Below, one piece after another: positions 1 to 64,000 of a stretch of 64,000 nucleotides of DNA. This stretch comes from an uncultured Methanosarcinales archaeon (GTDB lineage: Archaea > Nanobdellota > Nanobdellia > Woesearchaeales > JAHJBD01): assembly GCA_964534665.1 (NCBI GenBank), contig CAZHRT010000001.1:605-64604 (forward strand). The letters run 5' to 3'. Positions within the stretch are counted from its first letter, which is position 1, and each line of letters opens with the position of its first letter. Below the pieces are notes generated by a model that did no database searches, was not told where the DNA came from, and saw only the letters and a program-made list of their open reading frames with translations. The translations under genes were made by a program, and so were the position numbers.

Positions 1-765
1 AAAACATCAATTATGATAGAATTCTCACCATTAAACACAAAGAATATTACAAAACAATTGGAAAAAATTTGTAAGTCTGAAAACATAAAATATAATGAAG
101 ATGTTCTAAAGAGGCTTGCAAGACGTTCAGCAGGAGATTTAAGAGCTGCAATCAATGATATTCAAACATTATCAATGACAACAGGTTCTTTAGAAAAAGA
201 AGCACTTGAATCTCTTGGAGAAAGAGAAAGAAGAGATACAATCATAAACGGCTTATTAAAAATATTTAAGACAACAGACCCAAAAATTGCAATAAAAGCA
301 TTTGAATACTGTAATGAAGATTTAAATGAACAAATGTTATGGATTGATAAAAATCTACCATTAGAATACACAAAACCAGCAGATTTAGCAAGAGCTTATG
401 ATAAACTTTCAAAAGCAGATGTTTTTAACCGAAGAATTAGAAGATGGCAACATTGGCGTTTCTTAATTTATATTAATGCACTAGTCACAGCTGGAATTGC
501 AGTATCTAAAGATAAAAAATATGATAAATATGTACAATACAAGCCAACAGGCAGAATCTTAAAATTATGGTGGGCAAAACAAAAATCAATGAAAAAGAAA
601 GCAGTTGCAGAGAAAATTGCAGAACACACACATTGTTCAATAAAAGAAGCTATAAAAAACATTGATTATTTTCAAGCAATATTCAAAAATAACAAAGAAA
701 TGTCAGAAGGAATAGCAAACCAACTAGGTTTAGACAAAGAACAAGTTGCTTGGTTAAAGAAATAA
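1..765 (+). CDS. rfcL: Replication factor C large subunit, C-terminal part (5' end outside window)
   Basis: Frame is open from base 1. Contains SAGDLRAAINDIQTL, the RFC clamp-loader lid motif, followed by an archaeal RFC-large-type C-terminal helical region. Confidence 0.8.
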   Translation, partial: KTSIMIEFSPLNTKNITKQLEKICKSENIKYNEDVLKRLARRSAGDLRAAINDIQTLSMTTGSLEKEALESLGERERRDTIINGLLKIFKTTDPKIAIKAFEYCNEDLNEQMLWIDKNLPLEYTKPADLARAYDKLSKADVFNRRIRRWQHWRFLIYINALVTAGIAVSKDKKYDKYVQYKPTGRILKLWWAKQKSMKKKAVAEKIAEHTHCSIKEAIKNIDYFQAIFKNNKEMSEGIANQLGLDKEQVAWLKK

Positions 766-827
766 TACTAAAGTTTTGTACGACATTTTCAATAAATTAT
801 TTAAACTCTCATTCTAAACCATCAAAT

Positions 828-2306
828 ATGACACTAACTATTGAAGACATGGCAACTTTCTGTAAAAAGAAAGGTTTTGTATTCTCAAACAGTGAGATTT
901 ATGGAGGAATTGCTGGTTTTTTTGATTATGGTCCGTTAGGTGTAGAACTAAAAAACAGTATCAAAGCTTCTTGGTGGAAAACCTTTGTTCAAGATAGAGA
1001 CGATGTAGTAGGAATTGATGGAACAACTATCACTCATCCAAAAATTTGGAAAGCTTCAGGACATGCAGATTGTTTTGGAGATATAATGCTTGAATGTACT
1101 AAATGTAAAGAACGTTTCAGAGGGGATCACTTAATTGAAGATTCACTTAAAATTCAAGCAGACGGTATAAGCAAAGAAGACATTGATAAATTAGTTACAG
1201 AAAACAATATCAAATGTACTAAATGTAAATCAGACTTAGGCAAAGCACATGAATTTAATTTAATGTTTACAACTCAAGTTGGTCCAATTGTATCAGATGA
1301 ATCTAAAACTTATCTTAGACCAGAAACTGCACAATTAATTTTTGCAGACTTTAAATCAGTACTAGATACTTCAAGACAAAAATTACCTTTTGGTATAGCA
1401 CAACAAGGAAGGGCTTACAGAAACGAGATTTCTCCAAGAGATTTTCTATTCAGATCAAGAGAATTTGAACAAATGGAAATTGAATTCTTTATTCATCCAA
1501 AAGAAACCAAATGTTCCTTATTAACAAAAAAAGATCAAGATTTTGAATTTCAACTTTTAACTGAAAATAACCAAAAAAAAGAACAAGAACACACAAAAAT
1601 CAAATTAAAAGACATGATAAAAAACAAAGTTGCAGGAGAATGGCACGTTTATTGGATAAAAGAGTTGTATCAATGGTTTGTTGATATTGGCATTAAGAAA
1701 GATAACTTAAGACTAAGAGAACATCTTAAAGATGAACTTGCGCATTATTCAAGTGCTTGCTTTGATATTGAATACAACTTTCCTTTTGGATGGAAAGAAA
1801 TTCATGGAAATGCAAACAGAGGTACATTTGACCTTGAACAACACGAAAAAGTATCAAAAAAATCAATGGCTGTATTTAATGAAGAAACAAAAGATAAAGT
1901 TATTCCTAGGGTTATAGAACCTTCTCAAGGAACAGACAGAGCTTTCCTAGCAATTATGTTTGATGCATATGAAGATGATAAAAAACGTGGAAATGTTGTA
2001 TTAAAATTAAATAGAAAGTTAGCACCTACAAAAGTAGCTGTATTTCCACTAGTTAATAAGCTAGAAAAAGAAGCAAGAGATGTATATGATACACTTAGAA
2101 AAGAATTTACAACCACTTTTGACAGATCAGGTTCAGTAGGAAGGCGTTATGCTAGAGCTGACGAATCAGGCATCCCATACTGTGTTACATTTGATTTTGA
2201 TAGTAAAGATGACAAATCAGTTACAATTCGTGATCGTGATTCAACTAAACAAGTGAGAGTTAAGATTGAAGATTTGAAAGAAAAATTGATTAATTTGGTT
2301 AGTTAA
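828..2306 (+). CDS. glyS: Glycyl-tRNA synthetase, archaeal/eukaryotic alpha2 type
   Basis: FVFSNSEIYGGIAGFFDYGPLG N-terminus, RFRGDHLIED insertion flanked by two CTKCK knuckles, RPETAQ, class II core and anticodon-binding tail. ATG at 828 fits the family N-terminus better than the tracker start at 750. Confidence 0.92.
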   Translation: MTLTIEDMATFCKKKGFVFSNSEIYGGIAGFFDYGPLGVELKNSIKASWWKTFVQDRDDVVGIDGTTITHPKIWKASGHADCFGDIMLECTKCKERFRGDHLIEDSLKIQADGISKEDIDKLVTENNIKCTKCKSDLGKAHEFNLMFTTQVGPIVSDESKTYLRPETAQLIFADFKSVLDTSRQKLPFGIAQQGRAYRNEISPRDFLFRSREFEQMEIEFFIHPKETKCSLLTKKDQDFEFQLLTENNQKKEQEHTKIKLKDMIKNKVAGEWHVYWIKELYQWFVDIGIKKDNLRLREHLKDELAHYSSACFDIEYNFPFGWKEIHGNANRGTFDLEQHEKVSKKSMAVFNEETKDKVIPRVIEPSQGTDRAFLAIMFDAYEDDKKRGNVVLKLNRKLAPTKVAVFPLVNKLEKEARDVYDTLRKEFTTTFDRSGSVGRRYARADESGIPYCVTFDFDSKDDKSVTIRDRDSTKQVRVKIEDLKEKLINLVS

Positions 2307-4233
2307 CCTGTACGTCTGTTCTATCTGCCTTTTGATATTTTTCATGACAATCTAAAAACCATAATACATTATCCCTGTCTGAAAAATGTTGCCTTATATG
2401 ATCTACCACTACTTGCACACGATCTAATGATGTACCTACCCTCTCTGGAAACAAATTCCCAAAAAACCTTGCTTGTCCATCTTCTTGATCTTCACACCTT
2501 TCACCAGTATTTATTTCATAATATGTAGGAGTATACTTTGTACCAACATCATGTGTAACCTCTGATCTGAAATAAGTTAGTTTCATTTCTGTGTCTGCCG
2601 CCCCAATATGTTCAAGAGTATGTCCACTTGCTTCTTCAACTTGCGCTTCATATAAAGCATCACCGTATGGTTTTAGATTTAAATCCACACCAGAACCTTC
2701 AAAAGATTTAATCCATTTCAATAAAGGTACAGATGTATAAACAGCACCCCTTTTACTCGCATCAGTACATAATCCCTGCATGTCATCTTCCTTGATATTA
2801 ATGGCCATAGTTCTAACAATCTCAATACTTCTATCATTACGGGCAAACTCCAGATAAGCATCTATGCTAGTTACACCATGTTCCAAACACATTCCAGGAG
2901 TAGGTAAATTCAAATTTCCAAACCTCCGCCCATATTTCATAGGAACTGCAACACCAATTCCTTGATACTCATCAGTTCTAGCTTTGGTTGCTGCAATATC
3001 TAGAACTTGCATTACAGGATGATACAACTCAGGTCCCAATTCTCTAAAGTTAGCTTGAGGTTTGAAAAAACCTTCAGGACCAGTCAACATTGGATAATAA
3101 CCTTGTGCTAGAAAAGCTTGCGCAACAACTAAACTTAGATTAGTATTTTCTGTATCCATACCAATGGTGGGTGTCATATCATAAAAATCATGAAGATCAG
3201 GATTAAAGAAAACAAAAGCCAATGGAGATTCAGGTCTGATCTTATCCATAATTCTTGGAGCTCTTACATCCAAAGCAGCAATGATTTGGTCAGTCATAGG
3301 AGCATGATCTACCATTTCAGCAGCTAACATATTGATATTAACATGTTTAGGCCCATCAACATCAACCATGACTGCAGTTTCAGGATGATATATATGCGGC
3401 AGATTTTTCTTGGCTTCTACAGCAGCTTCTTGAGCTCTAGCTACTGTATCACCTCTATGCGCAAGCATTCGCGTTGCCATTTGCCTTGGCGTTACAGCTG
3501 GAGTACATTCCATAAGTTCATCTGGTTTCATACCATGCATTTCTTTACCATCCAACATTGCTTGCATAATCAACAACATTTCTGAACGATGGTCTAATTC
3601 AGGCGCTATATAATTAGCTTCATACATTGCTTGTGCAATTCCAGCCAAAGAACCCAATTTTCTCAATTGAGCTATTTCATGTCCTTTCAAATTTCCTTTC
3701 AAAACATCAAAAGGTGCAGTATCCCAGTTAGCATTATGCACCATCATGCTTCCAGTAGAAAAATTGCCCATTGATAAACCATCTTCTCTAAGGAAATACT
3801 CAATACTAGTTCTAGTATCTGCATAACTTATCGCATCATTCCATTCAAAACCATCATAAACATCAATCCCTAAGACTTCTCTTGCTCCCTCAACCCCTTT
3901 CGGAAGCCCAACATGTATCTCAGTCAATCTTGTAACCTTTTCTGCTAAAGGAGCAACAACATTAGCTTGAAATCTCTGATACGCTTCAACATCATCATCA
4001 CGTAAAAAGAAAGCAAATATTTCATGATCCAAACCATCATCCTCAAGAACACCAACATACCCTAAAATTGGCTCGCCAGTATCAGGATTTAATCTAAAAC
4101 CGCTTGAACTAATTATATGGCAACCACTACTCTGTGTTGGCTCAACAGAATATCCATCAAAATTAAGCATAGCCATAAGGGTTTTTGTATCCTTGAGAGT
4201 AGAATCTGCACCAATAAGCTCAGTAAGTGGCAT
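2299..4233 (-). CDS. Hypothetical protein, 644 aa, compositional outlier (Lys-poor; rich in Asp, Gly, His, Met)
   Basis: A 644-codon uninterrupted ORF in AT-rich DNA cannot be chance. No family recognised, and no TM segment or signal peptide. Its stop overlaps the glyS stop region by 8 nt. Confidence 0.75.
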   Translation of the reverse strand: MPLTELIGADSTLKDTKTLMAMLNFDGYSVEPTQSSGCHIISSSGFRLNPDTGEPILGYVGVLEDDGLDHEIFAFFLRDDDVEAYQRFQANVVAPLAEKVTRLTEIHVGLPKGVEGAREVLGIDVYDGFEWNDAISYADTRTSIEYFLREDGLSMGNFSTGSMMVHNANWDTAPFDVLKGNLKGHEIAQLRKLGSLAGIAQAMYEANYIAPELDHRSEMLLIMQAMLDGKEMHGMKPDELMECTPAVTPRQMATRMLAHRGDTVARAQEAAVEAKKNLPHIYHPETAVMVDVDGPKHVNINMLAAEMVDHAPMTDQIIAALDVRAPRIMDKIRPESPLAFVFFNPDLHDFYDMTPTIGMDTENTNLSLVVAQAFLAQGYYPMLTGPEGFFKPQANFRELGPELYHPVMQVLDIAATKARTDEYQGIGVAVPMKYGRRFGNLNLPTPGMCLEHGVTSIDAYLEFARNDRSIEIVRTMAINIKEDDMQGLCTDASKRGAVYTSVPLLKWIKSFEGSGVDLNLKPYGDALYEAQVEEASGHTLEHIGAADTEMKLTYFRSEVTHDVGTKYTPTYYEINTGERCEDQEDGQARFFGNLFPERVGTSLDRVQVVVDHIRQHFSDRDNVLWFLDCHEKYQKADRTDVQVN

Positions 4234-4318
4234 AATATAACTGAATTAAAAGAAATTTATAAATGTTATTGTGATAAATAACAATATTTATAAAATACAT
4301 TCTCCTACCCATCTTAAA

Positions 4319-4774
4319 ATGGAAATTAAAGATTTACAACCAAGACAAGGAAAAGTCGAAATAGTTTTAGAAGTAACTGAAAAAGGCGAAGTAAGAGAAT
4401 TCGAGAAATTCGGCAAAAAAGGTAAAGTTTGCAGCTGTAAAGCTAAAGATAACACCGGCGAGATTATCTTATCGTTATGGAATGAACAAGTTGATCAAGT
4501 GAAAACAGGCGACAAAGTCAAAGTTTCTAACGGTTATATAGGAGAATGGCAAGGCGAAAAACAACTCTCAACCGGTAAATTTGGAACTTTAGAAGTTGTT
4601 ACAGGAGAAACAGAAGATAAGCCAGAACCTGTTTATACAAATGTTCCACCTCAAGAAAGACCAGAAGAAAATCTAGGCCAAGAACTTGAACAAATGCAAA
4701 ACATTCCTGATCCAGAAATGCCAAAAGAACAACTTAGTGATGACGTTGTAAAAGATGAAGAATATATTGGCTAA
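4319..4774 (+). CDS. Single OB-fold ssDNA-binding protein (SSB/RPA-like) with acidic C-terminal tail
   Basis: GKVEIVLEVTEKGEVREF..GEIILSLWNEQVD..GDKVKVSNGYIGEWQGEKQLSTGKFG is a typical archaeal OB-fold SSB. The tail is acidic (DPEMPKEQLSDDVVKDEEYIG). ATG at 4319 is preferred over the GTG at 4271. Confidence 0.8.
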   Translation: MEIKDLQPRQGKVEIVLEVTEKGEVREFEKFGKKGKVCSCKAKDNTGEIILSLWNEQVDQVKTGDKVKVSNGYIGEWQGEKQLSTGKFGTLEVVTGETEDKPEPVYTNVPPQERPEENLGQELEQMQNIPDPEMPKEQLSDDVVKDEEYIG

Positions 4775-4803
4775 ACTTTTTCTTGTCAAGAACAATTGTT
4801 ATT

Positions 4804-4832
4804 AAGCATGCTCAGAAATGATATTTCTGACA
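4804..4832 (+). repeat. Copy 1 of the GCATGC-centred palindrome plus hairpin repeat
   Basis: AAGCATGCTCAGAAATGATATTTCTGACA. The hairpin is TCAGAAAT/ATTTCTGA (8 bp, 3-nt loop). The same motif and orientation occur at 14966 and 61579. Confidence 0.7.
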
Positions 4833-4843
4833 TTTTAAAAACA

Positions 4844-4851
4844 TTTATAAA
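4844..4851 (+). promoter_or_regulatory. Putative TATA box for the tRNA at 4880
   Basis: TTTATAAA lies about 30 nt upstream of the tRNA 5' end, the spacing expected for archaeal promoters. Confidence 0.45.
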
Positions 4852-4879
4852 CAATTTATTGATTCTATTCACTTATATT

Positions 4880-5025
4880 GGGACCTTAGCTCAGACCGGG
4901 AGAGCACACGTATGAAAATACGGTTCAGTACGCTGAAGTGAATTTTAGCAACTCGGTCACGTAGGGGAAGGATGTAACGAAAGGTGCATCCTCCTAAATC
5001 GCGGATTCAAATTCCGCAGGTCCCA
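4880..5025 (+). tRNA. tRNA gene with about 72 nt of extra internal sequence (intron or introns); isotype unresolved
   Basis: Acceptor GGGACCT/AGGTCCC, D arm GCTC-AGACCGGGA-GAGC, T arm GCGGA-TTCAAAT-TCCGC. 90 nt lie between the D stem and the variable region, where 18 are expected. A GAA anticodon is possible if CACGT(4907)/ACGTA(4959) is the anticodon stem, but I could not fold a clean BHB motif. Confidence 0.75.
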
Positions 5026-5712
5026 TTTTTTTATTTTTATCAAGTGCCTTTTATTTCTAAAATAAATATATTTAAACCATAATCTAAGATTTTCTCGTCC
5101 ATTTAATCTTAAACGATATACAATTGAAGGTGATTTGAACCTCACATCGTGCCTAGTTTCTTTATAATAATTTTTTGTTAAAAATCCTTCTTGTTTCAAG
5201 AAATTAAACACTTCACTAACTAATACCTCACTCTTTGAAGTAAAACTAATTATTGGATAATCTTTCCTATAATGAATTGAACAATCAGTATCAGCTAAGC
5301 CTTTTATGAATGAGAACATATAATTTCTACTAGAATTAATCCAATTAGGAATACCAATTTGCTCTTTTCTTCCTTTCTTAAATCCTACATATACTAAATA
5401 ATTAACAAGCCCCTTTGATATTAATCTTAGGCATAGAGAGTTCTGATCTTTCTTTTTATGTGTTGTAGCAACCAAATTAAACAATTTTTTAACTAAACTT
5501 GTAACATAACTTTCTAAATAATTTTTATCTAATCTTGAGTCCCCATAAATTTCGATTAAATATTTATATTGATCAGAATAAAAATTTAAATAGCCATCTC
5601 CAGTAAGTATCCCTAAAAACTCTGCTAATTCCTTAGAAGATTGTGTTGGTAAAATTAACCCTCTTTTAATATCATTTTTGCTTAATTTGATATTTAATAA
5701 ATCAAATTTCAT
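4957..5712 (-). CDS. LAGLIDADG homing endonuclease, two-motif single-chain type
   Basis: Two LAGLIDADG-type motifs are present, LAEFLGILTGDGYL and FIKGLADTDCSI. ATG at 5712 (the tracker starts at a TTG at 5715). The last ~23 codons are read antisense through the tRNA 3' half (4957-5025). Confidence 0.85.
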   Translation of the reverse strand: MKFDLLNIKLSKNDIKRGLILPTQSSKELAEFLGILTGDGYLNFYSDQYKYLIEIYGDSRLDKNYLESYVTSLVKKLFNLVATTHKKKDQNSLCLRLISKGLVNYLVYVGFKKGRKEQIGIPNWINSSRNYMFSFIKGLADTDCSIHYRKDYPIISFTSKSEVLVSEVFNFLKQEGFLTKNYYKETRHDVRFKSPSIVYRLRLNGRENLRLWFKYIYFRNKRHLIKIKKWDLRNLNPRFRRMHLSLHPSPT

Positions 5713-5781
5713 CAATTAAGTTAACAGGTCCCCATTTAAATACCCTACGCCTACCTGTCCTGTGTCCTATGGTATAACAAG

Positions 5782-7929
5782 TTAAATACCACTCATTAAA
5801 CCAGTATCCATAATTGTAGAAGCTATTGTATTAAATAATACAATAATCACAATCGCAATAAAAGAATAAAGCACTGTACTTTTAATCATATTCTTTGCCA
5901 ACGCATTCTGCTCTCCTAATTTATCAGCACCGTTCTCAATACCATTTGCCATAACAGTTAAAATATATACAATTTGAACAACATAAAGCCCAACTATAAT
6001 CTGGAAAAAGAAAGTAGGTATGCCATCACCAAAAAGCAGAGGTATATTACTGCCCCCACTTTCCATCTGTTTCATTTGAACAGTTAATTTTCCCAAGATA
6101 TTTGTTACCATTGAAGTAATTCCAACTACTATTCCTGCAATTGCTGGCGTCAAAAACTTAATCTGAGAATTCATCGATGAAATAATCTCTGACATTAAAT
6201 CTTTAAGCCTTTCATTTACTTTATGAATTTCTTTAACATACCTTGAAACATTCATTAAAGATTCAGCAGCAATTTTAGGACCTTTTTGAATAGATTCTGT
6301 AAAGATCTTCATACTACTTTCAATAATTTTTGAAGGAAATCTTACTATCGCCCCATACTTCTTATCAAATATGGCCTCTCTAACACCCATACCCAATCGA
6401 TGAATATTATTAGTTACAACACCAAAAAACTTACCAGAAACAGTACCTTCCATTGATTGTGCAACATTTTCAACAGCCATTTCAGCTGGTACACCGTCCC
6501 CTAATCGATTACCTAATTGAAATAAAGCAGAAACAAACTCCGTCTCAAGCTTCTTAGATTTGTTCTTAACATCCATTATCCTTTTACTTTTAGTTTTATA
6601 ATAAATTCCAACTGCCAAACCAAAAGCTATTGTAATAAAAATACTTAATATAGAAGCTACAAGACCAAAAGGCCCAATCATATTATTAGAGTTTGTCATA
6701 CTTTCCCTATAACCTAAAAACGAAAATTTGCCATCCATAAACTGGACATCCCATCCAGGATTAATAGCATTGATTATTAATGGGGATAAACCAATTAAAA
6801 TAAGTATACCACCAACAAGTAAAGCTAAATACATAGGATTAACAGAATACTTTTTACCAAGAAAATTAATATCCCATTTAGTAAATTTCTTAAGTTCAGG
6901 ATTCTGTTCAGTTATATCTTCATCACCATAGCCACTAGGCCTTTTTGCAAGAATAGTTTTACCAAAATAATAAACCATAATAGGCAAAGCAACATTATAC
7001 ATTGAAGCTATATGATACCATTCAACACCTTCTAAGAAACTAACCACAAGTGGCAATACTACTAAACCAAGGATTGGTAAAATAACCCCCAACATATGTA
7101 ACATTGTAATTGGAGATTTAAGATTTTGAGCATAATGTAACATTTTTTCATATGTTCCTGATAAAATTACATCTAATGACTTATCTAAAGTTGCTAACCT
7201 TTTTTCTTCATCCCCTTCAAGCAAAGAAGATTCGATTAAATGAAAAGCTTCAATAAACTCAGAGTTATATTCCTTCCATGTTTCAAGATAATTATCTAAA
7301 CTTTCTTTTACAGATTCATACTCTTCAGTTTCAACATCCCACAAAACCTTTCTCAAATCTAAACTTAAAGGTGGTGCAAGATGCTCAGAAGCAAATTGAA
7401 CAGCACCCTCAAGGTTTGGTGTATGTCTCATATAAGTTACAACATAAAAAACACATAAAACCATTTGATTTGATGCTTTCATTCTCCAACTATTAGCAAT
7501 AAAAGCAGGCATCCTAGATAAAGGAGTTATTACAGAAGCCCCAATAGCTAAAAAGAAAAATACAAAGAAAAAAGAATTAAACAAAACATAAGAAAATAAA
7601 CTTCCAAAAAGCATAATAACTAAGGGAACTAATATTGCAAAAGACGCACTGCCTGTTGGCGTAATATTAATATGCGCAATCTTAATATGTTCTTCTATCT
7701 GTTGAGCTTTCTTCTTATCTGGTTTTATTTTAAGTAATTTTTCACTAAACCCACAAACTTTCTCATAAGTTGACAATTGTGGTGGAAGAATTTCTTTCTT
7801 AAACTGCTGATATTCAATTGATTTTACAGACTTAACTTCCTGCTTAGAACTTTCTAAAGGCCCACCTAACTGTTTATCAATCTTCTCACTAAATTCTCTC
7901 TTTAAATCACTAAAATCATCATTCCCCAT
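5782..7929 (-). CDS. Polytopic membrane platform protein, FlaJ/TadC/PilC-like (T2SS-F type domain), 715 aa
   Basis: Many TM segments, plus the cytoplasmic helical domain ETEFVSALFQLGNRLGDGVPAEMAVENVAQ..GVREAIFD typical of GspF/FlaJ repeats. It starts 1 nt after the stop of the upstream ATPase gene. Confidence 0.7.
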   Translation of the reverse strand: MGNDDFSDLKREFSEKIDKQLGGPLESSKQEVKSVKSIEYQQFKKEILPPQLSTYEKVCGFSEKLLKIKPDKKKAQQIEEHIKIAHINITPTGSASFAILVPLVIMLFGSLFSYVLFNSFFFVFFFLAIGASVITPLSRMPAFIANSWRMKASNQMVLCVFYVVTYMRHTPNLEGAVQFASEHLAPPLSLDLRKVLWDVETEEYESVKESLDNYLETWKEYNSEFIEAFHLIESSLLEGDEEKRLATLDKSLDVILSGTYEKMLHYAQNLKSPITMLHMLGVILPILGLVVLPLVVSFLEGVEWYHIASMYNVALPIMVYYFGKTILAKRPSGYGDEDITEQNPELKKFTKWDINFLGKKYSVNPMYLALLVGGILILIGLSPLIINAINPGWDVQFMDGKFSFLGYRESMTNSNNMIGPFGLVASILSIFITIAFGLAVGIYYKTKSKRIMDVKNKSKKLETEFVSALFQLGNRLGDGVPAEMAVENVAQSMEGTVSGKFFGVVTNNIHRLGMGVREAIFDKKYGAIVRFPSKIIESSMKIFTESIQKGPKIAAESLMNVSRYVKEIHKVNERLKDLMSEIISSMNSQIKFLTPAIAGIVVGITSMVTNILGKLTVQMKQMESGGSNIPLLFGDGIPTFFFQIIVGLYVVQIVYILTVMANGIENGADKLGEQNALAKNMIKSTVLYSFIAIVIIVLFNTIASTIMDTGLMSGI

Positions 7930-7930
7930 T

Positions 7931-10207
7931 TTACTTAATGTTCATTTTTTTATAAGTACGTTTAAGCCACTCATTCCAGTCAAAAAATATCCTTTTAGAA
8001 TCTAAAGACCCAACTTCTGTTTTAACTATATCAGAAATCCTATGAAACTCATCATTTGCTTGTATTGTAAATTCAGCTTCCAACAAATCCATGTTCTTCG
8101 CTTTTACTGCAAAATCAACCAATGTTTGTTTCATTTTTGCTCTTAACTGTATATTGTCCCATACAGCATCCCAGTCGCCAGCCCAATCTTTTACTTTTCC
8201 AGCTATAGATTTTAGTATTTCACTGTCACCATTTATCAAATCATCAGAAGGTTCAAGCTGATCTGTTGCTGTTTCATATTTCATCAAATCAACAAAACCA
8301 CCTTCTAAAAGAGGGTCATTTTCCCAATGTTTTCTTACTTCAGTTATAGCAGTTACTCGTCGCCATTTATGCAAACCATCTGCACTTTTTATTGGATTTG
8401 CAACAATAACAATATCAGTAGCTTTAAATGAAGTTTTTGGAACACCTAAATCATTTACAACCCTATCATAAACACCATACGGGCTATCACCATGAATTGT
8501 TCCCGCAACAACATTTGCTAAAGCTCCAACCCTCATAGCTTCATAAAGTGCTTTTGCTTCTGTACTCCTAACCTCTCCAACTATCAAACTGCTATCACCT
8601 AGTCTTAATGTTGTCCTTATACCTTCATCTGCTGGAACTTCAGCTGTACCTTTTGACATAGCTGACGCAACTTTCATTGGTTGAATATTATAACCCATCT
8701 TTCTTAATGCAGTAACAGGCAATTCTAAAGTATCTTCAATAGTTAGAATTCTATACCTTCGCATTATCTCAGTAAGAATAGAACCAAGCAAAGAAGATTT
8801 ACCAGCCGACCTTGTTCCAGCAACAAGCATTGTTCTTGAACCATCAACCAAAAAACTAATTATGCCTGCAGCCAAAGAGTTAATCATACGATAATGAATA
8901 AATAAAGGAAGTGTCCAAGGTTTATCCCTATGGCGCCTAAAAGAAAATGCCATTCCATTTGGGTTCAAAGGTTCTGAAATAACTGCAACCCTGTTTCTTG
9001 CACCTGGAAGTTCAAGTTCTGTATCTAAAATAGGATTAGCTTCATCTAATGGCCTTCCACTAATCATTCTAAGTTTTGAAGCCCATGATTCTGCCTCAGG
9101 TGGTGTTGGAATAACATTTGTTATACAATCTCCATGATCCCCATGAACAATAAAAATAGGAACCTCTCCCATTGGACTATTGATTGAAACATCTTGAACT
9201 TTCTCATCTTGAAGTAAAACTTCAATTAAACCAAAACCAATAGTATATCTAACAAGAATTTCTGTTAACTCTTTAATTTCTTTAAGAGACATCTTAACAT
9301 GATGTCTATCTGTTAATTCTTCAATCAAATCCTGGCCAATGTTCGAAAAAACTTGCCTCATTCTTTCAGGCTCAACAAACTCACTCCTCTTAGGCTTATG
9401 CTCAGCCATAATTTTTCTAGCCATGTCAAGAATATTATACGCATCTTCTGACAACTTAAACTCAGGTGGCACAATATGATAAAGAAGCTGTATTGTATTA
9501 GGTAAACTAAATACTGTTACTTCAGTAGCTCCAACTTTATAAGCATCAATCTCTTCTCCATCAATAGGATAATTTGACATCAATTTAGTATACATAAAAT
9601 CTGGCTTAATAGATGCTGAGAAGAGTTTACGATAAAGTTCTCTTTCACCCATTTTATATCCAGCTAATGTAGGAGCAGCTCTAACAATAATCTGCATTTT
9701 CTCCATCATAGAAATAATCTGACTCAGAATCTTGATAACATTCTCATAACACTCTTTAGCTGTTCTATCAACAGCTTTTTCTTCCATAATATGAACATCT
9801 CTTGATAACCTTCTAAGTTCAACATATCCTCCTATGGGGTCACCTTTGAAAACATCAGTAATGAAATGTTTTACTTGACTAAATAAACCAGCACTATACC
9901 TAGCACATGCAGGATCATAAACAAAAGCATTGTAACTCAAAAGATCTTTTCTTTTTGATATCTCAGCAGAAATTCTTGCAACTTCTATTAGTAGTGATGT
10001 TTGAGCATATTCATATTCATAATTTCTTTTTTGATAGAAAATTAATTTAGTTGCACCAGTTGTTTCAACTAATGCATCAACTGCTTTAGCCATTAATACA
10101 GAATCATTTTCCAATGAAGGGATCTTATGATATGATTCACAATTAATCTTAACAATTACTTCTTCTCCTTCCCTGATTACATCGTAATCAAAAAGCTTGT
10201 CTGCCAA
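7931..10207 (-). CDS. Type II/IV secretion-family ATPase (FlaI/PilB/VirB11-like), 758 aa with a long N-terminal extension
   Basis: Walker A is GTRSAGKSSLLGSIL. ILTIEDTLEL and GEVRSTEAKALYEAMRVG are Asp-box and His-box type motifs of the GspE/FlaI family. A GAGGTGA sequence precedes the ATG. Confidence 0.85.
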   Translation of the reverse strand: MADKLFDYDVIREGEEVIVKINCESYHKIPSLENDSVLMAKAVDALVETTGATKLIFYQKRNYEYEYAQTSLLIEVARISAEISKRKDLLSYNAFVYDPACARYSAGLFSQVKHFITDVFKGDPIGGYVELRRLSRDVHIMEEKAVDRTAKECYENVIKILSQIISMMEKMQIIVRAAPTLAGYKMGERELYRKLFSASIKPDFMYTKLMSNYPIDGEEIDAYKVGATEVTVFSLPNTIQLLYHIVPPEFKLSEDAYNILDMARKIMAEHKPKRSEFVEPERMRQVFSNIGQDLIEELTDRHHVKMSLKEIKELTEILVRYTIGFGLIEVLLQDEKVQDVSINSPMGEVPIFIVHGDHGDCITNVIPTPPEAESWASKLRMISGRPLDEANPILDTELELPGARNRVAVISEPLNPNGMAFSFRRHRDKPWTLPLFIHYRMINSLAAGIISFLVDGSRTMLVAGTRSAGKSSLLGSILTEIMRRYRILTIEDTLELPVTALRKMGYNIQPMKVASAMSKGTAEVPADEGIRTTLRLGDSSLIVGEVRSTEAKALYEAMRVGALANVVAGTIHGDSPYGVYDRVVNDLGVPKTSFKATDIVIVANPIKSADGLHKWRRVTAITEVRKHWENDPLLEGGFVDLMKYETATDQLEPSDDLINGDSEILKSIAGKVKDWAGDWDAVWDNIQLRAKMKQTLVDFAVKAKNMDLLEAEFTIQANDEFHRISDIVKTEVGSLDSKRIFFDWNEWLKRTYKKMNIK

Positions 10208-10226
10208 TCATTTCACCTCTTTTTTT

Positions 10227-10370
10227 TCACTCTTTTTTATCTTTTAATAACTCAATAGCAATCTCAATCAAATGCGATTTATTCCTATACTTTTTCGTAT
10301 CTTTTAGTTCACTATCTATCCACTTAACCAAATCAGCATCAATAGTAGCACTAATGATCTTTTTTGCCAT
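10227..10370 (-). CDS. Ribbon-helix-helix (CopG/Arc-like) DNA-binding protein, 47 aa, missing from the ORF track
   Basis: My hand translation is MAKKIISATIDADLVKWIDSELKDTKKYRNKSHLIEIAIELLKDKKE. The pattern is beta strand (ISATID), helix, turn, helix, as in RHH proteins. It ends 19 nt upstream of the ATPase gene on the same strand. Confidence 0.65.
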   Translation of the reverse strand: MAKKIISATIDADLVKWIDSELKDTKKYRNKSHLIEIAIELLKDKKE

Positions 10371-10480
10371 TTACCCTTACTTTAACTAATATATTTTATA
10401 AAACTTTCTATTAGAAAATATATTTTATTTATATTATATATTAATTTAATTAATAAATATCTTATTTAAAACTAGAAATA

Positions 10481-11329
10481 TTATTCTCCAAGAAATTGTA
10501 CTTGTAAATAAGAAGTAGCACCTACTTCTCCACTAGATATTTGCAAACCATACCCTTCTTCAAGCCTTTGCATCAAAGTTGGATCAAACCCATTTACATC
10601 ATGAAAAATATCCTGAGCAGATAATCCCGCGACTCCTGCACTTGGAGCGCTCAACCTAAATCCTCCATCAGACATCTCAGTCGTCAAAACAGGCCTCCCC
10701 TCTAATTCAGAACCAATCAAAGCGCGCACCGCACTAACATAGTATGCAGTCATCAAATAACCAACCTCATAAGGACTAGCCCCTATTCTCTGGTGAATAT
10801 CTCCATCTGGAAGATTACAATCAACTCGATCCCCTTGAACAGTTCGTCCAAATGCTTCTGGTGTCTCCATTGATAAATGTTTTCTTGATAAGAAATTCGC
10901 ATCTAACAAAAGATTATATAGTGATAGATCAAATTTTGCTGTAGGATCATTAACAACAGATTGAAATGTGCCAACACGCTGATAATCTTCAGCAACATGG
11001 CCTGTATAATTAACCTGTAATCGTTTAGCTTGGGTGACAGTAACAGGAAGCTCATCAGGAAACTCAGCCCTTCCTGTAATAATATCATCTATTTGCATAG
11101 CCAATCCCTGAACATCAAAATCAGTCCCCAGCTCTTTGCCTATATCTAATATTCTTTGCCTATATCCAACAAAACTTGCAACTACATCTTGTAAAGAATC
11201 TATTTCAGAAGCAGTATGTGCAAAACCCATATGACAAAAAGTGCCTCCAACTAATGACGCACTATGTGCCCACCTTATCCTATTTTGATGTGTATCTTGT
11301 AAGGTTTCAGGTGTAAGTAAGTCTGACAT
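10481..11329 (-). CDS. Hypothetical acidic protein, 282 aa, extreme compositional outlier
   Basis: Long ORF with only 4 Lys in 282 residues (my count), set among Lys-rich proteins. No family recognised and no TM segment. Confidence 0.7.
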   Translation of the reverse strand: MSDLLTPETLQDTHQNRIRWAHSASLVGGTFCHMGFAHTASEIDSLQDVVASFVGYRQRILDIGKELGTDFDVQGLAMQIDDIITGRAEFPDELPVTVTQAKRLQVNYTGHVAEDYQRVGTFQSVVNDPTAKFDLSLYNLLLDANFLSRKHLSMETPEAFGRTVQGDRVDCNLPDGDIHQRIGASPYEVGYLMTAYYVSAVRALIGSELEGRPVLTTEMSDGGFRLSAPSAGVAGLSAQDIFHDVNGFDPTLMQRLEEGYGLQISSGEVGATSYLQVQFLGE

Positions 11330-11489
11330 TCCATTAAATAATACATTTTAGTTTAAATAAATTTATATTATATATAGTCGTTTATACATTTTCTTCCAAA
11401 AGACGATAGAGAGCCATATAACAACATCATTTAAATAGTAAAAATAATTAATAGTTACAAAGGATATTAATTTAGAGAAGATCATAAAA

Positions 11490-12026
11490 ATGAAAAGGAA
11501 AATAATACTCAATTTAGCAATTAGCTTGGATGGTTATATTGCAGATAAAGATGGTGGTTTTGCTTGGATTAAAGGAAATGGAGATAAAAGACATGATACA
11601 AAAAATCAGTTTAGCTTTCCTAAATTTCTTAAAACAGTAGATACAATAATTATTGGAAAAAAAGCTTATGATGATAGTTATGACATATCAAAAAAAATGT
11701 TTAAATCTAAAAAAATTTATGTGGTCACACATAAGAAATTAGAAAATAAAGAGGATAACATAGGAATCATTAGTGGAAATATTGTCTCAAAAATTACTAA
11801 ACTTAAAAAAGAAAAAGGCAAAGATATTTGGTTATTTGGTGGAGGCATAGTAATTGATCCATTTGTTAAGGCGGATGTTATTGACGAATATATTATTGGT
11901 GTTGTCCCAACAATTTTAGGTAGCGGAAGACCTTTATTTTTGAAAAACAATCCGCTAATTAAATTACATTTTAAAGAATGTACTTCCCAAGAAGGAATTG
12001 TTATTCTAAGATATTCAAAAAAATAA
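11490..12026 (+). CDS. Dihydrofolate reductase-like / RibD C-terminal domain family protein
   Basis: KIILNLAISLDGYIADKDGGFAWI, IIIGKKAYD, WLFGGGIVIDPF and IIGVVPTILGSGRPLF match the RibD_C/DHFR-like fold signature. Confidence 0.75.
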   Translation: MKRKIILNLAISLDGYIADKDGGFAWIKGNGDKRHDTKNQFSFPKFLKTVDTIIIGKKAYDDSYDISKKMFKSKKIYVVTHKKLENKEDNIGIISGNIVSKITKLKKEKGKDIWLFGGGIVIDPFVKADVIDEYIIGVVPTILGSGRPLFLKNNPLIKLHFKECTSQEGIVILRYSKK

Positions 12027-12155
12027 TTGGAATTATACTTCTGCTATAGAAACAAACAATCAAGTGATTGTTTACATCAACCACTATAAAATAGTCACAC
12101 ATATTTATATTAAAACAAACTAAAATATGATTTAATCTAGATAATAGAATAGAAA

Positions 12156-12611
12156 ATGGGAAAACCACTATTTGTAATCGGAAAGCCTAAACCAGGCGAA
12201 CCAGCAAAACCAGGCGCAATGACTTTAGGTAAACCAAAAAAAGGTGAACCAGTAGCTGCACCAGACGTTTCAGAAGATGTTGCAGAATTAAATAGAAGAA
12301 TGCGCCTTATTGAAGAAAGAAACGCAAGCTTAGACATTCGTTTAGAAGTTATTGAAGAAAATGCAGTAAAAAGGCACCAGAAACTAGCCAAAGAATTTAA
12401 AACATTTTTACTAGATATTTTAGAATTAAGAAGAGATATGAACGAATTAAAAAACAAATTACTTTCATTAATAAAGAATATGAGCCTTTTATCTAGAAAA
12501 GAAGAAGTTGATGTTTTAAAAAAATATCTTGATTTATGGAAACCTATGAATTTCGTTACAAGAAGCGAAATCCAAGAAATAGTTCAAGAAGAAATCAAAA
12601 AGTTTAAATAG
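12156..12611 (+). CDS. Hypothetical coiled-coil protein with Pro/Gly/Lys-rich N-terminus
   Basis: The N-terminus has GKPKPGEPAKPG..GKPKKGEP repeats, followed by heptad-like helical sequence. No family recognised. Confidence 0.6.
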   Translation: MGKPLFVIGKPKPGEPAKPGAMTLGKPKKGEPVAAPDVSEDVAELNRRMRLIEERNASLDIRLEVIEENAVKRHQKLAKEFKTFLLDILELRRDMNELKNKLLSLIKNMSLLSRKEEVDVLKKYLDLWKPMNFVTRSEIQEIVQEEIKKFK

Positions 12612-12645
12612 CGCTAATAGAAAAATAAAAAAGAGGTAATAGATA

Positions 12646-13176
12646 ATGGCAGGTCTTTCAGATACAATTAATTCTTATAGGCAACAGGGCTATAAAGATG
12701 ATCAAATAGTACAATATCTACAAAGCCAGGGCCATGCTCAAAATGAAATTTTTGCAGCTATGGGAAAATCAGCTCCGCCTGCAGGGGGCGCACCGCCGCC
12801 ACCACCAGGGGCACCAACAGCCAGTTCACAATCTTCAAGAGAACAAATTGAAGAAGTTGCTGAAGCAGTTGTAGAAGAAAAGTGGAAATCATTGTTAGAA
12901 AAATTAGACGCATTAACTGAATGGAAAAATGATGCACAAACAAAACTAACAACATTAGAACAAAACCTAAAAAATATTCAAACTAATTTTGATTCATTAC
13001 ACAAAGGAATTCTAGGTAAAATCTCTGAATATGACAAAAATCTAACTGACGTTGGCACATCAATAAAAGCCATGGACAAAGTCTTTAAAGAAGTTCTACC
13101 AAGTTTTACGGAAAACGTAAACAAATTAGACAGGATAGCAAATAAATCTTCCGCACCTCAAAAAAGAAGAATATAA
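12646..13176 (+). CDS. Hypothetical protein: small N-terminal domain, polyproline linker, coiled coil
   Basis: The linker is APPAGGAPPPPPGAPT, followed by a long helical and coiled-coil region. No family recognised. Confidence 0.6.
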   Translation: MAGLSDTINSYRQQGYKDDQIVQYLQSQGHAQNEIFAAMGKSAPPAGGAPPPPPGAPTASSQSSREQIEEVAEAVVEEKWKSLLEKLDALTEWKNDAQTKLTTLEQNLKNIQTNFDSLHKGILGKISEYDKNLTDVGTSIKAMDKVFKEVLPSFTENVNKLDRIANKSSAPQKRRI

Positions 13177-13698
13177 TTATTTAGGCTTTCCCGCCATTAA
13201 AGCTATTGTAAATACTGCAACTAATAAGATAATTATTCCACCAAGAACTTGCGGATGAAATAATACAGATGTTGGCCTAGTATAATCATCTTCATCAATA
13301 CTATCATTATTACCTGGCAAACTTGTTTCTTGTCTTATGTACATTAAAGAACCAACAATTATTACTAAAACAATTACAACTCCTAAAAGTAATTTGAGCG
13401 AATTTGAACCTAACACTTGTGCTGTATTAACACCCATAACTCTAAATGCTATTGAAGAAAATATAATTAAGATAAATATAACTGCAAACCAAGGCGCAAT
13501 CAAATTAATAATCCCTGTAGCAATAGGGGATAGTAAAACAAGCAGACCTACCACAAAAGATACAACCAAGTTAATAGCATCATTATCCCCTAGTATCTTA
13601 GTAGTCTTAAGTATTGCATAAACTATTAACAATACAAGAACAAATATAAATACATTAGAAAATTGAGTTAGTCCTGAAACATCTAAAAATGTTGCCAT
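13177..13698 (-). CDS. Integral membrane protein, paralogue 3 of a tandem triplet
   Basis: Shares the N-terminal pattern MA(S/T)...hydrophobic-AIL-K-T/I-K-I/V-(L/F)G...(I)N-(A/L)-V with 13701..14294 and 14299..14856 (here YAILKTTKILGDNDAINLVVSF). Confidence 0.7.
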   Translation of the reverse strand: MATFLDVSGLTQFSNVFIFVLVLLIVYAILKTTKILGDNDAINLVVSFVVGLLVLLSPIATGIINLIAPWFAVIFILIIFSSIAFRVMGVNTAQVLGSNSLKLLLGVVIVLVIIVGSLMYIRQETSLPGNNDSIDEDDYTRPTSVLFHPQVLGGIIILLVAVFTIALMAGKPK

Positions 13699-13700
13699 TC

Positions 13701-14294
13701 TTATTTATTACCACCAAATATTTTACCAAAATCCATTCCAAACCGTTTCATCGTACCTAATTCTTCTTTGGATCCTTCACCTGTAACAAAACTAATAATC
13801 ACACCAAATACTAAAAGCATAATAATTATCGCTACTGCATCTGACCCAAAAAAGCCTTCAAACCAACCATATCCACCCCACCAACCTGCAGATCCTCCAA
13901 AAATAAAGACAATTGTTAAGATAGATAATATAGCAATCCAATTAGGTGCAGCAACACCAAATATATGTGCTTCTCCACCAAATATACCAATAAGAACCAA
14001 TAACATCAAAACTGCAATTACTACTATTGATACAGAAGGTAAAGCTTCTTTTAAAATATCTATTACATCAAAACCTGGCGGATAAGTACCAGTTACATGA
14101 GGAATAACAGTCATTAATGACATAACTAAAGCAATAACAGCATTAATGTTTCTTCTTTCACCAAAAACTTTAATTTTCTGAAGAATTGCAAAAAGTACTG
14201 CAAAAATTAAAATAAATGGGAGAAAAACATCTGTCATACCCCACGATTCCATCGCTTCTACAAATCCTTGTAATTGCCATGCTCTACTTGCCAT
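13701..14294 (-). CDS. Integral membrane protein, paralogue 2 of a tandem triplet
   Basis: DVFLPFILIFAVLFAILQKIKVFGERRNINAVIAL aligns with the neighbouring paralogue. About 5 TM segments and a Gly/Trp-rich C-terminal region. Confidence 0.75.
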   Translation of the reverse strand: MASRAWQLQGFVEAMESWGMTDVFLPFILIFAVLFAILQKIKVFGERRNINAVIALVMSLMTVIPHVTGTYPPGFDVIDILKEALPSVSIVVIAVLMLLVLIGIFGGEAHIFGVAAPNWIAILSILTIVFIFGGSAGWWGGYGWFEGFFGSDAVAIIIMLLVFGVIISFVTGEGSKEELGTMKRFGMDFGKIFGGNK

Positions 14295-14298
14295 TTTT

Positions 14299-14856
14299 TT
14301 ATTCAGATTTATTTGAAGATGATGGTCGCTTATCTCCCTTAATTATCCAACTTATAAACAAGATTATAACTACTAATAGTATAATTGACCCAATTCCTGC
14401 TCCACCAGTTCCAGTACTTAAATACTTCCAAGTTAAATCTAACCATCCTAAAGCATTCAAAAAAATTAATGAGATTCCAATAAACATGATAAACATAAAA
14501 AAGACTTTCCAACCTTCTGGAAGAAAAACTCCTGAAGGATCTTCTTTAAAGAATGATCCAACTAAAAGTAAGAATAAAACAGATAGCATTAACAAAATAA
14601 CCATCTGACTTGATACAGTAGTGATAATATAAACAAGTTTAGATGATGCAATAACCAAGAAGGATATTACAAAAGCAACCAAAGCATTAATATTTTTTCT
14701 AGTATATTTTTTACCATCAATTTCTTCTTGACCAAAGACTTTAGTTTTCTCTAATATTGCAAAAACAATTGCAAAAACAAGCAAGAACGGTAAAACTACA
14801 TCATAGATACCAATATCTGCAAAAAAATCAATTGTACCTCTAAACAATGATGCCAT
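14299..14856 (-). CDS. Integral membrane protein, paralogue 1 of a tandem triplet
   Basis: DVVLPFLLVFAIVFAILEKTKVFGQEE..KNINALVAF. I chose the ATG at 14856 (MASLF...) by alignment with the MASRAW start of the paralogue; the tracker used a GTG at 14910. Confidence 0.7.
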   Translation of the reverse strand: MASLFRGTIDFFADIGIYDVVLPFLLVFAIVFAILEKTKVFGQEEIDGKKYTRKNINALVAFVISFLVIASSKLVYIITTVSSQMVILLMLSVLFLLLVGSFFKEDPSGVFLPEGWKVFFMFIMFIGISLIFLNALGWLDLTWKYLSTGTGGAGIGSIILLVVIILFISWIIKGDKRPSSSNKSE

Positions 14857-14965
14857 GTTCAAAATAATAGGACGATTCATATTTAAAGGTTTCGATTTGT
14901 CAAGAACCACAAGTCATAGACCAATAATACAAAGTGAAGCTTCATCTTTACTATATTAACAGTGG

Positions 14966-14998
14966 TTCTTGAGCATGCTCAGGAATATATTCCTTACA
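14966..14998 (+). repeat. Copy 2 of the GCATGC-centred palindrome plus hairpin repeat
   Basis: TTCTTGAGCATGCTCAGGAATATATTCCTTACA. The palindromic core is TGAGCATGCTCA and the downstream hairpin is AGGAAT/ATTCCT. Intergenic. Confidence 0.7.
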
Positions 14999-15046
14999 TG
15001 ATAAATTAGCAAGCTTTAAAAAAGGCAATATAATTTAATAGATAAA

Positions 15047-15613
15047 ATGATAAACAAACAAAATTTTGACAAAGTAAAAAATAACTTAGATAAATTTGAT
15101 AAGAAAAGAGAAGAATTAATCAAAACTTCAAGAGAAATTGTTAGAGAATCTAAAAAGATAATTTATTCCATTCATAGAAATGAAAAAGTATCAACTACTA
15201 AAATTAAAACCTCATTAAAGAGTCTTACAATTCTAGCAAAGAAAAATCCTAAACTATTATATTCAGGATCAGTTAAAATAGCTGTACAAGAATATGTTGA
15301 AGCTATTGCTTTCTTAGAGTTTAACAAAAGTGGTAAGATAATTCCATATAATCCAGAATTTATTGATGATGAATTCTATTTGCTTGGATTATGTGATTTA
15401 TCAGGAGAATTAGTTAGAAAAGCAGTTCAAGAAGGTATTAACAATAAAAATAAAGCTGTATTAAACATAAGAAAAGCAGTTGACGAATTATATTATAAAA
15501 TTCTAGAATTAGACCTAAGAAATGGCGAGCTAAGAAAAAAATCAGATGGTATTAAGTGGGATCTAAAGAAACTTGATGAGATGGTTTTTAGTTTAAAGCT
15601 TAGAATCCCATAA
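15047..15613 (+). CDS. Translin family protein
   Basis: AVQEYVEAIAFLEF, YLLGLCDLSGELVRKAV and LRKKSDGIKWDLKKLDEM match the conserved translin helical signature. Confidence 0.7.
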   Translation: MINKQNFDKVKNNLDKFDKKREELIKTSREIVRESKKIIYSIHRNEKVSTTKIKTSLKSLTILAKKNPKLLYSGSVKIAVQEYVEAIAFLEFNKSGKIIPYNPEFIDDEFYLLGLCDLSGELVRKAVQEGINNKNKAVLNIRKAVDELYYKILELDLRNGELRKKSDGIKWDLKKLDEMVFSLKLRIP

Positions 15614-15648
15614 AAAACTTTATAAACCTACTATAATCCTCTCTTTCT

Positions 15649-17889
15649 ATGAAACGAACACACACCTGTGGAGAATTAGATGTTAAATCTGTTGATGAAA
15701 GAATAGTTCTAAATGGTTGGGTAAATTCAAGAAGAGACCATGGTGGAGTTATATTTATTGATCTAAGAGATAGATATGGCCTTACACAAGTAGTTTTCAA
15801 TCCTAAAAATAATAAAGTTAGTCATAAAGCGGCTGAAGATTTAAGAAGAGAAGATGTTGTTCATGTTGAAGGTGTTGTCAAAAAAAGAAGTGAAGGACTT
15901 GAAAATCCAAACCTTAAAACAGGTAAAATCGAAATTTTTGTTGAAAAACTTGAAGTTCTTAATAAAGCAGAAACACCACCAATAGAAATTGACGATCGTG
16001 TTGAAGTTAATGAAGATATTGCATTAAAATATCGTTATCTAGATTTAAGAAAAACAACTTTACAAAATAATTTATTGGTTAGACATAAAGCTGCAAAAAT
16101 TACAAGAGACTATTTTGATAGTTTAGGTTTTATTGAAATTGAAACACCAGTTCTAGCTAAATCCACACCAGAAGGTGCTAGAGATTATGTTGTACCATCT
16201 AGAGTAAACCCTGGTAAGTTTTTTGCTCTACCACAATCACCACAAATTTTCAAACAATTATTAATGGTATCAGGCTTTGATAGATATTTTCAAATTGTAA
16301 AATGCTTTAGAGATGAAGATTTAAGAGCTGACAGACAACCAGAATTTACCCAGATTGATGTAGAGATGAGCTTTATCGAAGAAGAAGACATCTATACAAC
16401 AATGGAAGGTCTTATGAAAGTTGTTTGGAAAGGAATCCTAAATATCGATATTAAATTACCTTTCAAAAGAATACCTTATGACGAAGCAATGGACAAATAT
16501 GGTTCAGATAAACCTGATTTAAGGTTTGAATTAGAATTAAAAGACATTACAAAGATTGCAGAAGGTTCTGGATTTAAAGTTTTTTCAGAAACAGCAAAAA
16601 ATGGCGGTTTGATTAAAGGTATTAATGTTAAAGGTGCAGCTGAACAATTTTCAAGGAAAAAAATTGATGAATTAATTCCATTTGTAAAAATTTATGGTGC
16701 AAAAGGTCTTGCTTGGATGAAATATGACGGTAAAAAACTAGAAAGTTCAATAATCAAGTTTTTTAGTGATGAAGATCAAGAAAACATAATAAAAACACTT
16801 GATGCAAAAGCAGGCGATTTATTAGTTTTTGTTGGAGACCTTAAATCATCAATAGTACATGCATCTTTAGGTAACCTAAGAATTAAATTAGCAAAACAAT
16901 TAGGATTAATTAATGAAAAAGAATATAATTTCTGCTGGGTAACTGATTTTCCTTTATTTGAATACAATGAAGAAGAAGCAAGACATCAAGCAATGCATCA
17001 CCCATTCACTTCTCCAAAAAAAGAAGACATGGAACTTTTAGAAAAGGATCCAACTAAAGTTAAAAGCATTGCATACGATCTTACACTTAACGGTGTAGAA
17101 GTTGGTGGCGGTTCAATAAGAATTCACAAAAGAGAAATACAAGAAAAAATGTTCAAAGCATTAGGAATATCACCAGAACAAGCACAAGAAAAGTTCGGAT
17201 TCCTTTTAGAAGCTTTCAAATATGGTGCTCCACCACACGGTGGTCTAGCTTTTGGTTTTGATAGATTATGTGCACTATTAGTTAACACAGAAAATATCAG
17301 AAATGTTATTGCATTCCCAAAAACAAAATCAGCTGAAAGTTTAATGGATGATGCACCTAGTTATATTGATGACAAACAACTAAAAGAATTACATATTAAA
17401 CTTGACATTGTTAAAATGCCAGCAAAAGATGAAGTTTTTCAAAAAATCATAGATGCATTAAACAAAGATAAAATTGAAATTGAGACAATTGAACATAAAG
17501 CAGTCTTTACTTCAAAAGAAGCAGCTGAAGTTCGAGGTACAAAACCTAGTCAAGGCGTTAAAGCATTAGTTTGTAAAACAGACAAAGGGTTTTTACAAGC
17601 ATGTGTTCCTGGCGATAAAGAAATTGATTTAGATAAACTTAAAAAAGTATTACAAAGAAAAAGTGTTGAACTAGCAGCCGCTGAAGACGTTAAAAGAGTT
17701 ACAGGTTGTAGTATAGGTTCTGTTCCACCTTTTGGAAACCTTTTTGGAATTGATATTCTAATTGATAGCAAAGTAACTGAAAATAAAGAAGTTGCTTTCA
17801 ACGCAGGTTCACACACAAAATCAATTAAGATGCAAGCAAAAGATTTAGTAAAAGTTACTGGCGCTAAAGTTGCTGAGTTCTCCAAATGA
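15649..17889 (+). CDS. aspS: Aspartyl-tRNA synthetase, bacterial long type, fused to a C-terminal YbaK/ProX-like deacylase domain
   Basis: RTHTCGEL..GWV..RRDHGGVIFIDLRDRYG, FRDEDLRADRQPEFTQID and GGGSIRIH..GAPPHGGLAFGFDRL are class IIb motifs, and there is a GAD-type insertion. Residues after ~585 (GVKALVCKTDKG..GCSIGSVPPFG..AFNAGSH) look like a YbaK/INS-family domain. Confidence 0.85.
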   Translation: MKRTHTCGELDVKSVDERIVLNGWVNSRRDHGGVIFIDLRDRYGLTQVVFNPKNNKVSHKAAEDLRREDVVHVEGVVKKRSEGLENPNLKTGKIEIFVEKLEVLNKAETPPIEIDDRVEVNEDIALKYRYLDLRKTTLQNNLLVRHKAAKITRDYFDSLGFIEIETPVLAKSTPEGARDYVVPSRVNPGKFFALPQSPQIFKQLLMVSGFDRYFQIVKCFRDEDLRADRQPEFTQIDVEMSFIEEEDIYTTMEGLMKVVWKGILNIDIKLPFKRIPYDEAMDKYGSDKPDLRFELELKDITKIAEGSGFKVFSETAKNGGLIKGINVKGAAEQFSRKKIDELIPFVKIYGAKGLAWMKYDGKKLESSIIKFFSDEDQENIIKTLDAKAGDLLVFVGDLKSSIVHASLGNLRIKLAKQLGLINEKEYNFCWVTDFPLFEYNEEEARHQAMHHPFTSPKKEDMELLEKDPTKVKSIAYDLTLNGVEVGGGSIRIHKREIQEKMFKALGISPEQAQEKFGFLLEAFKYGAPPHGGLAFGFDRLCALLVNTENIRNVIAFPKTKSAESLMDDAPSYIDDKQLKELHIKLDIVKMPAKDEVFQKIIDALNKDKIEIETIEHKAVFTSKEAAEVRGTKPSQGVKALVCKTDKGFLQACVPGDKEIDLDKLKKVLQRKSVELAAAEDVKRVTGCSIGSVPPFGNLFGIDILIDSKVTENKEVAFNAGSHTKSIKMQAKDLVKVTGAKVAEFSK

Positions 17890-18437
17890 AGATCTATTTT
17901 GTAACGCACAACCCTGGAAAAGTTAAAGAATTCAAACAAATTCTAGAGCCAGATGTAGAAGTTGAACAAATTGACTACGATTCTCCTGAAATTAGACATG
18001 ATGATCCTTTAGACATTGCTAAAGACTGTGCAAAACATTCAGCAGAACACCTAAACAAAAAAGTTGTTGTTGAAGATTCAGGATTATTTATCAATGCATT
18101 GAAAGGTTTTCCAGGAACAAGTAGCGCTTACATCCACAAAAGAATAGGATTAAAAGGTATTCTTAAGTTATTAGAAAACATTAAGGATAAAACATGTTCA
18201 TACAAATCCGCAGTTGCATATTGTGAACCAGGTAAAGAACCAATTGCTTTCTTAGGTGAAGAAAAAGGTACAATTGCAAATGAAGAAAAAGGAACTAACG
18301 GTTTTGGTCACGATCCAATATTTATTCCAGAAGGTAATGATAAAACATATGGTGAACTTGATAATGTTGAAGAGACTAAAAAGTTCAGAAGATTAGCTGT
18401 TGAACAATTAATGGAATATTTGACTAAAACTTTATAA
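17886..18437 (+). CDS. rdgB: Non-canonical purine NTP pyrophosphatase (RdgB/HAM1 family)
   Basis: KIYFVTHNPGKVKEF, EDSGLFINALKGFPG and GFGHDPIF are signature motifs. There is a 4-nt overlap with aspS. Confidence 0.85.
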   Translation: MKIYFVTHNPGKVKEFKQILEPDVEVEQIDYDSPEIRHDDPLDIAKDCAKHSAEHLNKKVVVEDSGLFINALKGFPGTSSAYIHKRIGLKGILKLLENIKDKTCSYKSAVAYCEPGKEPIAFLGEEKGTIANEEKGTNGFGHDPIFIPEGNDKTYGELDNVEETKKFRRLAVEQLMEYLTKTL

Positions 18438-18460
18438 GATTAATTCTACTTTAATAGTAT

Positions 18461-18856
18461 ATGAAACCTTCTGAAACAAAAGTTTTAGTTGTAGATGATG
18501 ATAAAAGAATTTGCGCTTTTGTTTGTAAAATGCTTAATAGCGCAGGTTATACATCACATCAAGCCGCAGAAAATGGCCAACGAGGAATTGAACAAGCAGC
18601 TGCTTACTTACCACATTTTGTCTTAATGGATACAAATATGCCTGGAATAGATGGTTATGAAGCATGTAGACAATTAAGAGAAACAGAATATGGCCAAAAA
18701 ATGGCTATAGTTGGCATGTCTATATGGGATGATAAAGGAAGGAAAAAAGCTCGATGGTTAGCAGCTGGAGCTGACGCATTCATTAATAAAGAAGAATTAG
18801 AAAAAAGTCTACTCGTTCAAGTAATAGAAGAAACAGTACCCAAATACCAAGGATAA
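18461..18856 (+). CDS. Stand-alone response regulator receiver domain (CheY-like)
   Basis: KVLVVDDD...LMDTNMPGIDGYE...GADAFINKE carries the acidic pocket and conserved Lys context. No output domain and no kinase gene nearby. Confidence 0.8.
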   Translation: MKPSETKVLVVDDDKRICAFVCKMLNSAGYTSHQAAENGQRGIEQAAAYLPHFVLMDTNMPGIDGYEACRQLRETEYGQKMAIVGMSIWDDKGRKKARWLAAGADAFINKEELEKSLLVQVIEETVPKYQG

Positions 18857-18888
18857 TTTATTAAACATTAAGTTATTTCTTATATAAT

Positions 18889-19383
18889 ATGAAAATCACA
18901 ATTAAACAAGCCGACATTGGACAATTGCAAGTTGATGCAATAATTAATCCAGCTAATTCTTATGGATTCATGGGGGGAGGCATTGCTGGTGCAATAAAAC
19001 AGTTCGGTGGTCAAGAAATTGAAATGGAAGTAATCGCTCATGCACCAATCCCAATAGGTCATGCAGTCCTAACAACTGCAGGCAACTTAAGAGCAAAGCA
19101 TATCATTCATTCTCCAACAATGGAACAACCAGCAGCAGTTACAGATCTTGCAACAATTAAAGAAGCAACAAAAGCAGCATTAGATTGTGCAGAAGAAAAT
19201 AATTTTAAAAAGATAGCAATACCTGGTATGGGTACTGGTGTTGGCCGTGTACCAAAAGAAAAAGCAGCATTAGCAATCCTAGAAGTTATCTTAAATTATG
19301 AACCAAATTCATTAGAAGAAGTTGTTCTATTTGATAAAAGCCAAGAAATGGTTGACGCTTTTGATAAAGCATTTAATGGTTAA
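18889..19383 (+). CDS. Macro domain protein (ADP-ribose binding/hydrolase, AF1521-like)
   Basis: VDAIINPANSYGFMGGGIAGAIK and IAIPGMGTGVGRVP are macro-domain signatures. Confidence 0.85.
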   Translation: MKITIKQADIGQLQVDAIINPANSYGFMGGGIAGAIKQFGGQEIEMEVIAHAPIPIGHAVLTTAGNLRAKHIIHSPTMEQPAAVTDLATIKEATKAALDCAEENNFKKIAIPGMGTGVGRVPKEKAALAILEVILNYEPNSLEEVVLFDKSQEMVDAFDKAFNG

Positions 19384-19387
19384 GTAA

Positions 19388-19882
19388 ATGAATTCTCCAA
19401 AGTATGCAAAAGATATAGCTAATGCAATAGGAATGCCACAAGAAGATTTCTTTTTACAATACGGACATCTAGTAGATAGAGGAAAAATAGCTTATCCAGT
19501 TTCTGAAACATTGTGCTCATTAAAATTAGAAACTCCAAATTTAACACCACAAGAATTTTCATTAGCTTCAAATATACCAATCAATAAAACCATCTTATTA
19601 GTAGAATACGGTTGGCTAGTTGCTAGAAATATCTCAAAAACACTTAACCCAAGATATTTAATCCCTAGTTCAGAGTATAAAAGAGCAGAAGAACAGGGGA
19701 TTCTAGAATTAACAATCGAAGATATCAGAACAGGTCCGATACATTATCAAGCTTTTTTAAAAGCAAAAAGAAAACGTAAAAGAACAGCAAAAGATAAAAC
19801 ACCTAATCCAAGAATAGACGAAATAGTAAGACGATTAGAAGAAGACCAATCAAATGAAATGTCTAATGATGAAAATAATTAA
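19388..19882 (+). CDS. Hypothetical protein with two HTH-like repeats and a basic/acidic tail
   Basis: Two similar segments are KDIANAIGMPQEDFFLQYGHLVDRGKI and EFSLASNIPINKTILLVEYGWLVARNI, followed by KAKRKRKRTAKDK. Assignment is tentative. Confidence 0.5.
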   Translation: MNSPKYAKDIANAIGMPQEDFFLQYGHLVDRGKIAYPVSETLCSLKLETPNLTPQEFSLASNIPINKTILLVEYGWLVARNISKTLNPRYLIPSSEYKRAEEQGILELTIEDIRTGPIHYQAFLKAKRKRKRTAKDKTPNPRIDEIVRRLEEDQSNEMSNDENN

Positions 19883-20510
19883 CACAAAATACAAAATATA
19901 ATCCTAATAAAGTACAAGAAATAATTGTTGGCCATGTAGACAAAGGATAAATCAAAGCTGAAAGAAATAAAACAACCAATGAAAACAATTTAATTCTATA
20001 TTTACTAAGAAATACCAAATAACTAAATACAAACATACCCCCTGTTAAGAACCATCCCATTAAAACATTAATAGGCATACCCAAGAACCAAAGAAGATCA
20101 TAAACATTTGATTTATTCCAAGACCACCATCCAAGTGCAGCCCCAATTGGCTCTCCAGCTAATGAAAATACTACCATAAAAAACGCAGAGATAATTGTAA
20201 TTGCATAAATTCTATTTGAAGTAATCTTATACTTCCTCAAACCCAATACTTTTTCAGCTAACCACAATGACAAATAAAAATGAAAAACCCAGCCAATCAA
20301 AATTAAAAATGGAACACCAAAGAAAAGTAAAGATGTTCCCTGATATAGCGGCCTAGTTGTATGAGACATATTAAATTCTCTAATAAAAGAATAAATTAAC
20401 CCAACACCAAAAAACCAAAGTGTATTCTTTTTTCCTCTAACATAAAAACTATGAATAATTAATAAAATAAATTCAATAAAAATGATAATTGAAATAACTA
20501 TATTATTCAT
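19863..20510 (-). CDS. Integral membrane protein (about 7 TM), function unknown
   Basis: Hydrophobic throughout. Sits next to the prenyltransferase cluster. No family assigned with confidence. Confidence 0.6.
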   Translation of the reverse strand: MNNIVISIIIFIEFILLIIHSFYVRGKKNTLWFFGVGLIYSFIREFNMSHTTRPLYQGTSLLFFGVPFLILIGWVFHFYLSLWLAEKVLGLRKYKITSNRIYAITIISAFFMVVFSLAGEPIGAALGWWSWNKSNVYDLLWFLGMPINVLMGWFLTGGMFVFSYLVFLSKYRIKLFSLVVLFLSALIYPLSTWPTIISCTLLGLYFVFCVNYFHH

Positions 20511-20721
20511 TTTTCAACACCACAATAATTAAAATTAATAAAGGTAATAAAGTCCATAAATAAACTAAATTACCAATTTTAAATATTACAATAAAAACAT
20601 ACAAAATAAACATAAAAACTATTATCCCAAAAGGTATAAAATCAATATTTTTCATAATATCATAAAAAATATTAAAACATATATAAAAATATCCAAAAAA
20701 CATAAGTGTATTAAAACACAA
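20503..20721 (-). CDS. Small membrane protein, 72 aa
   Basis: Two or three hydrophobic segments. Overlaps the downstream membrane gene by 8 nt, which suggests co-translation. Confidence 0.45.
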   Translation of the reverse strand: MCFNTLMFFGYFYICFNIFYDIMKNIDFIPFGIIVFMFILYVFIVIFKIGNLVYLWTLLPLLILIIVVLKNE

Positions 20722-20737
20722 CTAACTACCTAAAAGA

Positions 20738-21778
20738 ATGAAAGTTAACCCTGCTTTACTAAAACTTGATTTATTTTGTAAAGGATTAAGAATTGAATGC
20801 ACACTAGATAAAGATACACGCCCAATAATAAGAACAAGGGGTGGATTAGGTTCTGGTCTTGAAATAATACTCCCAGAGGATATTTATTGCAATGCTCCAA
20901 TTTACGAGGATTTTGCTAAAGATTCCCCATATACATTAAGAAAGAACAAAACATATTATCTAGAAAAAGACAATCAATTTCTTTGTAATATTGACATTCC
21001 AAAAAAACCAGGGTTCTACTCAAAAAAGACATCTTCTGGAAAAGAAATGTCAAGGATAGGAACTATTCAAGGAAATTATCTTGCAATTTATTATGGAAAA
21101 CTTTGTGAGTTTTGGAAAACTAAAGAAAATTGTAAATTTTGTTCTTTAGGTTTAAATCTTGGAAACAACGAAGAAATTGAGAAAACAGATCAAGATATAA
21201 TTGAAACAATTAAAGAAGCATCAAAAGAAGTTTCATTTATACATTTTAACACAGGCCATAACAAAATTGATTCATTAATAGACTTGATAAAAAAGATACA
21301 CACAGATATTCCTATAGGTGTACAAGCCCCACCGCAAAAAGATCTTAAAAAATATAACATACTAAAAGATGCAGGCGTTGTACATTTATCTTTTTGTTTT
21401 GAAATATTTAACAAAGAAAAGTTTAGCATTATTTGTCCTGGGAAACACAAACACATCACCCAAGAAACTTATTTCAAAACAATAAAATATTGCACAAAAT
21501 TATTTCAACCAAAATTAGTAACAGGAGAAATTATTGCAGGTCTTGAACCAGTAAGCGATACAATTGCAGCAATTGATTATCTTAATTCAATTAACGCATC
21601 AACAACAGTTTGTGTCTTTAGACCAATACCAGGAACAAATTTAGAAAAAATGAAACCACCAAAATTAGAAGATCTGCTTCCAATCTTCAAACATCTTGCT
21701 AACAATTTTCCAATGCCCAATCTAAAAGTAAGTATTGTTCTAACACCAAACGAAGCAACCTACCTAAAAGATGTTTAA
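20738..21778 (+). CDS. Radical-SAM-like protein with a non-canonical Cys triad
   Basis: CEFWKTKENCKFCSLG is Cx8CxxC, not CxxxCxxC. The TIM-barrel-like periodicity afterwards resembles radical SAM enzymes. Tentative. Confidence 0.45.
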   Translation: MKVNPALLKLDLFCKGLRIECTLDKDTRPIIRTRGGLGSGLEIILPEDIYCNAPIYEDFAKDSPYTLRKNKTYYLEKDNQFLCNIDIPKKPGFYSKKTSSGKEMSRIGTIQGNYLAIYYGKLCEFWKTKENCKFCSLGLNLGNNEEIEKTDQDIIETIKEASKEVSFIHFNTGHNKIDSLIDLIKKIHTDIPIGVQAPPQKDLKKYNILKDAGVVHLSFCFEIFNKEKFSIICPGKHKHITQETYFKTIKYCTKLFQPKLVTGEIIAGLEPVSDTIAAIDYLNSINASTTVCVFRPIPGTNLEKMKPPKLEDLLPIFKHLANNFPMPNLKVSIVLTPNEATYLKDV

Positions 21779-22613
21779 AAACTATATTACCTTAACAAGA
21801 CCATTCACTCTAGTTTTACCTATAATTGCATTTATTTCTGCAGGTATAATTGCAATAAAAAGTATTAATATGCAACTATTGCTTGGAGGATTAGCTATAG
21901 CATTTCTAAACGCTGCATCAAACGAACTCAACCAAATATTTGATATAAATATTGACAAAATCAACAAACCCAACAGGCCACTACCATCTAAAAAAATTTC
22001 TTTGAAAAATGCATTTTTATCATGTTTGCTTTTATACATTATTTCATTACTAATATCCTACTTTATCAATTCAAGATTATTTATCATTTTTATAATTATT
22101 ACAATATTTACTATTACCTATTCAGCACCACCTTTTAGATTCAAAAGAATACCTTGGATTTCCAATCTTAATATTGCAATACCAAGAGGATTAATCATTA
22201 TTGTTGCTGGTTGGGCTTCTGTTAAACCAATTACATTTGAACCAATCTTTATCGGACTAATATATACAATTTATTTATTTGGTGCTCAATCAACTAAAGA
22301 CTTCAGTGATATAAAAGGGGACAAAAAATATAACATTATCACACTCCCTATTTTATATGGAAAAACAAAGACAATTAGCATTATGATCCCATTTTTAACA
22401 CTGCCATTTTTATTAATACCAATTGGCATATCTCAAGGAATATTGACTGGAAATCCCCTCGTTTTACTAATTACAACAACAATATCATTAATTCTTGGTA
22501 TTCGCACTTCAATAATACTTAGAAAAAATACAAAAAGTAAAGCCTCTTGGATCTATATGTATTACACATTATTTATCACAAACCTAGGTTTTGCTATTGC
22601 ATACGTAGTCTAA
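21771..22613 (+). CDS. UbiA-family prenyltransferase (size and context fit digeranylgeranylglyceryl-phosphate synthase)
   Basis: NELNQIFDINIDKINKPNRPLPS is the NxxxDxxxD motif, with a second Asp-rich region KDFSDIKGDKK, and there are 8-9 TM segments. Confidence 0.8.
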   Translation: MFKNYITLTRPFTLVLPIIAFISAGIIAIKSINMQLLLGGLAIAFLNAASNELNQIFDINIDKINKPNRPLPSKKISLKNAFLSCLLLYIISLLISYFINSRLFIIFIIITIFTITYSAPPFRFKRIPWISNLNIAIPRGLIIIVAGWASVKPITFEPIFIGLIYTIYLFGAQSTKDFSDIKGDKKYNIITLPILYGKTKTISIMIPFLTLPFLLIPIGISQGILTGNPLVLLITTTISLILGIRTSIILRKNTKSKASWIYMYYTLFITNLGFAIAYVV

Positions 22614-22652
22614 CAAAACTTATTTAAACCCTACTTCTTCACTAGATATAAA

Positions 22653-22937
22653 ATGAAAGTAGACGAAGAACTGATTAAACATGTAGCAAAAGTAGCTAGG
22701 TTAAAACTATCAGCAGCAGAAATTAAGAAATTTCAGCCTCAGTTAAAAGATATTCTTAACGCATTCTCAAAACTAGAAGATATTGATACAAAGAACACAG
22801 AACCTTCTTTTCATCCAATAGAAATAAAGAATGTTATGAGAGAAGATAAAGTAACAGATTCCCTTACTCAAGAACAAGCACTTTCATTAGTCAAAAACAA
22901 AAAAGATGGTTACTTTAAAGGACCAAAAGCGGTGTAA
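22653..22937 (+). CDS. gatC: Asp/Glu-tRNA amidotransferase subunit C
   Basis: [28 protein letters not shown] matches the family, as does the size. Lies upstream of gatA and gatB. Confidence 0.85.
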
Positions 22938-22942
22938 ATAAA

Positions 22943-23470
22943 ATGAAAATCTATAAAACAATAATTTGTATTTTAACATTAATCCTAATAATAGGATGCG
23001 GAGGAAATAAAATGAAGATAGCAGAATTTGAAACTAATAAAGGAACTTTTGAAATAGAGCTTTTTACTGAGAAAGCACCAATAACAACACAAAATTTCAT
23101 TGACTTAATAAATAAGGGATTTTACAATGGATTAATATTCCATAGAATTATCAAAGATTTCATGATTCAGGGCGGCGACCCAGACGGGGACGGCAGTGGA
23201 AGTCCAGGTTATACAATTAAAGATGAATTCGATCCTGAGTTAACACATAATAGTGAAGGAATTCTATCTATGGCTAACCGTGGCCCAGATACTGGTGGTT
23301 CTCAATTTTTTATAACTCTAGCACCAACACCACACCTTGACGGAAAACATGCAGTTTTTGGAAAAGTTACAAAAGGCATAGAAATAGTTAGAGAAATAGG
23401 TAATTTAGCAACTGGTGCAAATGATAAGCCAGTTGAAGATGTAATAATCAAAAAAATTACAATCAAATGA
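22943..23470 (+). CDS. Cyclophilin-type peptidyl-prolyl isomerase with a lipobox-like signal
   Basis: [31 protein letters not shown] and HAVFGKV are cyclophilin motifs. The N-terminus has LILIIGCGG. Confidence 0.9.
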
Positions 23471-24786
23471 ATAAGATAATTGAACAAGTAAAGAAAATCA
23501 ACAAAGAATACCATTTCTTCAATGAGATAGTTGAAGATCCAAGAAAATTAGGAAATGGTAAACTATCTGGCATTGCTGTTTCTGTTAAAGATTGTATTGT
23601 TGTTAAAAACATTGAAAGTAAAGCTGGTTCAGCTATTCTAAAGAACTACAAACCAGTATTTGACGCTACAATTATTGAAAAAATTAAATCTGAAGGTGGC
23701 TTAATTATTGGTAAAACTTCTCAAGATGCATTTGGTTTTGGTTCATTCGCAACAAATGTAGGCATAGATATGAAAATTCCACTTAATCCCTTTGATAAAG
23801 AAAGGGCATGTGGTGGTAGTAGCGGAGGTTCAGCAGGAATAACACAAGCTGCAGACTTTCAACACATAAGTATTGCAGAAAGTACTGGCGGTTCAATTGT
23901 TTGCCCAGCAAGTTTTTGCGGTGTAATTGGTTTATGCCCAACCTATGGAAGAATTTCAAGGTACGGATTAATGGATTATGCTAACAGTTTAGACAAAATT
24001 GGTCCAATGGCTAAAAACATAAAAGATATCGCCTTAATTATGGAAATTATCGCTGGTCATGATCCAAAAGACAGCACATCACTTAATGAAAAAGTTCCAA
24101 AATATTCAAGCTTTGTAAACAAAGAAATCAAAGGAATGAAAATTGGAATAATTAAAGAAGCTTTTGAAAAAGGTATTGACAAAGAAGTAAAAGAAAATGT
24201 TCAAGAAGCTATTAAAAAACTTGAAGCTTTAGGTGCTAAAACAGAAGAAGTTTCCCTTCCACTAGCATCAAAATACGCTTTAGAATGTTATTATCTTCTC
24301 GCAACAACCGAAGCTTCAACAAACCTTGCTAAATATTGTGGTATGCGTTATGGTGAAGAAGAAAAACTTGAAGGTAATTTTAATGAATATTTTTCAAAAG
24401 TTAGATCAAAATATCTTAACGAAGAATCTAAAAGAAGAATTATTATAGGAACATTTGCAAGAATGGCTGGACAAAGAGATGCTTTCTATATAAAAGCAGC
24501 TCAAGTAAGAACAAAAATAATTGAAGAGTACAAAAAAGCATTCAAAAAATTCGATGCTTTAATCTGTCCAACAATGCCAGTTATCGCACCAAAACTTTCA
24601 GAAATTAAAGAATTAACTCCATTACAAAACTACATGATGGATATACTTACTGTAGGTCCAAATTTAGCTGGCTTACCACATATCACTATTCCAACAGGAT
24701 TCAAAGATAAAATGCCAATAGGCACAATGCTTATTGGAGACCATTTAACAGAAGAAAAATTAATTCAAATAAGTGCAAAACTATGA
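23467..24786 (+). CDS. gatA: Asp/Glu-tRNA amidotransferase subunit A (amidase signature)
   Basis: GGSSGGSAG lies in a Gly/Ser-rich amidase signature, and KDCIVVKN is present. Confidence 0.9.
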
Positions 24787-24861
24787 AAATTTCAAAATTA
24801 AAAAGAAATTTTATTATTATAAACAAACAACAAATAAAAAAAAGACTGCGAGTGAATATAT

Positions 24862-25443
24862 ATGAAAAAAGAAATAACATATTTTGAGAAAACTGGAGAA
24901 GAAAATACAAAAAGCGCATTACTATTAGCAGTAGATTATGCTAAAACTAACGATATCAAAACAATAGTAATATCTTCAAGCACTGGAAACTCAGCATTAA
25001 AACTTAAAAAACTAGCACCAGAACTTAATATTGTTTGTGTTACATATTCAAATGCAGTAACTTACAAAGATAAACTTGAAGCATTTGAGAAAAACAAACC
25101 AGTTCTTGAAGAAGAAAAAATAATAATAGTCAAAAATACACATTCATTTAGTGGTATAGATAGAGCAATATCAAACCGCTACAAAACAGTTATGCCGTCT
25201 ACAATGATTGCAGACACATTAAAATTAATTTCTGAAGGTACAAAAGTTTTAGTTGAATGTGTTTTAATGGCAACTGACTCTGGTTCAATAAAAGTTAAAG
25301 AACCAATATTAGCATTAGGCGGAACAAGTAAGGGTGTAGATACCTGTATGTTAATTGAACCAGCTACAACTTCAAACTTTTTTGAATTAGGTATTTTAGA
25401 AATAATCTGTATGCCAAGAATTGGAGGATTAGTTCATGGTTAA
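24862..25443 (+). CDS. Pyruvate kinase C-terminal-domain-like protein (archaeal stand-alone alpha/beta domain)
   Basis: YFEKTGEENT...AVDYAKTNDIKTIVISSSTGNSALKL resembles the stand-alone PK_C-like proteins of archaea. Recalled from memory, not verified. Confidence 0.5.
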   Translation: MKKEITYFEKTGEENTKSALLLAVDYAKTNDIKTIVISSSTGNSALKLKKLAPELNIVCVTYSNAVTYKDKLEAFEKNKPVLEEEKIIIVKNTHSFSGIDRAISNRYKTVMPSTMIADTLKLISEGTKVLVECVLMATDSGSIKVKEPILALGGTSKGVDTCMLIEPATTSNFFELGILEIICMPRIGGLVHG

Positions 25444-26851
25444 CTTCACAACAGACGTTGTTATAGGACTTGAAATTCATGTTGAGTTAAATACAAACTC
25501 AAAAATGTTTTGTGGTTGTGCAAGATCAGGTGATAATACACCTAACAGCAGAACCTGCCCAGTTTGTCTAGGACATCCAGGATCAAAACCAGTATTAAAT
25601 AAAAAAGCAGTTGAATATGGAATTAAATTAGCACTCGCAACAAACTCAAAAATAGCTAAACAATTAGTTTTCAGTAGAAAATCATATTTCTATCCAGACA
25701 TGGCAAAAAATTATCAAATTTCACAATATGAATTGCCTTTAGCCCAAAAAGGTGAGATTAAACTTCCAAATGGTAAAATTATCAAACTAACAAGAATACA
25801 TCTAGAAGAAGACCCAGCTTCATTAACTCATCCTGGTGGCATGCAATCTTCCCCTTTTGTTTTAGTTGATTACAACAGGTCAGGAGACCCTTTAGCAGAA
25901 GTAGTAACTGAACCTGATATGACTTCTCCTCAAGAAGCAAGAGATTTTATGAGACAATTAATTACAATCCTTGAATATTTAGAAATATTTGATATTAACA
26001 ATTGCATAATTAAAGCAGACGCAAACATCTCAATTAAAGAATCTGGTTATATTAGATCTGAAATAAAAAATGTTACTGGATTTAAAGATATTGAACGTGC
26101 ATTAACATATGAATTACAAAGACAAAAAAAAGAAGTAGCAGAAGGAAAAAAACTAACTTTACAAACTCGTTCATGGGATTCAGAAACAGGAACAACTCAT
26201 TTACTAAGAACAAAAGAAACAGAAGCAGATTATGGTTATATAATCGATCCAGATCTTGTTCCAATTGATTTAACAAAAGAATGGATTGATGAAATAAATA
26301 AAACAATACCTGAACTTGCAGAAGCTAAACTTGAAAAGTTCACAAAAGAACATGGCCTTACAGAAGAAATGGCTAAAATTCTAAGTAAAGATAAAAAACT
26401 AGCTTTAATGTTTGAAGAAGTAGCAATTGCAGTTAATCCCGATTTAGCAGCTAAATGGATTAGAAGAGAACTTCCAAGAGTCTTAAACTACAACAAGAAA
26501 ACATTAGAAGATACAAAAATTGAAGCAATCCATCTAATTGATTTATTAAAATTAATTGAATCAAAAACAATAACTGAAAAAACAGGCCAAAGAATAATTG
26601 AAAAACTTGTTGAAAAAGTTTTTGATGTTAAACAATATGTAGAGAAAGAAGGTCTTGCAGCAGTATCAGATTCTGGAGAAATAGAAATATTCTGTAAAGA
26701 AGCAATCAAAGAAAACCAAAAAGCTGTTGAAGATATCAAAGCGGGTAATGACAAATCAATTAATTTCTTAGTAGGACAGGTAATGCGTAAATCAAAAGGT
26801 AAAGCAGTTCCAGGAGAAGTTCAAAAAATATTAAAAACGTTAATCAAGTGA
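25436..26851 (+). CDS. gatB: Asp/Glu-tRNA amidotransferase subunit B
   Basis: IGLEIHVELNT.SKMFCGC, CPVCLGHPG, LEEDPASL and a YqeY-like tail (NFLVGQVMRKSKGKA). Confidence 0.92.
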   Translation: MVNFTTDVVIGLEIHVELNTNSKMFCGCARSGDNTPNSRTCPVCLGHPGSKPVLNKKAVEYGIKLALATNSKIAKQLVFSRKSYFYPDMAKNYQISQYELPLAQKGEIKLPNGKIIKLTRIHLEEDPASLTHPGGMQSSPFVLVDYNRSGDPLAEVVTEPDMTSPQEARDFMRQLITILEYLEIFDINNCIIKADANISIKESGYIRSEIKNVTGFKDIERALTYELQRQKKEVAEGKKLTLQTRSWDSETGTTHLLRTKETEADYGYIIDPDLVPIDLTKEWIDEINKTIPELAEAKLEKFTKEHGLTEEMAKILSKDKKLALMFEEVAIAVNPDLAAKWIRRELPRVLNYNKKTLEDTKIEAIHLIDLLKLIESKTITEKTGQRIIEKLVEKVFDVKQYVEKEGLAAVSDSGEIEIFCKEAIKENQKAVEDIKAGNDKSINFLVGQVMRKSKGKAVPGEVQKILKTLIK

Positions 26852-28030
26852 TTTCAAATTTTCAATCAATCTTTTCTCAAAATCAGCAACTTTTTCACCT
26901 TCTGCTTTTTCAGAACTCAAAACATTCATAAATTCTTTTATTAACTTTTCTTCATCAGAACCAATTTTTATTTGTCCTAAATGTTCTTTAATTAATTTAT
27001 CTTCAGTTTCTTCAGCAGTTCCAGTATCAACATTAATCTGTTCAAATTCTTTAGATTGCAAAGCATTAGTATTTTTCATAACAAAATAAGCAGATTTATC
27101 ATAAAGTGCAGAAAAAATATCTTTAAAATTAATATCAGATACGTTTCCAGCTTCAAGAGTTCCAGCAACTCTAATTGTAACAATAGTATTAAAAAACTCT
27201 TTATTAGCTATATCATCCATAAGTTCTTTAGTAGTCTGTTCAGCAGATTTATGATTACAATCAATTGAAATGTGGTGTGTATTATATATCTGTACCGGTA
27301 TCCAATCTAATTTCCCATCATCATAAATGTAAAAACCTCCTTTACTTAACTTTTCTAGTTCTCTAAAATTATTAGGAAATAGCGGCCCAGGATATGCAAC
27401 AATACCATAATCATCTAACTTTTTATTCTCAACAAAATGTGGATGCCCACCAGCATAATAATCAAAATGTTTAGGTAATAAAGACATAGGTTGACTATCA
27501 ACTTTTTCAAGATCTTTTGGCTTTAATTCTGAAAGCAAAGAATGAAACATAAAAATCTTAAACCCTTCTTCTGATTCAATACTTCTATCAAGTTCTTCAT
27601 AAAAACTTTTTTCTAAACCGCCACGCTTCCCAAGCATCCCAGTAATCTTTGCACCAGTTTTAGGATCAATTGTAAATTTAAGTTTTAACTTTCCATCAAC
27701 TTCTTCGCCCTTAACAACGTTTTTAAACAAATCAGCATGTTCTAAAACATCTAACATGGTCTTCCCACTAGGAGAAAAATCATGACTTCCAGCAATAACA
27801 TAAACAGCAATGCCTTTATCTTTTAATTCCTTTAATTTCTTAGTTACTTCTTTAATAAATTCTATACCTGGTAAAGAAGTATTAAACAAATCCCCAGCTA
27901 TTAACACAAAATCAACTTTTTTCTCAATACATATATCAATTGCTTTAATAAAAGCTCTAGTACTAATATCTTTAAGCTTAGGATCCCTCCAAGAACCTAT
28001 ATGGCAATCAGCCAAGTGTGCAAATTTCAT
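26840..28030 (-). CDS. mre11: Mre11-type DNA repair metallophosphoesterase
   Basis: MKFAHLADCHIG, AGDLFN, IAGSHD and GGHPH are calcineurin-like nuclease motifs in Mre11 order. Confidence 0.85.
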   Translation of the reverse strand: MKFAHLADCHIGSWRDPKLKDISTRAFIKAIDICIEKKVDFVLIAGDLFNTSLPGIEFIKEVTKKLKELKDKGIAVYVIAGSHDFSPSGKTMLDVLEHADLFKNVVKGEEVDGKLKLKFTIDPKTGAKITGMLGKRGGLEKSFYEELDRSIESEEGFKIFMFHSLLSELKPKDLEKVDSQPMSLLPKHFDYYAGGHPHFVENKKLDDYGIVAYPGPLFPNNFRELEKLSKGGFYIYDDGKLDWIPVQIYNTHHISIDCNHKSAEQTTKELMDDIANKEFFNTIVTIRVAGTLEAGNVSDINFKDIFSALYDKSAYFVMKNTNALQSKEFEQINVDTGTAEETEDKLIKEHLGQIKIGSDEEKLIKEFMNVLSSEKAEGEKVADFEKRLIENLKSLD

Positions 28031-28062
28031 AATAAAAAAGAATGTTTACTTTTATTTAAAGA

Positions 28063-28479
28063 TTATCCAAATACCCAACTAGAAGTTGGTTTCCTTCTTC
28101 CACGTACGAGAGTAGTTTCTAAACTATTATTAACTCGTAATGCATATCGAGATGCCAATAACTCAAGTGTAAAGAATGCCTCATGATTTGTAACTGAATT
28201 ATTTTCAACACTTTTTGTTAATCTTCTTACATCATAGACATTATTTGATCTGTAATTATTGCAACCTAAGAAATACAAAGCATGCGCTTTTGCACTTGAC
28301 AAATGATCAGTAATATCCAAGCCATCCTTTTGAGCCATTTCCACAAGTTCGTCAGGAAATTTATGTTTTAATATACTCATCCTAGCACTATAATGCAAAC
28401 CATCTCTATCTGCTTGATATTCTCTCGTTAATCTTTGTACTTCAGAAATATAATCTACAATACCAACATCCCCTCTCAA
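28063..28479 (-). CDS. Hypothetical protein, 138 aa or longer, compositional outlier with no ATG start
   Basis: The first candidate start is a TTG at 28479. The frame stays open 32 more codons upstream (to 28575) without ATG or GTG, and there it encodes ..AVSDYCHDEGKIVN.., an HD-like dipeptide context. Possibly a gene fragment. Confidence 0.5.
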   Translation of the reverse strand: MRGDVGIVDYISEVQRLTREYQADRDGLHYSARMSILKHKFPDELVEMAQKDGLDITDHLSSAKAHALYFLGCNNYRSNNVYDVRRLTKSVENNSVTNHEAFFTLELLASRYALRVNNSLETTLVRGRRKPTSSWVFG

Positions 28480-28632
28480 TAATCTTGCAACATTATATCC
28501 TATAAGATTAACGATTTTCCCTTCATCATGACAATAGTCGCTTACTGCAATTTTAATAATATTAAGAAGAATTCCTTATTTAAGATTTATATTATTAATC
28601 ATATCTATTTTAATATCCACAACATTAGAAAG

Positions 28633-30156
28633 TCAACCAACAATCTCAGAGAAATCTTTCTTAACTTCATCCTTTTTACTTTCTTTTACAATATCCTCAA
28701 AAAGTGGAATTTTAATAGGCATTGCAAACTTTGAAAAATTAGAAGTTACAATTGCTTCCCCAACATCAAGTGAAGCAATGTTTCTATTATCTTCAGATAA
28801 ATCTTGAGCAGCGCTTTCAATAATCGCTTGCCTTTCAGGAGCCATCTCAATACCTAAGATTATCTTAGTATTCATATTAGCTAATATTTGTCTAGGAATT
28901 AATGAAGGCAATTGTGTTATAGCTGTTAATCCAACTTTAAACTTACGCCCTTCACGAGCAATAGTTGAAAAAATGTTAGGACCTTTTTCCAAGACCTCTT
29001 TTCCAAGAACTCTAGGTGCTTCTTCAAGTACAACAGAAACAACTGGTTTATCATTCAACTGTCCTTTAATCTTATACTGTTTATATTTTCTTAATATTTC
29101 AGTTGTAATCAAACTACCAATTAATATTTCAACAGCACCTGAAAAAGGTGATGTATCAATTATAACTGTCTTACTTTGTTCTAATTCTGAACAAATGTCA
29201 TGAATAGTAGTATCACCTGCATTCAAATCAAAAACACCATTACAAAACAACTGAGTTCCATCCCATTCAATATCTAATAAACTTAATATTCTTCTTTTTA
29301 CAACACCAATTGTCCCTTCATTAAATTTTAACCCTTCAAGTGGTTTATCCATTACAATTGATTCAATCCATTTTTTACCATATCGCTTATGATAAGCACC
29401 CAATGCTTCCTTTTGGGGTCCACTCCAATCTAAAACACCATTAAAATGTGCTGGCCTAATTAAATTAAGATTAATCTTTAAACTTCTACAACCTACTGGT
29501 GGATGATTTGCTGTATAATAAGACAATTTATCCTTTGCCTGTACATGATCTTTCAAACCTAATTTATTCCTCCCATAATATTCATCATGCGGGTCTAATA
29601 CTAATATACCACAATAGCTTTTATCCATAACATCCCATAACATACAATATGTTAAATTTGATTTTCCCCTACCAGTTGTTGCAGGAATCAATATATGATG
29701 CGAAAAAACTTTATCGCCTTGTAAAAAAATATCAACATCAAGCATTTTACTTCCACTCCTTAATTTACCCATAAATAAAGGATTAACTGGTTTTGTTAAA
29801 AACTTTAAATCTTCTTCAGTTACTTCTCTTACTGCAGAAAATACATCTGGCAACCCTTTTGATATCTTTACATTATCACTACTTAAAGTAATCAAACTTT
29901 TCAAATATGCTAAATTATAATTTCTAAGATTTGCATCAAAAAATTCAATTGGTGTACCTTCTTCAAGGTTCATACCAGATATCAATTCAAGATTTTGTTG
30001 TGATATTTGACTACCATATATTAGATCATAAGCTTGCATAAGCACTTTTCCACCCTTATTTTCAGCAACTAACAATTCACCAATCTCAATATTTTCTTGA
30101 GACTTTTCCCTCACTATAACCTTACCAAATTCACCAGAAATAACCTGACCTTTCAT
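28633..30156 (-). CDS. herA: HerA-type hexameric ATPase/helicase (DUF87)
   Basis: The N-terminal barrel is [20 protein letters not shown], Walker A is [10 protein letters not shown], the Walker B context is [12 protein letters not shown], and [13 protein letters not shown] is present. Confidence 0.85.
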
Positions 30157-30315
30157 AACTTTTAATTAATGCAATATCCCTTATTAAGTTTATGATACCA
30201 GAGAAGTTATGTATAAGATTATTACCAACTCTAGCATTTCTGTTATATAATTTGGTTCACCGAAAAATATATAAACTTTGTAAAACCTAATTTACATTAG
30301 TTAAATGGTGGTTAA

Positions 30316-30945
30316 ATGATAAATGTACTGAAAAAGTTCTTTAATAAATTTAAAAGTCTGTTCAAAAAGAAAAAAGACGTAAAACTTGGTCTATATGGTC
30401 CTCCAAACGGCGGAAAAACTACTTTAGCTAATAAAATCTGTCAGGATTGGCTAGGTGAAGACATGGGTTCTGTATCAAATGTTGCTCACGAAACAAGAGA
30501 AATCCAAATAAAAGAACAAGTTCATATTGAAAAAAACGGAAAATCATTATCCTTTAACTTAGTTGACACACCAGGTATCGCAACAAAAATCGATTATGAA
30601 GAATTTCTTAAAGTAGGAATGAAGGAAAAAGAGGCAAAAGCAAGGGCTAAAGAAGCAACAAAAGGGGTTATAGATTCTATTAAATGGTTAGATGATATGG
30701 ATACAGTAATTGTTGTATTAGATGCAACAAAAGATGCTTACAGCCAAGTCAATATCACAATTATTGGAAATCTTCAAGCAAGAGATATTCCAGTTTTATT
30801 AATTGCAAATAAGATAGATTTAAAAAAGGCAAACATAAAGAAAATACAGGCAGCATTCCCACAATATGAAGTAATAGGTATTAGCGGGAAATATGGTAAA
30901 AACATAGATAAATTTTACGATGCTTTATTAAAATTAGCAGCATAA
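30316..30945 (+). CDS. Small GTPase (archaeal Era/Arf-like P-loop)
   Basis: G1 is GPPNGGKTT, G3 is LVDTPG and G4 is ANKIDL. Confidence 0.8.
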   Translation: MINVLKKFFNKFKSLFKKKKDVKLGLYGPPNGGKTTLANKICQDWLGEDMGSVSNVAHETREIQIKEQVHIEKNGKSLSFNLVDTPGIATKIDYEEFLKVGMKEKEAKARAKEATKGVIDSIKWLDDMDTVIVVLDATKDAYSQVNITIIGNLQARDIPVLLIANKIDLKKANIKKIQAAFPQYEVIGISGKYGKNIDKFYDALLKLAA

Positions 30946-30960
30946 AAAAAGAGGTGAAGA

Positions 30961-31356
30961 ATGTTAACTCTACAATTCGTACCTTACACAGAAATTGAGG
31001 ATCTGGGTCCGGCACGACGCGTAAAAAAGGTATTAGACATAGCAAAAGAAAACAAAATTGTACTTTTAGAAGGTAGGCTAAAAAAAGAAGAAGAAGCAGA
31101 CCTGATTGCAATTACAATGGAAGAAATTGATGATAAATTCAAAGGCATCGAACTTGCAGTAATTAACCCACAAAAAAAAGACTTAAATTTTTTTAAATCA
31201 ATTAAAGCAGGAATGATCAATCTTTTGCTTGGTGACAGACAAGGATTCACAATTATTGGGCCAGCAACAGTAGTTAAAGAAATCAAAAAAGACCCAGACA
31301 AAATTCAGCTTTATACCAAGGAAAATAAAGAAACTAAAAAAAGAAAGAAAAGGTAA
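30961..31356 (+). CDS. Conserved archaeal protein, DUF2073-like (recalled)
   Basis: Small acidic and basic protein immediately after the GTPase. As I recall, this gene order recurs in archaea. Confidence 0.5.
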   Translation: MLTLQFVPYTEIEDLGPARRVKKVLDIAKENKIVLLEGRLKKEEEADLIAITMEEIDDKFKGIELAVINPQKKDLNFFKSIKAGMINLLLGDRQGFTIIGPATVVKEIKKDPDKIQLYTKENKETKKRKKR

Positions 31357-31363
31357 AAAAACA

Positions 31364-31747
31364 ATGCCACACCAATGCGTCAGATGTAACACATTTTATG
31401 ATGATGGAGCTACAGAGATTATTAAAGGCTGCAATTGCGGTGGCAAACTCTTTTTCTATATTAAAAAAAGTAAGTTAGAAGAAACTAAAAAACTTCAAGA
31501 AGACATAAAACTTACTCCAAAAGATAAACAACAAATTGAAAAAGATGTTTTTGAACTTGTCGGAACCGATATAGATACAGATCAACCAGTAGTTTTAGAT
31601 ATTGAAGCTATACGTGTTCTTCAACCAGGCAAATACGAACTTGACCTTGTTCATCTATTCAAAAACGAACCTTTAATCTTCAAACTTGAAGAAGGAAAGT
31701 ATATGATAGACTTAGTTGAAAGTTTTAGTAAGTTTAAGAAAAAATAA
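31364..31747 (+). CDS. Zn-ribbon protein (DUF2072-like, recalled)
   Basis: CVRCNTFY...GCNCGG gives CxxC...CxC at the N-terminus. Third gene of the GTPase triad. Confidence 0.55.
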   Translation: MPHQCVRCNTFYDDGATEIIKGCNCGGKLFFYIKKSKLEETKKLQEDIKLTPKDKQQIEKDVFELVGTDIDTDQPVVLDIEAIRVLQPGKYELDLVHLFKNEPLIFKLEEGKYMIDLVESFSKFKKK

Positions 31748-31749
31748 TT

Positions 31750-32961
31750 CTATTTATCAGCAACAATCTCTACTATATCTCCAGATTTAAGAACATGTTC
31801 TTTTCCAACAGTCATCTTTGTCTTAACATCAATAGCTCTTATGAATTTATCACCAAAATCAGTATGCAACCTATAAGCAAAACCAAGAGCAGTAGTACCA
31901 GAAGGCATCAAAAAACAATCAGGAATAACATTGCCATGCTGATCTTCAAGCTTATTAACGCCACCAGGATATAACGGAATATAATTCAACACTTCAAAAA
32001 CAGCATTATCTAATACTTGTTGAACACCTGTGGAACCAAATTTAGTTAAGATATTTTCCTTGATATAACCTAAAGCACTTTTCTGCTTATCACTAAGTTT
32101 ACTTTCACCTTTCATCAAAAAATCATTTAATCCAGGAACATATTCAATCAATCCATGTTTAGCAGCTTCTCGTAAAGCAAGTTCGCTTTCAGCAGAGCAA
32201 GCAATCAACATATGATCGGGAAATTCATTTTCAATTCTAGTAAAATTCTCAATTGCCCCTGGAACATCTATTTTATTACATGCAATAATCATAGGTTTAG
32301 TAATTTTACGTAATTCCTGAGCTAACTTAAACAAAACATCTTTATCCCATGAAGCTAAACTAGAACTATCCAAACTAAGTTTATCAATAACTCCCTTAAC
32401 CATATCTTCATCAACACCTAATCCAGATAATTGTTTACCAACAGCTTTATGCACTTCACCATGAGTTTGTTGTACTTCACGAGCAAATTTATCCCACCCT
32501 TTCTTAATTATACCTAAATACCAATAATCAAGTTCTTCTTCTAAAAATCTAATATCCTCTGCAGGATCATACTCACCAGGATTTACAGGCTCACCTTTTT
32601 CATTTGTAGTTCCTGCAATATCAACAACATGTACTAAAACATCAGCTGGCCTTAAATCATCTAAAAACTGATTCCCCATACCTTTTCCTTCATGTGCACC
32701 AGGAACTAAACCAGCAACATCAATTAATTGAATAGGTGCAAATCTCTTATCTCCAACAACAAAACCATCTCTTGGATTACTAATCTTACCAAATTGTTTA
32801 GCAGGATCATCAACTTTAACATATCCAACACCAGAATTAGGTTTAATTGTAGCGAAAGGATAATTAGCAATTTCTACTTCAGCAAGAGTTGCAGCCTTAA
32901 AAAAAGTAGATTTTCCAACATTAGCTTTACCAACAACCCCTATTAACATCTTTATCCCCAA
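31750..32961 (-). CDS. Obg-family GTPase/ATPase (YchF/OLA1- or DRG-like) with a C-terminal TGS domain
   Basis: GVVGKANVGKSTFF, YPFATIKPN, DVAGLVPGAHEGKG and NKID, with a TGS-like end (GDIVEIV). Confidence 0.85.
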   Translation of the reverse strand: MGIKMLIGVVGKANVGKSTFFKAATLAEVEIANYPFATIKPNSGVGYVKVDDPAKQFGKISNPRDGFVVGDKRFAPIQLIDVAGLVPGAHEGKGMGNQFLDDLRPADVLVHVVDIAGTTNEKGEPVNPGEYDPAEDIRFLEEELDYWYLGIIKKGWDKFAREVQQTHGEVHKAVGKQLSGLGVDEDMVKGVIDKLSLDSSSLASWDKDVLFKLAQELRKITKPMIIACNKIDVPGAIENFTRIENEFPDHMLIACSAESELALREAAKHGLIEYVPGLNDFLMKGESKLSDKQKSALGYIKENILTKFGSTGVQQVLDNAVFEVLNYIPLYPGGVNKLEDQHGNVIPDCFLMPSGTTALGFAYRLHTDFGDKFIRAIDVKTKMTVGKEHVLKSGDIVEIVADK

Positions 32962-33049
32962 TTAATTATAATACAACGAAATTTAAAAAGCTTCCTAAAA
33001 TATGAAGTATATCGAAAATTATATAAAACACCAGAATTAATATCTAATC

Positions 33050-33688
33050 ATGCCAGCACCTGAAAGGCCAAAAGATATAGTTAGTATGGATGAATTAAGT
33101 ATTAAGTATTTCGATGTATTCCATCTTAAGAATTTATACATTTCAATGCACGAATGGCTAGCAGAAGAAGGTTGGTATGGTAAAGCTGGTCCAAGAACAG
33201 GTGAACCAAAATATAAGCGTCATAGTGACATAGAAACACTATACTTTGTTAACGATTATCAAAAAGGCCTTCATAGAGGCGGAAAAGAGATGTGGATATG
33301 GTGGCGTTTATGGAAAAATGTCGCTGGTAAACGTAGCGAATATTTCAAATACCGAATAGAACTTGATTTACATGTTGAATACATGACAACTAAAGAAGTT
33401 ATGCATCAAGGGAAAAAGATGAAAGCTAATTATGGTGAAATCCAATTATGGATTAGGCCTGTTATAGAATCAACAATGCATAATAAATGGGAAAAACATT
33501 GGTTCTTAAAACACTGGGTAGATTGGTTCGAAAAAAGAATATGGAGCCAAGAAATAGAGAAAATGGAAAAAGATTTATGGCGTGAATCTTATCGTTTCCA
33601 AGGTATGATTAAACGTTATCTTGATTTAAGAACTTTTATTCCAACACCTGAATCTTTCCATCCTAAACAGTTTGGTTGGGGACATTAA
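33050..33688 (+). CDS. Hypothetical Trp-rich protein, 212 aa
   Basis: 14 Trp in 212 residues (my count), clustered as MWIWWRLW and KWEKHWFLKHWVDWFEKRIW. No family recognised. Confidence 0.6.
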   Translation: MPAPERPKDIVSMDELSIKYFDVFHLKNLYISMHEWLAEEGWYGKAGPRTGEPKYKRHSDIETLYFVNDYQKGLHRGGKEMWIWWRLWKNVAGKRSEYFKYRIELDLHVEYMTTKEVMHQGKKMKANYGEIQLWIRPVIESTMHNKWEKHWFLKHWVDWFEKRIWSQEIEKMEKDLWRESYRFQGMIKRYLDLRTFIPTPESFHPKQFGWGH

Positions 33689-33716
33689 AAAAAGAATACA
33701 AAACATTTTAGTAATC

Positions 33717-33724
33717 TTTTTAAA
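33717..33724 (+). promoter_or_regulatory. Putative TATA box for tRNA-Thr
   Basis: TTTTTAAA lies 25-32 nt upstream of the tRNA 5' end. Confidence 0.4.
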
Positions 33725-33748
33725 CACATATTTAATTCTATAATTTAT

Positions 33749-33821
33749 GCCTCCGTAGCATAGTAGCTATTGCGTGGGATTTGTAATCCCAAGGTCGCGA
33801 GTGCAACTCTCGCCGGAGGCT
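33749..33821 (+). tRNA. tRNA-Thr (anticodon UGU), intron-less, with atypical D and T loops
   Basis: Folded by hand: acceptor GCCTCCG/CGGAGGC, anticodon arm TGGGA-TTTGTAA-TCCCA, variable AGGTC, T arm GCGAG-TGCAACT-CTCGC. 73 nt, with no encoded CCA. Confidence 0.8.
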
Positions 33822-33913
33822 CTCTTTTTTCTTTCGAGTTTAACGAGAAAGCTTTTGAGGGTTGATACAGGGCAAACTGCCCTTATTGCTGGCTCCGCCG
33901 GAGGCTCTCTTTT
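33822..33913 (+). other. tRNA-trailing two-hairpin element ending in an exact 18-nt repeat of the tRNA 3' end
   Basis: CGCCGGAGGCTCTCTTTT occurs at 33811-33828 and again at 33896-33913. Hairpin 1 is CTTTC/GAAAG with loop GAGTTTAACGA (33831-33851). Hairpin 2 is AGGGCA/TGCCCT (33869-33883). Confidence 0.7.
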
Positions 33914-33950
33914 CACAAATTTTAAATAAACATCAATTCTGAATAAATAT

Positions 33951-34265
33951 ATGAAAAAAGGTGTATGTGTTCTTTGTGGATATGTATTTTACTTATTATT
34001 TCTCTTCTTAATACCAATATTCACAATATGCACAGATTGTGCAACTGAAAAAAACCAATTATTGGTAAAAGATATTACAACAAAACCTGGAAATAACCTA
34101 ACTTTAGATTATTCAGCTTATAATCAAGATTCTAATCCAAAAGTAAATTGTAAAAATCTAAGAATTACAGAAAATAAAATACCAAATAACACTAAAACAG
34201 GTAAATACAATTGCACATTATCAATTGACAACCTAAAAAAAGATTTCTTTATTACAGTAAAGTAA
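33951..34265 (+). CDS. Small secreted or membrane-anchored protein
   Basis: An N-terminal hydrophobic segment is followed by an Asn/Thr/Lys-rich, beta-like domain. Confidence 0.5.
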
Positions 34266-34306
34266 ACTTTTTAAACAATCATCCTATCCTAAAACCTGGT
34301 GATAAA

Positions 34307-34930
34307 ATGAATATAATATTTTTAGGCCCGCCAGGAGCAGGCAAAGGAACAATAGCACAACAAATTGTAAATGATTTAAATATTCCACAAATCTCAACAG
34401 GAGATTTATTAAGAGCAGCTGTTAAAGAAGGAACAGAATTAGGTATGAAAGCTAAAGAATACATGGATTCTGGTCAATTAGTACCAGATGATTTAGTAAT
34501 TAACATGCTTAAAGAAAGAATTAAAAAAAATGATTGTCAAAACGGATTTATTCTTGATGGTTTTCCAAGAACAATTCCTCAAGCAGAAGCTTTAGATCAA
34601 GCCGGAATTAAGATTGATAAAACAATTAACTTTCAAGTTTCAGATGAATTAGTTATCCATAGAATTACTGGTAGACGTACTTCAAAAGAAACAGGTAAAA
34701 TCTACAATATCTATCCAGATTGTGCCCCTAATCCACCAAAAGGACATCCAGAAGAAGATTTGCTTCAAAGAGATGATGATAATGAAGAAGTTGTCAACAA
34801 AAGGTTAATACAATATCGTGAACAAACAGAACCTTTGATTGGATTCTATAAAGAAAAGGGTTTGTTAGTAGATATTAATGCGACAGAACCTCTTGATAAG
34901 ATTGTTACTGCAGTAAAAGACAATATTTAA
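34307..34930 (+). CDS. adk: Adenylate kinase
   Basis: The P-loop is [13 protein letters not shown], with ISTGDLLR and [10 protein letters not shown]. The LID lacks the Cys4 zinc site. Confidence 0.93.
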
Positions 34931-35946
34931 GGAAATTTTCTTTTTTCTTTTTCTAATATTTTTTTATACCTTTCAAAAGATTCATCTGCAAGCATTGAAA
35001 GACCGTCTTCTGATAGTCCAAGGTCTTCTGGAGTTAGTAATGATGCATGTTTTAGATTAGATGTTGAACCATATCTTAACGATTTAAATGACCTAAATGT
35101 AACAACCAGATCTCTTGTTGTATTTGCCCCTTCATGCCTAGCAAAAAGGTTTTCACCAGAAAAAGATTCAGGACCCATATTTTCTGTTAAACTCCTTAAA
35201 CTTTGTAACATTAAAACTGAAAATCCCTTCTCTTCATATCCTCCAAAAAGCATATATCCACCAAACCTTTCTTGATGTAAAGTATTGCTCCACATCATAA
35301 CTAAAGGTTCTGCCAAAACTTCACCACGACTATTTACTATTGGTGTTCTTGTATCATGCATATATTCCCTATAATGTTGTGGATAATGATCCCTTAATTC
35401 AGTAACATAATCATCTAAGTGCGCTAAACAAACTGAAGCAGCAGTAAATACATCTGTTCTTCCACCATAATCTTTAACAAATCTTGGAGAAAGAGTTCTT
35501 GATAATCTTAATGCCCGCCTTTCTTGATCATCTCTCCCTTTATGCTTTCCAAGTGAAACATGTGTAGCAATGTTCCATAATATCTTAGTTGCTATCATCC
35601 TTCCAATAGAATACCCATCTCTTCTCATTAAAGTTGCACCATCTTTATCTCTCAATACATGGTCAATTATTCCATCAAATTCTTCATTTTTCCATGGTAA
35701 CTTGAGATCAGTTGTTGGTATATCATCTGTTTTTGTATCCCACGAAACCATGTCTCTTGGTAAATATAAAAAACCCTTATCATATGTTAAACCAGGTGTT
35801 TCTTTTCCACTCCCACCAAGCAAAGAAAGATCTTGAAGCCCAAGTCTAGACCACATAGTGTCATACATTGCAGTAAATACATCTCTTACTATTCTACTCT
35901 TAGTTATATCCTCTTGCAGCCCTGCATAATCTATTACGTTTGCCAT
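34927..35946 (-). CDS. Hypothetical protein, 339 aa, compositional outlier
   Basis: Long ORF that is relatively Lys-poor except for its last ~15 residues, and rich in Arg, Asp, Gly, His and Met. Its stop overlaps the adk stop by 4 nt. No family recognised. Confidence 0.7.
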
Positions 35947-36048
35947 AAAATCATCTAAGAACCCCTTTTTAACAATTAATAAGAATCTATTAAATATAAA
36001 CTTAATTCTACTTAAGAATATACTTTATAACACAAAAATAGAGATTTT

Positions 36049-37020
36049 CTAACTAAAAATATTTCTCAAAACTTCAGTTGCATAATTCCCAGGACCTAAT
36101 ATAAACGTTAAAACAGCTTTATATTTTTGATTTAATATATCTTTTCCAACTTGTTTTAGTTGAAGATTAGTAATTGACATTATTTTTTTTCTTTCTGTGC
36201 CTTCAGAACTTAACTCAGGAAATTCTCGAATAACAAAATCTCTAAGCCCAATATTTTCTTTTTTCATTATTTCTTCAATAATCTCTTTAGAATCGTAATC
36301 ATCTAATTCTGTACCAAAACCAACAACAGGAATTTTCTCATCTTCACCAGAATATTTAATTAATGTTTGATTAAATATTTTAGATTGATAAGCACTTACA
36401 AATAGTTTCAATATCTTTTTGTTAACTTTTCTTAGTGCCCCTACAAAATCATTTTCATGAATCTTTAAATAATTAGCAACTTCTTTCTCATAATCACCAT
36501 CATTTTCTAGCATTAACTCTACTGCTTGCTTAAAATCTCTTTTAACAATAGCCTTGCCAACTTCAGAATTATTTCTTGAGAACCTTTGTTCACCAAAAGA
36601 ATTAAGAATTTTCATTTCTTTTTTCAATTTAATATCTAATAAATCAAGCTCTTCTTTTATTAAATTTCTAACAGTAATCTCAAAACTATTTCCAAATAGA
36701 TTACCTAATGATATAGGTTTATTACCAAAACCTACAACTTCAATCTCAATATCTTTTAATTTTATTTGCTCTAAAAGATCTTTAGGTATGTCTTTTACAG
36801 AAACCATTTGTTCTGTTAATGCAACTTTATCTTTATTACCTGCAAAACCAAATCTTTTAACAGGGATTCTCAATCTCTCTGCAATCCTTTGAAGGGCAGT
36901 AACAGTATTATAATTCTTTTTTTTCAAAATAAAATAAGTAAATTGTCCAACCTTCCCAAATTCAACATTACTAACTTCTTTAACAATAAAATCCTCAGGT
37001 ATTTGTTTTATAGTATACAT
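36049..37020 (-). CDS. truD: tRNA pseudouridine synthase D (TruD/Pus7 family)
   Basis: IPEDFIVKEV at the N-terminus and FGFAGNKDKVALTEQ (GxKD catalytic Asp motif). Confidence 0.85.
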   Translation of the reverse strand: MYTIKQIPEDFIVKEVSNVEFGKVGQFTYFILKKKNYNTVTALQRIAERLRIPVKRFGFAGNKDKVALTEQMVSVKDIPKDLLEQIKLKDIEIEVVGFGNKPISLGNLFGNSFEITVRNLIKEELDLLDIKLKKEMKILNSFGEQRFSRNNSEVGKAIVKRDFKQAVELMLENDGDYEKEVANYLKIHENDFVGALRKVNKKILKLFVSAYQSKIFNQTLIKYSGEDEKIPVVGFGTELDDYDSKEIIEEIMKKENIGLRDFVIREFPELSSEGTERKKIMSITNLQLKQVGKDILNQKYKAVLTFILGPGNYATEVLRNIFS

Positions 37021-37041
37021 AATCCTCGATAAAACAAAAAC

Positions 37042-37049
37042 TTATAAAA
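37042..37049 (+). promoter_or_regulatory. Putative TATA box for the tRNA at 37075
   Basis: TTATAAAA lies 26-33 nt upstream of the tRNA 5' end. Confidence 0.4.
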
Positions 37050-37074
37050 AGATATCTTTAATTCTGGAGAGTAT

Positions 37075-37203
37075 GCGCCTGTAGCTCAGCTTGGATAGAG
37101 CGATAGTAGAGCTATTTTCTACCGCGAATGCCTCCTAGTTGAGTGGTTTTGCTCCACACAAGAAGTAAGCAATAGGTCCGGAGTTCGAATCTTCGCAGGC
37201 GCG
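37075..37203 (+). tRNA. tRNA gene with about 54 nt of extra internal sequence; isotype unresolved
   Basis: Acceptor GCGCCTG/CAGGCGC, D arm GCTC-AGCTTGGATA-GAGC, variable AGGTC, T arm CGGAG-TTCGAAT-CTTCG. 72 nt lie where 18 are expected. Candidate anticodon loops are TTTCTAA (UCU) and CTCCACA (CCA), and I could not decide by eye. Confidence 0.75.
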
Positions 37204-37290
37204 TTCTTGTCCTACTGAGTTAAGCGAAGTAGGACTTAATTCTCTACGAGTGTGCGTGAACGCATAAGTTCCAGCATCTTCGCAAGCGCG
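37204..37290 (+). other. tRNA-trailing two-hairpin element ending in a 15-nt (14/15) repeat of the tRNA 3' end
   Basis: ATCTTCGCAGGCGCG (37189-37203) compares with ATCTTCGCAAGCGCG (37276-37290). Hairpin 1 is GTCCTACT/AGTAGGAC with loop GAGTTAAGCGA (37209-37235). Hairpin 2 is TGCG-TGAA-CGCA (37253-37264). Confidence 0.7.
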
Positions 37291-37335
37291 CTTTTATCTT
37301 AACCTTTTTATACTAAAAACTATTTTACTGCCTAT

Positions 37336-37512
37336 ATGGGAAAAAGTCAAGTTATTTTAGGAATAATTCTAATGGTAATTGGTGCAGCACTAGAATTGAT
37401 CCCAATAATTGGCTGGATCTATGGAACATTCTTATTTCTAACAGGATTATTTCTAATTATTTATAGAAAAGAAGAGGATAAAATCGAAAAAATTCGGAGG
37501 ACAAAAAAATGA
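37336..37512 (+). CDS. Small two-TM membrane protein, 58 aa, missing from the ORF track
   Basis: My hand translation is MGKSQVILGIILMVIGAALELIPIIGWIYGTFLFLTGLFLIIYRKEEDKIEKIRRTKK. Its TGA stop overlaps the ATG of the next gene (ATGA). Confidence 0.55.
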   Translation: MGKSQVILGIILMVIGAALELIPIIGWIYGTFLFLTGLFLIIYRKEEDKIEKIRRTKK

Positions 37513-37823
37513 TAATAACAACAACAGAAAACATACCAGGAAAACAAATAGTCCAAACATTAGGAATTGTACAAGGAAATACTGTAAGAACCAAGCATAT
37601 AGGAAAAGATTTCATGGCTGGTCTTAAAACAATTGTTGGTGGAGAAATTAAAGGCTATACAGACATGCTTACACAAGCTAGAACTGAAAGCTACAACAGG
37701 ATGGTTAATGAAGCAACAAAGCTTGGAGCAGATGCAATAATTTGTATGAGATTTACAACATCTCAGGTTATGCAAAACGCAGCAGAAATTCTAGCTTTTG
37801 GTACAGCTGTTAAATTACAGTAA
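37509..37823 (+). CDS. YbjQ/UPF0145 family protein
   Basis: ITTTENIPGK..IVQGNTVR...GGEIKGYT..L..AR..A..RM...A..LGADAII..RF matches the family over its full length. Confidence 0.85.
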   Translation: MIITTTENIPGKQIVQTLGIVQGNTVRTKHIGKDFMAGLKTIVGGEIKGYTDMLTQARTESYNRMVNEATKLGADAIICMRFTTSQVMQNAAEILAFGTAVKLQ

Positions 37824-37825
37824 TT

Positions 37826-38023
37826 TTATTTTTTATTTTTCTGTGCAAGATAAGCAAAAAACGATACTACCATACCAAGTATTGCAAAAGCCCATACAAT
37901 ATTTGTAATATGTACAAGATATTCTTTTGCAAAGATTAAAACTACCACTACCATAGATAAAACAATCCCTCCAAAAACTGCCGATATTGCAACAAATGGA
38001 TTTCCTTCTGGACATTTCTTCAT
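37826..38023 (-). CDS. Small membrane protein, 65 aa
   Basis: Two hydrophobic helices. An alternative overlapping frame in the track is less hydrophobic and was rejected. Confidence 0.45.
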   Translation of the reverse strand: MKKCPEGNPFVAISAVFGGIVLSMVVVVLIFAKEYLVHITNIVWAFAILGMVVSFFAYLAQKNKK

Positions 38024-38092
38024 ATTATCACCAATTCCAATTATTAAAGAAATAGTATAAAAAATTAACTAAAAAAGAAAGAAAAAAAGAAA

Positions 38093-40708
38093 TTACTTTT
38101 CTTTTAATGCAGCCTGTGCAGCAGCTAAACGAGCGATTGGCACCCTAAATGGTGAACATGATACTTCATCAAGTCCAATCTTATGGCAAAACTCAACAGA
38201 TGTTGGTTCTCCACCGTGTTCTCCACAAATACCAATATGTATCTTTGGATTAACTTTTTTAGCAAGCTCAATACACTGTATCATAATCTTTCCAACACCT
38301 TCTTGGTCAATTGCTTGGAAAGGGTCTCTATCATAGATCCCTTTTGCAACATATTCACCAAGGAAAGCACCTGCATCATCTCTTGAAAAGCCACAAGTCA
38401 TCTGGGTTAGATCATTTGTTCCAAAGCTCATGAAGTCAGCGTCTGCTGCAAACTCATCTGCAGTTAATGCAGCACGAGGAACTTCAATCATTGTTCCAAT
38501 TTTATAATCAACCTTACCTTCAACTTCAAGTTCCTTAGCAGCAGCTTCAATGATTTCTTTTATCATCAAATATTCTTTTGCATTACCTGCAAGAGGAACT
38601 TCAATCCAAGGAATTGGCTTACTTTCTCCAGAAACAGCAATTGCTGCTTTAAAGATTGCTTTTGCCTGCATCTTAGTAATCTCAGGATATCTAACACCTA
38701 ACCTACATCCACGAAATCCAAGCATTGGGTTAAATTCATGAAGTGAAGTAATCTTATCCTTAAGTTTATCTGCAGTAACTCCAAGTTCAGCTGCAACTTC
38801 TTCAATATCTTTAGCTGCTGTTGGTAAGAATTCGTGTAATGGAGGATCCAAAAGCCTAACAATAACAGGCAGGTTATCCATTACTTTAAACAAACCTTCA
38901 AAATCTGCTTGCTGCATTGGTTCTAGTTTTGCTAAAGCTTTTTCTCTGCCTTCCAAATCATCTGAAAGTATCATTTCTCTAACAGCTTTAATCCTATCAC
39001 CTTCAAAGAACATGTGCTCTGTTCTACATAGACCAATACCTTCTGCTCCAAACTTCTTAGCAACTTCAGCATCGTGTGGTGTATCTGCATTAGTCTTAAC
39101 CAAAATGGTCCTATACTTATCAGCCCATTCCATCAATTTTTCAAAATCACCTGAAAGTTCAGGATCAATTACTGGAACTTCGCCTTTGATAACTTCACCA
39201 GTTGCACCATCTAATGTTAAAGCGTCTCCCTCTTTTAATTCTACATCACCAACCTTAAAACAACAAGCATCTTCATTAATTACAACATCTGCACATCCTG
39301 CAACACAACATTTACCCATTCCTCTAGCAACAACTGCTGCGTGTGAAGTCATTCCGCCTCTGGAAGTTAAAATACCCATAGCAGCGTTCATACCTTCAAT
39401 GTCTTCAGGTGAAGTTTCTGTTCTACAAAGAATTACTTTTTTACCTTCCTGTGCAAGCTCATGAGCTTTTTCAGCCGTAAATACTATTTCTCCAACAGCA
39501 GCACCAGGTGAAGCTGGAAGACCTTTAGCAATAACTTCTGCTTTTTGTTTTCCAATTGGATCAAGCTGTTTATGTAATAACTGATCTAACTGCTCTGGAG
39601 CAACACGAAGAACCGCTGTCTTCTCATCAATCATACCGTCATTAACCATTTCAACTGCAATTCTAACAGCTGCAGCTGCGGTTCTCTTACCAGTTCTTGT
39701 CTGTAAAATATACAATTTACCTTCTTGGATTGTAAACTCCATGTCCTGCATATCTTTGTAATGATCTTCTAATTTTAAGTAGATATCAACCAATTCTTTA
39801 TAATTATCGGCCATAACTTCATTTAACTGTTCAATTGGCTGTGGTGTTCTAATACCAGCAACAACATCTTCACCTTGTGCATTCATTAAATATTCACCAT
39901 AGAACTTGTTCTCGCCAGTTGAAGGGTTTCTTGTAAAACAAACACCAGTACCAGAAGTTTCACCCATGTTACCAAAAACCATTGTCTGAACATTAACTCC
40001 AGTTCCAAGTAGACCAGTAATGTGGTTTAACCTTCTGTAAGTAATTGCTCTTTTATTATCCCATGAATCAAATACTGCATTTATTGAAAGTTTCAATTGT
40101 TCACGTGGGTCATCTGGAAAACTCTTTCCAGCATGCTCTTGAATAACTGCTTTATAAGCTTCAACTACTGCTTTTAGATCATTTGCATCAAGATCTGTAT
40201 CAATTTCAACGCCTTTAGTTGCCTTAACATTATCAAGTGCTTCTTCAAAGAATTTGTGTTCAACGCCCATAACAACGTCTCCAAACATTTGAATAAACCT
40301 TCTATAAGCATCATATGCAAATCTTTCATTACCTGTTTTCTTTGCCATTCCTGCAACAGAATTATCATTTAAACCCAAATTAAGAACAGTATCCATCATT
40401 CCTGGCATGGATACAGCAGCTCCGCTTCTGACACTAACCAATAATGGATTTGCAGGGTCCCCAAGTTTAGCACCCATCTTTTCTTCAAGCTGTACTAATT
40501 TAGCTTCAATTTCTTCTTTCATACCTTCTGGGTATTTTTGTCCTAATTTATTATATTCCCCACAAGCTTCTGTTGTAATTGTAAATCCTGGTGGTACTGG
40601 TACACCCAAAGTTGTCATTTCAGATAAGTTAGCACCTTTGCCACCTAACAATTCTTTCATCTCTTTTTTCCCATCTTCAAAGGAATAAACCCATTTATTT
40701 TCAGTCAT
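38093..40708 (-). CDS. ppdK: Pyruvate, phosphate dikinase
   Basis: GGKGANL, the phosphohistidine loop GGMTSHAAVVARG, GLCRTEHMF and a PEP-utilising TIM barrel with FSFGTNDLTQ-type motif (MSFGTNDLTQM). Confidence 0.95.
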   Translation of the reverse strand: MTENKWVYSFEDGKKEMKELLGGKGANLSEMTTLGVPVPPGFTITTEACGEYNKLGQKYPEGMKEEIEAKLVQLEEKMGAKLGDPANPLLVSVRSGAAVSMPGMMDTVLNLGLNDNSVAGMAKKTGNERFAYDAYRRFIQMFGDVVMGVEHKFFEEALDNVKATKGVEIDTDLDANDLKAVVEAYKAVIQEHAGKSFPDDPREQLKLSINAVFDSWDNKRAITYRRLNHITGLLGTGVNVQTMVFGNMGETSGTGVCFTRNPSTGENKFYGEYLMNAQGEDVVAGIRTPQPIEQLNEVMADNYKELVDIYLKLEDHYKDMQDMEFTIQEGKLYILQTRTGKRTAAAAVRIAVEMVNDGMIDEKTAVLRVAPEQLDQLLHKQLDPIGKQKAEVIAKGLPASPGAAVGEIVFTAEKAHELAQEGKKVILCRTETSPEDIEGMNAAMGILTSRGGMTSHAAVVARGMGKCCVAGCADVVINEDACCFKVGDVELKEGDALTLDGATGEVIKGEVPVIDPELSGDFEKLMEWADKYRTILVKTNADTPHDAEVAKKFGAEGIGLCRTEHMFFEGDRIKAVREMILSDDLEGREKALAKLEPMQQADFEGLFKVMDNLPVIVRLLDPPLHEFLPTAAKDIEEVAAELGVTADKLKDKITSLHEFNPMLGFRGCRLGVRYPEITKMQAKAIFKAAIAVSGESKPIPWIEVPLAGNAKEYLMIKEIIEAAAKELEVEGKVDYKIGTMIEVPRAALTADEFAADADFMSFGTNDLTQMTCGFSRDDAGAFLGEYVAKGIYDRDPFQAIDQEGVGKIMIQCIELAKKVNPKIHIGICGEHGGEPTSVEFCHKIGLDEVSCSPFRVPIARLAAAQAALKEK

Positions 40709-40807
40709 ATTAATTCTCCTCCACTATTATAATATATGATAATTTAGAATTTTAAAGCATTTATAAAGCTTATGGTGGCTTTACTCATCGATTCAAACAA
40801 TAAAATA

Positions 40808-41227
40808 TTATAAGAAAAGCCGCATAGATTTAATTTTCCTCAAGAAGAACCTTAACAATTGTCCAAGTAATATTCCTACAAAATCATAACCCAAATCTAA
40901 TAATTCTGGAACTCTTGGTGGGAAAAAAAACTGCAATATTTCAATTAAAGCACCAAATAATGTTAAAAACCAAATGGTTAGAAAATAATCATGTTTTCTT
41001 ATATCCTCATGTGATGAATGTCTTAATGCAATACTTATAATGAAACTAAGCACAAAAAAAGTAAATAAATGAATAATTTCTGAACTTGTAGATATTCCTA
41101 GAAATACATTAAAAAATTCAACAGGATTTCCAACCAAACTAAAATATATGACAATTGTTGTTAAGACATTATATAACATCCAGAAAAAGAAAAAGAAATG
41201 TATTTTAATAAATGAAGATGTCTTCAT
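40808..41227 (-). CDS. VanZ-like membrane protein
   Basis: EILQFFFPPRVPELLDLGYDFVGILLG matches the VanZ E..Q.f.p.R....D...n..G motif. Four TM segments. Confidence 0.6.
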   Translation of the reverse strand: MKTSSFIKIHFFFFFWMLYNVLTTIVIYFSLVGNPVEFFNVFLGISTSSEIIHLFTFFVLSFIISIALRHSSHEDIRKHDYFLTIWFLTLFGALIEILQFFFPPRVPELLDLGYDFVGILLGQLLRFFLRKIKSMRLFL

Positions 41228-41231
41228 TAGA

Positions 41232-42659
41232 TTATTTAACCTCTTTTTTTAATATTTCCATCACTTTCTTCCCATCAACTTTCCCTCTAAACTTCCCCAT
41301 AATCATTCCCATATAAGCACCAACTGATAATCCTTTTTTAGATACAATAATTTTCTTAATCTCAATCTCAAGTTTTTTATCATCAACACCTTCATACTTA
41401 GCCAAATTTACTTTATTACCTTTAATTTTCTCAACTAAAACTTCAATAACTGCTGCTTTTCCAATTTTACCATCATTTAAATAACCAAGAACTTCTTCAA
41501 AATCTTCTTGTTTTAATTTATCAGAATCATGCTTTAATCTTGACTTAATATCTTTTGGTATGTTTACAAGAATTTCCGCAATTTGATTTGGTTTAACTTT
41601 CTTAAAAACCCCAACATAATGGCCAAAATCAATTCCTAGCTTAATAATTTCAGAAGCTAAAACATCACTTATACCATACTTCTTCTCTAAAGCAACTGCT
41701 TTTTCAGTAATTAACTCAGGAATCTCAATTCTAGTTAACATTTCAGCAGTAATTGGAATTATTGGAACATCTGTTTCAGGATACATTCTAGCAGCACCAG
41801 GCATTGGCCTTAAAAAAGATGTAGAAAAATCAGACTCAGCTTTCCTTACTTCAGAAACAATCTTTTTACCTTTCTTAATAATCTCTTTTTGCCTTACAAT
41901 CTCATTTTCAATAATCTTAGGAATAGACTTTAAATCTTGAAAACCTTTAATTTCAACTCTCGCCCCACTCTTTATAGAAATATTAACATCTTGACGAATA
42001 GTTCCTAAACCCCTTTTAACTCTTTCAGTACTTCTTAAAATCATTCCAATCTTTCCAGCTACCTCTTTTGCATGTTCCGGATTTTGAATATCTGGATCAG
42101 TAGCGATTTCAAGCAAAGCAACCCCTAGCCTATCTAAACGATACGTTACAGATTTTTCATCTTTTTTTATTTTCTTAGCTGCTTCTTCTTCTAAACATAA
42201 AACAGGAATTCCAACTTTTCCAAGGGAAGTTTCAATATAACCATTAGTTGCAACCAAAGCAGTTCTTTGAAAACCAGAAGTATTAGAACCATCAATAACT
42301 GTTTTCCTCATAAACTGTATCTCATCAACAATATCAGCATTTATCAATTTTGCAACAATCAAAGCTGTATCTAAAGCATCTTCATTAACCTTATGTGGTG
42401 GCTCTTCATCAAACTCAACTAAACATGCTGATGTAGAAGCAGCTTCATAAACAAAATATTTACCCTTTTTCATCTCATGCAAAGCAGCTTTATCAATCTC
42501 ACCAGTTTCACCAGCAGAAGGTCTTAATTTCCTAATAATTTTAATATCATTTGGATGTTCATCATTAACCAAACTAGGACAACTACAAAATAACTTATGA
42601 GTTTCTAACTGTTGATGAATCTCAATACCACATTTAAATCCAAGTTTCTTATAATCCAT
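41232..42659 (-). CDS. gatE: Glu-tRNA(Gln) amidotransferase subunit E, short form
   Basis: GFKCGIEIHQQL..KLFCSC and RKTVIDGSNTSGFQRT, with a YqeY-like tail. At 475 aa it is shorter than the ~620-aa GatE I recall. Confidence 0.85.
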   Translation of the reverse strand: MDYKKLGFKCGIEIHQQLETHKLFCSCPSLVNDEHPNDIKIIRKLRPSAGETGEIDKAALHEMKKGKYFVYEAASTSACLVEFDEEPPHKVNEDALDTALIVAKLINADIVDEIQFMRKTVIDGSNTSGFQRTALVATNGYIETSLGKVGIPVLCLEEEAAKKIKKDEKSVTYRLDRLGVALLEIATDPDIQNPEHAKEVAGKIGMILRSTERVKRGLGTIRQDVNISIKSGARVEIKGFQDLKSIPKIIENEIVRQKEIIKKGKKIVSEVRKAESDFSTSFLRPMPGAARMYPETDVPIIPITAEMLTRIEIPELITEKAVALEKKYGISDVLASEIIKLGIDFGHYVGVFKKVKPNQIAEILVNIPKDIKSRLKHDSDKLKQEDFEEVLGYLNDGKIGKAAVIEVLVEKIKGNKVNLAKYEGVDDKKLEIEIKKIIVSKKGLSVGAYMGMIMGKFRGKVDGKKVMEILKKEVK

Positions 42660-42733
42660 AACATCATTAAAAGAACAGTCATTTATTAACTTTTGGTAAA
42701 GATTTTTAAAACAGGAATTATTTTAATGGAATT

Positions 42734-43516
42734 ATGATATCTTACAAAGAATTACATACTGCAGCAACCGATATTATGGAGCCTTGGGCTTTTTCAGCAA
42801 GAGCTAATTTACTTAGTGTAACAGAAATTACTTTTGATCAACAAAGACTCAAATTAACTAATTTTTATTTACCTTTCCATCAACATGTAAACTTACCAGA
42901 ACTTATTGAAATGGGAGAAAATATCACTGGTACCAGTTTAGAACTTGCTCAAATTATGCAAGATGAATTAAAAAGAAGATACCATTCAGATGAGTCGCCG
43001 TTAGGTATAAACGCAGTTTATGCATACGAACCAAAATTCTTTAACAATAAAAGAGGAGATAGTCAACCAGTATTATTAGTTGACACATCAGAAGGTCAAG
43101 CATTAATAGACCCTGCTTTTAAAGTGGTTCGTCCATTTCAAGGCTCAAGCCAAGGTTCAGGTTATGTGACAGATAATGTTGATGTTAACTTTACCCCTTT
43201 AACCTACCCAAGCCTCATTTTAGACTTAGGTCAAGATATTCCATATTGTATAGATGAGGAACATTATTACTCAAGCGAACCAACAGACGAAAGTGTTATG
43301 ACTAGAATAGGTTTAGGAACTGAAAATCTAGGGCGTTGCGTTTTCTTTGCATATCCTATGACTGCAAAAACCCCTGCCACAGAAGAGATCACAAAGGACA
43401 TGTTAACTTTTAGATTTACAAAAGGAGATCCAAAACCCATTGGAACAATGGATGATGAAACATTGGAAGAACATTTAATAGATCTAATTAAAAAAGCTCA
43501 TAGATTTAGTAAATAA
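42734..43516 (+). CDS. Hypothetical protein, 260 aa, compositional outlier
   Basis: Long ORF between gatE and gatD on the opposite strand. It is acidic and rich in Thr, Pro and Gly. No family recognised. Confidence 0.7.
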   Translation: MISYKELHTAATDIMEPWAFSARANLLSVTEITFDQQRLKLTNFYLPFHQHVNLPELIEMGENITGTSLELAQIMQDELKRRYHSDESPLGINAVYAYEPKFFNNKRGDSQPVLLVDTSEGQALIDPAFKVVRPFQGSSQGSGYVTDNVDVNFTPLTYPSLILDLGQDIPYCIDEEHYYSSEPTDESVMTRIGLGTENLGRCVFFAYPMTAKTPATEEITKDMLTFRFTKGDPKPIGTMDDETLEEHLIDLIKKAHRFSK

Positions 43517-43553
43517 ATATAAATTCTATCTTTTAGTCTCAATTCAAAATTAA

Positions 43554-44810
43554 TCAAGCCTTTATCCTTTTATTAATCTCACCGCGTAAATTCTTACCAA
43601 TAAGCGATTTAACTTCCTTAGGATAATTTGCTAATAACCAAGCTAATTTAACAAAAGCAGTCTCAGGTAACATATCTTCAGCAGAAATAACCCCAATTGA
43701 AAGCAAATCTCTACCTGTTGAATAAACATTCATGTTAACTCTTCCATAAAGTGTTTGGGTTGCCATAACAACAACACAACCACTATCAATTAACTCTTTA
43801 ATTGCTTTTAGATTATCTTTATTACTTTTAGTAAATTCATCTATGCTATTAATTGGAGCATGACCAAGTCCTGTTCCTTCTAAAACAAGCCCTTTATAAT
43901 TTCTAAAAGATTTAATTTGTTCAGGTCTAATCCCTGGATACATCTTTAACAAACCAACATTTTCTTCAAGATTATCAATCACTTTAAAATCTTCTTGTGG
44001 CTTATGCAATTCTTTATGAAATTTAATTTCTTTAGTATTATAATCAATTGATGCAATTGGTAAATCATTAACTACAGTAAAAGCATCTCTTCTTGAACTA
44101 TGCATTTTCCTTGTTTTACAAGCAGGCATAATATCACAAATTTTATCACCGCTTTCACTATGCATACAAATCGCAACGCCAGCAAAATCACTTTTAATTA
44201 TAAATTCAGCAGCACATATCAAATTCATACCAGCATCAGAACTACCCCTATCAGAACTTCTCTGTGCACCAACAACTAATACAGGAACAGGAACATTATC
44301 TAAAATAAAAGCTAAAGCAGCAGCTGTATAACCTAATGTATCAGTACCGTGTGTCAATATAATTCCATTTGCACCATTACTAACCTCTTCTTTAATTGCT
44401 TTAGCCATCAACTTATAATGCTTAAAATTCATATCTTCAGACCACATATTACTGATTAATTTACTGTTCAGATTAGCAATTTCAGAAAGTTCAGGAAACA
44501 TTCCAACAAGATCTTCAGGTTCAAAAGAACTAAAAACAGAACCTGTCCGATAATCAACCTTAGATGCAATAGTTCCTCCAGTATGTAATATAGATATATT
44601 AGGTAAACCTTTCTTAGACTTTAATTTTTTACCATGTTTAATCTCAAACTTCTTACCTTCACCTAATTTTTTCTTAGATTTAATTTTATCTTTACTAATA
44701 CCCACATTATAACCATTATCTAATTTAACAAATACAGCATTTTCTGTCTCATTAACAAAAAGACCTTCATACTCATTTATCTTAACTTTATCCCCAGGTT
44801 TCATAAGCAA
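43554..44810 (-). CDS. gatD: Glu-tRNA(Gln) amidotransferase subunit D (asparaginase-like)
   Basis: ILHTGGTIAS and THGTDTLGYTAAAL are asparaginase motifs, preceded by an N-terminal GatD-specific domain. Confidence 0.9.
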   Translation of the reverse strand: MLMKPGDKVKINEYEGLFVNETENAVFVKLDNGYNVGISKDKIKSKKKLGEGKKFEIKHGKKLKSKKGLPNISILHTGGTIASKVDYRTGSVFSSFEPEDLVGMFPELSEIANLNSKLISNMWSEDMNFKHYKLMAKAIKEEVSNGANGIILTHGTDTLGYTAAALAFILDNVPVPVLVVGAQRSSDRGSSDAGMNLICAAEFIIKSDFAGVAICMHSESGDKICDIMPACKTRKMHSSRRDAFTVVNDLPIASIDYNTKEIKFHKELHKPQEDFKVIDNLEENVGLLKMYPGIRPEQIKSFRNYKGLVLEGTGLGHAPINSIDEFTKSNKDNLKAIKELIDSGCVVVMATQTLYGRVNMNVYSTGRDLLSIGVISAEDMLPETAFVKLAWLLANYPKEVKSLIGKNLRGEINKRIKA

Positions 44811-44878
44811 GATATATTTGAATATCTTATTTAAAGTTTTTGCAAAGATTTAAATAAAATCTATCTTAAAACAAAAAC

Positions 44879-45814
44879 ATGAAACATACAGCAAAAGTGA
44901 CTCTTCTTTTAGTATCACTTTTTCTTGCTGCACAATTAGTTGGCCTTTTCACAATAACAAATTATATTGAAGTTAATAAACAGATTTCTGAATCTGGCGA
45001 AGAAATAACAAAGATTAGCTACCCAGATACAGCCTTAGGAGTTCAACCAGAAATAAATAAAGAAAATAATTCTGAAATGACAACAACTGTAATTACAATA
45101 GTAATGGCATTACTACTAGGAACAGGTTTACTTTTACTATTAATCAAATTCAGACTTGGAAAATTGTGGAAACTTTGGTTTTTCATGGCCATTTTCCTTA
45201 CATTAGCAATATCTTTTGAAGTTTACACAAACATTATTACTGCATTTATTATTGCAGCATTATTAGCTGCATGGAGAGTATTAAAACCAAACCCTTGGGT
45301 ACATAACATAAGCGAAGTTTTCATTTACACAGGAATCGCAATTCTTATCCTCCCATTAATTAATGTTACAGGAGCAATAATAATCCTATTAATAATATCA
45401 TTATATGACATGTATGCTGTCTGGAAATCAAAACATATGGTAAAGATGGCAACTTTCATGACAGAAAATAAACTTTTCGCAGGATTGTTTGTACAATATG
45501 AATCAGCAAAGAAGAAAATTAAGAAAACAAAAAAAGTTACAATTAAAAAGACTATTCAAGTTAAAAGTGCAATTTTAGGTGGAGGAGATATTGCTTTTCC
45601 ATTATTATTTTCAATTACAGTCTTAGAGAGTTTAATCGTAAATACTGGAGTAACAAAACTAGTTGCCTTATCACAAACATTAATAATTACTCTTTTCGTA
45701 ACAATCTCATTATTATTACTTTTCTTAAAATCGAAGAAAGATAAATTCTATCCAGCAATGCCATTTTTAACTGCAGGATGTTTAATAGGATACGCAATAC
45801 TAATGCTTTTCTAA
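44879..45814 (+). CDS. Presenilin/signal-peptide-peptidase homologue (A22 intramembrane aspartyl protease)
   Basis: YD (SLYDMYAVW), GxGD (LGGGDIAFPL) and a PAL-like motif (YPAMPFL) occur in the canonical order across about 9 TM segments. Confidence 0.8.
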   Translation: MKHTAKVTLLLVSLFLAAQLVGLFTITNYIEVNKQISESGEEITKISYPDTALGVQPEINKENNSEMTTTVITIVMALLLGTGLLLLLIKFRLGKLWKLWFFMAIFLTLAISFEVYTNIITAFIIAALLAAWRVLKPNPWVHNISEVFIYTGIAILILPLINVTGAIIILLIISLYDMYAVWKSKHMVKMATFMTENKLFAGLFVQYESAKKKIKKTKKVTIKKTIQVKSAILGGGDIAFPLLFSITVLESLIVNTGVTKLVALSQTLIITLFVTISLLLLFLKSKKDKFYPAMPFLTAGCLIGYAILMLF

Positions 45815-46566
45815 AAACCCTGTAATGTTTTTTGACCCTGGTCGGCTGCGTATGATAATGGATTAATCACCATACCATCTTTAGCAGCAATTGTAGCAAC
45901 ACCTGTTGCTTTCTTAATTTCTCTTGCTTCATATAAAGGATCAGCTTCAACCATTTTAACACCAAAATTAGTTAAAATTGCAAGTTTAGGTTTTACTGCT
46001 TTAATTAATTTAATTGCATCTTCAGAAGAAAATCCCTCTTTAGGAGAAAAAACATTCAAGATTAAGATACTAGTATTTTTGCATTGTTCTTCTAAATCAG
46101 AGGAATATTTCATTGCTGGCACATAACAAACAGTAAATTGAGGCGCTAAAATCTTATATCCAATACCAAAATCCAAACCAATAGATTGAATTTCAATTTC
46201 ATTAACACCAACTTTTCTCCCAGAATCTAAAACAATAAATCTTTCTAAATAATCCCTATATTTTGTAAGAAGAAAACTTTCAGGCCCATTGATTACTTGA
46301 TGGTTTGCAACCAAAACACCTTTTTTATCAAATCCAGAATAAGTCATTGCATCAATAACAGTATTAATTTCTGCACAACTAAATAAATCATTCTTAGAAA
46401 CTAAGATTGCAGTAGTTGCTCTTGGATTAATATTACACATTTTAGAAGCTGTAAAAGCACCCGGTCCAGGATCTATATGAAGTTGATTCTCATTAATCTG
46501 AATAATTATACCACCAGAACCCCTCCCGTGTCTACCTAAAACATAAGAATCTCCTGCAGTTCCCAA
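45811..46566 (-). CDS. Metallo-beta-lactamase-fold protein lacking the HxHxDH motif and lacking a canonical start
   Basis: It has an FLGTAGD...HIDPGPG fold signature, but ILVSKNDLFS sits where (T)HxHxDH is expected. The frame is open upstream (ITISAILF) with no ATG or GTG, and the tracker's TTG falls inside the conserved FLGT. Confidence 0.5.
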   Translation of the reverse strand: MGTAGDSYVLGRHGRGSGGIIIQINENQLHIDPGPGAFTASKMCNINPRATTAILVSKNDLFSCAEINTVIDAMTYSGFDKKGVLVANHQVINGPESFLLTKYRDYLERFIVLDSGRKVGVNEIEIQSIGLDFGIGYKILAPQFTVCYVPAMKYSSDLEEQCKNTSILILNVFSPKEGFSSEDAIKLIKAVKPKLAILTNFGVKMVEADPLYEAREIKKATGVATIAAKDGMVINPLSYAADQGQKTLQGF

Positions 46567-46696
46567 AAAAAGTATCGCTGAAATAGTTATCCCTCTAGAA
46601 TGAGTAAAATTTTTAGGTTAATAAATATTATTGTGATTAAACATTAAGATAGAACCTATACAAAAATTTAAATAAAAAATTCCACTATCACTAAAT

Positions 46697-48259
46697 ATGA
46701 TAAATAACTTAATCTTAGTCTCCATGCCTTATATAGTACCTACTAGTCCACCCTTGGGCATTGCTAGCTTAAAGAGTTATATAGAAAGTAATTCAAAGAC
46801 TCAAGTTACCTGTATTGATATTAACCAATTATTTACTCAAGATATGATTAATACAATTCAAGAAGAGAATAAAACAATAGACCAAAAAGCAAAAGAATTC
46901 TTAGAAATCTCAAAATTGCTTAAAACTGATGAATTATACGCAGATGAATTAAAACTAAAGCAATCTCTTAAGGCTTTTTCAGATTTTCTAACAACAATAA
47001 ATAATAATACAATCAAAACTTCAAAAGAATATTTACAAGGAGAAAGAACTGATTTAGATTTAATGGATAAATATACAGAAACCATTCTTATTAAAAAACC
47101 TGAACTAATCGGATTCAGTATAGGTTACCCAGACCAGTTAAAAAATTCTATAGCTATGGCAAAAAGATTAAAAGAAAAAAATCCAAATATTAAAATTATT
47201 TTTGGAGGTTCTTTATTAGATAAATCTAAGAAATATTCAAATTTTTTCAAAAAACATAAACTAATAGTTGATTATATTATTTATGATCAAGGTGAATCAG
47301 GCCTCCTTGCATTAGTAAAGGGAAAAGAACTAACTAAAATCCCAAACCTTGTTTATATGAAAGATAATGAAACTAAACAAAATCATGAAGGAATCCTAAC
47401 AAACTTTGAGAATGTACCATTTGCTGATTTTTCTGATTTTAAACTATCTGAATATTATACTCCCAATTTAGTTTTACCAATACTATCTGCAAAAGGCTGT
47501 TACTGGCGAAGATGTTCTTTTTGCACCCACCACAATTCCTATTCACACAAATATGCAGCTAAAAACGTAAAACGCTTTGTTGAAGAACTAGAACATTATA
47601 ATAAAACATACAGAGCAAAATATTTTTATTTTTCAGATGAAATGATCTCTGCACCAAGATTTGAAAAAATTGCAGATGAGATAATTAGCAAAAGATTAAA
47701 CATCAATTATTCTGCATTAGTTAAACCTACTAATGATTTTTCTTTAAAAATTCTAGAAAAAATGCATAAATCTGGTTGTACAATCCTAATTTCTGGAATT
47801 GAATCAGGAAATCAAAGAATCCTAGATTTAATAGACAAAGGCACAAACGTCAAGGCTAACGAAGAATTTCTTAAACATGCAAACATAGCAGGCATTAAAA
47901 ATGTGTGCTATATTTTTATAGGATTTCCTACAGAAACAAAAGAAGAATTAGAAGACACTAAGAATTTCATTGTTAATAATGAAAAAATAATTAATTATTT
48001 GTTAATAGCAAAGTTTTTGCTTGAAGAAAATTCATTAATAATGAAAAATCCTGAAAAGTTTCAAATAATAATTAAGGAACCTATAAAAATTAATAATAAA
48101 ACTGTTATAAATAATTTTGAAGTGCTCACAAAAGATGGAATTCAGCCAAATTCTAGAGTATACCAAGAATATTTAGATTTCTTTCAAAATTTCAAAGGCG
48201 GCCAATATGGTTTAGGTAGATTCCGCGAACATATGCTGATATACTATAGTAAGATTTAA
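46697..48259 (+). CDS. B12-binding-domain radical SAM protein (class B)
   Basis: The N-terminus is Rossmann-like (IGFSIGYP...IKIIFGGS), followed by AKGCYWRRCSFCTH (CxxxCxxC). Confidence 0.8.
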   Translation: MINNLILVSMPYIVPTSPPLGIASLKSYIESNSKTQVTCIDINQLFTQDMINTIQEENKTIDQKAKEFLEISKLLKTDELYADELKLKQSLKAFSDFLTTINNNTIKTSKEYLQGERTDLDLMDKYTETILIKKPELIGFSIGYPDQLKNSIAMAKRLKEKNPNIKIIFGGSLLDKSKKYSNFFKKHKLIVDYIIYDQGESGLLALVKGKELTKIPNLVYMKDNETKQNHEGILTNFENVPFADFSDFKLSEYYTPNLVLPILSAKGCYWRRCSFCTHHNSYSHKYAAKNVKRFVEELEHYNKTYRAKYFYFSDEMISAPRFEKIADEIISKRLNINYSALVKPTNDFSLKILEKMHKSGCTILISGIESGNQRILDLIDKGTNVKANEEFLKHANIAGIKNVCYIFIGFPTETKEELEDTKNFIVNNEKIINYLLIAKFLLEENSLIMKNPEKFQIIIKEPIKINNKTVINNFEVLTKDGIQPNSRVYQEYLDFFQNFKGGQYGLGRFREHMLIYYSKI

Positions 48260-48262
48260 AAA
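48255..48262 (+). promoter_or_regulatory. Putative TATA box for SRP RNA
   Basis: TTTAAAAA lies about 21-28 nt upstream of the predicted RNA 5' end. Confidence 0.4.
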
Positions 48263-48280
48263 GTCAACTTTGTTTATCGA

Positions 48281-48561
48281 CTCTAGGCAAGCTAGGCTGG
48301 CAGGTTAGCCCTCTGTTGTTACCATCAACGGGCTTTAGGTGGAGTCGAAGCTTGGTAAGAGGTATAAACTTAGTTTATCAGTCTCTGTATGGACGTTGAA
48401 ATTCTGTCCTATAGGATTGATATCTTAAGGAACCGCGCCAGGGCAGGAATGCAGCAACGCTAACTTCTGATATTGATGCTTATAGGGTAGCGGAATTGAG
48501 GAAATATAGGGGTAGCTGGTCTTCTTTGTTTGTATCCATTATCAAGCGTGCTTGCCTACTT
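48281..48561 (+). ncRNA. Signal recognition particle RNA (archaeal 7S)
   Basis: A GC-enriched ~280-nt island with no ORF. CGCCAGGGCAGGAATGCAGCAACGC matches the helix-8 pattern CGCCAGG-NNN-GGAA-NNN-AGCAACG that I recall from methanogen 7S RNA. The terminal helix is TAGGCAAGC (48284-48292) with GCTTGCCTA (48550-48558). Confidence 0.8.
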
Positions 48562-48578
48562 TCTAATAAAAAAAGAAA

Positions 48579-49490
48579 TTAATTAACATAACTTAACCAA
48601 GATTCATATTTAGGAATCTTACCTTGAACAGCATCAAGATATATTGTTTTTAACTTTACAGTTATTGGACCCGGTGCTTTTTCGCCAATTGGTTTATCAT
48701 TCAAAGAAGCTATCGCAGTAACTTCAGCTGCTGTTCCTGTAAAGAAAGCTTCGTCTGCATTAAAAATATCTTCTTTGGTCAAAACTTTCTCTTCAACTTC
48801 AAAACCTTCATCTTTAGCTATTTGAATTACTGAATCTCGAGTTATGCCAGGTAACACGTTCCCTAAAGGTGGAGTATATATCTTCCCATCTTTAACCATA
48901 AATATATTTTCTCCAGGACCTTCAGCAATATTACCTTTATAATCCAAAAGTAATGCTTCATCATAACCATCTCTTTTGATTTCTATACTAGCAAGAATCG
49001 AATTAGCATAATTCCCACAAATCTTTGCATTTGGATCGGTTGATTCTGGATGAAGTTTGATTATCTTTGGAATTTTTATCCTAACTGCCTCTTCACCAAG
49101 ATAAGTTCCCCAGGGCCATACAGCTATTAAAACATTAACAGGAGCACCCTTAGGATTTAAACCCATCTTTCCATAACCAAAATATCCCATATGTCTTACA
49201 TATCCGGATTTTACTTTGTTAATTTTAACAATCTCAAGAGTAGATTTATTTATCTCTTCTTTTGAAAACGGAATTTCCATCTCAAATACTTCTGCTGACT
49301 TAAATAATCTATCTGTATGTTCTTTTAATCTAAAAATAGCTTGCCCTTTATCTGTTTCATAGAATCTTACTCCTTCAAATACTCCACCACCGTAATGTAA
49401 TGTATGTGTAAGTACATGTATCTTAGCATCTTTCCAAGGTACTAGCTTGCCATCCATCCAAATAAATTCCGTTTCGTCCATTTTTAACAC
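48579..49490 (-). CDS. ilvE: Branched-chain amino acid aminotransferase
   Basis: IWMDGKLVPW, LHYGGGVFEGVR, EGPGENIF and FFTGTAAEV are fold-type IV PLP motifs. Confidence 0.9.
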   Translation of the reverse strand: MLKMDETEFIWMDGKLVPWKDAKIHVLTHTLHYGGGVFEGVRFYETDKGQAIFRLKEHTDRLFKSAEVFEMEIPFSKEEINKSTLEIVKINKVKSGYVRHMGYFGYGKMGLNPKGAPVNVLIAVWPWGTYLGEEAVRIKIPKIIKLHPESTDPNAKICGNYANSILASIEIKRDGYDEALLLDYKGNIAEGPGENIFMVKDGKIYTPPLGNVLPGITRDSVIQIAKDEGFEVEEKVLTKEDIFNADEAFFTGTAAEVTAIASLNDKPIGEKAPGPITVKLKTIYLDAVQGKIPKYESWLSYVN

Positions 49491-49593
49491 TAATTTTTTA
49501 TCAATACTTAAAAATAGATGCTACGAATGTTAATGAGTTTGCGTCCATTTTAATATTGGAAAAGGAATTTGATTTAAATAATTTATGTTATAT

Positions 49594-50463
49594 TCACAAC
49601 ACATACCACAAAACTAAAGGTAAAGTAATCAAACTTATCAATATCCCTAAGAATACAACAGAAGAAACTAAAGCAGCATCTCGTTTATATTTAGATGTTA
49701 AAATCATTGAAAATACAGCAGGGGGCATTGAAGATTGTATTAAAATAATACTACGAGCAACTCCTGATATTGAAAACATACTAACAATCAATAAAGCCGC
49801 TAAAAAACCTCCAACAATTCTAAACAAAGCAATTGATAAAGCTGTTTTAAAAGATTTAATCTTAATTTCTGTTAGCTTATAACCTAAAACCAACAATGCT
49901 GCAGGTATTGTTATCATACCAATCATTTCAATTGGCTTAAGAATGATTTCAGGTGTTTGTATCTTATAAATATTAAATAAAATGCCTAGAATTGCAGCAT
50001 ACAATAGCGGCGTCCTAAACATCTCCTTAAAATCATTTTTTTTATTAACAATATATATTCCAAAACTAAACAAAAACAAACCATTTACAATATCATATAT
50101 TATTGCATGAGACAAACCAATAGCTCCAAAAGCAAATAACGCTACGGGAAAACCTAAATACCCAGTATTACCCGTAGCTATTGGCAAATAAATCCCTTTT
50201 CTTTTATCATTAGTAATCTTAAAATAAACAAAAGTAACAACCATTAACAAAGCAATTACTCCAGCAGCTGCAAGAATCATTGTTAAAAAATTACTCATCT
50301 GAACTTCTGCTATAGAAATCGAAGAGAAAACTAAAGCTGGTCCTGAAACATAAATTAACAGGTCTATAAGAACTTGAATATTTACTTTTTTCTTTTTACC
50401 AATAAAAAAACCTAAAACAACTATAAGGAATACAGGTATTACAACTCTTAATATTTGAAGCAT
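49594..50463 (-). CDS. AEC-family (auxin efflux carrier-like) transporter
   Basis: Ten TM segments with a GNTGYLGFP motif, and the size fits. Confidence 0.7.
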   Translation of the reverse strand: MLQILRVVIPVFLIVVLGFFIGKKKKVNIQVLIDLLIYVSGPALVFSSISIAEVQMSNFLTMILAAAGVIALLMVVTFVYFKITNDKRKGIYLPIATGNTGYLGFPVALFAFGAIGLSHAIIYDIVNGLFLFSFGIYIVNKKNDFKEMFRTPLLYAAILGILFNIYKIQTPEIILKPIEMIGMITIPAALLVLGYKLTEIKIKSFKTALSIALFRIVGGFLAALLIVSMFSISGVARSIILIQSSMPPAVFSMILTSKYKRDAALVSSVVFLGILISLITLPLVLWYVL

Positions 50464-50495
50464 AATAATAAAAGAAAAAAGATAGTATAAAAAAC

Positions 50496-52133
50496 TTACT
50501 TACAATAACAATTTCTTCCTTTAAACTTAACCCTATAAGCTTCCATAAGGGGAGTCATTTTCCTAACCGGACATAAAGGTTTTTTAAGTCTTTCAGCAAT
50601 TTCTTTATCACTTAATTTAACATTAAGTTTTCTATTAGGAATATCAATCTCAACTATATCGCCATCTCTAATTGCACCAATTGCTCCGCCGTTATAAGCC
50701 TCCATTTCAATATGTCCGATACATGGCCCAGAAGTTCCACCTGAAAATCTTCCGTCAGTAATCAAAGCAACTTTTGTATAACCAGCACCCTTAATTGTAT
50801 CTGTAGGTGTTAACATCTCAGGCATTCCAGGTGCACCCGCAGGTCCTTGATAAGGAAGAACTACCACATCCCCTTCTGAAATTTTCTTAGCTTCAATAGC
50901 ATCTAACAAATCATCTTCTGTATAGAAAACTTTAGCAGGACCACTATGAACCATCATATCTTCTTCAACAGCTGTCTGCTTAACAACAGAACTATTTGCA
51001 ATATTACCTTTAAGAACTGCTATTCCACCTTGTTGCATATAGGCATTATCTTTAGACCTGATAACATCATCATCTGTTACTTTTCCCTCTGAAGCTATCT
51101 CCTTAATTCCTTTACCCATTACAGTTGGACTATCCTTAATCATATCTTTTAATCTATTCAAAACTCCTGGAACTCCACCAGCTGCATCAATATCAGCCAT
51201 TTCATAATCACCTGCAGGAATTATCTTACATAAGTTTGGTGTTTTTTTAGATATTTCATCAAAATGATCAACACTAATTTCAACACCTGCTTCGTGAGCC
51301 ACTGCAGGAATATGTAATACAGTATTTGTTGAACCACCCATAGCCATATCTACCATAATCGCATTTTCAAATGCTTGTTTTGTCATGATATCTCTTGGTT
51401 TGATTCCTTTCTTAACTAATTCAACAATTTTCTTACCTGTTTCATAAGCTTGTTTCTTTTTCAAAGGATCAATTGCTAAAGTTGTAGAACATTTTGTAAC
51501 AGACATTCCTAATACTTCAGTTACTGTTGCCATTGTATTAGCCGTAAATAAACCAACACAACTTCCAACACCACAAGTCATACAAGGAAGCATTGCATTT
51601 GCTTCAGCTTCTGACATCTTACCGCCTTTAACCTGGCCAACAACACCAAAACCTTCAATAGGATGATGTTTTTTACCCTTTACTACATTAGCTTTCATTG
51701 GTCCACCAGTCACCATTATAGCAGGGATATTCAAACGTCCTGCAGCCATCAACATACCAGGAGTAATCTTATCACAATTAGTTACACCAACCCAACCATC
51801 CATTGAATGGCTAACAGTCATAATTTCAATATTATCAGCAATATGCTCACGAGAAGGTAAAGAAAGTCTCATCTCAACATGCATAGCTATCCCATCACAA
51901 ACACCTGGAACACCCCAAACAAATGGAATACCACCAGCATCTCTAATACCTCGCATTACTTCATCTGACAATTCATTAAGATGAATATGTCCAGGAATAA
52001 TAGTGTTATAACTATTAGCAACGCCAATAAATGGCTTATCTGATTCTAGATCTTCTTGTTTTACCCCAGCTGACATTAATAAAGCCCTATGAGGCAACGT
52101 TGAAATATCTTTCTTGATAATATCTGAATTCAT
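50496..52133 (-). CDS. ilvD: Dihydroxy-acid dehydratase
   Basis: PFIGVANSYN, CDGIAMH, CDKITPGM and LITDGRFSGGT. Confidence 0.95.
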   Translation of the reverse strand: MNSDIIKKDISTLPHRALLMSAGVKQEDLESDKPFIGVANSYNTIIPGHIHLNELSDEVMRGIRDAGGIPFVWGVPGVCDGIAMHVEMRLSLPSREHIADNIEIMTVSHSMDGWVGVTNCDKITPGMLMAAGRLNIPAIMVTGGPMKANVVKGKKHHPIEGFGVVGQVKGGKMSEAEANAMLPCMTCGVGSCVGLFTANTMATVTEVLGMSVTKCSTTLAIDPLKKKQAYETGKKIVELVKKGIKPRDIMTKQAFENAIMVDMAMGGSTNTVLHIPAVAHEAGVEISVDHFDEISKKTPNLCKIIPAGDYEMADIDAAGGVPGVLNRLKDMIKDSPTVMGKGIKEIASEGKVTDDDVIRSKDNAYMQQGGIAVLKGNIANSSVVKQTAVEEDMMVHSGPAKVFYTEDDLLDAIEAKKISEGDVVVLPYQGPAGAPGMPEMLTPTDTIKGAGYTKVALITDGRFSGGTSGPCIGHIEMEAYNGGAIGAIRDGDIVEIDIPNRKLNVKLSDKEIAERLKKPLCPVRKMTPLMEAYRVKFKGRNCYCK

Positions 52134-52234
52134 ATGGTGATCACCAGTGAGAAGGATTACCTAGGCATATATAAATTTAATTATAGTTACTCTACTAACA
52201 TTAACTATTTAAATAATCGAATAAAACAAAGTAT

Positions 52235-53041
52235 ATGGGGGAATTACAGCTATTAAACGACTTGGTAGAGTTATATCGTAAAACAGCAACAGAACTACCA
52301 GAAGACATTCTAATTGCTCTTAAGAATTCTAAAGATAATATTATTCAAGATTTAATTAAAAACTCAGATCTAGCAAAAAACCTTTCAAAACCAATATGTC
52401 AAGATACCGGCACCCCAATATTCTACATAAAACATGATAAAACTTATTCTCAAAAAGAATTAAAAGAAATTATTACTCAAGCAACAAAAAAAGCAACTGA
52501 ACAAATTCCTTTAAGACCAAACGCTGTAAATATAGAAACAGACAAGAATTCAGGAAACAACACAGGAGATAAATTCCCAATAATTTACTTTGAAGAAATC
52601 AATAAAGGTTTAATTATAGACTTAATGTTAAAAGGCGGCGGTTCAGAAAACGTTGGCCAAACCTATAAACTTCCAAATACAGAATTAAAAGCAGAAAGAA
52701 ACATGGAAGGAATAAAAAAATGTGTTTTAGATGCAGTCTTCAAAGCACAAGGCAAAGCCTGTCCACCATATATAATTGGCGTTGCTGCAGGCGGCTCAAA
52801 AGACATTTTATCATTTTTATCAAAAAAACAATTACTTAGAAAATTAAATGATGAAACTGAATTTGAATCACAATTAAAACAAGACATTAACAAATTAGGT
52901 ATTGGTGCCTTAGGTTTTGGTGGAGAAGATACATGTTTAAGTATAAAATACAAAGAAACAGCAAGACATCCAGCAAGTTTCTTTGTTGACATTTCATTTT
53001 GTTGCTGGGCATGTAGACGAGGTTCATTAAAATATGACTGA
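52235..53041 (+). CDS. Class I fumarate hydratase / tartrate dehydratase, alpha subunit
   Basis: CQDTGTP, LRPN and KGGGSEN motifs, with a split alpha/beta arrangement. Confidence 0.85.
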   Translation: MGELQLLNDLVELYRKTATELPEDILIALKNSKDNIIQDLIKNSDLAKNLSKPICQDTGTPIFYIKHDKTYSQKELKEIITQATKKATEQIPLRPNAVNIETDKNSGNNTGDKFPIIYFEEINKGLIIDLMLKGGGSENVGQTYKLPNTELKAERNMEGIKKCVLDAVFKAQGKACPPYIIGVAAGGSKDILSFLSKKQLLRKLNDETEFESQLKQDINKLGIGALGFGGEDTCLSIKYKETARHPASFFVDISFCCWACRRGSLKYD

Positions 53042-53618
53042 ACATTATTTAACAATTCCCTTAAAGGATAAAGATATTGAAAAGTTAAACATTAACGATA
53101 AAGTTTACTTATCAGGCACAATTTTCACTGCTAGAGATAAAGCACATAAATTTCTTTTAGATAAGAAAGAAGAACTTGACCTTAATGGTGGAGTATTATA
53201 CCATTGTGGGCCAGTTGTAAAAAAAACAGAAAATAATTATGAAATTATAGCAGCAGGTCCAACAACAAGTGCCAGAATGGACATGTACGAAACAGAGATT
53301 ATTGAAAAATATAAGATTAAAGCCATAATTGGAAAAGGTGGAATGGGAAGTAAAACATTAAACGCTTTACAAAAACATAAATCAATATATCTTTCAGCTT
53401 TAGGTGGGGCAGCAGTATTAGCAGCACAATCAATTATAAAAGTAATAAAAGTTTTAAAATTAGAAGAATTTGGAGTTCCAGAAGCATTGTGGATATTAGA
53501 AGTAAAAGACTTTCCAACAATCGTTACAATGGACTCAAAAGGTAATAGTTTACATGATAAAATACTAGAACAAAGCAAAATAAATTACAAAAAACTGGGA
53601 GATAATAATGGAATGTGA
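53034..53618 (+). CDS. Class I fumarate hydratase / tartrate dehydratase, beta subunit
   Basis: LSGTIFTARDKAH, YHCGP and IGKGGM. Overlaps the alpha subunit gene by 8 nt. Confidence 0.85.
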   Translation: MTEHYLTIPLKDKDIEKLNINDKVYLSGTIFTARDKAHKFLLDKKEELDLNGGVLYHCGPVVKKTENNYEIIAAGPTTSARMDMYETEIIEKYKIKAIIGKGGMGSKTLNALQKHKSIYLSALGGAAVLAAQSIIKVIKVLKLEEFGVPEALWILEVKDFPTIVTMDSKGNSLHDKILEQSKINYKKLGDNNGM

Positions 53619-55011
53619 CAAATGTGGTGAAAAACCAGAATCAATCTGCTATCACTGTGGTAAAAAGATAAACAATGAAATTCTAAACAAACCAGGAAAA
53701 GTATCTATTCTGGTTACAAAAGGTTGCAACACACAAGAAGAATTAAGTTATGCATATACTCCAAACGTTGGCAAATGTGTTGAAGCAATATCTAAAGACG
53801 AAAAACAACTTTCAAGACTTACAGGTTATGCAAATAAAGGTGCAATTATTAGTGATGGAACAGCAATTCTAGGTTATGGTGACCTTGGTCCAAAAGCAGC
53901 GACTCCTGTTATGGAAGGAAAATCAGTGTTGTTCAAAGTTTTTGGAGACGTCAACATGGACCCAATTGTAATAAATGAAAAATATCCACAAAAAATTGTT
54001 GATTTTGTAATGGCCTTAGAACCAACATATGCAGGTATTAATCTTGAAGACATTTCTGCCCCAAGATGTTTTAAAATTGAAGAAAAATTACAAAAACAAT
54101 ACAAAGGATTCATATTTCATGACGACCAACATGGTACAGCAGTCATTTCCTTAGCCGGAATATTAAATGCACTTGAAATCACAGGACAAAAAAAAGAAGA
54201 TGTAAAAGTTGTTATTAATGGTGCTGGCGCAGCAGCTATTGCCTCAGCAAAATTATACAAAAAAGCAGGCATCACCAATATTATGATGCTTGATCGAAAC
54301 GGGTTAATCTACAAAGATAGACCTTTTCCAACAAATAAATATAAAGAAGAATTTGCTATTGAATTAAATGGTTTAACACCAGAACAAGACAAAGTTAATT
54401 TAAAACAAACTTTGAAAGGTGCAAATGTTTTCTTAGGTTGTTCTGTAGGAAACTTAGTAACTGGAGATATGGTTGAAAATATGGCTCCTAATCCAATTAT
54501 CATTGCAATGGCAAATCCTGTACCTGAAATCCTACCAGATATAGCAAAAAAACATGGTGCAAAAATAGTTGCAACAGGCCGTTCTGATTTTCCTAATCAA
54601 ATAAACAATGTTTTAGGCTTTCCAGGGATATTTAGAGGCGCCTTAGATGCACAAATAACAAAAACTACTGATGAAATTAAAATTGCAGCAGCACATGCTC
54701 TAAAAGACCTTGCACATAAACCTGTTCCAGAAGATATTAAGAAAAAATATCCAAGAGATAATGAAAAAGAAATATTTGAAGGACAAGACCCTGTTAAACC
54801 AGATTACATAGTTCCTCTAGCACTTGATCCAAGGGTTGCAGTTGAAGTTGCTGCAGCAGTCTACAAAACAGCTTTCAAAACAGGAATCGCTACTGCAAAA
54901 TTGCCAGAAGGTTACAATTCTATTGAAGAATATATGCCTGAATACAAAAAACAAGTAGCAAATAGAATTAAAGTTCAAGAACAGTTCAGGCAAACTATAA
55001 AAAATCAATAA
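53608..55011 (+). CDS. Malic enzyme (short prokaryotic form) with an N-terminal CxxC...CxxC extension
   Basis: LSYAYTPNVG, SDGTAILGYGDLG, FHDDQHGTA and INGAGAAA. The first ~20 residues read MECDKCGEKPESICYHCGKK. Confidence 0.88.
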   Translation: MECDKCGEKPESICYHCGKKINNEILNKPGKVSILVTKGCNTQEELSYAYTPNVGKCVEAISKDEKQLSRLTGYANKGAIISDGTAILGYGDLGPKAATPVMEGKSVLFKVFGDVNMDPIVINEKYPQKIVDFVMALEPTYAGINLEDISAPRCFKIEEKLQKQYKGFIFHDDQHGTAVISLAGILNALEITGQKKEDVKVVINGAGAAAIASAKLYKKAGITNIMMLDRNGLIYKDRPFPTNKYKEEFAIELNGLTPEQDKVNLKQTLKGANVFLGCSVGNLVTGDMVENMAPNPIIIAMANPVPEILPDIAKKHGAKIVATGRSDFPNQINNVLGFPGIFRGALDAQITKTTDEIKIAAAHALKDLAHKPVPEDIKKKYPRDNEKEIFEGQDPVKPDYIVPLALDPRVAVEVAAAVYKTAFKTGIATAKLPEGYNSIEEYMPEYKKQVANRIKVQEQFRQTIKNQ

Positions 55012-55048
55012 TCAAAAAGAATATAAACAACCACGCCTGCCTAATTCT

Positions 55049-55828
55049 ATGCAAACTTCTGCTTTAGCTTCAGGTTCATCTGGAAACTGCTTTTTTATAG
55101 AAGCAAATAATATTTCATTCTTAATAGATGCAGGCATAAGCTGTAAACAGATATGTAGAAGATTAGAAGATTTAAATAAAAAACCTGAAAATCTAAAAGG
55201 CATATTCATAACTCATGAACATTCAGACCATATTAAGGGTGTAGATGTTTTAGCAAGAAAATTCTCAATACCAATTTACCTCACAAACAAATGCCATGAT
55301 AATTGTATGCATATAACATCAGACCATTCATTAGTTAACCACATTGAAAAAGATAAAGAACTTGATTTCCATGGTATAAAGATTTTACCTTTCTCAAAAA
55401 ATCATGATGCAAATGATCCAGTAAGTTTTTCTATAGTCCATAAAGACAAAAAAATAAGTGTAATAACTGATATAGGCATAGCATGTGATAATGTTGTCAA
55501 ACATCTCAAAGAATCTAATATTGTATACTTTGAAACAAACCATGATATCCAAATGTTAGAAAACGGACGATATCCAGCTTATCTAAAAAAAAGAATTTCT
55601 GGAGATTTTGGCCATTTAAGCAATTACGCAGCAGCTTTATGCATTCTAGAACATGCAACACCAAAGCTTCACCATTTAATATTAAGTCATTTAAGTGAAA
55701 ATAATAACACAGAAGAAATTGCACTAAAAACAATTAATGGATTAATATCAACAAGAAAAGATTTAGAAAATCTTAAAATTAACATTTCTGGACGACATAA
55801 ACCAACAGAATTAATTCATTTAACATAA
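55049..55828 (+). CDS. Metallo-beta-lactamase fold hydrolase
   Basis: ASGSSGNC..IDAG and the canonical ITHEHSDHIKG. Confidence 0.8.
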   Translation: MQTSALASGSSGNCFFIEANNISFLIDAGISCKQICRRLEDLNKKPENLKGIFITHEHSDHIKGVDVLARKFSIPIYLTNKCHDNCMHITSDHSLVNHIEKDKELDFHGIKILPFSKNHDANDPVSFSIVHKDKKISVITDIGIACDNVVKHLKESNIVYFETNHDIQMLENGRYPAYLKKRISGDFGHLSNYAAALCILEHATPKLHHLILSHLSENNNTEEIALKTINGLISTRKDLENLKINISGRHKPTELIHLT

Positions 55829-56430
55829 TTAATCAAACTACCAATTTTCTCAATCTTTACTTCTATCTTATCACCTTTTTTCATAGGTCCAACACCTGGC
55901 GGAGTTCCAGTAGTAATAATATCTCCCTTATTCAATGTCATAATTTTTGAAATAAAAGAAACAACTTCTTCAATCTTAAAGATAAAGTCTTCAGTATTAC
56001 CTTCCTGTACAACCTTACCATTTAATTTTGCTTGAACTTTCAAGTTATTTGGATTTCCAATCTTATCCCATGAAACAATCTTAGAACCTACAGGACAAAA
56101 AGTATCAAAACTTTTGCCACGTGTCCATTGCTCATCTTCAAACTGTAAATCTCGAGCAGTAACATCATTCAAACACATAAACCCTTTAACATAATTTTTA
56201 ACTTGATTTTTCTTAACATCTTTACATTTTTTCTTGATAACCAATGCAAGTTCTGCTTCATAATCAACTCTTTTAGACATAGAAGGATAAATAATACTTT
56301 CACCATCAGATATCAAAGCAGTAGTTGGTTTAATAAAAATAATTGGAGTTTTATGCCACTTTAATCCAAGCTCTTTAGCATGTTTCTTATAATTTAATCC
56401 TACACAGACTATTTTAGTTGGTTTAATCAT
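55816..56430 (-). CDS. Fumarylacetoacetate hydrolase family protein
   Basis: KIVCVGLNY..H, DYEAELALVI and GDIITTGTPPGVG. Confidence 0.85.
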   Translation of the reverse strand: MIKPTKIVCVGLNYKKHAKELGLKWHKTPIIFIKPTTALISDGESIIYPSMSKRVDYEAELALVIKKKCKDVKKNQVKNYVKGFMCLNDVTARDLQFEDEQWTRGKSFDTFCPVGSKIVSWDKIGNPNNLKVQAKLNGKVVQEGNTEDFIFKIEEVVSFISKIMTLNKGDIITTGTPPGVGPMKKGDKIEVKIEKIGSLINYVK

Positions 56431-56463
56431 AGAAAAAGAAAATAAAAAATAAAGTATATAAAT

Positions 56464-57465
56464 TTACTTCTTTTCAAACAAAGCTCTAATCTCACGTCCA
56501 ACAATCTCAATTGGATGTTCACCTAAAGCTTTTCTTTTTGCTAACAAGTTTGGTTTTCCTGCAGCGTTTTCAGCTAACCAGTCTTTAGCAAAGGTTCCAT
56601 CTTCGATTCTCTTAAGACTTTCTTTCATTTTTTCCTTAACTTCTGGACCAATTATCTTAGGACCGTTGTAATATTCACCAAACTCTGCAGTGTTTGAAAT
56701 AACAGCATTCATTTTTTGTATGCCACCTTCAAAAATCAAGTCAACAATTAACTTAAGTTCATGAAGACATTCAAAATATGCCATTTCTGGTGGATAACCA
56801 GCTTCTGTTAATGTTTCAAAACCATATTTGATTATATCAACACATCCACCGCATAAAACATTTTGTTCTCCAAACAAATCTTCATATGTTTCTTGTTCAA
56901 ATGTACATTCAAGTACACCAGCTCGAGTAAATCTCATAGCTTTTGCCATTCCAAGAGCAATATCTCTAGCTTTACCTGATGCATCTGTACCAATAGCAAC
57001 TAAACCTGGAACACCAAATCCTGCATGATAAGCTTTAAGTTCCTCAGTAGCGGGCGCTTTTGGAGCAACCATTATAACATCAACACCTTCTGGTGGAACA
57101 ATCTGTTTATAGACTATGTTAAAACCATGTGAACAACTAAATACCTTTCCAGGTTTCATGTGTTGTTCAATTTGTTCTTTGTAAACAGGCCCATGAAATT
57201 CATCTGGCAACAAAATATGAACAATGTCTGCTTTCTCAGCAGCTTCTGAAATAGTCATTACTTCAAAACCATCATCTTTTGCTCTTTGCCATGAAGAATT
57301 AACAGTTTCACCTAATTTCTCAGTCTCACCGATTATAACACTAACACCACTTTCTTTCATCATCTTTGCTTGTGCACTTCCTTGGCTTCCATAACCAATT
57401 ACTGCAACTGTTTTTCCTTCTAATGCAGCTTGATCCGCACCATCATCATGTACTAAATTTACCAT
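56464..57465 (-). CDS. ilvC: Ketol-acid reductoisomerase (class I)
   Basis: GYGSQGSAQA, LLPDE, SHGF and CGG..D(L/I)IK..FETL motifs. Confidence 0.95.
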   Translation of the reverse strand: MVNLVHDDGADQAALEGKTVAVIGYGSQGSAQAKMMKESGVSVIIGETEKLGETVNSSWQRAKDDGFEVMTISEAAEKADIVHILLPDEFHGPVYKEQIEQHMKPGKVFSCSHGFNIVYKQIVPPEGVDVIMVAPKAPATEELKAYHAGFGVPGLVAIGTDASGKARDIALGMAKAMRFTRAGVLECTFEQETYEDLFGEQNVLCGGCVDIIKYGFETLTEAGYPPEMAYFECLHELKLIVDLIFEGGIQKMNAVISNTAEFGEYYNGPKIIGPEVKEKMKESLKRIEDGTFAKDWLAENAAGKPNLLAKRKALGEHPIEIVGREIRALFEKK

Positions 57466-57466
57466 T

Positions 57467-58606
57467 TTATTTACCTCCTAGTTCTGCAACTTTCTTAGCA
57501 ACAGCGTCACCCATATCTGAACAAGTGTTACTGCCACCTAAATCTTTTGTTTGAACTTTCTTTTCTTTTAAAACTTCTTGAATAGCACTTACAATTAAAT
57601 TATGAGATTTACTTTCACCAATCTCATCAAGCATCATAGCACCAGCCCAAATTGTTGCCAAAGGATTAGCTCTATTCATACCTTTATACTTTGGTGCAGA
57701 ACCGTGTATTGGTTCAAACATACTAACACCCTTAGGATTAATATTTCCACCTGGAGCTAAACCTAAACCACCTTGTATCATTGCTCCAAGATCAGTTATT
57801 ATATCACCAAACATATTTGGTGTTGTAACAACTTTAAACCATTCAGGATTCTTTACAAACCACATAGTAATTGCATCTACAAACATATATTCTGGCTTAA
57901 TTCCTGAATATGATTTCCCAATCTCTTCAACTCTTTCTCGCCAAAAACTATAAATGTCAGATAAAACATTTGCTTTATCAACAAAATAAGCTGTATCAAC
58001 ATTTTCTTTTTTTGCAAGTTCATAACCATATTTAATTACTCTATCAGCACCACTCTTACTCATAACACCAATTTGATAAGCTATTTCATCAGTATTTTGA
58101 ATATCTAAATCAAACTTAACTTTCCACATATCTCTTACAACTTCTAATGATTGTTTTGTTTGACCTACCTGTGCCCTGTTTCCAATACCAACATAAAAGT
58201 CTTCAGTATTTTCTCTAACAACAGTAAAATCAATATCCTTTGATGTTTTGCCTTTTAATGGACATTCAACACCTTCCAATAATTTAATTGGTCTTAGATT
58301 AACATACTGATCAAAATAAAATCTAGTTTTCAAAAGAATACCTTTTTCCAATATTCCTGGTTTACATCTAGGGTCACCCAAAGCACCTAAATAAATTGAT
58401 TTACAAGTATCTTTAATCTCTTTTAGAGTATCTTCTGTGATTAATTCTCCAGTCTCAAGATATTTGTCTGCACCATTATCATATGTAACCCAATCAATAT
58501 TAAATCCATTAAGTTCCGCAGCTTTTTCAATTACTTTAATTCCTTCTGCTACTATTTCTGGCCCAATACCATCACCAGGCATTTTTGCTAATTTGTATGT
58601 TGTCAT
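57467..58606 (-). CDS. leuB: 3-isopropylmalate dehydrogenase family enzyme (sequence looks DmlA/TtuC-like)
   Basis: [27 protein letters not shown] and NMFGDIITD. The context with leuCD argues for LeuB function. The N-terminal half resembles the D-malate/tartrate dehydrogenase branch as I recall it. Confidence 0.8.
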
Positions 58607-59100
58607 TTTTTTGCCCCCTTCTTAATATGATTAATTAATCCACCATCATTCATTAACTCAACTGCAAAATCTGATAATGGAACAAATATATAATCTTCAT
58701 TCTTAGTATGATTAGTGATTTTTCCTGACTTTATATCTATTTCCAATTCATCACCATCACTAACTTTTCCAGAAATTCCCTTTGATTCAATCGCTACAAA
58801 ACCATTATTAATTGCGTTTCTAAAAAATATTCTAGCAAAACTATCTGCAATAACTGCCCTTACTCCAGAACCTCTTAAAGCCCAAATTGCATGTTCTCTA
58901 GATGAACCACAACCAAAGTTTTCTTTAGCAACAATAAAATCTCCTTTCTTAACCTTCTTAACAAATTCAGTATCAAGATCTTCCATTGCATGTTCTGCTA
59001 ACTCTTCTTCTTTATCAGAAGTTAAATATCTAGCTGGAATAATCTCATCAGTATTTATATCATCTTTTTTGTAAACATGCGCTTTTCCTTTTAGTTTCAT
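58603..59100 (-). CDS. leuD: 3-isopropylmalate dehydratase small subunit
   Basis: [22 protein letters not shown] and the archaeal short form. There are 4-nt overlaps on both sides. Confidence 0.9.
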
Positions 59101-60362
59101 TTTAAGAACCCCCTAGGATCAGTAATCTTCCCTTCAATAGCAGATGCTGCAACTGTTGCTGGCGAAGCCAAATAAACTTTACTTTTAGGGCTACCCATTC
59201 TTCCAACAAAATTTCTATTTGTAGTTGAAATGCAATTTTCACCTGCAGCTAAAATACCCATATGTCCACCTAAACATGCACCACATGTAGCTGTTGATAC
59301 TGTTGCGCCTGCTTCCATAAATATATCTAACAAACCTTCTTTGTTCGCTGCTTTCCAAATATCTGTAGTTGCAGGAACAACAATCATCCTAGTCCCTTCT
59401 TTAACCTTTTTTCCTTTCATAATTTCAGCTGCAATTCTTAAATCTTCAATTCTACCATTAGTACAACTTCCTAAATAAGCTTGATCAACTTTAACATTAT
59501 TAACCTCACCAACAGACTTCCCATTAGATGGTAAATCTGGAACAGCAACAATTGGTTCAAATTTTGAAGCTTCATAATCCATCACAATAGAATAATTTGC
59601 ATCTTCATCAGATTTAACAACTTCAAACTTTTCATCAGTTCTTTTTTTAACATATTCTAAGGTTTTTTCATCAGGTTCAATTATACCTGATTTGCCACCA
59701 GCTTCAATTGCCATATTAGTTATTGTCATCCTTGCTTCAACAGATAAATCTGAAATTGTTGAACCTGTAAACTCCATTGCTTTATACAAAGCACCGTCTA
59801 CACCAATATCAGAAATTATTTTTAAGATTATATCTTTTGAATAAACACCTTTAGGCAATTTACCATTAATAACAAACTTAATTGTTTCAGGAACCTTAAA
59901 CCATAATTCTCCAGTAGCAAGAGCTGCTGCAATATCTGTTGAACCAACACCTGTTGAAAAAGCACCAAAAGCACCATGAGTACATGTATGGCTATCACCA
60001 GCAACAATAGTCATACCAGGAACAACGTGTCCTTGTTCAGGTAAGATTGCATGACATACACCATGTCTACCAATATCATAAAAATGTTTAATCTTATGTT
60101 TCTTAACCCATTTCCTAATCCGATTAACCATTTCAGCGCTTTTAATATCCTTATTAGGAACAAAATGGTCTGGAGTAACAACAACTTTATCAGGATTAAA
60201 AACTTTATCCATGCCAGCTTTTTCTAACATATCAATAGCAGGAGTTGTAGTAACATCATGGCATAAAACCAAGTCTATTTTAGCATTAATTAATTCACCT
60301 GGCTTAACAACATCCTTTCCAGCATGTTTAGCCAATATTTTTTCAGTTATAGTCATTCCCAT
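59097..60362 (-). CDS. leuC: 3-isopropylmalate dehydratase large subunit
   Basis: VVTPDH, GDSHT, GSCTNGR and Cys ligands of aconitase type. Confidence 0.92.
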
Positions 60363-60470
60363 TGTTATATCCTCCTTAAATAGTCAAGATAACACCATAT
60401 ATAAACCTATGTTGTACCTATGAAGTACAACTATAGAAAACTTAATAAAGTCACTTAAATAATTAAAAAT

Positions 60471-61187
60471 ATGGAAGACTTAACAAAATTCGGACTTACC
60501 CCAAACGAATCAAAGATATACTTATTATTATTAGAAAAAAGAGAAGCAATTGCATCTGAAATTGCTAAAGACGTAGGCATTTCTAGGCCACATGTTTACG
60601 ATTCAATAAACAGGCTAATCAAAAAAGGCTTAGTATCATACGTAATCAAGAACAGCAAACGTTATTTTAAAGGTGCAAACCCAAAAGAATTAATTAATTA
60701 CCTTGAAGACGAAAAAGATAAGATTGACAGAAAGAAAAAAGAAGTAAGTAATCTTCTACCTAACTTACTAAAACTACAAAAAGAAAAAAAAGCAACAACT
60801 TCTGTTGAAGTTTACGAGGGAAAAGAAGGATTAAAAACTGTATTAATGGATTTAATAAATTATGAAAAAGATTTTGTTGCTTTTGGAGCAACAGGAAATT
60901 TCCCAAAAATCTTCCCAGTATTTTCCCAGATTTTTGTTAAAAGAAGAGAACAAAAAAAAATAAAAGGAAAAATTGTCGTTGTAAAAGGAGAAAAACCAAT
61001 TAAAACTAAACTTAATGATTACAGATGGATACCAAAAGAATATGGCCTTCCTAGTTCAACAATAATATATGGCAACAAAACAGCAATACTTATATGGACC
61101 GGAATAGGTATAATTATTAAAAGTAAAGAAGTTGCTGACTCATACAGAAGTTACTTTGAATTGTTATGGAAGATTGGAAAAAAATGA
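60471..61187 (+). CDS. TrmB-family transcriptional regulator
   Basis: The N-terminal wHTH is FGLTPNESKIYLLLLEKREAIASEIAKDVGISRPHVYDSINRLIKKGLV, followed by a TrmB-type C-terminal domain. Confidence 0.8.
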   Translation: MEDLTKFGLTPNESKIYLLLLEKREAIASEIAKDVGISRPHVYDSINRLIKKGLVSYVIKNSKRYFKGANPKELINYLEDEKDKIDRKKKEVSNLLPNLLKLQKEKKATTSVEVYEGKEGLKTVLMDLINYEKDFVAFGATGNFPKIFPVFSQIFVKRREQKKIKGKIVVVKGEKPIKTKLNDYRWIPKEYGLPSSTIIYGNKTAILIWTGIGIIIKSKEVADSYRSYFELLWKIGKK

Positions 61188-61390
61188 AAATATACTTACT
61201 AATTTTAATATTACTAATTGGCTGCAACAGTATTAACACAGAAGAAAGTTGTGATACAGAAGATGTTTGTAAACCACCAACAATTAATGAAAATGTTGCT
61301 TCTAGTGCAAAAGAAGATATGATTAACAACTCTAAATTATGTAATAATACTATTTCTAAAGAATGCGAAGTGATTCAACCAAATTTATAA
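61166..61390 (+). CDS. Small putative lipoprotein, 74 aa
   Basis: The lipobox-like sequence is LILILLIGCNS. Cys-rich and short. Overlaps the trmB-like gene end. Confidence 0.4.
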   Translation: MEDWKKMKIYLLILILLIGCNSINTEESCDTEDVCKPPTINENVASSAKEDMINNSKLCNNTISKECEVIQPNL

Positions 61391-61647
61391 TATTTCTTTA
61401 TTGGCTTAGTAATATTCCAAGTACATTTTAACCCTTGTTCAAAAATTACTAAGTCCCCTACACCAAAACTAATTTTATCACCAGTTGAAGAAATAACTTC
61501 AGCTTCACCCTCAATAATTAAACAGGTTTCCTTATCTGAATATTCCCATGGAAATTCAGAAATGTCGGAAATCGAAGATTTCTGAGCATGCTCAGAAACG
61601 CTTTACGTTTCTGACACTTCTTTCTCCCAAATAGACAACTGTTCCAT
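61375..61647 (-). pseudogene. Small cupin (Cupin_3/DUF861-like) gene interrupted by a 54-nt insertion carrying an in-frame TAA
   Basis: The hand translation is MEQLSIWEKEVSE[T*SVSEHAQKSSISDISE]FPWEYSDKETCLIIEGEAEVISSTGDKISFGVGDLVIFEQGLKCTWNITKPIKKYYKFG. Without the bracketed 18 codons it matches the family spacing W-E-x-E-x-x-x-F-x-W-x-Y. Confidence 0.7.
61555..61616 (+). repeat. Copy 3 of the GCATGC-centred palindrome repeat (inserted in the cupin gene)
   Basis: TTTCTGAGCATGCTCAGAAA is a perfect 20-nt palindrome, flanked by further TCAGAAA/TTTCTGA arms. The downstream hairpin is TCAGAAACG-CTTTA-CGTTTCTGA. Confidence 0.75.
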
Positions 61648-61723
61648 CTCTTTTCTTTCTTCTTCAGTTGCTTTATGAGTTCTTAGTAAAACCTTTGGTT
61701 TTTCTAACCCTTCCTGATGATTA

Positions 61724-62221
61724 TCAGGAAGTTCCATTATTTCCTCTTGAAATTGCAGTAACACCAGTTCTAGAAATATCTTGTATACCATACCCTTTAA
61801 CAATCTCAATAAAACTATCAATTTTATCAGGAGTTCCAATTATTTCTAATGTCATTGACTTAGGATCAACATCTACAAACTTAACTTTATAGATCTTTGA
61901 ATAATTAAGCAGTTCATCTTTAGATTTCTTATCCTTAGCAGCAACCTTAATCAAACAAAGTTCTCTAATAACAGAACCTTTATCCATTTCACTTACTTTA
62001 ACAGTATCTATTAACTTATTCAACTGCTTTTCAACCTGCTCAATAATTGAATCATCACCAATAACAGTGATAACCATCTTACTTATTCCTTTTTTATTTG
62101 TTTTTCCAACAGTTATTGTATCAATATTATAATTACGTCTAGCAAACATTCCAGCTATTCTAGTTAAAACACCTGGTTGATCTTCAACTAACATTGATAT
62201 TACGTGTTTATGTTGTGCCAT
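61724..62221 (-). CDS. ilvN: Acetolactate synthase small (regulatory) subunit
   Basis: The ACT domain reads ISMLVEDQPGVLTRIAGMFARRNYNIDTITVG, and the gene lies downstream of ilvB. Confidence 0.9.
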   Translation of the reverse strand: MAQHKHVISMLVEDQPGVLTRIAGMFARRNYNIDTITVGKTNKKGISKMVITVIGDDSIIEQVEKQLNKLIDTVKVSEMDKGSVIRELCLIKVAAKDKKSKDELLNYSKIYKVKFVDVDPKSMTLEIIGTPDKIDSFIEIVKGYGIQDISRTGVTAISRGNNGTS

Positions 62222-62230
62222 ATTTATCCC

Positions 62231-63937
62231 TCACAAAAACTGTCCAGGTACCTTCATACAACCACCAAAAGCATCTTTAACATGCCCTCCTGGTGGAAGC
62301 ATCGGCAAGATATTGGACTCTTCTTCAACTTTAAAATTTAAAACAGTAGTTACATCTGACTTAATTGCTTCTTTTAAAGCATTTTCAATATCTGTTGGTT
62401 TACTAACATTAATTCCTTTTAAACCATAAGCTTCAGCAATCTTAACAAAATCAGGACCTTTACCTAAATCAACTTCTGAATACCTTTTATCGTGGTATAT
62501 TTCAAGCCATTGCCTAACCATACCCAACCATGAATTGTTAAATATACAGATAATAACTTTAATTCCAGCTTCAGCTACTGTTCCAAGTTCTTGTAAAGTC
62601 ATCTGAAAACTTCCATCACCATCTATCAAATAAACTTCCTTTTCAGGCTTAGCAACTTTTGCACCAATTGCTGCTGGAAAACCAAAACCCATTGTTCCAG
62701 CACCACCAGATGAAATAAAAGTTCTAGGTATAGACCTTTTCAAATAATGCATTGCAAACATCTGATGCTGTCCAACCCCTGTAACCACAATGTCATCTTT
62801 CTTAATCAATTTGTTCATAGCTTCAATTATCATTCTAGGATGAATCTTTTTCTTATCTAAACACCAAGTACATTTTTCACAATTATTTCTCATTGTATCA
62901 AGTTCTTTCATCCAATTATCCCAATTAGGTAATTCCATCTCTTTCAAAACTTCTACTAAACCTGCAACTACTTGTTTTGCATCCCCAACTATGGGAATAT
63001 CAACATGTACATTTTTTCCAATCTCTGCAGGATCAACATCAGCATGAATAACTGTTACATTCTTCATATAACTTTCAAGGTTTCCTGTTATTCTATCAAC
63101 AAACCTACATCCTATGGTTATCAACAAATCAGTACTTATAGTTGCATAATTAGCAGATTTCTTTCCATGCATACCAACTATCCCTAAACTTAATTCATTA
63201 TCTTCATCAAATATTCCTTTACCTTGTAAAGTAGTTGTAACAGGAATATTAGTCAATTCAACTAATTGTTTAACTTCTTTATCAGCATCAGCTAAAACAC
63301 ACCCACCACCTAACAAAAACAATGGTTTTTTTGCCCCTGCAATAGCTTCAGCAGCTTTTTTTAATTGATGATTATTAGGTTTTAAATTAGGTTGAAACCC
63401 TTCTATCTTAACTTCATTAGGTATTGGCTTAGTAACCTGATGTATTTGAGTGTCTTTAGGTAAGTCAATATAAACAGGTCCAGGACGTCCTTCAGCAGCA
63501 AGCATAAAAGATTTCATAATAATTGGTGCAACCTCATTAGCAGTTCTAGGCTGAAAATTGTGTTTAGTTATAGGCAAAGTAATACCCATCATATCTGATT
63601 CTTGAAAAGCATCATTCCCTATTAATTTAGTTGGAACTTGTCCACCAATTGCAACAATTGGAATATTATCCATATAAGCATCCATTATACCTGTAACTAA
63701 GTTAGTTGCACCCGGCCCTGAAGTTGCAATACAAACTCCAACTTTTCCAGAAGCTTTTGCATAACCTTCTGCTGCATGTGCAGCTCCTTGTTCATGCCTA
63801 ACTAAAATATTCTTAATTTTACCTTTATAATCTAGATATGCATCAAATAAAGGAATAACTGCTCCTCCAGGATATCCAAAAGTAACATCACAACCTTGTT
63901 TCAAAAGAGTTTCTACAATAACATGTGCACCATTCAT
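62231..63937 (-). CDS. ilvB: Acetolactate synthase large subunit (ThDP-dependent)
   Basis: GYPGGA, the ThDP motif GDGSFQM...NN and SGGAGTMGFGFPAAIGAK. Confidence 0.95.
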   Translation of the reverse strand: MNGAHVIVETLLKQGCDVTFGYPGGAVIPLFDAYLDYKGKIKNILVRHEQGAAHAAEGYAKASGKVGVCIATSGPGATNLVTGIMDAYMDNIPIVAIGGQVPTKLIGNDAFQESDMMGITLPITKHNFQPRTANEVAPIIMKSFMLAAEGRPGPVYIDLPKDTQIHQVTKPIPNEVKIEGFQPNLKPNNHQLKKAAEAIAGAKKPLFLLGGGCVLADADKEVKQLVELTNIPVTTTLQGKGIFDEDNELSLGIVGMHGKKSANYATISTDLLITIGCRFVDRITGNLESYMKNVTVIHADVDPAEIGKNVHVDIPIVGDAKQVVAGLVEVLKEMELPNWDNWMKELDTMRNNCEKCTWCLDKKKIHPRMIIEAMNKLIKKDDIVVTGVGQHQMFAMHYLKRSIPRTFISSGGAGTMGFGFPAAIGAKVAKPEKEVYLIDGDGSFQMTLQELGTVAEAGIKVIICIFNNSWLGMVRQWLEIYHDKRYSEVDLGKGPDFVKIAEAYGLKGINVSKPTDIENALKEAIKSDVTTVLNFKVEEESNILPMLPPGGHVKDAFGGCMKVPGQFL

Positions 63938-64000
63938 TTTCTCACCTTCATAACTTGATTAATACATTTAATCAAAGCAATCACACTAGCCATAATAATA

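Follow-up and report, generated by a model that had tools for sequence, protein, structure and literature searches.

A lysine-poor orphan gene between the GlyRS and SSB genes of a marine Woesearchaeota archaeon: a probable old and partly ameliorated acquisition

Introduction

Daubin and Ochman reportedly described taxonomically restricted (ORFan) genes in E. coli in 2004. The chromosomal organisation of horizontal gene transfer is said to have been described by Oliveira et al. in 2017, with integration hot spots that lie between pairs of core genes and hold variable cargo, and the amelioration of horizontally acquired genes is reported to have been treated by Lawrence and Ochman in 1997. Free-standing homing endonuclease genes sit between conserved genes in T4-like phages, and elements of this kind can bring about exchange of nearby DNA. 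DPANN archaea, which rely on other cells, have small genomes in which a large part of the coding capacity is given to functionally uncharacterised proteins; the viruses of these archaea have barely been sampled.

Here we describe five lysine-poor orphan genes within a 64,000-nucleotide stretch of a woesearchaeal genome (the window), with emphasis on the longest, o2299. Like ORFans, the orphans are restricted to a very narrow clade, outpace their conserved neighbours, lack domains and are located between conserved genes. Unlike classical ORFans, which are short and AT-richer than the genome, they are long (up to 644 aa), their GC content at third codon positions (GC3) is native, and their GC content at codon positions 1 and 2 lies above that of their neighbours. 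As at hot spots of horizontal transfer, the SSB/GlyRS, ATPase/o12156 and gatD/gatE junctions hold different and unrelated genes in each lineage; in contrast to the bacterial hot spots, the inserts are single genes in a DPANN host, and no integrase, tRNA target, repeats or mobile-element machinery accompany them. As in amelioration, the third codon position is at host equilibrium while positions 1 and 2 and the amino acids lag behind, and the variable residues are moving toward the host norm. Unlike the described cases of amelioration, the orphans have no known donor, selection for low lysine is inseparable from legacy, and we extend the model to them by inference alone. Finally, the setting resembles that of T4-like homing endonuclease genes in that a LAGLIDADG ORF lies near o2299 and an ATPase of the sister species carries an intein with a LAGLIDADG domain; unlike homing endonucleases, the orphans contain no endonuclease domain, and the LAGLIDADG ORF is so far connected with the insertion of o2299 only by its position.

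Results

o2299 is a protein-coding gene under purifying selection

The original prediction of this ORF was exact in coordinates and length (Table 1). The other five frames across o2299 contain 26-83 stops each, of all three stop kinds. Comparison with the ortholog of the sister species (P0002) identified 102, 86 and 218 differences at codon positions 1, 2 and 3, respectively, with a dN/dS of 0.235. The ORF codes for a real protein and is subject to purifying selection. A wrong-strand or recoded reading was ruled out by the stops in all other frames and by the codon-position pattern, which fits the minus-strand frame, and a non-coding RNA reading was rejected, with no match to an Rfam family.

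Table 1. Positions of the orphan genes and of the features flanking o2299 in the window
Feature	Coordinates	Strand	Description
o2299, orphan gene	2299..4233	-	644 aa; ATG start; sole open frame among six
o2299, most conserved core	2926..3273	-	residues ~321-436; of eight long invariant blocks, five lie here, among them 363-396 and 398-420
Glycyl-tRNA synthetase (GlyRS), left flank of o2299	750..2306	+	Pfam tRNA-synt_2b, HGTP_anticodon
OB-fold SSB-like gene (SSB), right flank of o2299	4319..4774	+	Pfam Ssb-like_OB; likely ATG 4319
Divergent promoter region o2299/SSB	4234..4318		85 nt; two TTTATAAA-type TATA boxes with a small palindrome between them
o10481, orphan gene	10481..11329	-	282 aa; most extreme outlier, 1.4% Lys; upstream of type-IV-pilus-like ATPase
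o28063, orphan gene	28063..28479	-	138 aa, Arg-rich; between HerA (Pfam DUF87/HerA) and Mre11 (Metallophos), strand shared with both
o34927, orphan gene	34927..35946	-	339 aa; between adenylate kinase (Adk) and TruD
o42734, orphan gene	42734..43516	+	260 aa; separates gatE (Pfam GatB_N) from gatD (Asparaginase/GatD_N), strand opposite both

The product is acidic (98 Asp + Glu versus 57 Lys + Arg), soluble and contains 3.9% Lys. Sliding-window identity to the sister protein reaches 0.88-0.95 in the core, which is nearly invariant over 115 residues, and is 0.53-0.70 in the C-terminal third. These features suggest a soluble cytoplasmic protein with a conserved core and a fast-evolving C-terminus, and the core is the best candidate for a functional site. 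Scans for P-loop, HExxH, GxSxG, CxxC, Rossmann and nuclease motifs identified none conserved in both o2299 orthologues, and no internal repeats were found.

o2299 is confined to one species and its sister

HMMER, scanning exhaustively through 1.84 billion representative proteins, returned a single relative of o2299, the 74% identical P0002, and a word-indexed search of 5.8 billion clusters likewise returned one. A scan of GTDB genomes based on the o2299 alignment found nothing, using just two N-terminal peptide patterns that are weak alone. The known range of o2299 is thus limited to a single marine species of Woesearchaeota and the sister species. Within the first species it is present and identical in every contig (independent ENA, JGI and Logan assemblies) of a population that is nearly clonal (0-2 differences per 3-8 kb). 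The sister contig is syntenic, with the order FlaJ-SSB-orphan-GlyRS, and genes are shared with the sister at a dS of 0.5-0.7; because the sister genome consists of short contigs only, absences there carry little weight. The neighbours of o2299 are 87-96% identical in the sister with dN/dS values of 0.02-0.17 (one value for the GlyRS N-terminus, distorted by a shifted alignment register, was left out), below that of o2299, indicating that o2299 is a real gene that evolves faster than the housekeeping genes flanking it. Correspondingly, dN was 0.164 for o2299 and 0.243 for o10481, compared with 0.011-0.071 for neighbouring genes. o2299 is a genuine, expressed-looking gene whose protein is taxonomically restricted, and it belongs to a marine archaeon of the Woesearchaeota (DPANN).

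A free-standing LAGLIDADG ORF is located 723 nt from o2299, between FlaJ and SSB, and recurs at this position in other lineages. The sister retains the o2299 ortholog and only a 26-aa remnant of this ORF.

Four further orphans differ in rate and phyletic depth

The word-indexed search of 5.8 billion clusters identified sole relatives for two of the other outliers. For o10481 this was P0015 (64% identical, syntenic). The o10481 gene has a dN/dS of 0.52, its internal indels are all in frame and its first 41 residues are invariant; its C-terminal half is close to neutral (pN ~0.3 versus pS ~0.5). The ATPase next to P0015 in the sister carries the LAGLIDADG intein mentioned above. For o34927 the sole relative was P0016 (50% identical), found at the same TruD-x-Adk position in a relative with 36% GC and a much more distant genome. 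Here the gene evolves like a housekeeping gene, with a dN/dS of 0.13 and 50% identity where TruD shows 51%. The 90% cluster of o28063 comprises only two 138-aa sequences, both from long contigs. Neither o28063 nor o42734 had a match in the family libraries, IMG/VR or ~100 related loci, nor o42734 in phage records. Paralogy among the five was rejected, no pairwise similarity being detectable, as was kinship with Lys-poor orphans of other lineages.

The ORFs of the relatives have been kept despite 20-50% divergence and their indels are all multiples of three. o2299, o10481 and o34927 are coding sequences under selection, as seen from their dN/dS values and in-frame indels. It is extremely unlikely that the five ORFs are not genes but chance or antisense frames, assembly chimeras or non-coding RNA loci. 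Such a reading could draw on the near-equal spread of differences between o10481 and P0015 over the codon positions (65, 63 and 73), and on the lack of observed expression, although the three metatranscriptomes from a study that includes the organism's DNA had no real coverage (spurious 20-40-nt matches only) and say nothing on expression. It is opposed by the retained frames and indel pattern, by the identical sequence in independent assemblies, by the absence of Rfam matches and by the probability of a 644-codon open frame arising by chance at 38% GC (~e^-44, estimated from base composition); for o2299 it is already refuted by the codon-position pattern.

Searches match the orphans to no ordinary family, defence system or sampled virus

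It had been claimed that no family could be recognised for any of the five ORFs, and searches assigned none of them to an ordinary family. No match was obtained for any of the five in Pfam below E=0.1, in NCBIfam below E=1 or in PHROGs below E=0.27, and the orthologues P0002, P0015 and P0016 were also without a Pfam match. No anti-phage defence model of PADLOC matched any of the five, and sequence and profile searches of the PDB gave nothing or chance-level hits only (E>0.5). Scans of IMG/VR were negative for all five, as were tblastn searches of phage records for o2299 and o42734, the two searched. With DPANN viruses barely sampled, the source may nonetheless be viral. AF2 models built from two-sequence alignments were unusable (mean pLDDT 33.2 for o2299 and 33.5 for o34927).

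One suggestion had been that the outliers are strongly constrained enzymes of unknown families; their composition would then be set purely by function. The rate of o34927, which diverges like TruD, the nearly invariant core of o2299 and the Lys-poverty common to all three orthologue pairs are consistent with this. However, only o34927 shows a housekeeping-like rate: o2299 and o10481 outpace every neighbour, with half of o10481 close to neutral. Moreover, no enzyme family and no conserved catalytic or cofactor motif was found, and a needed enzyme is not usually confined to just one or two species. We consider this explanation unlikely, and for o2299 and o10481 it fails.

The compositional signal lies in the proteins

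The comparison of composition covered the 55 soluble ORFs in the window that are 100 aa or longer. The five outliers have the five lowest Lys fractions (0.014-0.056, z -2.0 to -3.6; the other 50 have a mean of 0.111, sd 0.027 and minimum 0.067) and also the five lowest I+K+N contents (0.08-0.15 versus 0.252 +/- 0.043), and their R/(K+R) ratio is 0.43-0.79 versus 0.22 +/- 0.09 (z +2.3 to +6.1); because the outliers were chosen by composition, these z-scores are descriptive and provide no independent test. The predicted Lys-poor composition, unlike that of neighbouring genes, was thus confirmed for all five. Enrichment had also been proposed for several residues: Asp and His (z up to +1.6) and Arg (up to +4.2) were raised in all five and Thr modestly so (+0.3 to +1.7), whereas Gly and Met were inconsistent. 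The absence of transmembrane segments held for all five, with a top 19-residue hydropathy of at most 1.08 compared with 2.7-3.0 for membrane ORFs of the window. All five do lie at junctions of housekeeping genes, as described, but the idea that they often occupy the opposite strand applies to just two (o2299 and o42734), which oppose both neighbours.

The DNA of the outliers, thought to be visibly less AT-rich, is so only in part: its GC content (0.33-0.39) overlaps that of conserved enzymes such as PPDK (0.376). GC3 is 0.18-0.23 and within native range (z +0.1 to +1.8; 0.226 for o2299 versus 0.177 +/- 0.028), and the GC values of codon positions 1 and 2 are for the most part native as well. 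Synonymous codon preferences are the same as in the rest of the window, and codon-fit scores (z about -1.3 to -2) are not its worst. G-ending codons are slightly commoner than in native genes (GCG 0.12 versus 0.03, GAG 0.25 versus 0.14). The compositional signal sits in the proteins and not in the DNA: the genes are native in GC3, in their choice of synonymous codons and in their promoters. Within the orphans, Lys makes up 0.011-0.035 of conserved sites and 0.05-0.09 of variable sites, compared with 0.16-0.17 at the variable sites of native PPDK and Adk. Lys-poverty is retained in all three orthologue pairs; the o34927 family is still Lys-poor after 50% divergence, with the copy in the more AT-rich genome being the poorer one.

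A Lys-poor, Arg-preferring make-up common to all five might be taken as the mark of one dispersed functional system, with a composition derived from a shared origin, location or partner. Also in keeping with this, o2299 and o10481 both have relatives in the metagenome sample of the sister (in genomes that are fragmentary), and o10481 and o42734 are alike in the sequence just before the ATG. The proposal nevertheless found no support. The genes share no sequence similarity, the three that can be compared differ in phyletic depth and range widely in dN/dS (0.13-0.52), and the sole relative of o34927 is in a distant genome while databases hold no further o2299 relative. Furthermore, the PADLOC result was negative, the genes lie 7-18 kb apart among unrelated housekeeping genes, and similar Lys-poor unique ORFs, mutually unrelated, exist in other Woesearchaeales. 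A single system is distinctly improbable.

o2299 occupies a variable junction and has its own promoter

GlyRS and o2299 are convergent, their stops overlapping by 8 nt (2299-2306). SSB is 96% identical in the sister, and its product is called at 151 aa in one assembly. Of 25 Woesearchaeales loci, 14 have SSB and GlyRS side by side (<150 nt apart). The remaining 11 carry unrelated inserts (a Pat-like acetyltransferase with a deacetylase, a Bro-N protein, a peroxiredoxin and further ORFs lacking Pfam matches), which makes the junction an insertion hot spot. The same pattern of adjacency or varied inserts was observed at two other junctions: the ATPase and the ORF 12156 homologue are adjacent in about 29 related loci, and gatD directly adjoins gatE in at least six, with unrelated inserts in other loci. 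For HerA-Mre11, two related loci contained one of these genes and neither contained the other.

In one relative, L049, the SSB-GlyRS junction is occupied by a 657-aa ORF that has no Pfam match and is oriented like o2299. As a positional homologue of o2299 it was rejected at the available sensitivity, since hhalign with the o2299 pair gave a probability of 0.3%. This ORF bears on whether the orphans might be native, old and very fast-evolving genes that were never inserted and whose homologues escape detection in other Woesearchaeales. The amino-acid sequence of o2299 changes ~2-15 times faster than those of its neighbours, and at this rate orthologues in genomes with a 65-70% identical ATPase could drop below HMMER detection. 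Against this, the hhalign result offers no link, and the 14 loci with adjacent SSB and GlyRS have no room for any gene between them. In addition, a fast-evolving resident of a 32% GC genome would be expected to be rich in Lys, Ile and Asn, and the opposite was observed. We regard a failure of homology detection as rather unlikely.

In the divergent promoter region, the TTTATAAA-type TATA boxes (roughly 4254-4265 and 4284-4295) each lie some 25-30 nt away from the ATG of their own gene. The box of o2299 lies ~27 nt upstream, the same position as in many native genes of the window. A 36-nt stretch (4265-4300) that includes the SSB-side box is 100% identical in the sister, next to genes with a synonymous divergence of ~0.3-0.45, and the o2299-side box is conserved too. 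No convincing flanking or terminal repeats were found at o2299, which has no spare flanking DNA, and neither an integrase nor a tRNA was located near the outliers, the only tRNA of the window being at 33749. By GC3, codons, repeats, tRNA and presence in all contigs, o2299 did not resemble a recent genomic island or mobile element.

These results divide the earlier proposal of recent horizontal acquisition: insertion into ancestrally adjacent gene pairs was upheld, recency was not. The slightly higher GC, some extra G-ending codons and the variation of junctions between lineages would suit genes that are still compositionally foreign. However, GC3 and codon usage are native, the promoter is of native type and conserved, no integrase, repeat or tRNA lies nearby, and o2299 is fixed in the population and shared with the sister, making recent transfer very unlikely.

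Discussion

Taken together, the data suggest that the orphans are probably independently acquired and partly ameliorated accessory genes, that is, old lineage-specific additions and not known enzymes. Their foreign origin and accessory role are inferred, the former from composition and synteny only because no donor or homologue is known. According to this model, o2299 would have been inserted antisense into an ancestrally contiguous GlyRS-SSB pair, from a source outside the AT-driven proteome such as an unsampled donor, for example an archaeal virus or another mobile gene pool. It would then have been fully domesticated, acquiring its own conserved leaderless-type TATA promoter, divergent from that of SSB, and becoming fixed and shared with the sister. 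Amelioration would be complete at the third codon position and only partial in the amino acids: the scarcity of Lys, Ile and Asn and the raised Arg/Lys ratio would belong to constrained residues, while free positions drift toward the Lys-rich genome norm. The other four outliers would be separate cases of the same process, the three comparable ones differing in age and rate. Native GC3 together with unameliorated amino acids could equally reflect selection that keeps the proteins Lys-poor. For o2299, a role in conflict or partner interaction rather than in core metabolism is a tentative guess.

Similar proteins recur at junctions between housekeeping genes in other Woesearchaeales. Across the order, 42 flanked ORFs of 200 aa or more were lineage-unique and 16 of these were Lys-poor, compared with 46 of 228 core ORFs, and seven sampled lineage-unique Lys-poor ORFs had no significant Pfam domain. 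There is an outside chance that Lys-depleted, Arg-preferring and Pfam-less single-lineage junction proteins form a functional class, their composition being no legacy of origin. If so, the class could consist of genes carried by a DPANN virus or mobile gene pool that awaits description. Alternatively, its members could act in or against the partner cell and be kept low in lysine so as to avoid modification or degradation directed at lysines, as some toxins do on entering eukaryotic cells.

The orphans reveal no new mechanism. They suggest that compositional outliers in a DPANN genome can be real, selected and lineage-specific additions at a few recurrent housekeeping junctions, and the case points to archaeal integration hot spots without recognisable mobile-element machinery. 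With the oddity residing in lysine avoidance by the protein, composition offers an easy means of singling out, in uncultured symbionts, genes that are candidates for accessory roles or for interaction with a partner.

Five lysine-poor ORFs stand apart in protein composition

ORF calling in the window, with nested frames left out and a 100-aa minimum, gave 63 ORFs, of which 55 are soluble. Among the soluble ORFs the five lowest lysine fractions (0.014-0.056) belonged to the orphans named by their window starts, o2299, o10481, o28063, o34927 and o42734, compared with a mean of 0.111 (sd 0.027, minimum 0.067) for the remaining 50. The same five were again lowest in combined isoleucine, lysine and asparagine (0.08-0.15 versus 0.252 ± 0.043), confirming the original prediction that they are outliers, beyond chance, and their R/(K+R) was 0.43-0.79 versus 0.22 ± 0.09. 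The residue enrichment described for them held for aspartate, histidine and arginine, each raised in all five (z up to +1.6 for Asp and His, up to +4.2 for Arg); threonine was only modestly elevated, and glycine and methionine showed no consistent rise. As had been stated, no hydrophobic segment was seen in any of the five, and none matched a family in Pfam, NCBIfam, PHROGs or PADLOC below E = 0.1.

The accompanying claim that their DNA is less AT-rich was borne out only to a small extent. GC3 was 0.18-0.23 versus 0.177 ± 0.028, GC at positions 1 and 2 was mostly within the native range, and the positional GC of PPDK, a conserved enzyme, almost equals that of o2299. Synonymous preferences (AGA, TTA, GAT, AAT and CAT) are the native ones; G-ending codons are somewhat commoner and C-ending codons rarer, and other ORFs of the window score worse for codon fit. 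This small DNA-level difference indicates that what sets the outliers apart is protein composition, chiefly an avoidance of lysine. No similarity was detectable among the five. The proposal that they form one dispersed system gained no support, though it keeps a small probability.

o2299 is conserved in a sister lineage and evolves rapidly

The predicted 644-aa ORF is the sole open frame of six at its locus, the other five carrying 26-83 stops of all three kinds, and o2299 is a real gene. A word-indexed search of 5.8 billion clusters returned only o2299 itself and P0002 (74% identical, 641 aa), its orthologue on contig L001 of the sister species (the sister); P0002 was also the sole return when a profile of both proteins was run with HMMER against 1.84 billion representatives. 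Gene order on L001 matches the window (FlaJ-like, SSB, orphan, GlyRS), the flanking proteins being 96% (SSB), 92.5% (FlaJ) and 87-92% (GlyRS) identical. Differences between the orthologues at codon positions 1, 2 and 3 number 102, 86 and 218, giving a dS of 0.70, a dN of 0.164 and a dN/dS of 0.235, compared with dN of 0.011-0.071 and dN/dS of 0.02-0.17 for SSB, FlaJ, GlyRS and the type-IV-pilus-like ATPase. Thus o2299 is under purifying selection, yet changes several times as fast as the genes around it, and the strong constraint suggested for it is unsupported. Residues ~321-436 are 88-95% identical to P0002, contain invariant stretches as long as 34 residues and form the putative working part of the protein; identity over the last 70 residues is 53%. 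The sister GlyRS was called as two ORFs (230 and 231 aa), explained by a frameshift or else by faulty assembly; the window copy is intact.

The ATG of o2299 (4233) lies 85 nt from the probable SSB ATG (4319). This gap contains two TTTATAAA-type boxes, each ~25-30 nt off its start codon, in an arrangement found at many native genes of the window. A 36-nt stretch including the SSB-side box (4265-4300) is 100% identical to the sister, the o2299-side box (~4254-4265) is likewise kept, and both the stretch and this box are better conserved than synonymous sites of the flanking genes. Between these divergent TATA boxes lies a small palindrome (TTATTGT..ACAATAA), fully kept in the sister, that may serve as an operator site. 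On its GlyRS side, o2299 overlaps the neighbouring gene by 8 nt at the two stop codons, in the window as well as in the sister. No terminal repeats or target duplications were evident around any of the five outliers.

Relatives of the other outliers

A single relative of o10481, P0015 (64% identical), was found adjoining the ATPase in L007 and L008, the latter from the same sample as P0002. The reading frame is kept, internal indels are all multiples of three and residues 1-41 are invariant; dN/dS is 0.52, with change nearly equal across the three codon positions. The first ~125 nt of o10481 differ from L007 at 4 sites, all synonymous, against 20-30% divergence in the remainder, and a 48-nt intergenic block upstream of the ATPase matches at 100%; possible causes are recombination and constraint at the regulatory or RNA level. 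The L007 orthologue also carries an in-frame 12-nt tandem duplication (GAGCTTCCTGAT / GGGCTTCCTGTT; ~window 11040-11060) adding four residues.

The one relative of o34927, P0016 (50% identical), occupies the same position between TruD and Adk in a distant 36% GC genome, whose locus is 51% (TruD), 61% (Adk) and 72% (PPDK) identical to the window. Their dN/dS of 0.13 indicates an older, normally constrained gene. Within its own locus P0016 ranks last in Ile+Lys+Asn and second to last in Lys. Neither o28063, flanked by HerA and Mre11, nor o42734, flanked by gatE and gatD, had a match in family libraries, IMG/VR or related loci, and phage records held no o42734 match.

Three outlier ORFs occupy variable junctions between core genes

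Searching GTDB genomes with the ATPase gave 277 relatives, of which the best 80 were taken as comparison loci; nearly all of these 80 are labelled Woesearchaeota, Nanoarchaeota or Nanoarchaeia, or bear a label from the binning of similar MAGs. The next relatives beyond the sister include the MAG that contains L009, whose ATPase is 85% identical. Several studies' marine and seawater metagenomes contain the window DNA (31.8% GC) at 100% identity, and o2299 is full-length in the seawater runs X1-X7. The source is a marine archaeon of the Woesearchaeales (DPANN). The window has one tRNA gene, tRNA-Thr, and encodes both a GatB-type subunit and GatE/GatD, so both tRNA-dependent amidotransferase routes appear present.

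Coordinates of features in the window and in related loci
Feature	Sequence	Coordinates	Strand	Remarks
o2299	window	2299-4233	-	644 aa
Palindrome	window	4265-4283		
LAGLIDADG_3 ORF	window	4957-5715	-	252 aa, free-standing, between FlaJ-like gene and SSB
Type-IV-pilus-like ATPase	window	7931-10207		758 aa
Conserved intergenic block	window	10404-10451		48 nt
o10481 start	window	11206-11329		
RibD_C-domain gene	window	11490-12026	+	178 aa
GatB-type subunit	window	25436-26851	+	GatB_N + GatB_Yqey
GatE	window	41232-42659	-	
Archaeal SRP RNA	window	48285-48557		
Sister GlyRS	L001	4087-5564		
Sister ATPase	L007	1199-4975		1258 aa
Bro-N protein	L012	9332-10291		groundwater Woesearchaeote
Lys-poor Pfam-less ORF	L011	14704-15630		
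Lys-poor Pfam-less ORF	L042	6522-7586		
Lys-poor Pfam-less ORF	L057	7024-8004		
Lys-poor Pfam-less ORF	L075	8580-9683		
Lys-poor Pfam-less ORF	L017	18377-19081		

SSB and GlyRS are both present in 25 of the 80 loci, and in 14 of these they are co-oriented with a gap of <150 nt. The remaining 11 junctions, the window lineage among them, hold at least six mutually unrelated types of insert, including a Pat-like CoA-ligase/GNAT protein with a deacetylase, a peroxiredoxin common to four loci, a Bro-N protein and several Pfam-less ORFs. One Pfam-less ORF (657 aa, locus L049) has the same orientation as o2299; hhalign against o2299 and its orthologue gave it a probability of 0.3%. Bro-N domains are typically found in viruses and mobile elements, a hint that this hot spot is reached by mobile DNA.

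The ATPase adjoins a homologue of ORF 12156 in ~29 loci, with variable genes between them in 11. In the window this gap holds o10481 and a RibD_C gene found in no related locus, which is also a lineage-specific insert. Its composition is opposite to that of the orphans (very rich in Lys, Ile and Asn; I+K+N 0.354), showing that insert status alone does not predict lysine poverty. Of 14 metagenome loci around gatE, at least six have gatD immediately next to it; non-adjacent pairs enclose a GNAT, MazE-like, weak LAGLIDADG-like or Lys-poor Pfam-less ORF. Across window positions 1-17,900, all ORFs have homologues in 20-81 related loci except four: o2299, o10481, the RibD_C gene and the LAGLIDADG ORF.

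At the FlaJ-SSB junction, LAGLIDADG_3 homologues (27-63% identity) occur in ~10 other Woesearchaeales loci, and the sister L001 retains only a 26-aa remnant (65% identical). The sister ATPase contains Intein_splicing and LAGLIDADG_3 domains; the window ATPase is without an intein, and its N-terminal 549 flanking residues are 98% identical to the sister.

Origin of the lysine poverty

In three orphan orthologue pairs, lysine makes up 0.011-0.035 of identical positions and 0.05-0.09 of differing ones, compared with ~0.07 and 0.16-0.17 in native PPDK and Adk. Unconstrained sites are thus drifting towards the AT-driven norm, still falling short of it, and lysine is scarce among the constrained residues. 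Given that GC3 is at equilibrium, the data fit an old acquisition, in which the genes would have come from a less AT-biased, unsampled source and then undergone classical amelioration. Selection keeping the proteins Lys-poor fits about as well. Of the recent horizontal acquisition originally envisaged, acquisition appears right; recency is contradicted by promoters and codon usage of native type, by fixation within an almost clonal population and by presence in the sister.

A wider survey covered lineage-unique, core-gene-flanked ORFs of at least 200 aa in related loci, with Lys-poor defined as >0.03 below the locus core mean. Lys-poor ORFs made up 16 of 42 lineage-unique versus 46 of 228 core ORFs (odds ratio 2.4, p = 0.016); ATPase and FlaJ families account for most of the Lys-poor core ORFs listed. 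Most of the 16 show the GC1 > GC2 > GC3 coding pattern, the seven sampled had no significant Pfam domain, and phmmer found no two related to each other. Elsewhere in Woesearchaeales, ORFs of 230-390 aa that are Lys-poor, Arg-preferring and Pfam-less also lie between core genes, each in a single lineage and unrelated to one another and to the window's five (examples in the table).

Possible function and significance

AF2 models of o2299 and o34927 were unusable (mean pLDDT 33.2 and 33.5), and scans of the two o2299 orthologues gave no shared catalytic, nucleotide-binding or metal motif and no internal repeats. o2299 is predicted to be a soluble cytoplasmic accessory protein, putatively transcribed from its own promoter. 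Its hot-spot location, narrow distribution and raised rate lead us to prefer, with low confidence, a function in partner interaction or conflict rather than in core metabolism. Taken together, the five outliers are new orphan families, lineage-specific cargo at core-gene junctions of a kind already known, and their interest is modest unless the Lys-poor class proves functional.

Follow-up and report, generated by a model that had tools for sequence, protein, structure and literature searches.

A tRNA-Phe(GAA) gene of a marine DPANN archaeon, very probably interrupted by three bulge-helix-bulge introns within 146 nucleotides

The window analysed here, a stretch of DNA of 64,000 nt, contains a tRNA gene whose acceptor, D and T arms look ordinary and whose middle does not. 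What does the extra sequence in this middle part represent, and can the gene still yield a tRNA? A preliminary description had counted 90 nt between the D stem (which ends at 4905) and AAATC (4996) and had pointed to CACGT at both 4907 and 4958; we read both directly in the DNA. We conclude that the locus is very probably a functional, single-copy tRNA-Phe(GAA) gene of a Woesearchaeota-like marine DPANN archaeon, with bulge-helix-bulge (BHB) introns at positions 27/28, 37/38 and 46/47.

The window belongs to a 1.46-Mb assembly (31% GC, 95.8% complete, 52 contigs; G000 below) from an order of >130 families with genomes of 0.6-2.7 Mb. The clusters nearest to this genome's endonuclease EndA, which are those of Woesearchaeota and Nanobdellota, identify the host as a DPANN archaeon. 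The DNA runs that contain this stretch are marine or seawater metagenomes, and the window also contains an archaeal SRP RNA recognised by Rfam. Contigs from four separate marine metagenome runs carried the same gene with identical sequence; no intron-less or endonuclease-less allele, and no joints, were found among the contigs of these four runs.

In a focused scan of 351 nt, the Rfam tRNA model aligned over its full length to 4880-5025 of the forward strand and scored 36.2 bits against a gathering score of 29, which bears out the earlier call of a 146-nt tRNA gene with canonical acceptor, D and T arms. The alignment fitted all three arms and placed 88 nt where the model has 15 anticodon-arm positions. 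Whole-window Rfam scans in gathering and E-value modes lost the locus to filters, and ARAGORN made no call there, either by default or with -i0,200.

To resolve the anatomy, we listed 130 excisions compatible with a BHB, from which 4617 combinations without overlap yielded products of 70-92 nt. When these were scored against seven intronless orthologues, a triple of introns ranked first, and a separate dynamic-programming spliced aligner, which allowed introns only at BHB-like sites and used an orthologue profile, returned the same three (Table 1). This ranking against orthologues was needed because ARAGORN, run over all excision combinations, accepted 557 products and was thus uninformative alone. 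Nor were BHB-like motifs themselves in excess (14 observed vs 10.7 +/- 4.9 in shuffles); because such motifs are common by chance, the case rests on their combination and on the comparative data given below.

Table 1. Features of the tRNA-Phe(GAA) locus and its endonuclease neighbour (positions in the window).
Feature	Position	Strand	Description
TATA-box-like element TTTATAAA	4844..4851	+	~32 nt upstream of mature 5' end; read directly
tRNA-Phe(GAA) gene	4880..5025	+	146 nt; Rfam, ARAGORN on spliced product, BHB-constrained alignment
Exon 1	4880..4907	+	acceptor 5' strand, D arm, positions 26 and 27
Intron 1 (I1)	4908..4928	+	21 nt; position 27/28; relaxed BHB (HBh')
Exon 2	4929..4938	+	positions 28-37; TACG + CTGAAG
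Intron 2 (I2)	4939..4958	+	20 nt; canonical position 37/38
Exon 3	4959..4967	+	positions 38-46; A CGTAG GGG
Intron 3 (I3)	4968..4998	+	31 nt; position 46/47, variable loop
Exon 4	4999..5025	+	positions 47-73: TC, T arm GCGGA-TTCAAAT-TCCGC, acceptor 3' strand, discriminator A
T7-A-T5 run	5026..5038	+	directly after discriminator base; read directly
LAGLIDADG endonuclease ORF	4957..5715	-	252 aa; Pfam LAGLIDADG_3, E 1.6e-7
CAGGTCCCCATTT	5725..5737	+	imperfect second copy of tRNA 3' end + trailer

Excising the three introns leaves exons of 28, 10, 9 and 27 nt, which join into a 74-nt perfect cloverleaf that ARAGORN calls tRNA-Phe(gaa) and MFE folding reproduces; CCA is not encoded. With U33, G37, G20 and A73 as the yardstick for tRNA-Phe identity, the spliced product has all four, and its GAA anticodon lies in a 7-nt loop. 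In exon 2, these landmarks fall at 4934 (U33), 4935-4937 (GAA) and 4938 (G37). Exon 1 is 96% identical to the intronless orthologues L004 and L005, and exon 2 has the same sequence as the anticodon stem-loop of the orthologues. Alignment to plain 74-nt relatives gives the true anticodon stem-loop as (C)TACG-CTGAAG(A)-CGTAG, which is split in the window.

Several points made earlier therefore stand, some of them in altered form. The Phe isotype holds for the spliced product, the extra sequence estimated at ~72 nt equals the 72 nt of the three introns, and the hairpin GGAAGGATG...CATCCTCC noted in the variable-loop position (4966-4994) exists and is intron 3. The suggestion of two introns, one of them non-canonical, was right about multiplicity and about a non-canonical site and fell one intron short. 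The recommended ARAGORN run with intron search left the locus uncalled, whereas the excised 74-mer was called tRNA-Phe(gaa). Finally, it had been said that no strict BHB could be folded by hand. BHBs do fold for all three introns; I3 is near-strict, I2 combines an outer helix with a weak inner one, and I1 is relaxed.

Each of the three introns has 3-nt bulges, a 4-bp central helix and at least one flanking helix. In I1, the D stem's 3' strand, GAGC (4902-4905), pairs with GTTC (4923-4926) to form the central helix (4/4 pairs, one of them G-U), which is flanked by AC|A and AG|T as bulges; CGTAT/ATACG makes an inner hairpin of 5 bp with a GAAA loop, and the outer helix is absent (h 0). The central helix of I2, CTGA/TCGG, likewise has 4/4 pairs with one G-U, and its bulges are AG|T and TC|A. 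Here, the outer helix is the anticodon stem, with 4 pairs (5 after I1 removal), and the inner helix is a single, weak pair. I3 has the central helix TAGG/CCTA (4/4 pairs), in which TAGG is positions 41-44 of the 3' strand of the anticodon stem, with bulges GG|A and AA|T, an 8-bp inner hairpin capped by C-GAAA-G (a GAAA tetraloop) and a 2-bp outer helix.

We compared the tRNA-Phe loci of 28 genomes of the order, the relatives having been found by DNA search. Three unpublished genomes (G244, G207 and G132) appear in the match list, and no claim is based on them. The first homologues to emerge were mostly plain 74-nt tRNA-Phe(GAA) genes. After BHB-guided splicing, all 28 orthologues gave tRNA-Phe(gaa) except L010, in which the aligner misplaced a long canonical intron. 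The gene is intronless in nine of the 28 genomes, and many others have the 37/38 intron only; an intron at this position with the anatomy of I2 occurs in 15 orthologues. The 46/47 intron is found in seven families (G000, G002, G018, G043, G065, G081 and G123) and the 27/28 intron in three genomes (G000, G016 and G002), while further introns in the tRNA-Phe genes of relatives lie at 4/5, 18/19, 20/21, 25/26, 44/45 and 59/60.

When the 46/47 introns of the seven families were aligned and scored against the BHB structure, their central and inner helices were 100% paired, and five pairs, namely one central pair and each of the four inner ones, showed compensatory changes in which both sides of the pair differ. 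None of 500 shuffles reached either the covariation score or the paired percentage, and slid controls paired at 17-54%. The three 27/28 introns show two compensatory h' pairs (CGTA/TACG vs TGCA/TGCA). Intron positions conserved across families with compensatory changes indicate selection for splicing. They also argue, together with spliced stems that are all perfect, conserved tRNA-Phe nucleotides that are intact, BHB geometry kept at all six splice sites, an intact TATA-like box and T-run, and the finding of this one Phe-like locus alone in the assembly, against a dead tRNA gene whose inserts are debris or inactivating insertions and whose decoding of Phe has passed to another, unassembled gene. 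We consider such a dead gene highly improbable, even though the assembly is 95.8% rather than 100% complete, a selfish endonuclease gene abuts the locus, and the same-genus genome G001 gave no match.

For a functional tRNA-Phe(GAA) gene, the course of expression can be sketched. Judged by the known layout of archaeal promoters, the TATA-like element is a putative promoter, and the T7-A-T5 run is a candidate oligo-T terminator; a precursor of 146 nt or more would be transcribed from the one to the other. An alpha-type EndA, presumably a homotetramer, would cut between the second and third base of each 3-nt bulge, RtcB would ligate the four exons, and CCA would be added post-transcriptionally. 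Transcription of the locus, cleavage by this EndA and the order of intron removal are predictions; they build on what the sequences show, namely how the gene is laid out, the BHB motifs and their conservation among relatives, and genes for both enzymes.

The genome's one EndA gene (C4:24830-25399; L020:1219-1788) encodes 189 aa with the size and domain order of the alpha type (PF02778 + PF01974), conserved Tyr, His and Lys and a Lys-rich N-terminal extension. Its best structural relatives are the alpha subunit of N. equitans and the alpha4 enzyme of M. jannaschii. Over residues 43-189, its alignment with the M. jannaschii enzyme, a strict one, is gapless and shows no insertion, and the 6-residue insert that precedes the catalytic His in N. 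equitans is absent, yet the genome abounds in non-canonical introns. The 'L3' loop of PMC5829648, whose text gives no coordinates for it, was not located in this EndA by pairwise alignment. RtcB is encoded at C21:6685-7953 (538 bits).

This enzyme set is one point against our interpretation. According to PMC5829648, cleavage of non-canonical introns is confined to endonucleases of the (alpha-beta)2 and epsilon2 types, whereas the present genome has a single alpha-type EndA. One could suppose that the gene is functional and I1 is not a direct substrate of EndA, so that cleavage would call for a further factor, or for refolding or processing beforehand. I1 is indeed relaxed and without an outer helix, the same paper ties relaxed-BHB cleavage to insert loops, and the only EndA gene has neither an insertion relative to M. 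jannaschii nor the N. equitans insert. However, the account of DPANN in PMC5829648 associates alpha4-type EndAs with many disrupted tRNA genes, the relatives whose multi-intron Phe genes carry 27/28, 25/26, 18/19 and 4/5 introns also have one EndA each, and the I1 motif is already formed in the precursor MFE. We judge the need for such a factor to be very unlikely.

Splicing is probably ordered, since the folds are mutually exclusive: the I3 BHB takes up positions 41-44 and that of I1 takes up the D stem's 3' strand, so the motifs and the cloverleaf cannot all coexist. The precursor has an MFE of -57.5 kcal/mol with the I1 BHB in place. A conformer with the I3 BHB lies 1.3 kcal/mol above the MFE, forcing the I2 BHB costs 8.5 kcal/mol, and the I2 BHB is present in the MFE after I1 removal. 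The central and outer helices of I3 occupy positions 39-44 and exclude the anticodon stem that I2 needs. In this folding model, I1 and I3 would probably be removed before I2, although thermodynamic folding of splicing intermediates is suggestive only and a 7-bp helix between the D loop and intron 2 competes. This helix, part of the precursor MFE, joins GACCGGG (4894-4900) in the D loop to CTCGGTC (4952-4958) at the 3' end of I2 and competes with the canonical BHB; it may be due to chance or may help to set the sequence in which the sites are cut.

The architecture first proposed for the gene, in which CACGT/ACGTA forms the anticodon stem around a loop ATGAAA..C with one 40-nt loop intron and the hairpin is a second insert in the variable loop, is scarcely tenable: it accounts for the repeat of CACGT at 4907 and 4958, for a GAA in a 7-nt-like context at 4914-4916, for a product that also reads as Phe and for a hairpin that is indeed an intron, but it mixes exon with intron (the GAA at 4914-4916 lies in the hairpin loop of I1), its 40-nt excision lacks a BHB (1/4 central-helix pairs), its 27:43 pair would be C-A, its loop would be AUGAAAC against CUGAAGA in every orthologue, and when scored against the intronless orthologues its product reaches 31.1-34.6, whereas the product of removing three introns reaches 40.0. 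The 20-nt canonical intron, which does have a BHB, splits the true anticodon loop, CTGAAG|A, before position 38.

A tRNA gene with three BHB introns is not a new architecture, as Thermoproteales, Thaumarchaeota and red algae provide earlier examples, and this gene is at the published maximum of three. Archaeal tRNA genes can have as many as three BHB introns, at positions described as 'seemingly random' (PMC8450103, PMC4090602). According to the passages of these two papers on multi-intron genes, which cite Sugahara 2008 and Fujishima 2010 as their sources, genes of Thermoproteales and Thaumarchaeota (e.g. Pyrobaculum calidifontis) combine canonical and non-canonical introns, three at most, as does the gene described here. 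The corresponding passage of PMC8450103 adds two further likenesses, namely relaxed motifs and introns so close that one must go before the motif of the next can form. By contrast, Thermoproteales have an (alpha-beta)2 EndA with a Crenarchaea-specific loop, whereas our gene belongs to a low-GC marine DPANN archaeon with a single alpha-type subunit. Thermoproteales also have intron 'transposition' families, whereas no repeated family of intron sequences was found in this genome, where further copies of the three introns did not occur beyond chance.

Two other systems are instructive. The nuclear tRNA-Ile(UAU) gene of Cyanidioschyzon merolae likewise has three BHB introns including one at 37/38, and RT-PCR showed that its ectopic introns leave before the canonical one (PMC3728597), which parallels the order that folding suggests for our gene. 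It differs in being eukaryotic, in having introns in the D stem and T loop and in that its splicing has been verified, whereas the present gene is known from DNA. The split and permuted genes of Nanoarchaeum equitans, Caldivirga and ARMAN-2 are, as here, BHB-dependent disrupted tRNA genes in small archaea, but their exons lie at separate loci or in permuted order, while the four exons described here are collinear within 146 nt.

The closest precedent is the work of Kaneta et al. 2018 (PMC5829648), whose passages on DPANN assign an alpha4-type EndA to Woesearchaeota and Pacearchaeota, report that disrupted tRNA genes are more numerous in these lineages and that the tRNA sets predicted for them are incomplete, and urge manual curation. 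The present locus is an instance of the disrupted DPANN genes that these passages describe. They differ from our analysis in presenting tRNAscan-SE counts rather than this gene and in ascribing broad specificity to the 'L3' insert. No other papers on tRNA introns in these lineages were found in the literature that we searched. How an alpha-type EndA copes with non-canonical introns is a question that the same passages raise for DPANN, and the gene offers a natural substrate set for a single alpha-type EndA, with a near-strict, a canonical and a relaxed BHB in one 146-nt RNA. It also shows why DPANN tRNA sets look incomplete: an essential single-copy tRNA was invisible to ARAGORN and to filtered Infernal/Rfam searches because half of its length is intron.

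Two relatives appear to go further than the window's gene. The tRNA-Phe genes of G002 (L003:~1420-1600) and G018 (L007:~1285-1460) apparently have four BHB introns each, at 4/5, 18/19, 27/28 and 46/47 and at 18/19, 25/26, 37/38 and 46/47, respectively. In silico splicing of either gene yields a 74-nt tRNA-Phe(GAA) with a perfect structure. The tRNAscan-SE 2.0 paper gives the archaeal maximum as 'up to three' introns.

The gene's neighbour bears on how such introns might spread. The LAGLIDADG ORF converges on the tRNA gene, and its last ~22 codons and stop lie opposite exon 4, intron 3 and exon 3, which they read in antisense. Just past the start of the ORF lies CAGGTCCCCATTT, for which the matching tRNA 3' end and trailer is CAGGTCCCATTT at 5017-5028, and the ORF is bracketed by copies of CAGGTCCC(C)ATTT. 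LAGLIDADG homologues, one of them truncated, adjoin tRNA-Phe in G065 (L056:2201-2464) and G123 (L055:1745-2197), and both of these tRNA-Phe genes have the 46/47 intron. A target-site duplication was looked for around the G065 endonuclease remnant, and none was found. Overall, a LAGLIDADG gene adjoins 3/7 loci with a 46/47 intron vs 0/15 adequately flanked loci without one; the relatives are not independent, and the association is only a lead.

A broader proposal would be that tRNA-Phe is a hotspot of BHB-intron gain in this order, with 0-4 introns handled by one alpha-type EndA in which no specificity loop can be recognised, and that free-standing LAGLIDADG enzymes possibly drive the spread. 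We offer this tentatively and think it rather doubtful as a whole. The spread could resemble collaborative homing, in which a BHB intron would interrupt the target site of the LAGLIDADG enzyme. If true, it would be relevant to the mechanism, still an open question, by which tRNA introns move in archaea.

Other observations concern the introns and the surroundings of the gene. The 46/47 intron of G043 has a 12-nt apex, TAACGAAAGGTG, in common with the window's I3, while 5/6 of the stem pairs below it differ. The tRNA-Phe gene of G043 (L027:~190-360) also has a 47-nt canonical intron with C/D-box-like motifs, CTGATGA ... ATGATTATCAGAG. C/D-box guide RNAs within the window's own introns were considered and rejected, as 20-31 nt is too short. 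Visual comparison of the introns with two hairpin cassettes that follow tRNA genes (33811-33913 and 37186-37290) showed only the 6-mer TAACGA in common, which is unconvincing. Pfam gave no match for a 644-aa ORF on the reverse strand (2299-4233), which lies 650 bp upstream of the tRNA gene and has a GC content of 37-40% vs about 30% around it.

Across the whole of G000, ARAGORN with intron search reported only 22 tRNA genes, several of them miscalled, and an Rfam-based search gave 14 tRNAs above the cut-off. Non-canonical or multiple introns probably conceal much of this genome's tRNA set. One miscalled gene is the other 'Phe' of ARAGORN (C34:2623-2742, L041), a candidate that we rejected on the strength of its orthologues, which are tRNA-Val(GAC); it has a 46-nt non-canonical intron. 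Position 33 is almost universally U in tRNAs, and this tRNA-Val(GAC) and its orthologues L043, L044 and L046 have the loop UCGACAU, which puts C at that position.

Follow-up and report, generated by a model that had tools for sequence, protein, structure and literature searches.

Two-hairpin insertions beside tRNA genes of DPANN archaea, probably a new kind of miniature mobile element

The stretch of archaeal DNA analysed here (64,000 nucleotides, called the window) carries two short two-hairpin units, E1 and E3, directly behind its tRNA-Thr(UGU) and tRNA-Arg(CCU) genes, and each unit ends in a copy of the end of the preceding tRNA. The 85-nt unit is most likely a DNA insertion, neither a tRNA part nor an intron. 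Because it behaves as an optional insertion in relatives and recurs at tRNA ends, it is probably a new kind of miniature mobile element. The reading that we favour on balance, with confidence slightly better than even, is that the elements are non-autonomous, strand-specifically structured insertions aimed at the T-loops or D-loops of tRNA genes, where a duplication of the gene end keeps the gene intact. Among the options listed in the original prediction was a miniature mobile element with tRNA 3′ ends as its targets, which it would duplicate. This option is the best supported, by empty sites, related bodies behind different tRNAs, a covarying hairpin 1, and eight members in five genomes. Targeting of the 3′ end holds for the 3′ elements, but it is not the sole mode, as the family also inserts in inverted orientation at a 5′ end.

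At the tRNA-Thr locus, whose T-loop (UGCAACU) is unusual, the sequence CGCCGGAGGCTCTCTTTT occurs in two exact copies with a spacing of 85 nt (Table 1). This 18-nt repeat had been pointed out before, and it was matched in 0/100 shuffles even when two mismatches were allowed, with a chance expectation of 0. The CTCTTTT of the proximal copy is the beginning of a T6 run, at which archaeal transcription should terminate. The two hairpins proposed between the copies were both recovered, and both fold. The heptamer GGCTCCG, formerly taken for a near copy of the 5′ acceptor strand, is indeed present (33891-33897) but is better read as part of a degenerate T-loop/T-stem copy (TGCTGGCTCCGCC compared to TGCAACTCTCGCC), and the other 3′ elements show the same pattern. 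An orthologue of E1, named E2, lies in the related locus L001 (9194-9267) and is ~90% identical; in hairpin 2, the loop alone differs. The fold energy of the 74-nt E1 body is ordinary (z = -0.99), and therefore the case for its structure rests on copy-to-copy comparison rather than on energy.

Table 1. Features of the tRNA loci in the window (X, repeated tRNA end)
Feature	Position	Strand	Remarks
Third tRNA, multi-intron	4880-5025		without an element of this family
tRNA-Thr(UGU)	33749..33821/22	+	intact, without intron; ARAGORN; Rfam RF00005, 63.8 bits
Proximal X, tRNA-Thr	33811..33828	+	last 11 tRNA nt + CTCTTTT
E1 body	33822..33895	+	74 nt from tRNA end; 67 nt with the 18-nt repeat
E1 hairpin 1	33831..33851	+	CTTTC/GAAAG, 5-bp stem; loop GAGTTTAACGA, family-defining
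E1 spacer	33852..33868	+	holds GGGTTGATAYA, kept in E1, E2 and E4
E1 hairpin 2	33869..33883	+	AGGGCA-AAC-TGCCCT
Degenerate copy of tRNA-Thr T-loop + T-stem 3′ strand	33887..33895	+	TGCTGGCTC vs TGCAACTCT
Distal X, tRNA-Thr	33896..33913	+	followed by original flank CACAAATTTT, homologous to the L001 flank
tRNA-Arg(CCU), two BHB introns	37075..37203	+	ARAGORN call after intron removal
tRNA-Arg(CCU) intron, position 28/29	37105-37128	+	BHB
tRNA-Arg(CCU) intron, position 37/38	37138-37167	+	BHB
Proximal X, tRNA-Arg	37189..37203	+	ATCTTCGCAGGCGCG, tRNA positions 59-73
E3 body	37204..37275	+	72 nt; absent in closest relative L218
E3 hairpin 1	37209..37235	+	8-bp stem; loop GAGTTAAGCGA
E3 hairpin 2	37253..37264	+	TGCG-TGAA-CGCA; extendable via U-A and G.U pairs
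E3 degenerate T-loop-like stretch	37265..37275	+	TAAGTTCCAGC vs GAGTTCGA
Distal X, tRNA-Arg	37276..37290	+	ATCTTCGCAAGCGCG, one mismatch to proximal; followed by CTTTTAT

The same layout had also been claimed at 37204 behind another tRNA, which turned out to be an intron-containing tRNA-Arg(CCU). In its unspliced form, this gene was missed by both ARAGORN and Rfam; it was resolved by hand, and the spliced product was then verified with ARAGORN. A BHB scanner recovered the 37/38 intron (score 9), and the 28/29 intron was found by hand. The cloverleaf is already complete at 37203. In the distal copy, the change of G68 to A would break the acceptor pair C5-G68. A GCGAAG of the E3 hairpin pairs with the CTTCGC of X, a pairing that is not conserved in other elements. 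An inverted-repeat scan of E1 and E3 yielded internal hairpin arms alone and no terminal inverted repeats.

E1 and E3 are the only two copies in the 64 kb of the window, a low number that counts against the favoured reading. A genome-collection scan that used ADK returned mostly bacteria because this gene is of bacterial type, and a metagenome scan gave 14 loci. What marks an element is the strict hairpin-1 loop together with a good stem and an intergenic position. Eight family elements were found in five related archaeal genomes (Woesearchaeota-like DPANN). E3 (window), E4 (L001), E5 (L003), E8 (L237), and E9 (L245) all lie behind tRNA-Arg(CCU), and their bodies differ. Across 379 kb of archaeal loci, all matches to the strict hairpin-1 motif lie beside tRNA ends; the relaxed pattern is unspecific, with 45 matches compared to ~30 in shuffles. 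Copies of tRNA ends scoring at least 10/12 are found exclusively on the expected side, and the control sides reach at most 9/12.

All copies share one polar layout: starting from the tRNA body come X, hairpin 1, a spacer, the GC-rich hairpin 2, a further 5-12 nt, and a second X. The stem of hairpin 1 is variable and its loop conforms to GA-R-N5-Y-GA, while the stretch between hairpin 2 and the second X is degenerate and T-loop-like. The elements measure 67-133 nt (72-74 nt for the two bodies in the window), and the repeat period is 84-87 nt in 5/8 elements and 103-148 nt in the rest. X consists of 13-20 nt from the end of the respective tRNA gene (the last ones, or the first ones in the 5′ element) plus a few flanking bases; repeat length varies, from 13 to 20 nt or more. 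In general, X has its beginning within the T-loop (about position 54-59) and in most cases extends over the oligo-T terminator; the proximal X completes a perfect tRNA, and the distal X is slightly degenerate. By hand count, copy-to-copy identity fades towards the T-loop, from 49/56 in the acceptor strand and discriminator to 27/35 in the T-stem 3′ strand and 29/49 in the T-loop. This gradual decay is predicted neither by a clean target-site duplication nor by a clean att core. The inverted member, E6 of L003, is located at the 5′ end of tRNA-Thr, antisense to the tRNA, between its promoter and its body. On the minus strand it reads X(CTATGCTACGGAGGCAT)-HP1(GTGCCATAT-GAGCACAGCGA-ATATGGTAC)-HP2-X, with the tRNA 5′ end duplicated up to the D-loop. 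No copy contains an ORF, and no sequence motif is shared by the element junctions. Rfam searches (E <= 10 over 32000-39000 and E <= 1 over L001, L003, and L245) matched tRNAs alone, which agrees, as do literature searches, with the earlier view that no described family fits.

Filled and empty sites in close relatives delimit the insertions. In L218, the closest relative, TruD is 88% identical to that of the window, and the intergenic region upstream of tRNA-Arg is 100% identical. The end of its tRNA-Arg (...ATCTTCGCAGGCGCG) is directly followed by CTTTTTAT, with no element, whereas in the window the identical sequence is followed by the 72-nt body, the 15-nt repeat, and only then CTTTTAT, which is the flank directly 3′ of the tRNA in L218. 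Since the L218 flank resumes exactly at the end of the distal copy, E3 represents a precise insertion/deletion polymorphism. Comparison with an element-free orthologous locus, the route by which the original prediction proposed to define the boundaries, thus places them exactly at the repeat. The L001 flank beyond the distal copy (TTCTTTTCAAAGATTAAC) is likewise homologous to the flank directly 3′ of the tRNA in L218. Ten other tRNA-Arg(CCU) loci are without an element, and the close relatives L218 and L243 are empty. E4, behind tRNA-Arg of L001, shares TCTTTTCTTTCGAG..CGAGAAAGC..GGGTTGATAT, hairpin 2, and TTAT with E1 and E2 behind tRNA-Thr. Nearly the same body therefore stands beside two tRNAs within L001, each time ending in the end copy of its own tRNA. 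E1 and E2 are ~90% identical, compared to 77-82% for the neighbouring proteins of these genomes, and both E1 and E3 are identical, with no polymorphism, in 8/8 population contigs with identical TruD. This conservation and the invariant population copies look like the result of purifying selection on a host or RNA function and less like selfish DNA in decay, which counts against the favoured reading. In keeping with that reading, on the other hand, these tRNA loci also take up other insertions, LAGLIDADG genes as well as BHB introns at position 59/60.

The hairpins are supported by their pattern of variation. In hairpin 1, compensatory changes are seen in 6/6 pairs, and 95.8% of cells are paired, compared to 59.6% in shuffles, of which 0/500 reach the observed value, and to 28-50% in slid controls. 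E5 and E8 differ by compensatory changes in both hairpins. All wobble pairs of the elements are G.T on the top strand, that is, G.U in a sense RNA. The one-stranded wobble pairs together with the covarying stems suggest that the active form is probably single-stranded DNA or an RNA copy. The residues G6, A7, G15, and A16 of hairpin 1 are invariant in 8/8 copies, and loop positions 3 and 9 covary. Such a loop can be read as tandem G.A/A.G pairs followed by a G-C pair and a pentaloop, which would be K-loop-like; the tandem sheared G.A/A.G pairs beside the loop that characterize K-loops and kink-turns are present at the sequence level only. Runs of T4-T6 directly follow the proximal tRNA end in 6/7 3′ elements, so that the majority of tRNA transcripts should end ahead of the element. 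In E3, no T-run separates tRNA-Arg from the element, which makes read-through likely there. Two classes of guide RNA were also tried on the elements. The C/D box class is rejected because RUGAUGA/CUGA and C/D boxes are lacking. An H/ACA guide can be drawn in E1 (upper stem, K-loop, U-rich pocket, and ACA 15 nt after the stem); the drawing does not hold for E2, where ATA replaces ACA and the pocket is altered, or for E3, which has neither pocket nor ACA, and no Rfam snoRNA matches the elements.

For the favoured insertion mechanism, the insertion point would be the loop of the T-arm (about position 54-59, 3′ elements) or, on the other strand, that of the D-arm (5′ element), where single-stranded tRNA-gene DNA could form a stem-loop. 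Insertion into either loop would destroy the tRNA, and the events seen all leave a complete end beside the tRNA body. The repeat X may be a genuine target-site duplication or else an identity block of the att type; it could arise through long target-site duplication by staggered joining of the Cas1/casposase kind, or through site-specific recombination of the att type in the T-loop. A recombinase supplied in trans would recognise the single-stranded DNA form or an RNA copy. The copies and their surroundings yielded no transposase, integrase, or Cas1 gene: Pfam scans of neighbouring genes and the gene tables of relatives gave no integrase, and no Cas1 was detected by Pfam among the 39 window ORFs scanned. 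A search for an autonomous relative with the same ends found none, two scans of IMG/VR with the hairpin-1 module gave chance matches in unrelated contexts only, and the examined loci contain no long-range repeats that would betray a large integrated element. The lack of terminal inverted repeats and the variable repeat length are unlike the work of a single classical transposase.

These units might instead be integration scars, left when a tyrosine-integrase virus or plasmid that carries a replacement 3′ end recombined at the T-loop and its cargo was later deleted from the streamlined genome, so that attL, a remnant, and attR persist; the hairpins would then be leftover arm or terminator sequences, and the elements would not move by themselves. 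We consider this option, which the original prediction also named, rather unlikely, although it is a live rival. For integrase att sites, a repeat that extends from the T-loop as far as the 3′ end is known as the classic 'T-loop sublocation' (Williams 2002, as cited in PMC9897764), and X identity, which is complete close to the 3′ end but incomplete in the T-loop portion, resembles that of attP arms. Integrase insertions and CIMEs also keep an intact tRNA next to such a direct repeat, their distal copy is a non-functional tRNA fragment, and integrase-less derivatives exist. An att-like duplication within the tRNA gene was observed in 7/7 3′ elements, with no linked integrase, and the absence of mobility genes inside the elements would be in keeping with a scar. 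Cargo at these sites varies, given that the same place holds a 129-aa gene in L218 and that the third tRNA of the window has a LAGLIDADG gene. Random deletion, however, should give random remnants, yet eight independent copies keep the two-hairpin order with an invariant hairpin-1 loop, covarying stems, and, in most cases, the 84-87-nt period. A near-identical body beside two tRNAs with different repeats is not predicted by a site-specific attP, and no integrase fragment is present. Compared to integrase insertions and CIMEs, the whole element is very short and gene-free and has a conserved strand-specific core of two hairpins; related bodies bear different tRNA ends, and one copy is an inverted duplication of the 5′ end and D-loop.

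Less probable again is a small RNA, trailer-derived or independently transcribed and released by RNase Z, in which hairpin 1 would be a putative L7Ae-bound K-loop and the 3′ tail X could pair with the 5′ acceptor strand of its own tRNA. The loop pattern, the covarying stems, the G.U wobbles of the sense strand, and the likely read-through into E3 are all compatible with it, as are the stronger conservation of E1/E2 relative to flanking proteins and the complementarity of the X tail to the tRNA 5′ acceptor strand in both the 3′ and 5′ types. A precedent exists in a related archaeon, Nanoarchaeum equitans, which has dicistronic tRNA-sRNA genes and suggested 'mobile' C/D box sRNA genes (PMC3491384); there, too, a structured sRNA-like unit lies directly 3′ of a tRNA in a DPANN archaeon and includes a G.A/A.G (kink-turn-type) motif. 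Nevertheless, the present elements lack C/D and C′/D′ boxes and a guide, a terminator usually separates tRNA and element, and N. equitans offers no counterpart to the flanking tRNA-end duplication or the antisense copy. E6 is antisense to its tRNA without an obvious promoter, L218 and L243 manage without an element, no Rfam match appears at E <= 10, and X has no pairing partner inside the element. The co-transcribed small RNA that the original prediction also considered is weakened by the T-runs in 6/7 3′ elements and the antisense copy. An unusual tRNA intron or alternative 3′ exon, in which the splicing endonuclease would excise the 85-nt unit as a circular RNA and join the distal copy, is very improbable and already largely refuted. 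The organism does use non-canonical BHB introns, sister lineages (L247, L086, and L089) have T-loop BHB introns at 59/60, exactly where the repeat starts, and the E1 copies self-pair into a symmetric pseudo-BHB, GGA-GGCU-[CUC]-UUU. But no splicing is needed for a complete tRNA, and the pseudo-BHB, the only repeat-consistent match of the scan, is G.U-rich and lost in L001. At positions that agree with the repeat, E3, E4, and E9 give no acceptable BHB (scan and hand check against the L247/L089 template), and the acceptor mismatches of the distal copy (positions 67/68 and 73) would make a worse tRNA. A decayed tandem tRNA duplication, whose ~85-nt period would equal tRNA length plus spacer, is hardly credible: the period of 5/8 elements would suit it, but similarity to the tRNA does not extend upstream of the T-loop, tRNA-Arg with its introns measures 129 nt, the other periods deviate, and the same body behind different tRNAs, seen in the alignment of E1/E2 with E4, contradicts it.

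Considered as insertion elements, these units resemble several known systems in part. The AciBoo-C1 casposon of Aciduliprofundum boonei targets the 3′ end of a tRNA gene, with a T-loop segment as upstream recognition element, and its type makes a 15-bp target duplication in fixed orientation relative to the tRNA (PMC5137440). The orientation is likewise fixed here, and the duplication is similar in length and position. Casposons, however, are large elements with cas1 and polB genes and terminal inverted repeats, none of which is seen here. The casposon duplication overlaps the tRNA by 5 bp; the window repeats, of 15-18 nt, cover 11-15 tRNA nt and have a fuzzy left edge. We know of no casposon reported from this clade. 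With IS200/IS605 PATEs and REP/RAYT sequences, the elements share small size, the absence of terminal inverted repeats, and subterminal hairpins on one strand, hairpin 1 lying ~5-10 nt from one end of the body and hairpin 2 ~5-12 nt from the other. In 256 Nanobdellota proteomes, a Y1 (RAYT-type) transposase was the only transposase KO (preprint 10.64898/2026.05.13.725050). Those systems, however, insert beside a 4-5-nt motif without duplication, in contrast to the 13-20-nt repeat always seen here, and TnpA was not found with the elements. In sister lineages, BHB introns of the T-loop (59/60) and D-loop are found in the same tRNAs at identical positions and are of similar size (48 nt in tRNA-Arg of L247). 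Unlike the elements, they contain a BHB motif, lack an exon duplication, and need splicing; with the elements, the tRNA stays complete and the insert is outside its mature sequence. Of the features of classical MITEs, presence/absence polymorphism and multiple related copies are found; terminal inverted repeats and a fixed short duplication (2-10 bp) are not, the repeats being 13-20 nt or longer.

The third tRNA of the window is intact and is followed by a LAGLIDADG gene with an incomplete tRNA-end copy at its boundary; at the orthologous locus of L251, the same LAGLIDADG gene splits the T-arm. It is conceivable, though we give it only a slim chance, that the elements and the non-canonical tRNA introns are two states of one process. 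Foreign DNA would enter a tRNA gene at its T-loop (58-60) or D-loop and at first be tolerated solely through the duplication of the tRNA end beside the body. It would then be lost, or loss of the proximal copy and evolution of a BHB would turn it into a spliced intron, and the reverse path may also occur. The introns of L247, L086, and L089, the LAGLIDADG locus of the third tRNA, and the split T-arm of L251 are compatible with this sequence of events.

As to practical consequences, tRNA annotation is confused by the fragment 'ghosts' and the long leaders or trailers to which the elements give rise, and in the window 2/3 tRNAs were missed by standard tools. Genes for tRNAs are classic landing sites of viruses and plasmids, and in archaea they are also riddled with introns. 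If the two-state view is true, it would provide a concrete route, open to testing, by which archaeal tRNAs gain introns and their genes become split, and if the link to T-loop introns and the split T-arm holds, a long-standing question, the origin of archaeal tRNA introns and split tRNAs, would become directly testable. A gene-free element of ~70 nt that homes to tRNA stem-loops, spares the gene through duplication of its end, and retains a conserved G.A-type hairpin would be the smallest known of its sort. Hardly any mobile elements of DPANN archaea are, to our knowledge, described, and the present ones would point to a hitherto undescribed recombination activity in these organisms.

Two tRNA genes of the window are each followed by a short two-hairpin element, beyond which a copy of the tRNA gene end (X) appears again, so that one copy adjoins the tRNA body (proximal) and the other lies past the element (distal). 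Behind tRNA-Thr(UGU), the original prediction of an exact 18-nt repeat was borne out: even with up to two mismatches allowed, the 18-mer CGCCGGAGGCTCTCTTTT has no sites other than 33811 and 33896, where the number expected by chance is 0, and both predicted hairpins lie between the copies (element E1). The same architecture, also predicted, is found behind a second tRNA, which is tRNA-Arg(CCU): a copy of its last 15 nt, differing at one position, lies 87 nt downstream, and the two copies enclose a first hairpin (loop GAGTTAAGCGA) and, after a spacer of 17 nt, a second one (element E3). This gene, with BHB introns at positions 28/29 and 37/38, was detected neither by ARAGORN, even in intron mode, nor by Rfam at the gathering threshold. 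In the window, the pattern GAGTTNNNCGA matches the E1 and E3 sites only. The observation is genuine, and chance does not explain it.

The gene neighborhood is that of an ordinary, AT-rich (~31% GC) chromosome, comprising Obg-like GTPase, a conserved 212-aa ORF, tRNA-Thr, adenylate kinase, TruD, tRNA-Arg, YbjQ, and PPDK, and the closest matches of the window proteins are in 'Nanoarchaeota/Woesearchaeota' metagenome bins. The window is recognized as archaeal by its SRP RNA. The best genome matches of the bacterial-type adenylate kinase are mostly bacteria (47-57% identity), with a few Methanosarcinales and four DPANN-like archaeal loci (L001-L003, L017), which suggests that the archaeal clade acquired the gene by an old transfer. 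Position 55 is U (pseudouridine 55) in almost all tRNAs; the tRNA-Thr(UGU) T-loop of the clade is UGCAAYU or UGCGAUU, giving G at this position (window 33802-33808; L001, L003, L081, L082, L088, L090, L092-L094, L238, L241, and L243), and the normal UUCAAAU is present in the more distant relatives L002 and L085.

Features of the window and of related loci (L numbers) from other genomes
Feature	Locus	Position	Strand	Remark
tRNA-Thr(UGU)	window	33749-33821		ARAGORN, Rfam
Hairpin 1 of E1	window	33831-33851		
Hairpin 2 of E1	window	33869-33883		
tRNA-Arg(CCU)	window	37075-37203		two BHB introns found by hand; spliced product called by ARAGORN
Third tRNA	window	4880-5025	+	several introns; acceptor GGGACCT/AGGTCCC-A
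LAGLIDADG_3 (homing-endonuclease-like) ORF	window	4957/5068-5712	-	directly behind third tRNA
Adenylate kinase	window	34307-34930		bacterial type
Aspartyl-tRNA synthetase-like protein	window	15649-17889		tRNA-synt_2 with bacterial GAD domain, fused to C-terminal YbaK/ProX-type tRNA_edit domain
Archaeal SRP RNA	window	48285-48557		Rfam, 138.8 bits
Element E1	window			tRNA-Thr, 3'
Element E2	L001			tRNA-Thr, 3'
Element E3	window			tRNA-Arg, 3'
Element E4	L001			tRNA-Arg, 3'
Element E5	L003			tRNA-Arg, 3'
Element E8	L237			tRNA-Arg, 3'
Element E9	L245			tRNA-Arg, 3'
Element E6	L003			tRNA-Thr, 5' side
LAGLIDADG-type ORF	L237	9238-9882		5' of tRNA-Thr
LAGLIDADG-type ORF	L249 (= L250)	7173-8126		between conserved promoter region and tRNA-Arg(CCU)
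LAGLIDADG-type ORF	L245	987-2135		

Orthologous tRNA loci lacking the element, which the original prediction proposed for comparison, provide the boundaries. In the nearest relative, L218 (TruD 88% identical), 75 nt in front of tRNA-Arg match the window exactly and CTTTTTAT directly follows the tRNA, whereas in the window the tRNA is followed by a 72-nt body and a 15-nt repeat, and only then by CTTTTAT; L218 is thus an empty site bounded at the repeat. The sequence beyond the distal repeat of L001 is likewise homologous to that directly behind the L218 tRNA. An element is also absent from ten more tRNA-Arg(CCU) loci and from most tRNA-Thr loci, among them that of L243, where the tRNA-Thr has the same T-arm as in the window. 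Both elements are fixed in the population of the window, with no difference across either locus among eight contigs that come from different samples. To judge from these comparisons, the elements are insertions that can be present or absent. The L218 locus also shows a 5-nt insertion in the first tRNA-Arg intron, an opposite-strand ORF of 129 aa, rich in cysteine, where the window has E3 (reverse strand, 1409-1868), and a putative decayed tRNA-end remnant (TTCGCA) just before the common flank AACCTTTTTATA.

Related loci were fetched via the proteins flanking both tRNAs, and were then scanned for T-arm and acceptor stem and tested for tRNA-end copies. Copies of at least 10/12 were found on the expected gene side only, with a maximum of 9/12 in the wrong-side control. 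Eight elements share the hairpin-1 loop GA-R-N5-Y-GA, six of them (E2, E4, E5, E6, E8, and E9) outside the window, so that the family is not confined to the two copies originally noticed. For L001, L003, and L245, Rfam agreed with the boundaries of the tRNAs and gave no match within the elements. E4 shares with the tRNA-Thr elements TCTTTTCTTTCGAG-N5-CGAGAAAGC...GGGTTGATAT, hairpin 2, and a following TTAT, and has two additional hairpins; the terminal copy in each is the end of its own tRNA. At the tRNA-Arg site, the bodies of E3, E4, E9, and E5/E8 are unlike in stem sequence and length. E5 and E8 share 81% identity, and each of the two hairpins shows compensatory changes between them. The two-hairpin elements therefore behave like a moving family. 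In E8, a third, partial tRNA-Arg end copy (ATCCTTCGCAACC) lies between the tRNA and hairpin 1 (L237 10794-10841), suggesting nested or repeated insertion. Two tRNA-Thr loci (L245 3167-3260 and L247 5905-5985) carry a gapped 3'-end copy ~57 nt behind the tRNA (CTCTGCAAGGGGCTT vs CTCTCCAGGGGCTT) after an A-rich body without hairpins, which may be another end-duplicating kind of insert.

The element E6 separates the 5' end of tRNA-Thr from the promoter and is antisense to the tRNA transcript, with an exact 15-nt copy of the tRNA 5' end 84 nt upstream. Read on the minus strand, it consists of X, 1 nt, hairpin 1 (loop GAGCACAGCGA), 8 nt, hairpin 2 (CACTTTCTT-GGA-AAGAAAGTG), 5 nt, and X. The element is polar, with hairpin 1 invariably on the side of the tRNA body, and either gene end can be used. 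In both E1 and E6, X ends in CGGAGGC, a consequence of the inverted-repeat nature of the acceptor stem; the inner edge of the duplication lies in the T-loop for the 3' elements and in the D-loop on the minus strand for E6. Two further inserts with a 5' repeat (L085 and L247) have bodies unlike E6.

The hairpin-1 alignment (n = 8) contains invariant G6, A7, A12, G15, and A16 and compensatory changes in all six pairs. In the stems, 95.8% of cells are paired, compared to 59.6% in shuffles and 28-50% in slid controls, and 0/500 shuffles reached the pairing or covariation score; the stems were chosen by eye, which favors pairing, yet they directly flank the conserved loop in independent copies. The loop has the sequence pattern of a K-loop and can be read as tandem sheared G.A/A.G followed by a single R:Y pair and a pentaloop in which an A is conserved. 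Stem wobbles are G.T on the element top strand throughout (hairpin 1 of E6; hairpin 2 of E4 and E3), with no A.C, a weak hint in favor of a single-stranded form of that strand.

Several known entities could be set aside. An intron is rejected because the tRNAs are complete without the element; moreover, the sole repeat-consistent BHB-like pairing (in E1) is G.U-rich and absent in L001, and the other elements do not stand up to comparison with the authentic T-loop introns present in L247 and L089. Classical MITEs and casposons are rejected for lack of terminal inverted repeats and genes, and C/D or H/ACA guide RNAs because the boxes are absent, no pocket is conserved, and ACA is not kept. As originally supposed, no described family matches in Rfam 15 or in the literature as far as searchable, and an IMG/VR search also gave no match.

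At T-loop or D-loop positions, the loci carry or lack an insert that is polar and structured and has a duplicated tRNA end as its boundary. We lean slightly toward regarding the elements as miniature, non-autonomous, strand-specifically structured mobile DNA that targets tRNA genes. The originally proposed mobile element of tRNA 3' ends would fit seven of the eight elements, E6 being at a 5' end; the repeat may be either a target duplication or an identity block of recombination. A purely selfish element is at odds with the ~90% identity of E1 and E2, whose neighboring proteins are 77-82% identical, with substitutions that avoid the stems, and with fixation in the population; for these reasons, two rivals are kept. 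One, an integration scar, seems unlikely. The other, an L7Ae-type small RNA, is quite improbable; of the seven 3' elements, all but E3 have a T4-T6 run behind the tRNA, and most tRNA transcripts should therefore stop ahead of hairpin 1.

For mobile DNA, insertion could target a stem-loop formed by the single-stranded DNA of the tRNA gene, and only events leaving a full tRNA end beside the tRNA body would survive. The repeat might originate as a long target-site duplication, favored by the same body behind different tRNAs, or as the identity block of site-specific recombination in the T-loop, favored by partial similarity reaching into this loop. The closest parallel to the former comes from the casposase, whose 15-bp duplication adjoins the T-loop segment of tRNA-Pro (PMC5137440); for the latter, the T-loop is a known integrase sublocation (PMC9897764). 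The similarity of the X copies declines inwards from the 3' end (acceptor 49/56, T-stem 27/35, T-loop 29/49; hand count), which neither model predicts. In the distal X of E3, E4, and E9, a change at position 67/68 breaks an acceptor pair, and E4 and E9 additionally show G73-to-A, so the functional end is not the distal copy. Enzymes of the RAYT/Y1 type make no duplication. Such a transposase would suit hairpin-bearing single-stranded substrates; none was found here, and a preprint reports it as the sole transposase KO in 256 Nanobdellota proteomes (10.64898/2026.05.13.725050).

Other insertions occur at these tRNA ends, which are busy places. The third tRNA of the window, probably Phe GAA as worked out by hand only, was unseen by ARAGORN and Rfam. 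A partial copy of its 3' end, CAGGTCCC(C)ATTT, lies at 5725-5737, 12 nt past the ATG of the LAGLIDADG_3 ORF, giving the layout of tRNA, insert, and end copy with a cargo of ~700 bp; the repeat is only moderately significant because an 8-mer of it is also present at 3030. In L251/L252, orthologous to window 4300-5800, the orthologous LAGLIDADG gene (59% identity), flanked by GTGGA+TTCAAAA and TTCGAAT+TCCAC, splits the tRNA T-arm; a script scan found no BHB, and no matching 3' acceptor strand was found in 5.7 kb. The tRNA could be split, dead, or interrupted by a giant intron. Related LAGLIDADG-type ORFs also lie next to the tRNA-Thr and tRNA-Arg genes of relatives, and the window and L237 proteins are 30% identical (E = 1e-24). 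In tRNA-Arg(CCU) of L247 (6733-6838 locus, 48 nt) and tRNA-Thr of L086 and L089, the T-loop holds true BHB introns with TTCA/TGAA as the central helix; they sit at 59/60, the same tRNA position where the direct repeats of the 3' elements start. This suggests that insertion into the stem-loops of tRNAs may have three related results, namely inserts that duplicate a tRNA end, cassettes with homing endonucleases, and non-canonical introns.

Follow-up and report, generated by a model that had tools for sequence, protein, structure and literature searches.

The 64,000-nucleotide stretch of DNA analyzed here (the window) is AT-rich and archaeal (~32% GC, with an archaeal SRP RNA), and TruD and the proteins encoded next to it have their best named relatives in Woesearchaeota/Nanoarchaeota MAGs. 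In this window, the 3' end of a tRNA gene recurs shortly downstream of the gene itself, with two hairpins in between, and a second tRNA gene is followed by a similar arrangement. The question raised by this locus is whether such a trailer is an RNA device belonging to the tRNA transcript or the trace of an insertion next to the gene. At roughly even odds (probability about 0.5), we read the feature as a small, non-autonomous insertion cassette, set between tRNA-Arg(CCT), whose own 3' end is intact, and a displaced copy of that end.

Two tRNA genes followed by a second copy of their 3' ends

The tRNA-Arg gene was missed by ARAGORN, with and without intron search, and by Rfam. Brute-force removal of single introns was uninformative because ARAGORN is too permissive; the two-intron solution came from comparison with the orthologous gene in a syntenic MAG contig (L011), which is a tRNA-Arg(CCT) with one intron. 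With both introns deleted, ARAGORN returned a clean 75-nt tRNA-Arg(CCT) cloverleaf, the splice boundaries being placed with a precision of ~1 nt. The features of the locus are as follows.

37075-37203, + strand: tRNA-Arg(CCT) gene with two introns (comparison with the L011 ortholog; ARAGORN after intron removal)
~37107-37130, + strand: intron 1, in the 5' strand of the anticodon stem
~37138-37167, + strand: intron 2, at the canonical 37/38 position
37189-37203, + strand: direct repeat copy 1 (functional), ATCTTCGCAGGCGCG, comprising the end of the T-loop, the 3' strand of the T-stem, the 3' strand of the acceptor stem and the discriminator
37204-37208, + strand: linker TTCTT, without a long T run
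37209-37235, + strand: hairpin 1 module, with an 8-bp stem, tandem GA/GA, 2 bp (G-C, U.G) and a triloop
37236-37252, + strand: 17-nt spacer to hairpin 2 (37236-37250 if hairpin 2 is extended)
37253-37264, + strand: hairpin 2, TGCG-TGAA-CGCA, extendable to 6 bp (37251-37266)
37267-37275, + strand: junction with a degenerate T-loop start, AGTTC followed by CAGC in place of GA
37276-37290, + strand: direct repeat copy 2 (displaced 3' end), ATCTTCGCAAGCGCG
37291-37312, + strand: T-rich stretch CTTTTATCTTAACCTTTTTATA, from its sequence a probable terminator

The first-pass annotation had reported that the end of the tRNA recurs 87 nt downstream, and so it does: the two 15-nt copies, starting at 37189 and 37276 and separated by 72 nt, are the sole matches in the 64 kb when up to two mismatches are allowed (0.00 expected from 100 shuffles). 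The similarity extends rightward to 26 nt at 81% identity, and the weaker resemblance noticed upstream, in the T loop, was recovered as AGTTC at 37267-37271; other cassettes described below likewise show a T-loop copy with an altered interior. Copy 1 pairs perfectly with the 5' acceptor strand GCGCCTG. Copy 2 differs from it by one G-to-A change that would place a C-A mismatch in the acceptor stem, and copy 2, whose possible use as an alternative site for RNase Z cleavage or CCA addition had been put up for checking, is better read as a copy displaced by insertion than as such a site.

The interior of the trailer has the composition given in the same annotation, namely hairpin 1, a 17-nt spacer, the TGCG-TGAA-CGCA hairpin 2 and a gap, here of 11 nt counted from 37264, before the second copy. 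In hairpin 1, GTCCTACT (37209-37216) pairs with AGTAGGAC (37228-37235) around the 11-nt loop GAGTTAAGCGA. The spacer carries TTAATTCT, which is present also in the 5' leader of both tRNAs (repeat family D3), and the extended form of hairpin 2 reads UGUGCG-UGAA-CGCAUA, with one G.U pair. Because the linker lacks a long T run, transcription probably reads through from the tRNA into the cassette. The T-rich stretch beyond copy 2 resembles, at its start, the sequence that directly follows the tRNA in a relative without the cassette (L009). A candidate leader-trailer processing stem, in which 17 nt at 37261-37277 show 76% complementarity to the Arg leader, was rejected because its geometry is wrong for an extended acceptor helix and because it has no counterpart at the second locus.

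That second locus, behind tRNA-Thr(UGU), consists of the following elements.

33749-33822, + strand: tRNA-Thr(UGU)
33811-33828, + strand: direct repeat copy 1, CGCCGGAGGCTCTCTTTT, comprising the last 12 nt of the tRNA and the flank CTCTTT
33831-33851, + strand: hairpin 1, CTTTC GAGTTTAACGA GAAAG
33857-33886, + strand: canonical core, GAGGGTTG plus the palindromic hairpin ATAcAGGGCA-AAC-TGCCCTTAT
33896-33913, + strand: direct repeat copy 2 (displaced 3' end and flank), CGCCGGAGGCTCTCTTTT

The repeat is exact over 18 nt, with a spacing of 85 nt (33811 and 33896), 67 nt between the copies and 0 occurrences expected by chance, and a T6 run follows copy 1. The trailer at 33823-33913 presents hairpin 1, a 17-nt spacer and then hairpin 2, the layout that the Arg trailer had been said to mirror; the second hairpins of the two loci are not homologous. 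In tRNA terms, repeat 2 starts at the equivalent of 37189 (A59) for Arg and of ~33808 for Thr. Both tRNAs have housekeeping genes as neighbors (Obg-like GTPase, adenylate kinase, TruD, YbjQ and PPDK), and no integrase or recombinase domain was found near the window copies; with such neighbors and no integrase, an integrated virus or plasmid at these loci was rejected.

Hairpin 1 as a single-strand structure

The alignment of hairpin 1 comprises 16 distinct sequences, two from the window and 14 from other genomes. All seven base pairs show double-sided compensatory changes, and 100% of the cells in the 16 copies pair; the observed values were reached in 0 of 500 shuffles, and the signal was destroyed when the partners were slid against each other. 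The outer stem was used for picking the sequences and is biased accordingly; the two inner pairs, which were not used, read GC 8/AU 6/GU 2 and CG 11/UA 3/UG 2. The early observation that the stems differ between the two window copies with pairing preserved, taken there as the mark of a selected structure, holds in this larger alignment. In the loop, also described as conserved, G6, A7 and A16 are invariant and G15 is present in at least 90% of the copies; the loop is not open, with positions 3-9 and 4-8 pairing to give GA, two covarying base pairs, a triloop and GA.

All wobbles in hairpin 1 are G.U on the sense strand, and the variant second hairpins (window Arg, L011 and unit B of L086) likewise use sense-strand G.U; therefore, it is as a sense single strand, either RNA or DNA, that the hairpins matter. 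These data support hairpin 1 as a selected single-strand structure and a real structural module. In some copies, its inner part reads GCGAAGC, which is a very stable DNA mini-hairpin.

A functional RNA would account for such a structure. Under this explanation, the cassette is a small RNA or structured 3' trailer, transcribed together with the tRNA and freed by RNase Z, hairpin 1 binds a protein (e.g., L7Ae), and the mimic of the tRNA 3' end serves in processing or regulation. The covariation of hairpin 1 with G.U on the sense strand only speaks for it, as does the likely read-through at Arg, where no T run precedes the cassette. Against it, a T6 terminator precedes the Thr cassette, and the thermodynamic signal is weak, with folding energy ordinary for the Thr trailer (z = -0.06) and modestly low for the Arg trailer (z = -1.9). 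At the end of the stem, one GA dinucleotide stands opposite another, as in the K-turn and K-loop motifs recognized by L7Ae, and tandem sheared G.A pairs are conceivable; L7Ae binding is a speculative idea suggested by the sequence. Hairpin 1 differs from these motifs in that a 2-bp mini-stem and a triloop stand beside the G.A pairs in place of a 3-nt bulge or an open loop, and in that C/D or H/ACA context is absent.

Among known RNA classes, Rfam returned noise only, whether at the gathering threshold, at E ≤ 1 for the whole window or at E ≤ 10 for each trailer, and a known RNA family was rejected for the trailers. On reading the sequence, the C (RUGAUGA), D (CUGA) and C'/D' boxes of a C/D box sRNA were found to be absent, as were the box and core motifs of an H/ACA sRNA, a hammerhead or another small ribozyme, and these candidates were rejected as well.

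A cassette family behind, and inside, conserved genes

Cassettes of this family are 35-190 nt long, and most carry the conserved core (T)GAGGGTTGATAAGGGCAGACTGCCCTTAT. They consist of a T-rich linker, an optional hairpin 1 module that many members lack, and a second hairpin, mostly the palindromic core GAGGGTTGATAAGGGCAGACTGCCCTTAT; the minimal cassette is a T-rich stretch plus the core (e.g., L068, L106 and L121). The core of the Thr cassette was found also in L011, L022 and L047 and in the true family members among the metagenome loci listed. In the Arg cassette, hairpin 2 occupies the position of this core without sequence homology to it.

A pattern consisting of hairpin 1 and the spacer gave 34 genome matches, mostly bacterial chance matches; the true ones were confined to Woesearchaeota/Nanoarchaeota MAGs. 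Two further Woesearchaeota MAGs (L022 and L047) carry the element after tRNA-Arg(CCG) and tRNA-Thr(CGU), followed by a 16-21-nt copy of the 3' end of that same tRNA; it is absent from the other tRNAs on these contigs. A metagenome scan, in which the pattern was the core hairpin sequence itself, returned at least 119 stretches, corresponding to at least ~67 distinct true loci after removal of chance matches. From these matches, the family appears to belong to Woesearchaeota/Nanoarchaeota (DPANN) genomes, the metagenome loci themselves carrying no taxonomy of their own. Behind the 55 tRNAs of the loci examined, the only other cassette type was that of L011, in a sample that was picked for the core and is little informative in this respect.

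A covariance model, R1, was built from 12 foreign copies, with none from the window. It matches the Thr cassette at 33831-33891 with 71.7 bits (E = 2.9e-16). Second among its matches in the window is the Arg cassette, on the strength of hairpin 1 alone (15.1 bits, E ~0.08); therefore, this cassette shares with the family the hairpin 1 module and the overall plan and has a second hairpin of its own. That hairpin 1 is all the Arg cassette has in common with the canonical family is an observation that tells against the cassette reading.

Another explanation of the repeats would be a chance, local event, in which slippage duplicated the tRNA 3' end and the filler happens to fold. A case of this appearance exists: at tRNA-Thr(UGU) in L169/L170, an unrelated 72-nt unit is likewise flanked by Thr 3'-end repeats, and its copy number varies, one sample having two units and the other a single one. 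Yet the same core and hairpin 1 stand behind dozens of genes in many genomes, a model built from foreign copies finds the window at E = 3e-16, and the structure covaries. This family-level evidence already contradicts a purely local origin, for which there is hardly any probability left.

The cassettes are patchily distributed at orthologous positions. Eight contigs of the same population as the window are identical to it. In L009 (TruD 88% identical), tRNA-Arg(CCT) is directly followed by a T-rich stretch, with no cassette and no second copy, although this is not a clean empty site, as an extra 560 nt with an ORF lie downstream of the tRNA. In the syntenic MAG contig (L011/L012; TruD 61% identical), a cassette of 190 nt stands behind the tRNA-Arg; it shares a homologous hairpin 1 and spacer with the window's Thr element and has a variant core. 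Next come a degenerate repeat of the Arg 3' end and then the flank shared with L009. At tRNA-Arg(CCT) in L068 and L121, the cassette is of the minimal, core-only form. The Thr cassette, for its part, is kept in L011 at ~88% identity, with the upstream intergenic DNA unalignable and the proteins 61-77% identical, which suggests either purifying selection or recent independent acquisition; the similarity first seen at two loci is, at all events, not confined to them. Four further lineages were examined at tRNA-Thr(UGU); L171 and L172 lack the cassette, and one lineage, L169/L170, has the unrelated unit mentioned above.

Taking all matches together, we distinguish three configurations. In the first, the cassette lies on the same strand, directly 3' of an intact tRNA; beyond it, the part of the tRNA between the T-loop (58-60) and the 3' end is repeated, often with a few flank bases. 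This configuration was found at no fewer than 37 distinct loci among the matches listed, with hosts of at least 14 isotypes (ARAGORN calls, approximate for intron-containing genes). In class II tRNAs, the copy measures 33-76 nt, with its start in the variable loop. Same-strand copies at tRNAs typically have G, UGGG/UGAG and AAU immediately before repeat 2, and in ~10 cases the T-stem strand of repeat 2 is altered and the acceptor strand kept.

In the second configuration, the element lies on the opposite strand, inside the T-loop of a tRNA, without the long repeat. On the tRNA strand, such loci read T-stem, UUCR, AAN, core hairpin, ..., YGAA, A(A/G)U, T-stem, which is a bulge-helix-bulge (BHB) motif at 59/60 with 3-nt bulges and a covarying 4-bp helix. 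The motif is present in six antisense relatives, three with UUCG:CGAA and three with UUCA:UGAA, and deletion of the antisense insertion yields an ARAGORN-detectable tRNA in seven of nine loci. One copy (L087) lies in an anticodon-loop intron.

The intron form invites the idea that the same-strand cassettes are 'short-circuited' T-loop introns, with repeat 2 as the original 3' exon in a BHB intron at 59/60. Such an intron would begin with a duplicated 3' exon and a terminator, so that the tRNA could be made by termination after copy 1 or by read-through and splicing to copy 2. Many same-strand copies do read hairpin, G, UGGG/UGAG, AAU and the 3' strand of the T-stem, a layout with a counterpart at the 3' splice site in antisense introns (CGAA, AAU, 3' strand of the T-stem), and UGGG/UGAG can pair with the T-loop UUCR through G.U and Watson-Crick pairs, at four of four positions in 14 of ~24 class I copies. 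This helix, the only one that same-strand copies could form, would however be mostly G.U, and the window matches at three of four positions for Thr and at none for Arg. The T-stem strand of repeat 2 is mutated in the ~10 copies noted above, the acceptor strand is mutated in the window Arg copy, and the motif is absent from the copies at class II tRNAs, 5S rRNA and protein genes. We consider this origin of the same-strand cassettes quite improbable.

In the third configuration, the cassette lies behind genes other than those for tRNA, namely 5S rRNA (L054), secY (L051 and L153), NAC (L124) and another ORF (L163), each time followed by a 13-45-nt copy of the end of that gene. In L051, both secY ends encode HPMMRKFME-stop and differ in AGG/CGA, AAG/AAA and TTC/TTT; all four substitutions are synonymous, an unlikely outcome if one copy were a drifting duplicate (p ~0.004, a rough value that takes about a quarter of random substitutions to be synonymous). 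Therefore, both copies evolved as coding sequence, a pattern that would not be expected from a fresh target-site duplication. Besides these single insertions, tandem units were found in L077, L153 and L169, and L069 and L086 have, behind the same tRNA, two related unit types whose order is reversed between them.

The distribution bears on the functional RNA as well. The strong conservation of the Thr cassette between distant genomes favors such a role; working against it are the optional hairpin 1, the absence or replacement of the cassette at the same tRNA in relatives, and its presence behind protein genes and 5S rRNA. On balance, we regard a functional RNA as unlikely. The constant tRNA-trailer device implied by the initial reading is not supported by these comparisons, with hairpin 1 an optional part, the Arg element missing in L009 or replaced elsewhere, and the same core found within introns of tRNAs as well as after genes for 5S rRNA and proteins. 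As a separate observation weighing against an insertion cassette, the conservation at Thr and the sense-strand-only wobbles would also fit an RNA role.

A proposed mobile cassette and its relation to known systems

We return to the insertion cassette as the preferred reading. A mobile or horizontally exchanged cassette is favored because its presence at orthologous loci is patchy and different cassettes occur at one tRNA, because one core is found at many unrelated targets, co-oriented with the intact gene, and because of the arrays and the synonymous divergence of the coding repeat copies. From these features we infer that the cassette is mobile as a unit, that it carries a 3' end with it, and that it enters by recombination.

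In the proposed scheme, recombination somewhere between the T-loop (in class II tRNAs, the variable loop) and the 3' end would let the cassette into a gene, and the cassette would bring along its own copy of this segment, so that the tRNA stays functional; the old 3' end would be pushed downstream as repeat 2 and would then decay. As the cassette has neither cargo nor integrase, the enzyme would have to act in trans. The hairpins would be cis-acting single-strand structures of the element that fold on the sense strand, and the transcribed cassette would form part of the 3' trailer removed by RNase Z. When inverted in the T-loop, the element would become an intron of BHB type, open to removal by the splicing endonuclease, with its core as the distal helix. 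The DNA of the T-arm is nearly palindromic, which makes insertion in either orientation conceivable; without a replacement 3' end, only those antisense insertions that form the BHB motif would survive.

No recurrent integrase or transposase was detected within 4 kb of ~70 loci, all-against-all clustering of 464 ORFs around 72 loci produced housekeeping or hypothetical families only, and TnpA, TnpB and Cas1 were not seen in the sampled flanks. Two patterns gave 0 matches in IMG/VR viral contigs, and phage and plasmid collections gave none either, on which grounds a viral or plasmid origin of the cassette was rejected. Neither an autonomous parent element nor a mobilizing enzyme turned up in these searches.

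One candidate for an enzyme acting in trans is suggested by single-strand DNA transposons. The cassette could be an IS200/IS605 derivative ('PATE') or resemble an integron attC site, its folded hairpins being recognized by an HUH or tyrosine enzyme supplied in trans, which would make very small circular intermediates feasible. Hairpins with sense-strand-only wobbles, the GCGAAGC motif inside hairpin 1 of some copies, the lack of TIRs, and the occurrence of both orientations at the near-palindromic T-arm would all agree with such an element. However, insertion of IS200/IS605 elements produces no long duplication, whereas long repeats flank the cassette; hairpin 1, the would-be left-end hairpin, is optional; the sampled flanks contain no TnpA/TnpB; and the synonymous differences between gene ends require an imported copy. 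We give this derivation only a slim chance. A circle of ~85-150 bp, which a cassette of this kind would form, is very small for a classical tyrosine-recombinase substrate, and this observation counts against the cassette reading.

Among the known systems that come close are integrative elements at archaeal tRNA genes, which leave an intact gene and, displaced from it, a second 3' part beginning in a loop (PMC9897764, PMC3293823). As with the att duplications of SSV1, pNOB8-type plasmids, and ICEs or islands such as PYG1, the cassette is associated with an intact tRNA and a partial direct 3' copy, the repeat runs from a tRNA loop through the 3' end, the replacement 3' end keeps the gene functional, and relatives have empty sites (L009 for Arg; L171 and L172 for Thr). 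The cassettes differ in having 35-190 nt between the repeats, compared with kilobases in the classical case, in lacking integrase and cargo, in sharing a 30-nt core among different targets, in including 5S rRNA and the 3' ends of secY and NAC among these targets, and in forming arrays of units.

CIMEs are att-flanked elements without a recombination module, presumed to be mobilized in trans, and are kilobase-sized decay products of ICEs in Firmicutes. They share with the cassette the att-like flanking repeats and the lack of an integrase; we know of nothing this small or this conserved in sequence. Like MITEs and PATEs, which derive from transposons and are non-autonomous, the cassettes are small, non-coding, hairpin-rich, present in multiple copies across genomes and devoid of an enzyme of their own. 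Unlike these, they have ends that are not inverted repeats, flanking repeats of no fixed length (13 to more than 45 nt), a strict location at the 3' ends of conserved genes, and a low copy number, with two in the 64 kb of the window. Classical transposition does not fit because there are no TIRs and no fixed-length duplication. Casposon- or CRISPR-like integration by Cas1 gives a duplication of 14-15 bp or of repeat length, with TIRs, in contrast to the variable repeats of the cassette, which has no TIRs and no Cas1 nearby.

Non-canonical BHB tRNA introns and 'intron transposition' in the Thermoproteales are covered by work cited in PMC4090602 and PMC3293823. The antisense cores resemble such introns in being T-loop 59/60 introns with the order helix, bulge, 4-bp helix and bulge, and in that related introns occur in different tRNAs; the window copies differ in lying outside the tRNA, on the same strand, and in not being needed for splicing. 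The core sequence occurs in no paper of the searched literature, and publications on DPANN tRNA introns, intron transposition, integrases and MITEs offered general frameworks only. The cassette family is thus apparently undescribed, its component kinds (att duplications, BHB introns and non-autonomous elements) being known. In the literature found, one element that acts both as a flanking cassette with duplication and as an intron has not been reported.

More tentatively, and with the odds somewhat against it, we propose that these cassettes represent a class of miniature, enzyme-less DPANN elements that home to the 3' parts of conserved genes, become BHB introns when inverted, and may be moved by trans-acting, structure-specific recombination (single-strand or RNA-assisted). 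If true, this would be direct sequence evidence of archaeal tRNA introns seeded by mobile DNA. The origin of the introns, fragments and split forms of archaeal tRNAs is a long-standing question, for which integration of mobile elements is the leading idea, supported by a few cases of kilobase scale, e.g., that of Caldiarchaeum (PMC3293823). In the present family, a single short element takes three forms across many genomes, as a flanking cassette, in tandem arrays and as a T-loop BHB intron, and the link between mobile elements and introns becomes directly testable with existing metagenomes and new complete Nanobdellota genomes. On the practical side, displaced 3' ends and intron-laden tRNAs confuse annotation, as with the tRNA-Arg gene that escaped both ARAGORN and Rfam, and the conserved core offers a handy marker for a DPANN-specific mobile element.

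Genes and gene positions carrying the cassette core

The core of the cassette family, a palindromic second hairpin, was also found 3' of genes other than those for tRNA (loci from other genomes or metagenomes are denoted by L-numbers): downstream of a 5S rRNA gene in L054, after the stop codons of secY (L051 and L153) and NAC (L124), and at a further locus with a duplicated gene end (L163). At each of these loci, the core is accompanied by a second copy of the last 13-45 nt of the gene, and the differences between the coding gene-end copies are mainly synonymous or conservative. In a tRNA of L087, with the anticodon UCC as read by eye from the sequence, the antisense core lies where a canonical anticodon-loop intron begins; therefore, the intron form extends beyond the T-loop.

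Unit order and number

Two related yet distinct units follow the same class II tRNA in L069 and L086, in reversed order between the two contigs, and in one of these units, the canonical core is replaced by a variant second hairpin (TTGCAAC/GTTGCGG). Together they form a small array that has been rearranged in the past. In L169 (3685-4023) and L170 (2193-2459), the orthologous tRNA-Thr(UGU) locus contains an unrelated 72-nt unit. Repeats of 27 nt, made up of the tRNA 3' end and adjoining flank, border this unit, which is present in two copies in one sample versus a single copy in the other. The adjoining protein is identical between L169 and L170, and the copy-number difference is a recent change.

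Leaders and introns of the window tRNA genes

The following features were mapped in the window:
33731-33739 and 37057-37065, TTTAATTCT, 5' leaders of tRNA-Thr and tRNA-Arg
37236-37243, TTAATTCT, recurrence within the insert behind tRNA-Arg(CCT), directly 3' of hairpin 1
37075-37203, tRNA-Arg(CCT) with two introns, one within the 5' strand of the anticodon stem

TTTAATTCT occupies positions -18 to -10 relative to the mature 5' end, at equal distance in both genes, with a TATA-like box upstream in each leader. Similar motifs, AATTCT(GGA), occur upstream of tRNA-Thr in L169 and L172. The TTTAATTCT/TTAATTCT motif is possibly a promoter-proximal element or a leader element specific to the lineage. 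The window tRNA-Arg(CCT) was detected neither by ARAGORN with intron search on nor by the tRNA model of Rfam. Its first intron is longer in the close relative L009, and the L011 counterpart contains a single intron only.

Bacterial pattern matches and other genes

The first search pattern (hairpin 1 plus spacer) matched five times in one Pseudomonadota MAG, JBDRQE01 (L025, L026, L041, L042, and L048). These hits possibly represent an interspersed bacterial repeat. The L025 match, the only one of the five inspected, reads TTTCGAGCGACAGCGAGAAATC... and, judged by its sequence, seems to have no relation to the archaeal cassette.

Two other genes were noted:
window 48285-48557, archaeal SRP RNA gene (138.8 bits)
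L169 1-694, GTPase gene with an intein bearing a LAGLIDADG domain (precomputed Pfam hits)

The GTPase gene lies in a conserved Oap/Obg neighborhood, and the intein is present in one relative.
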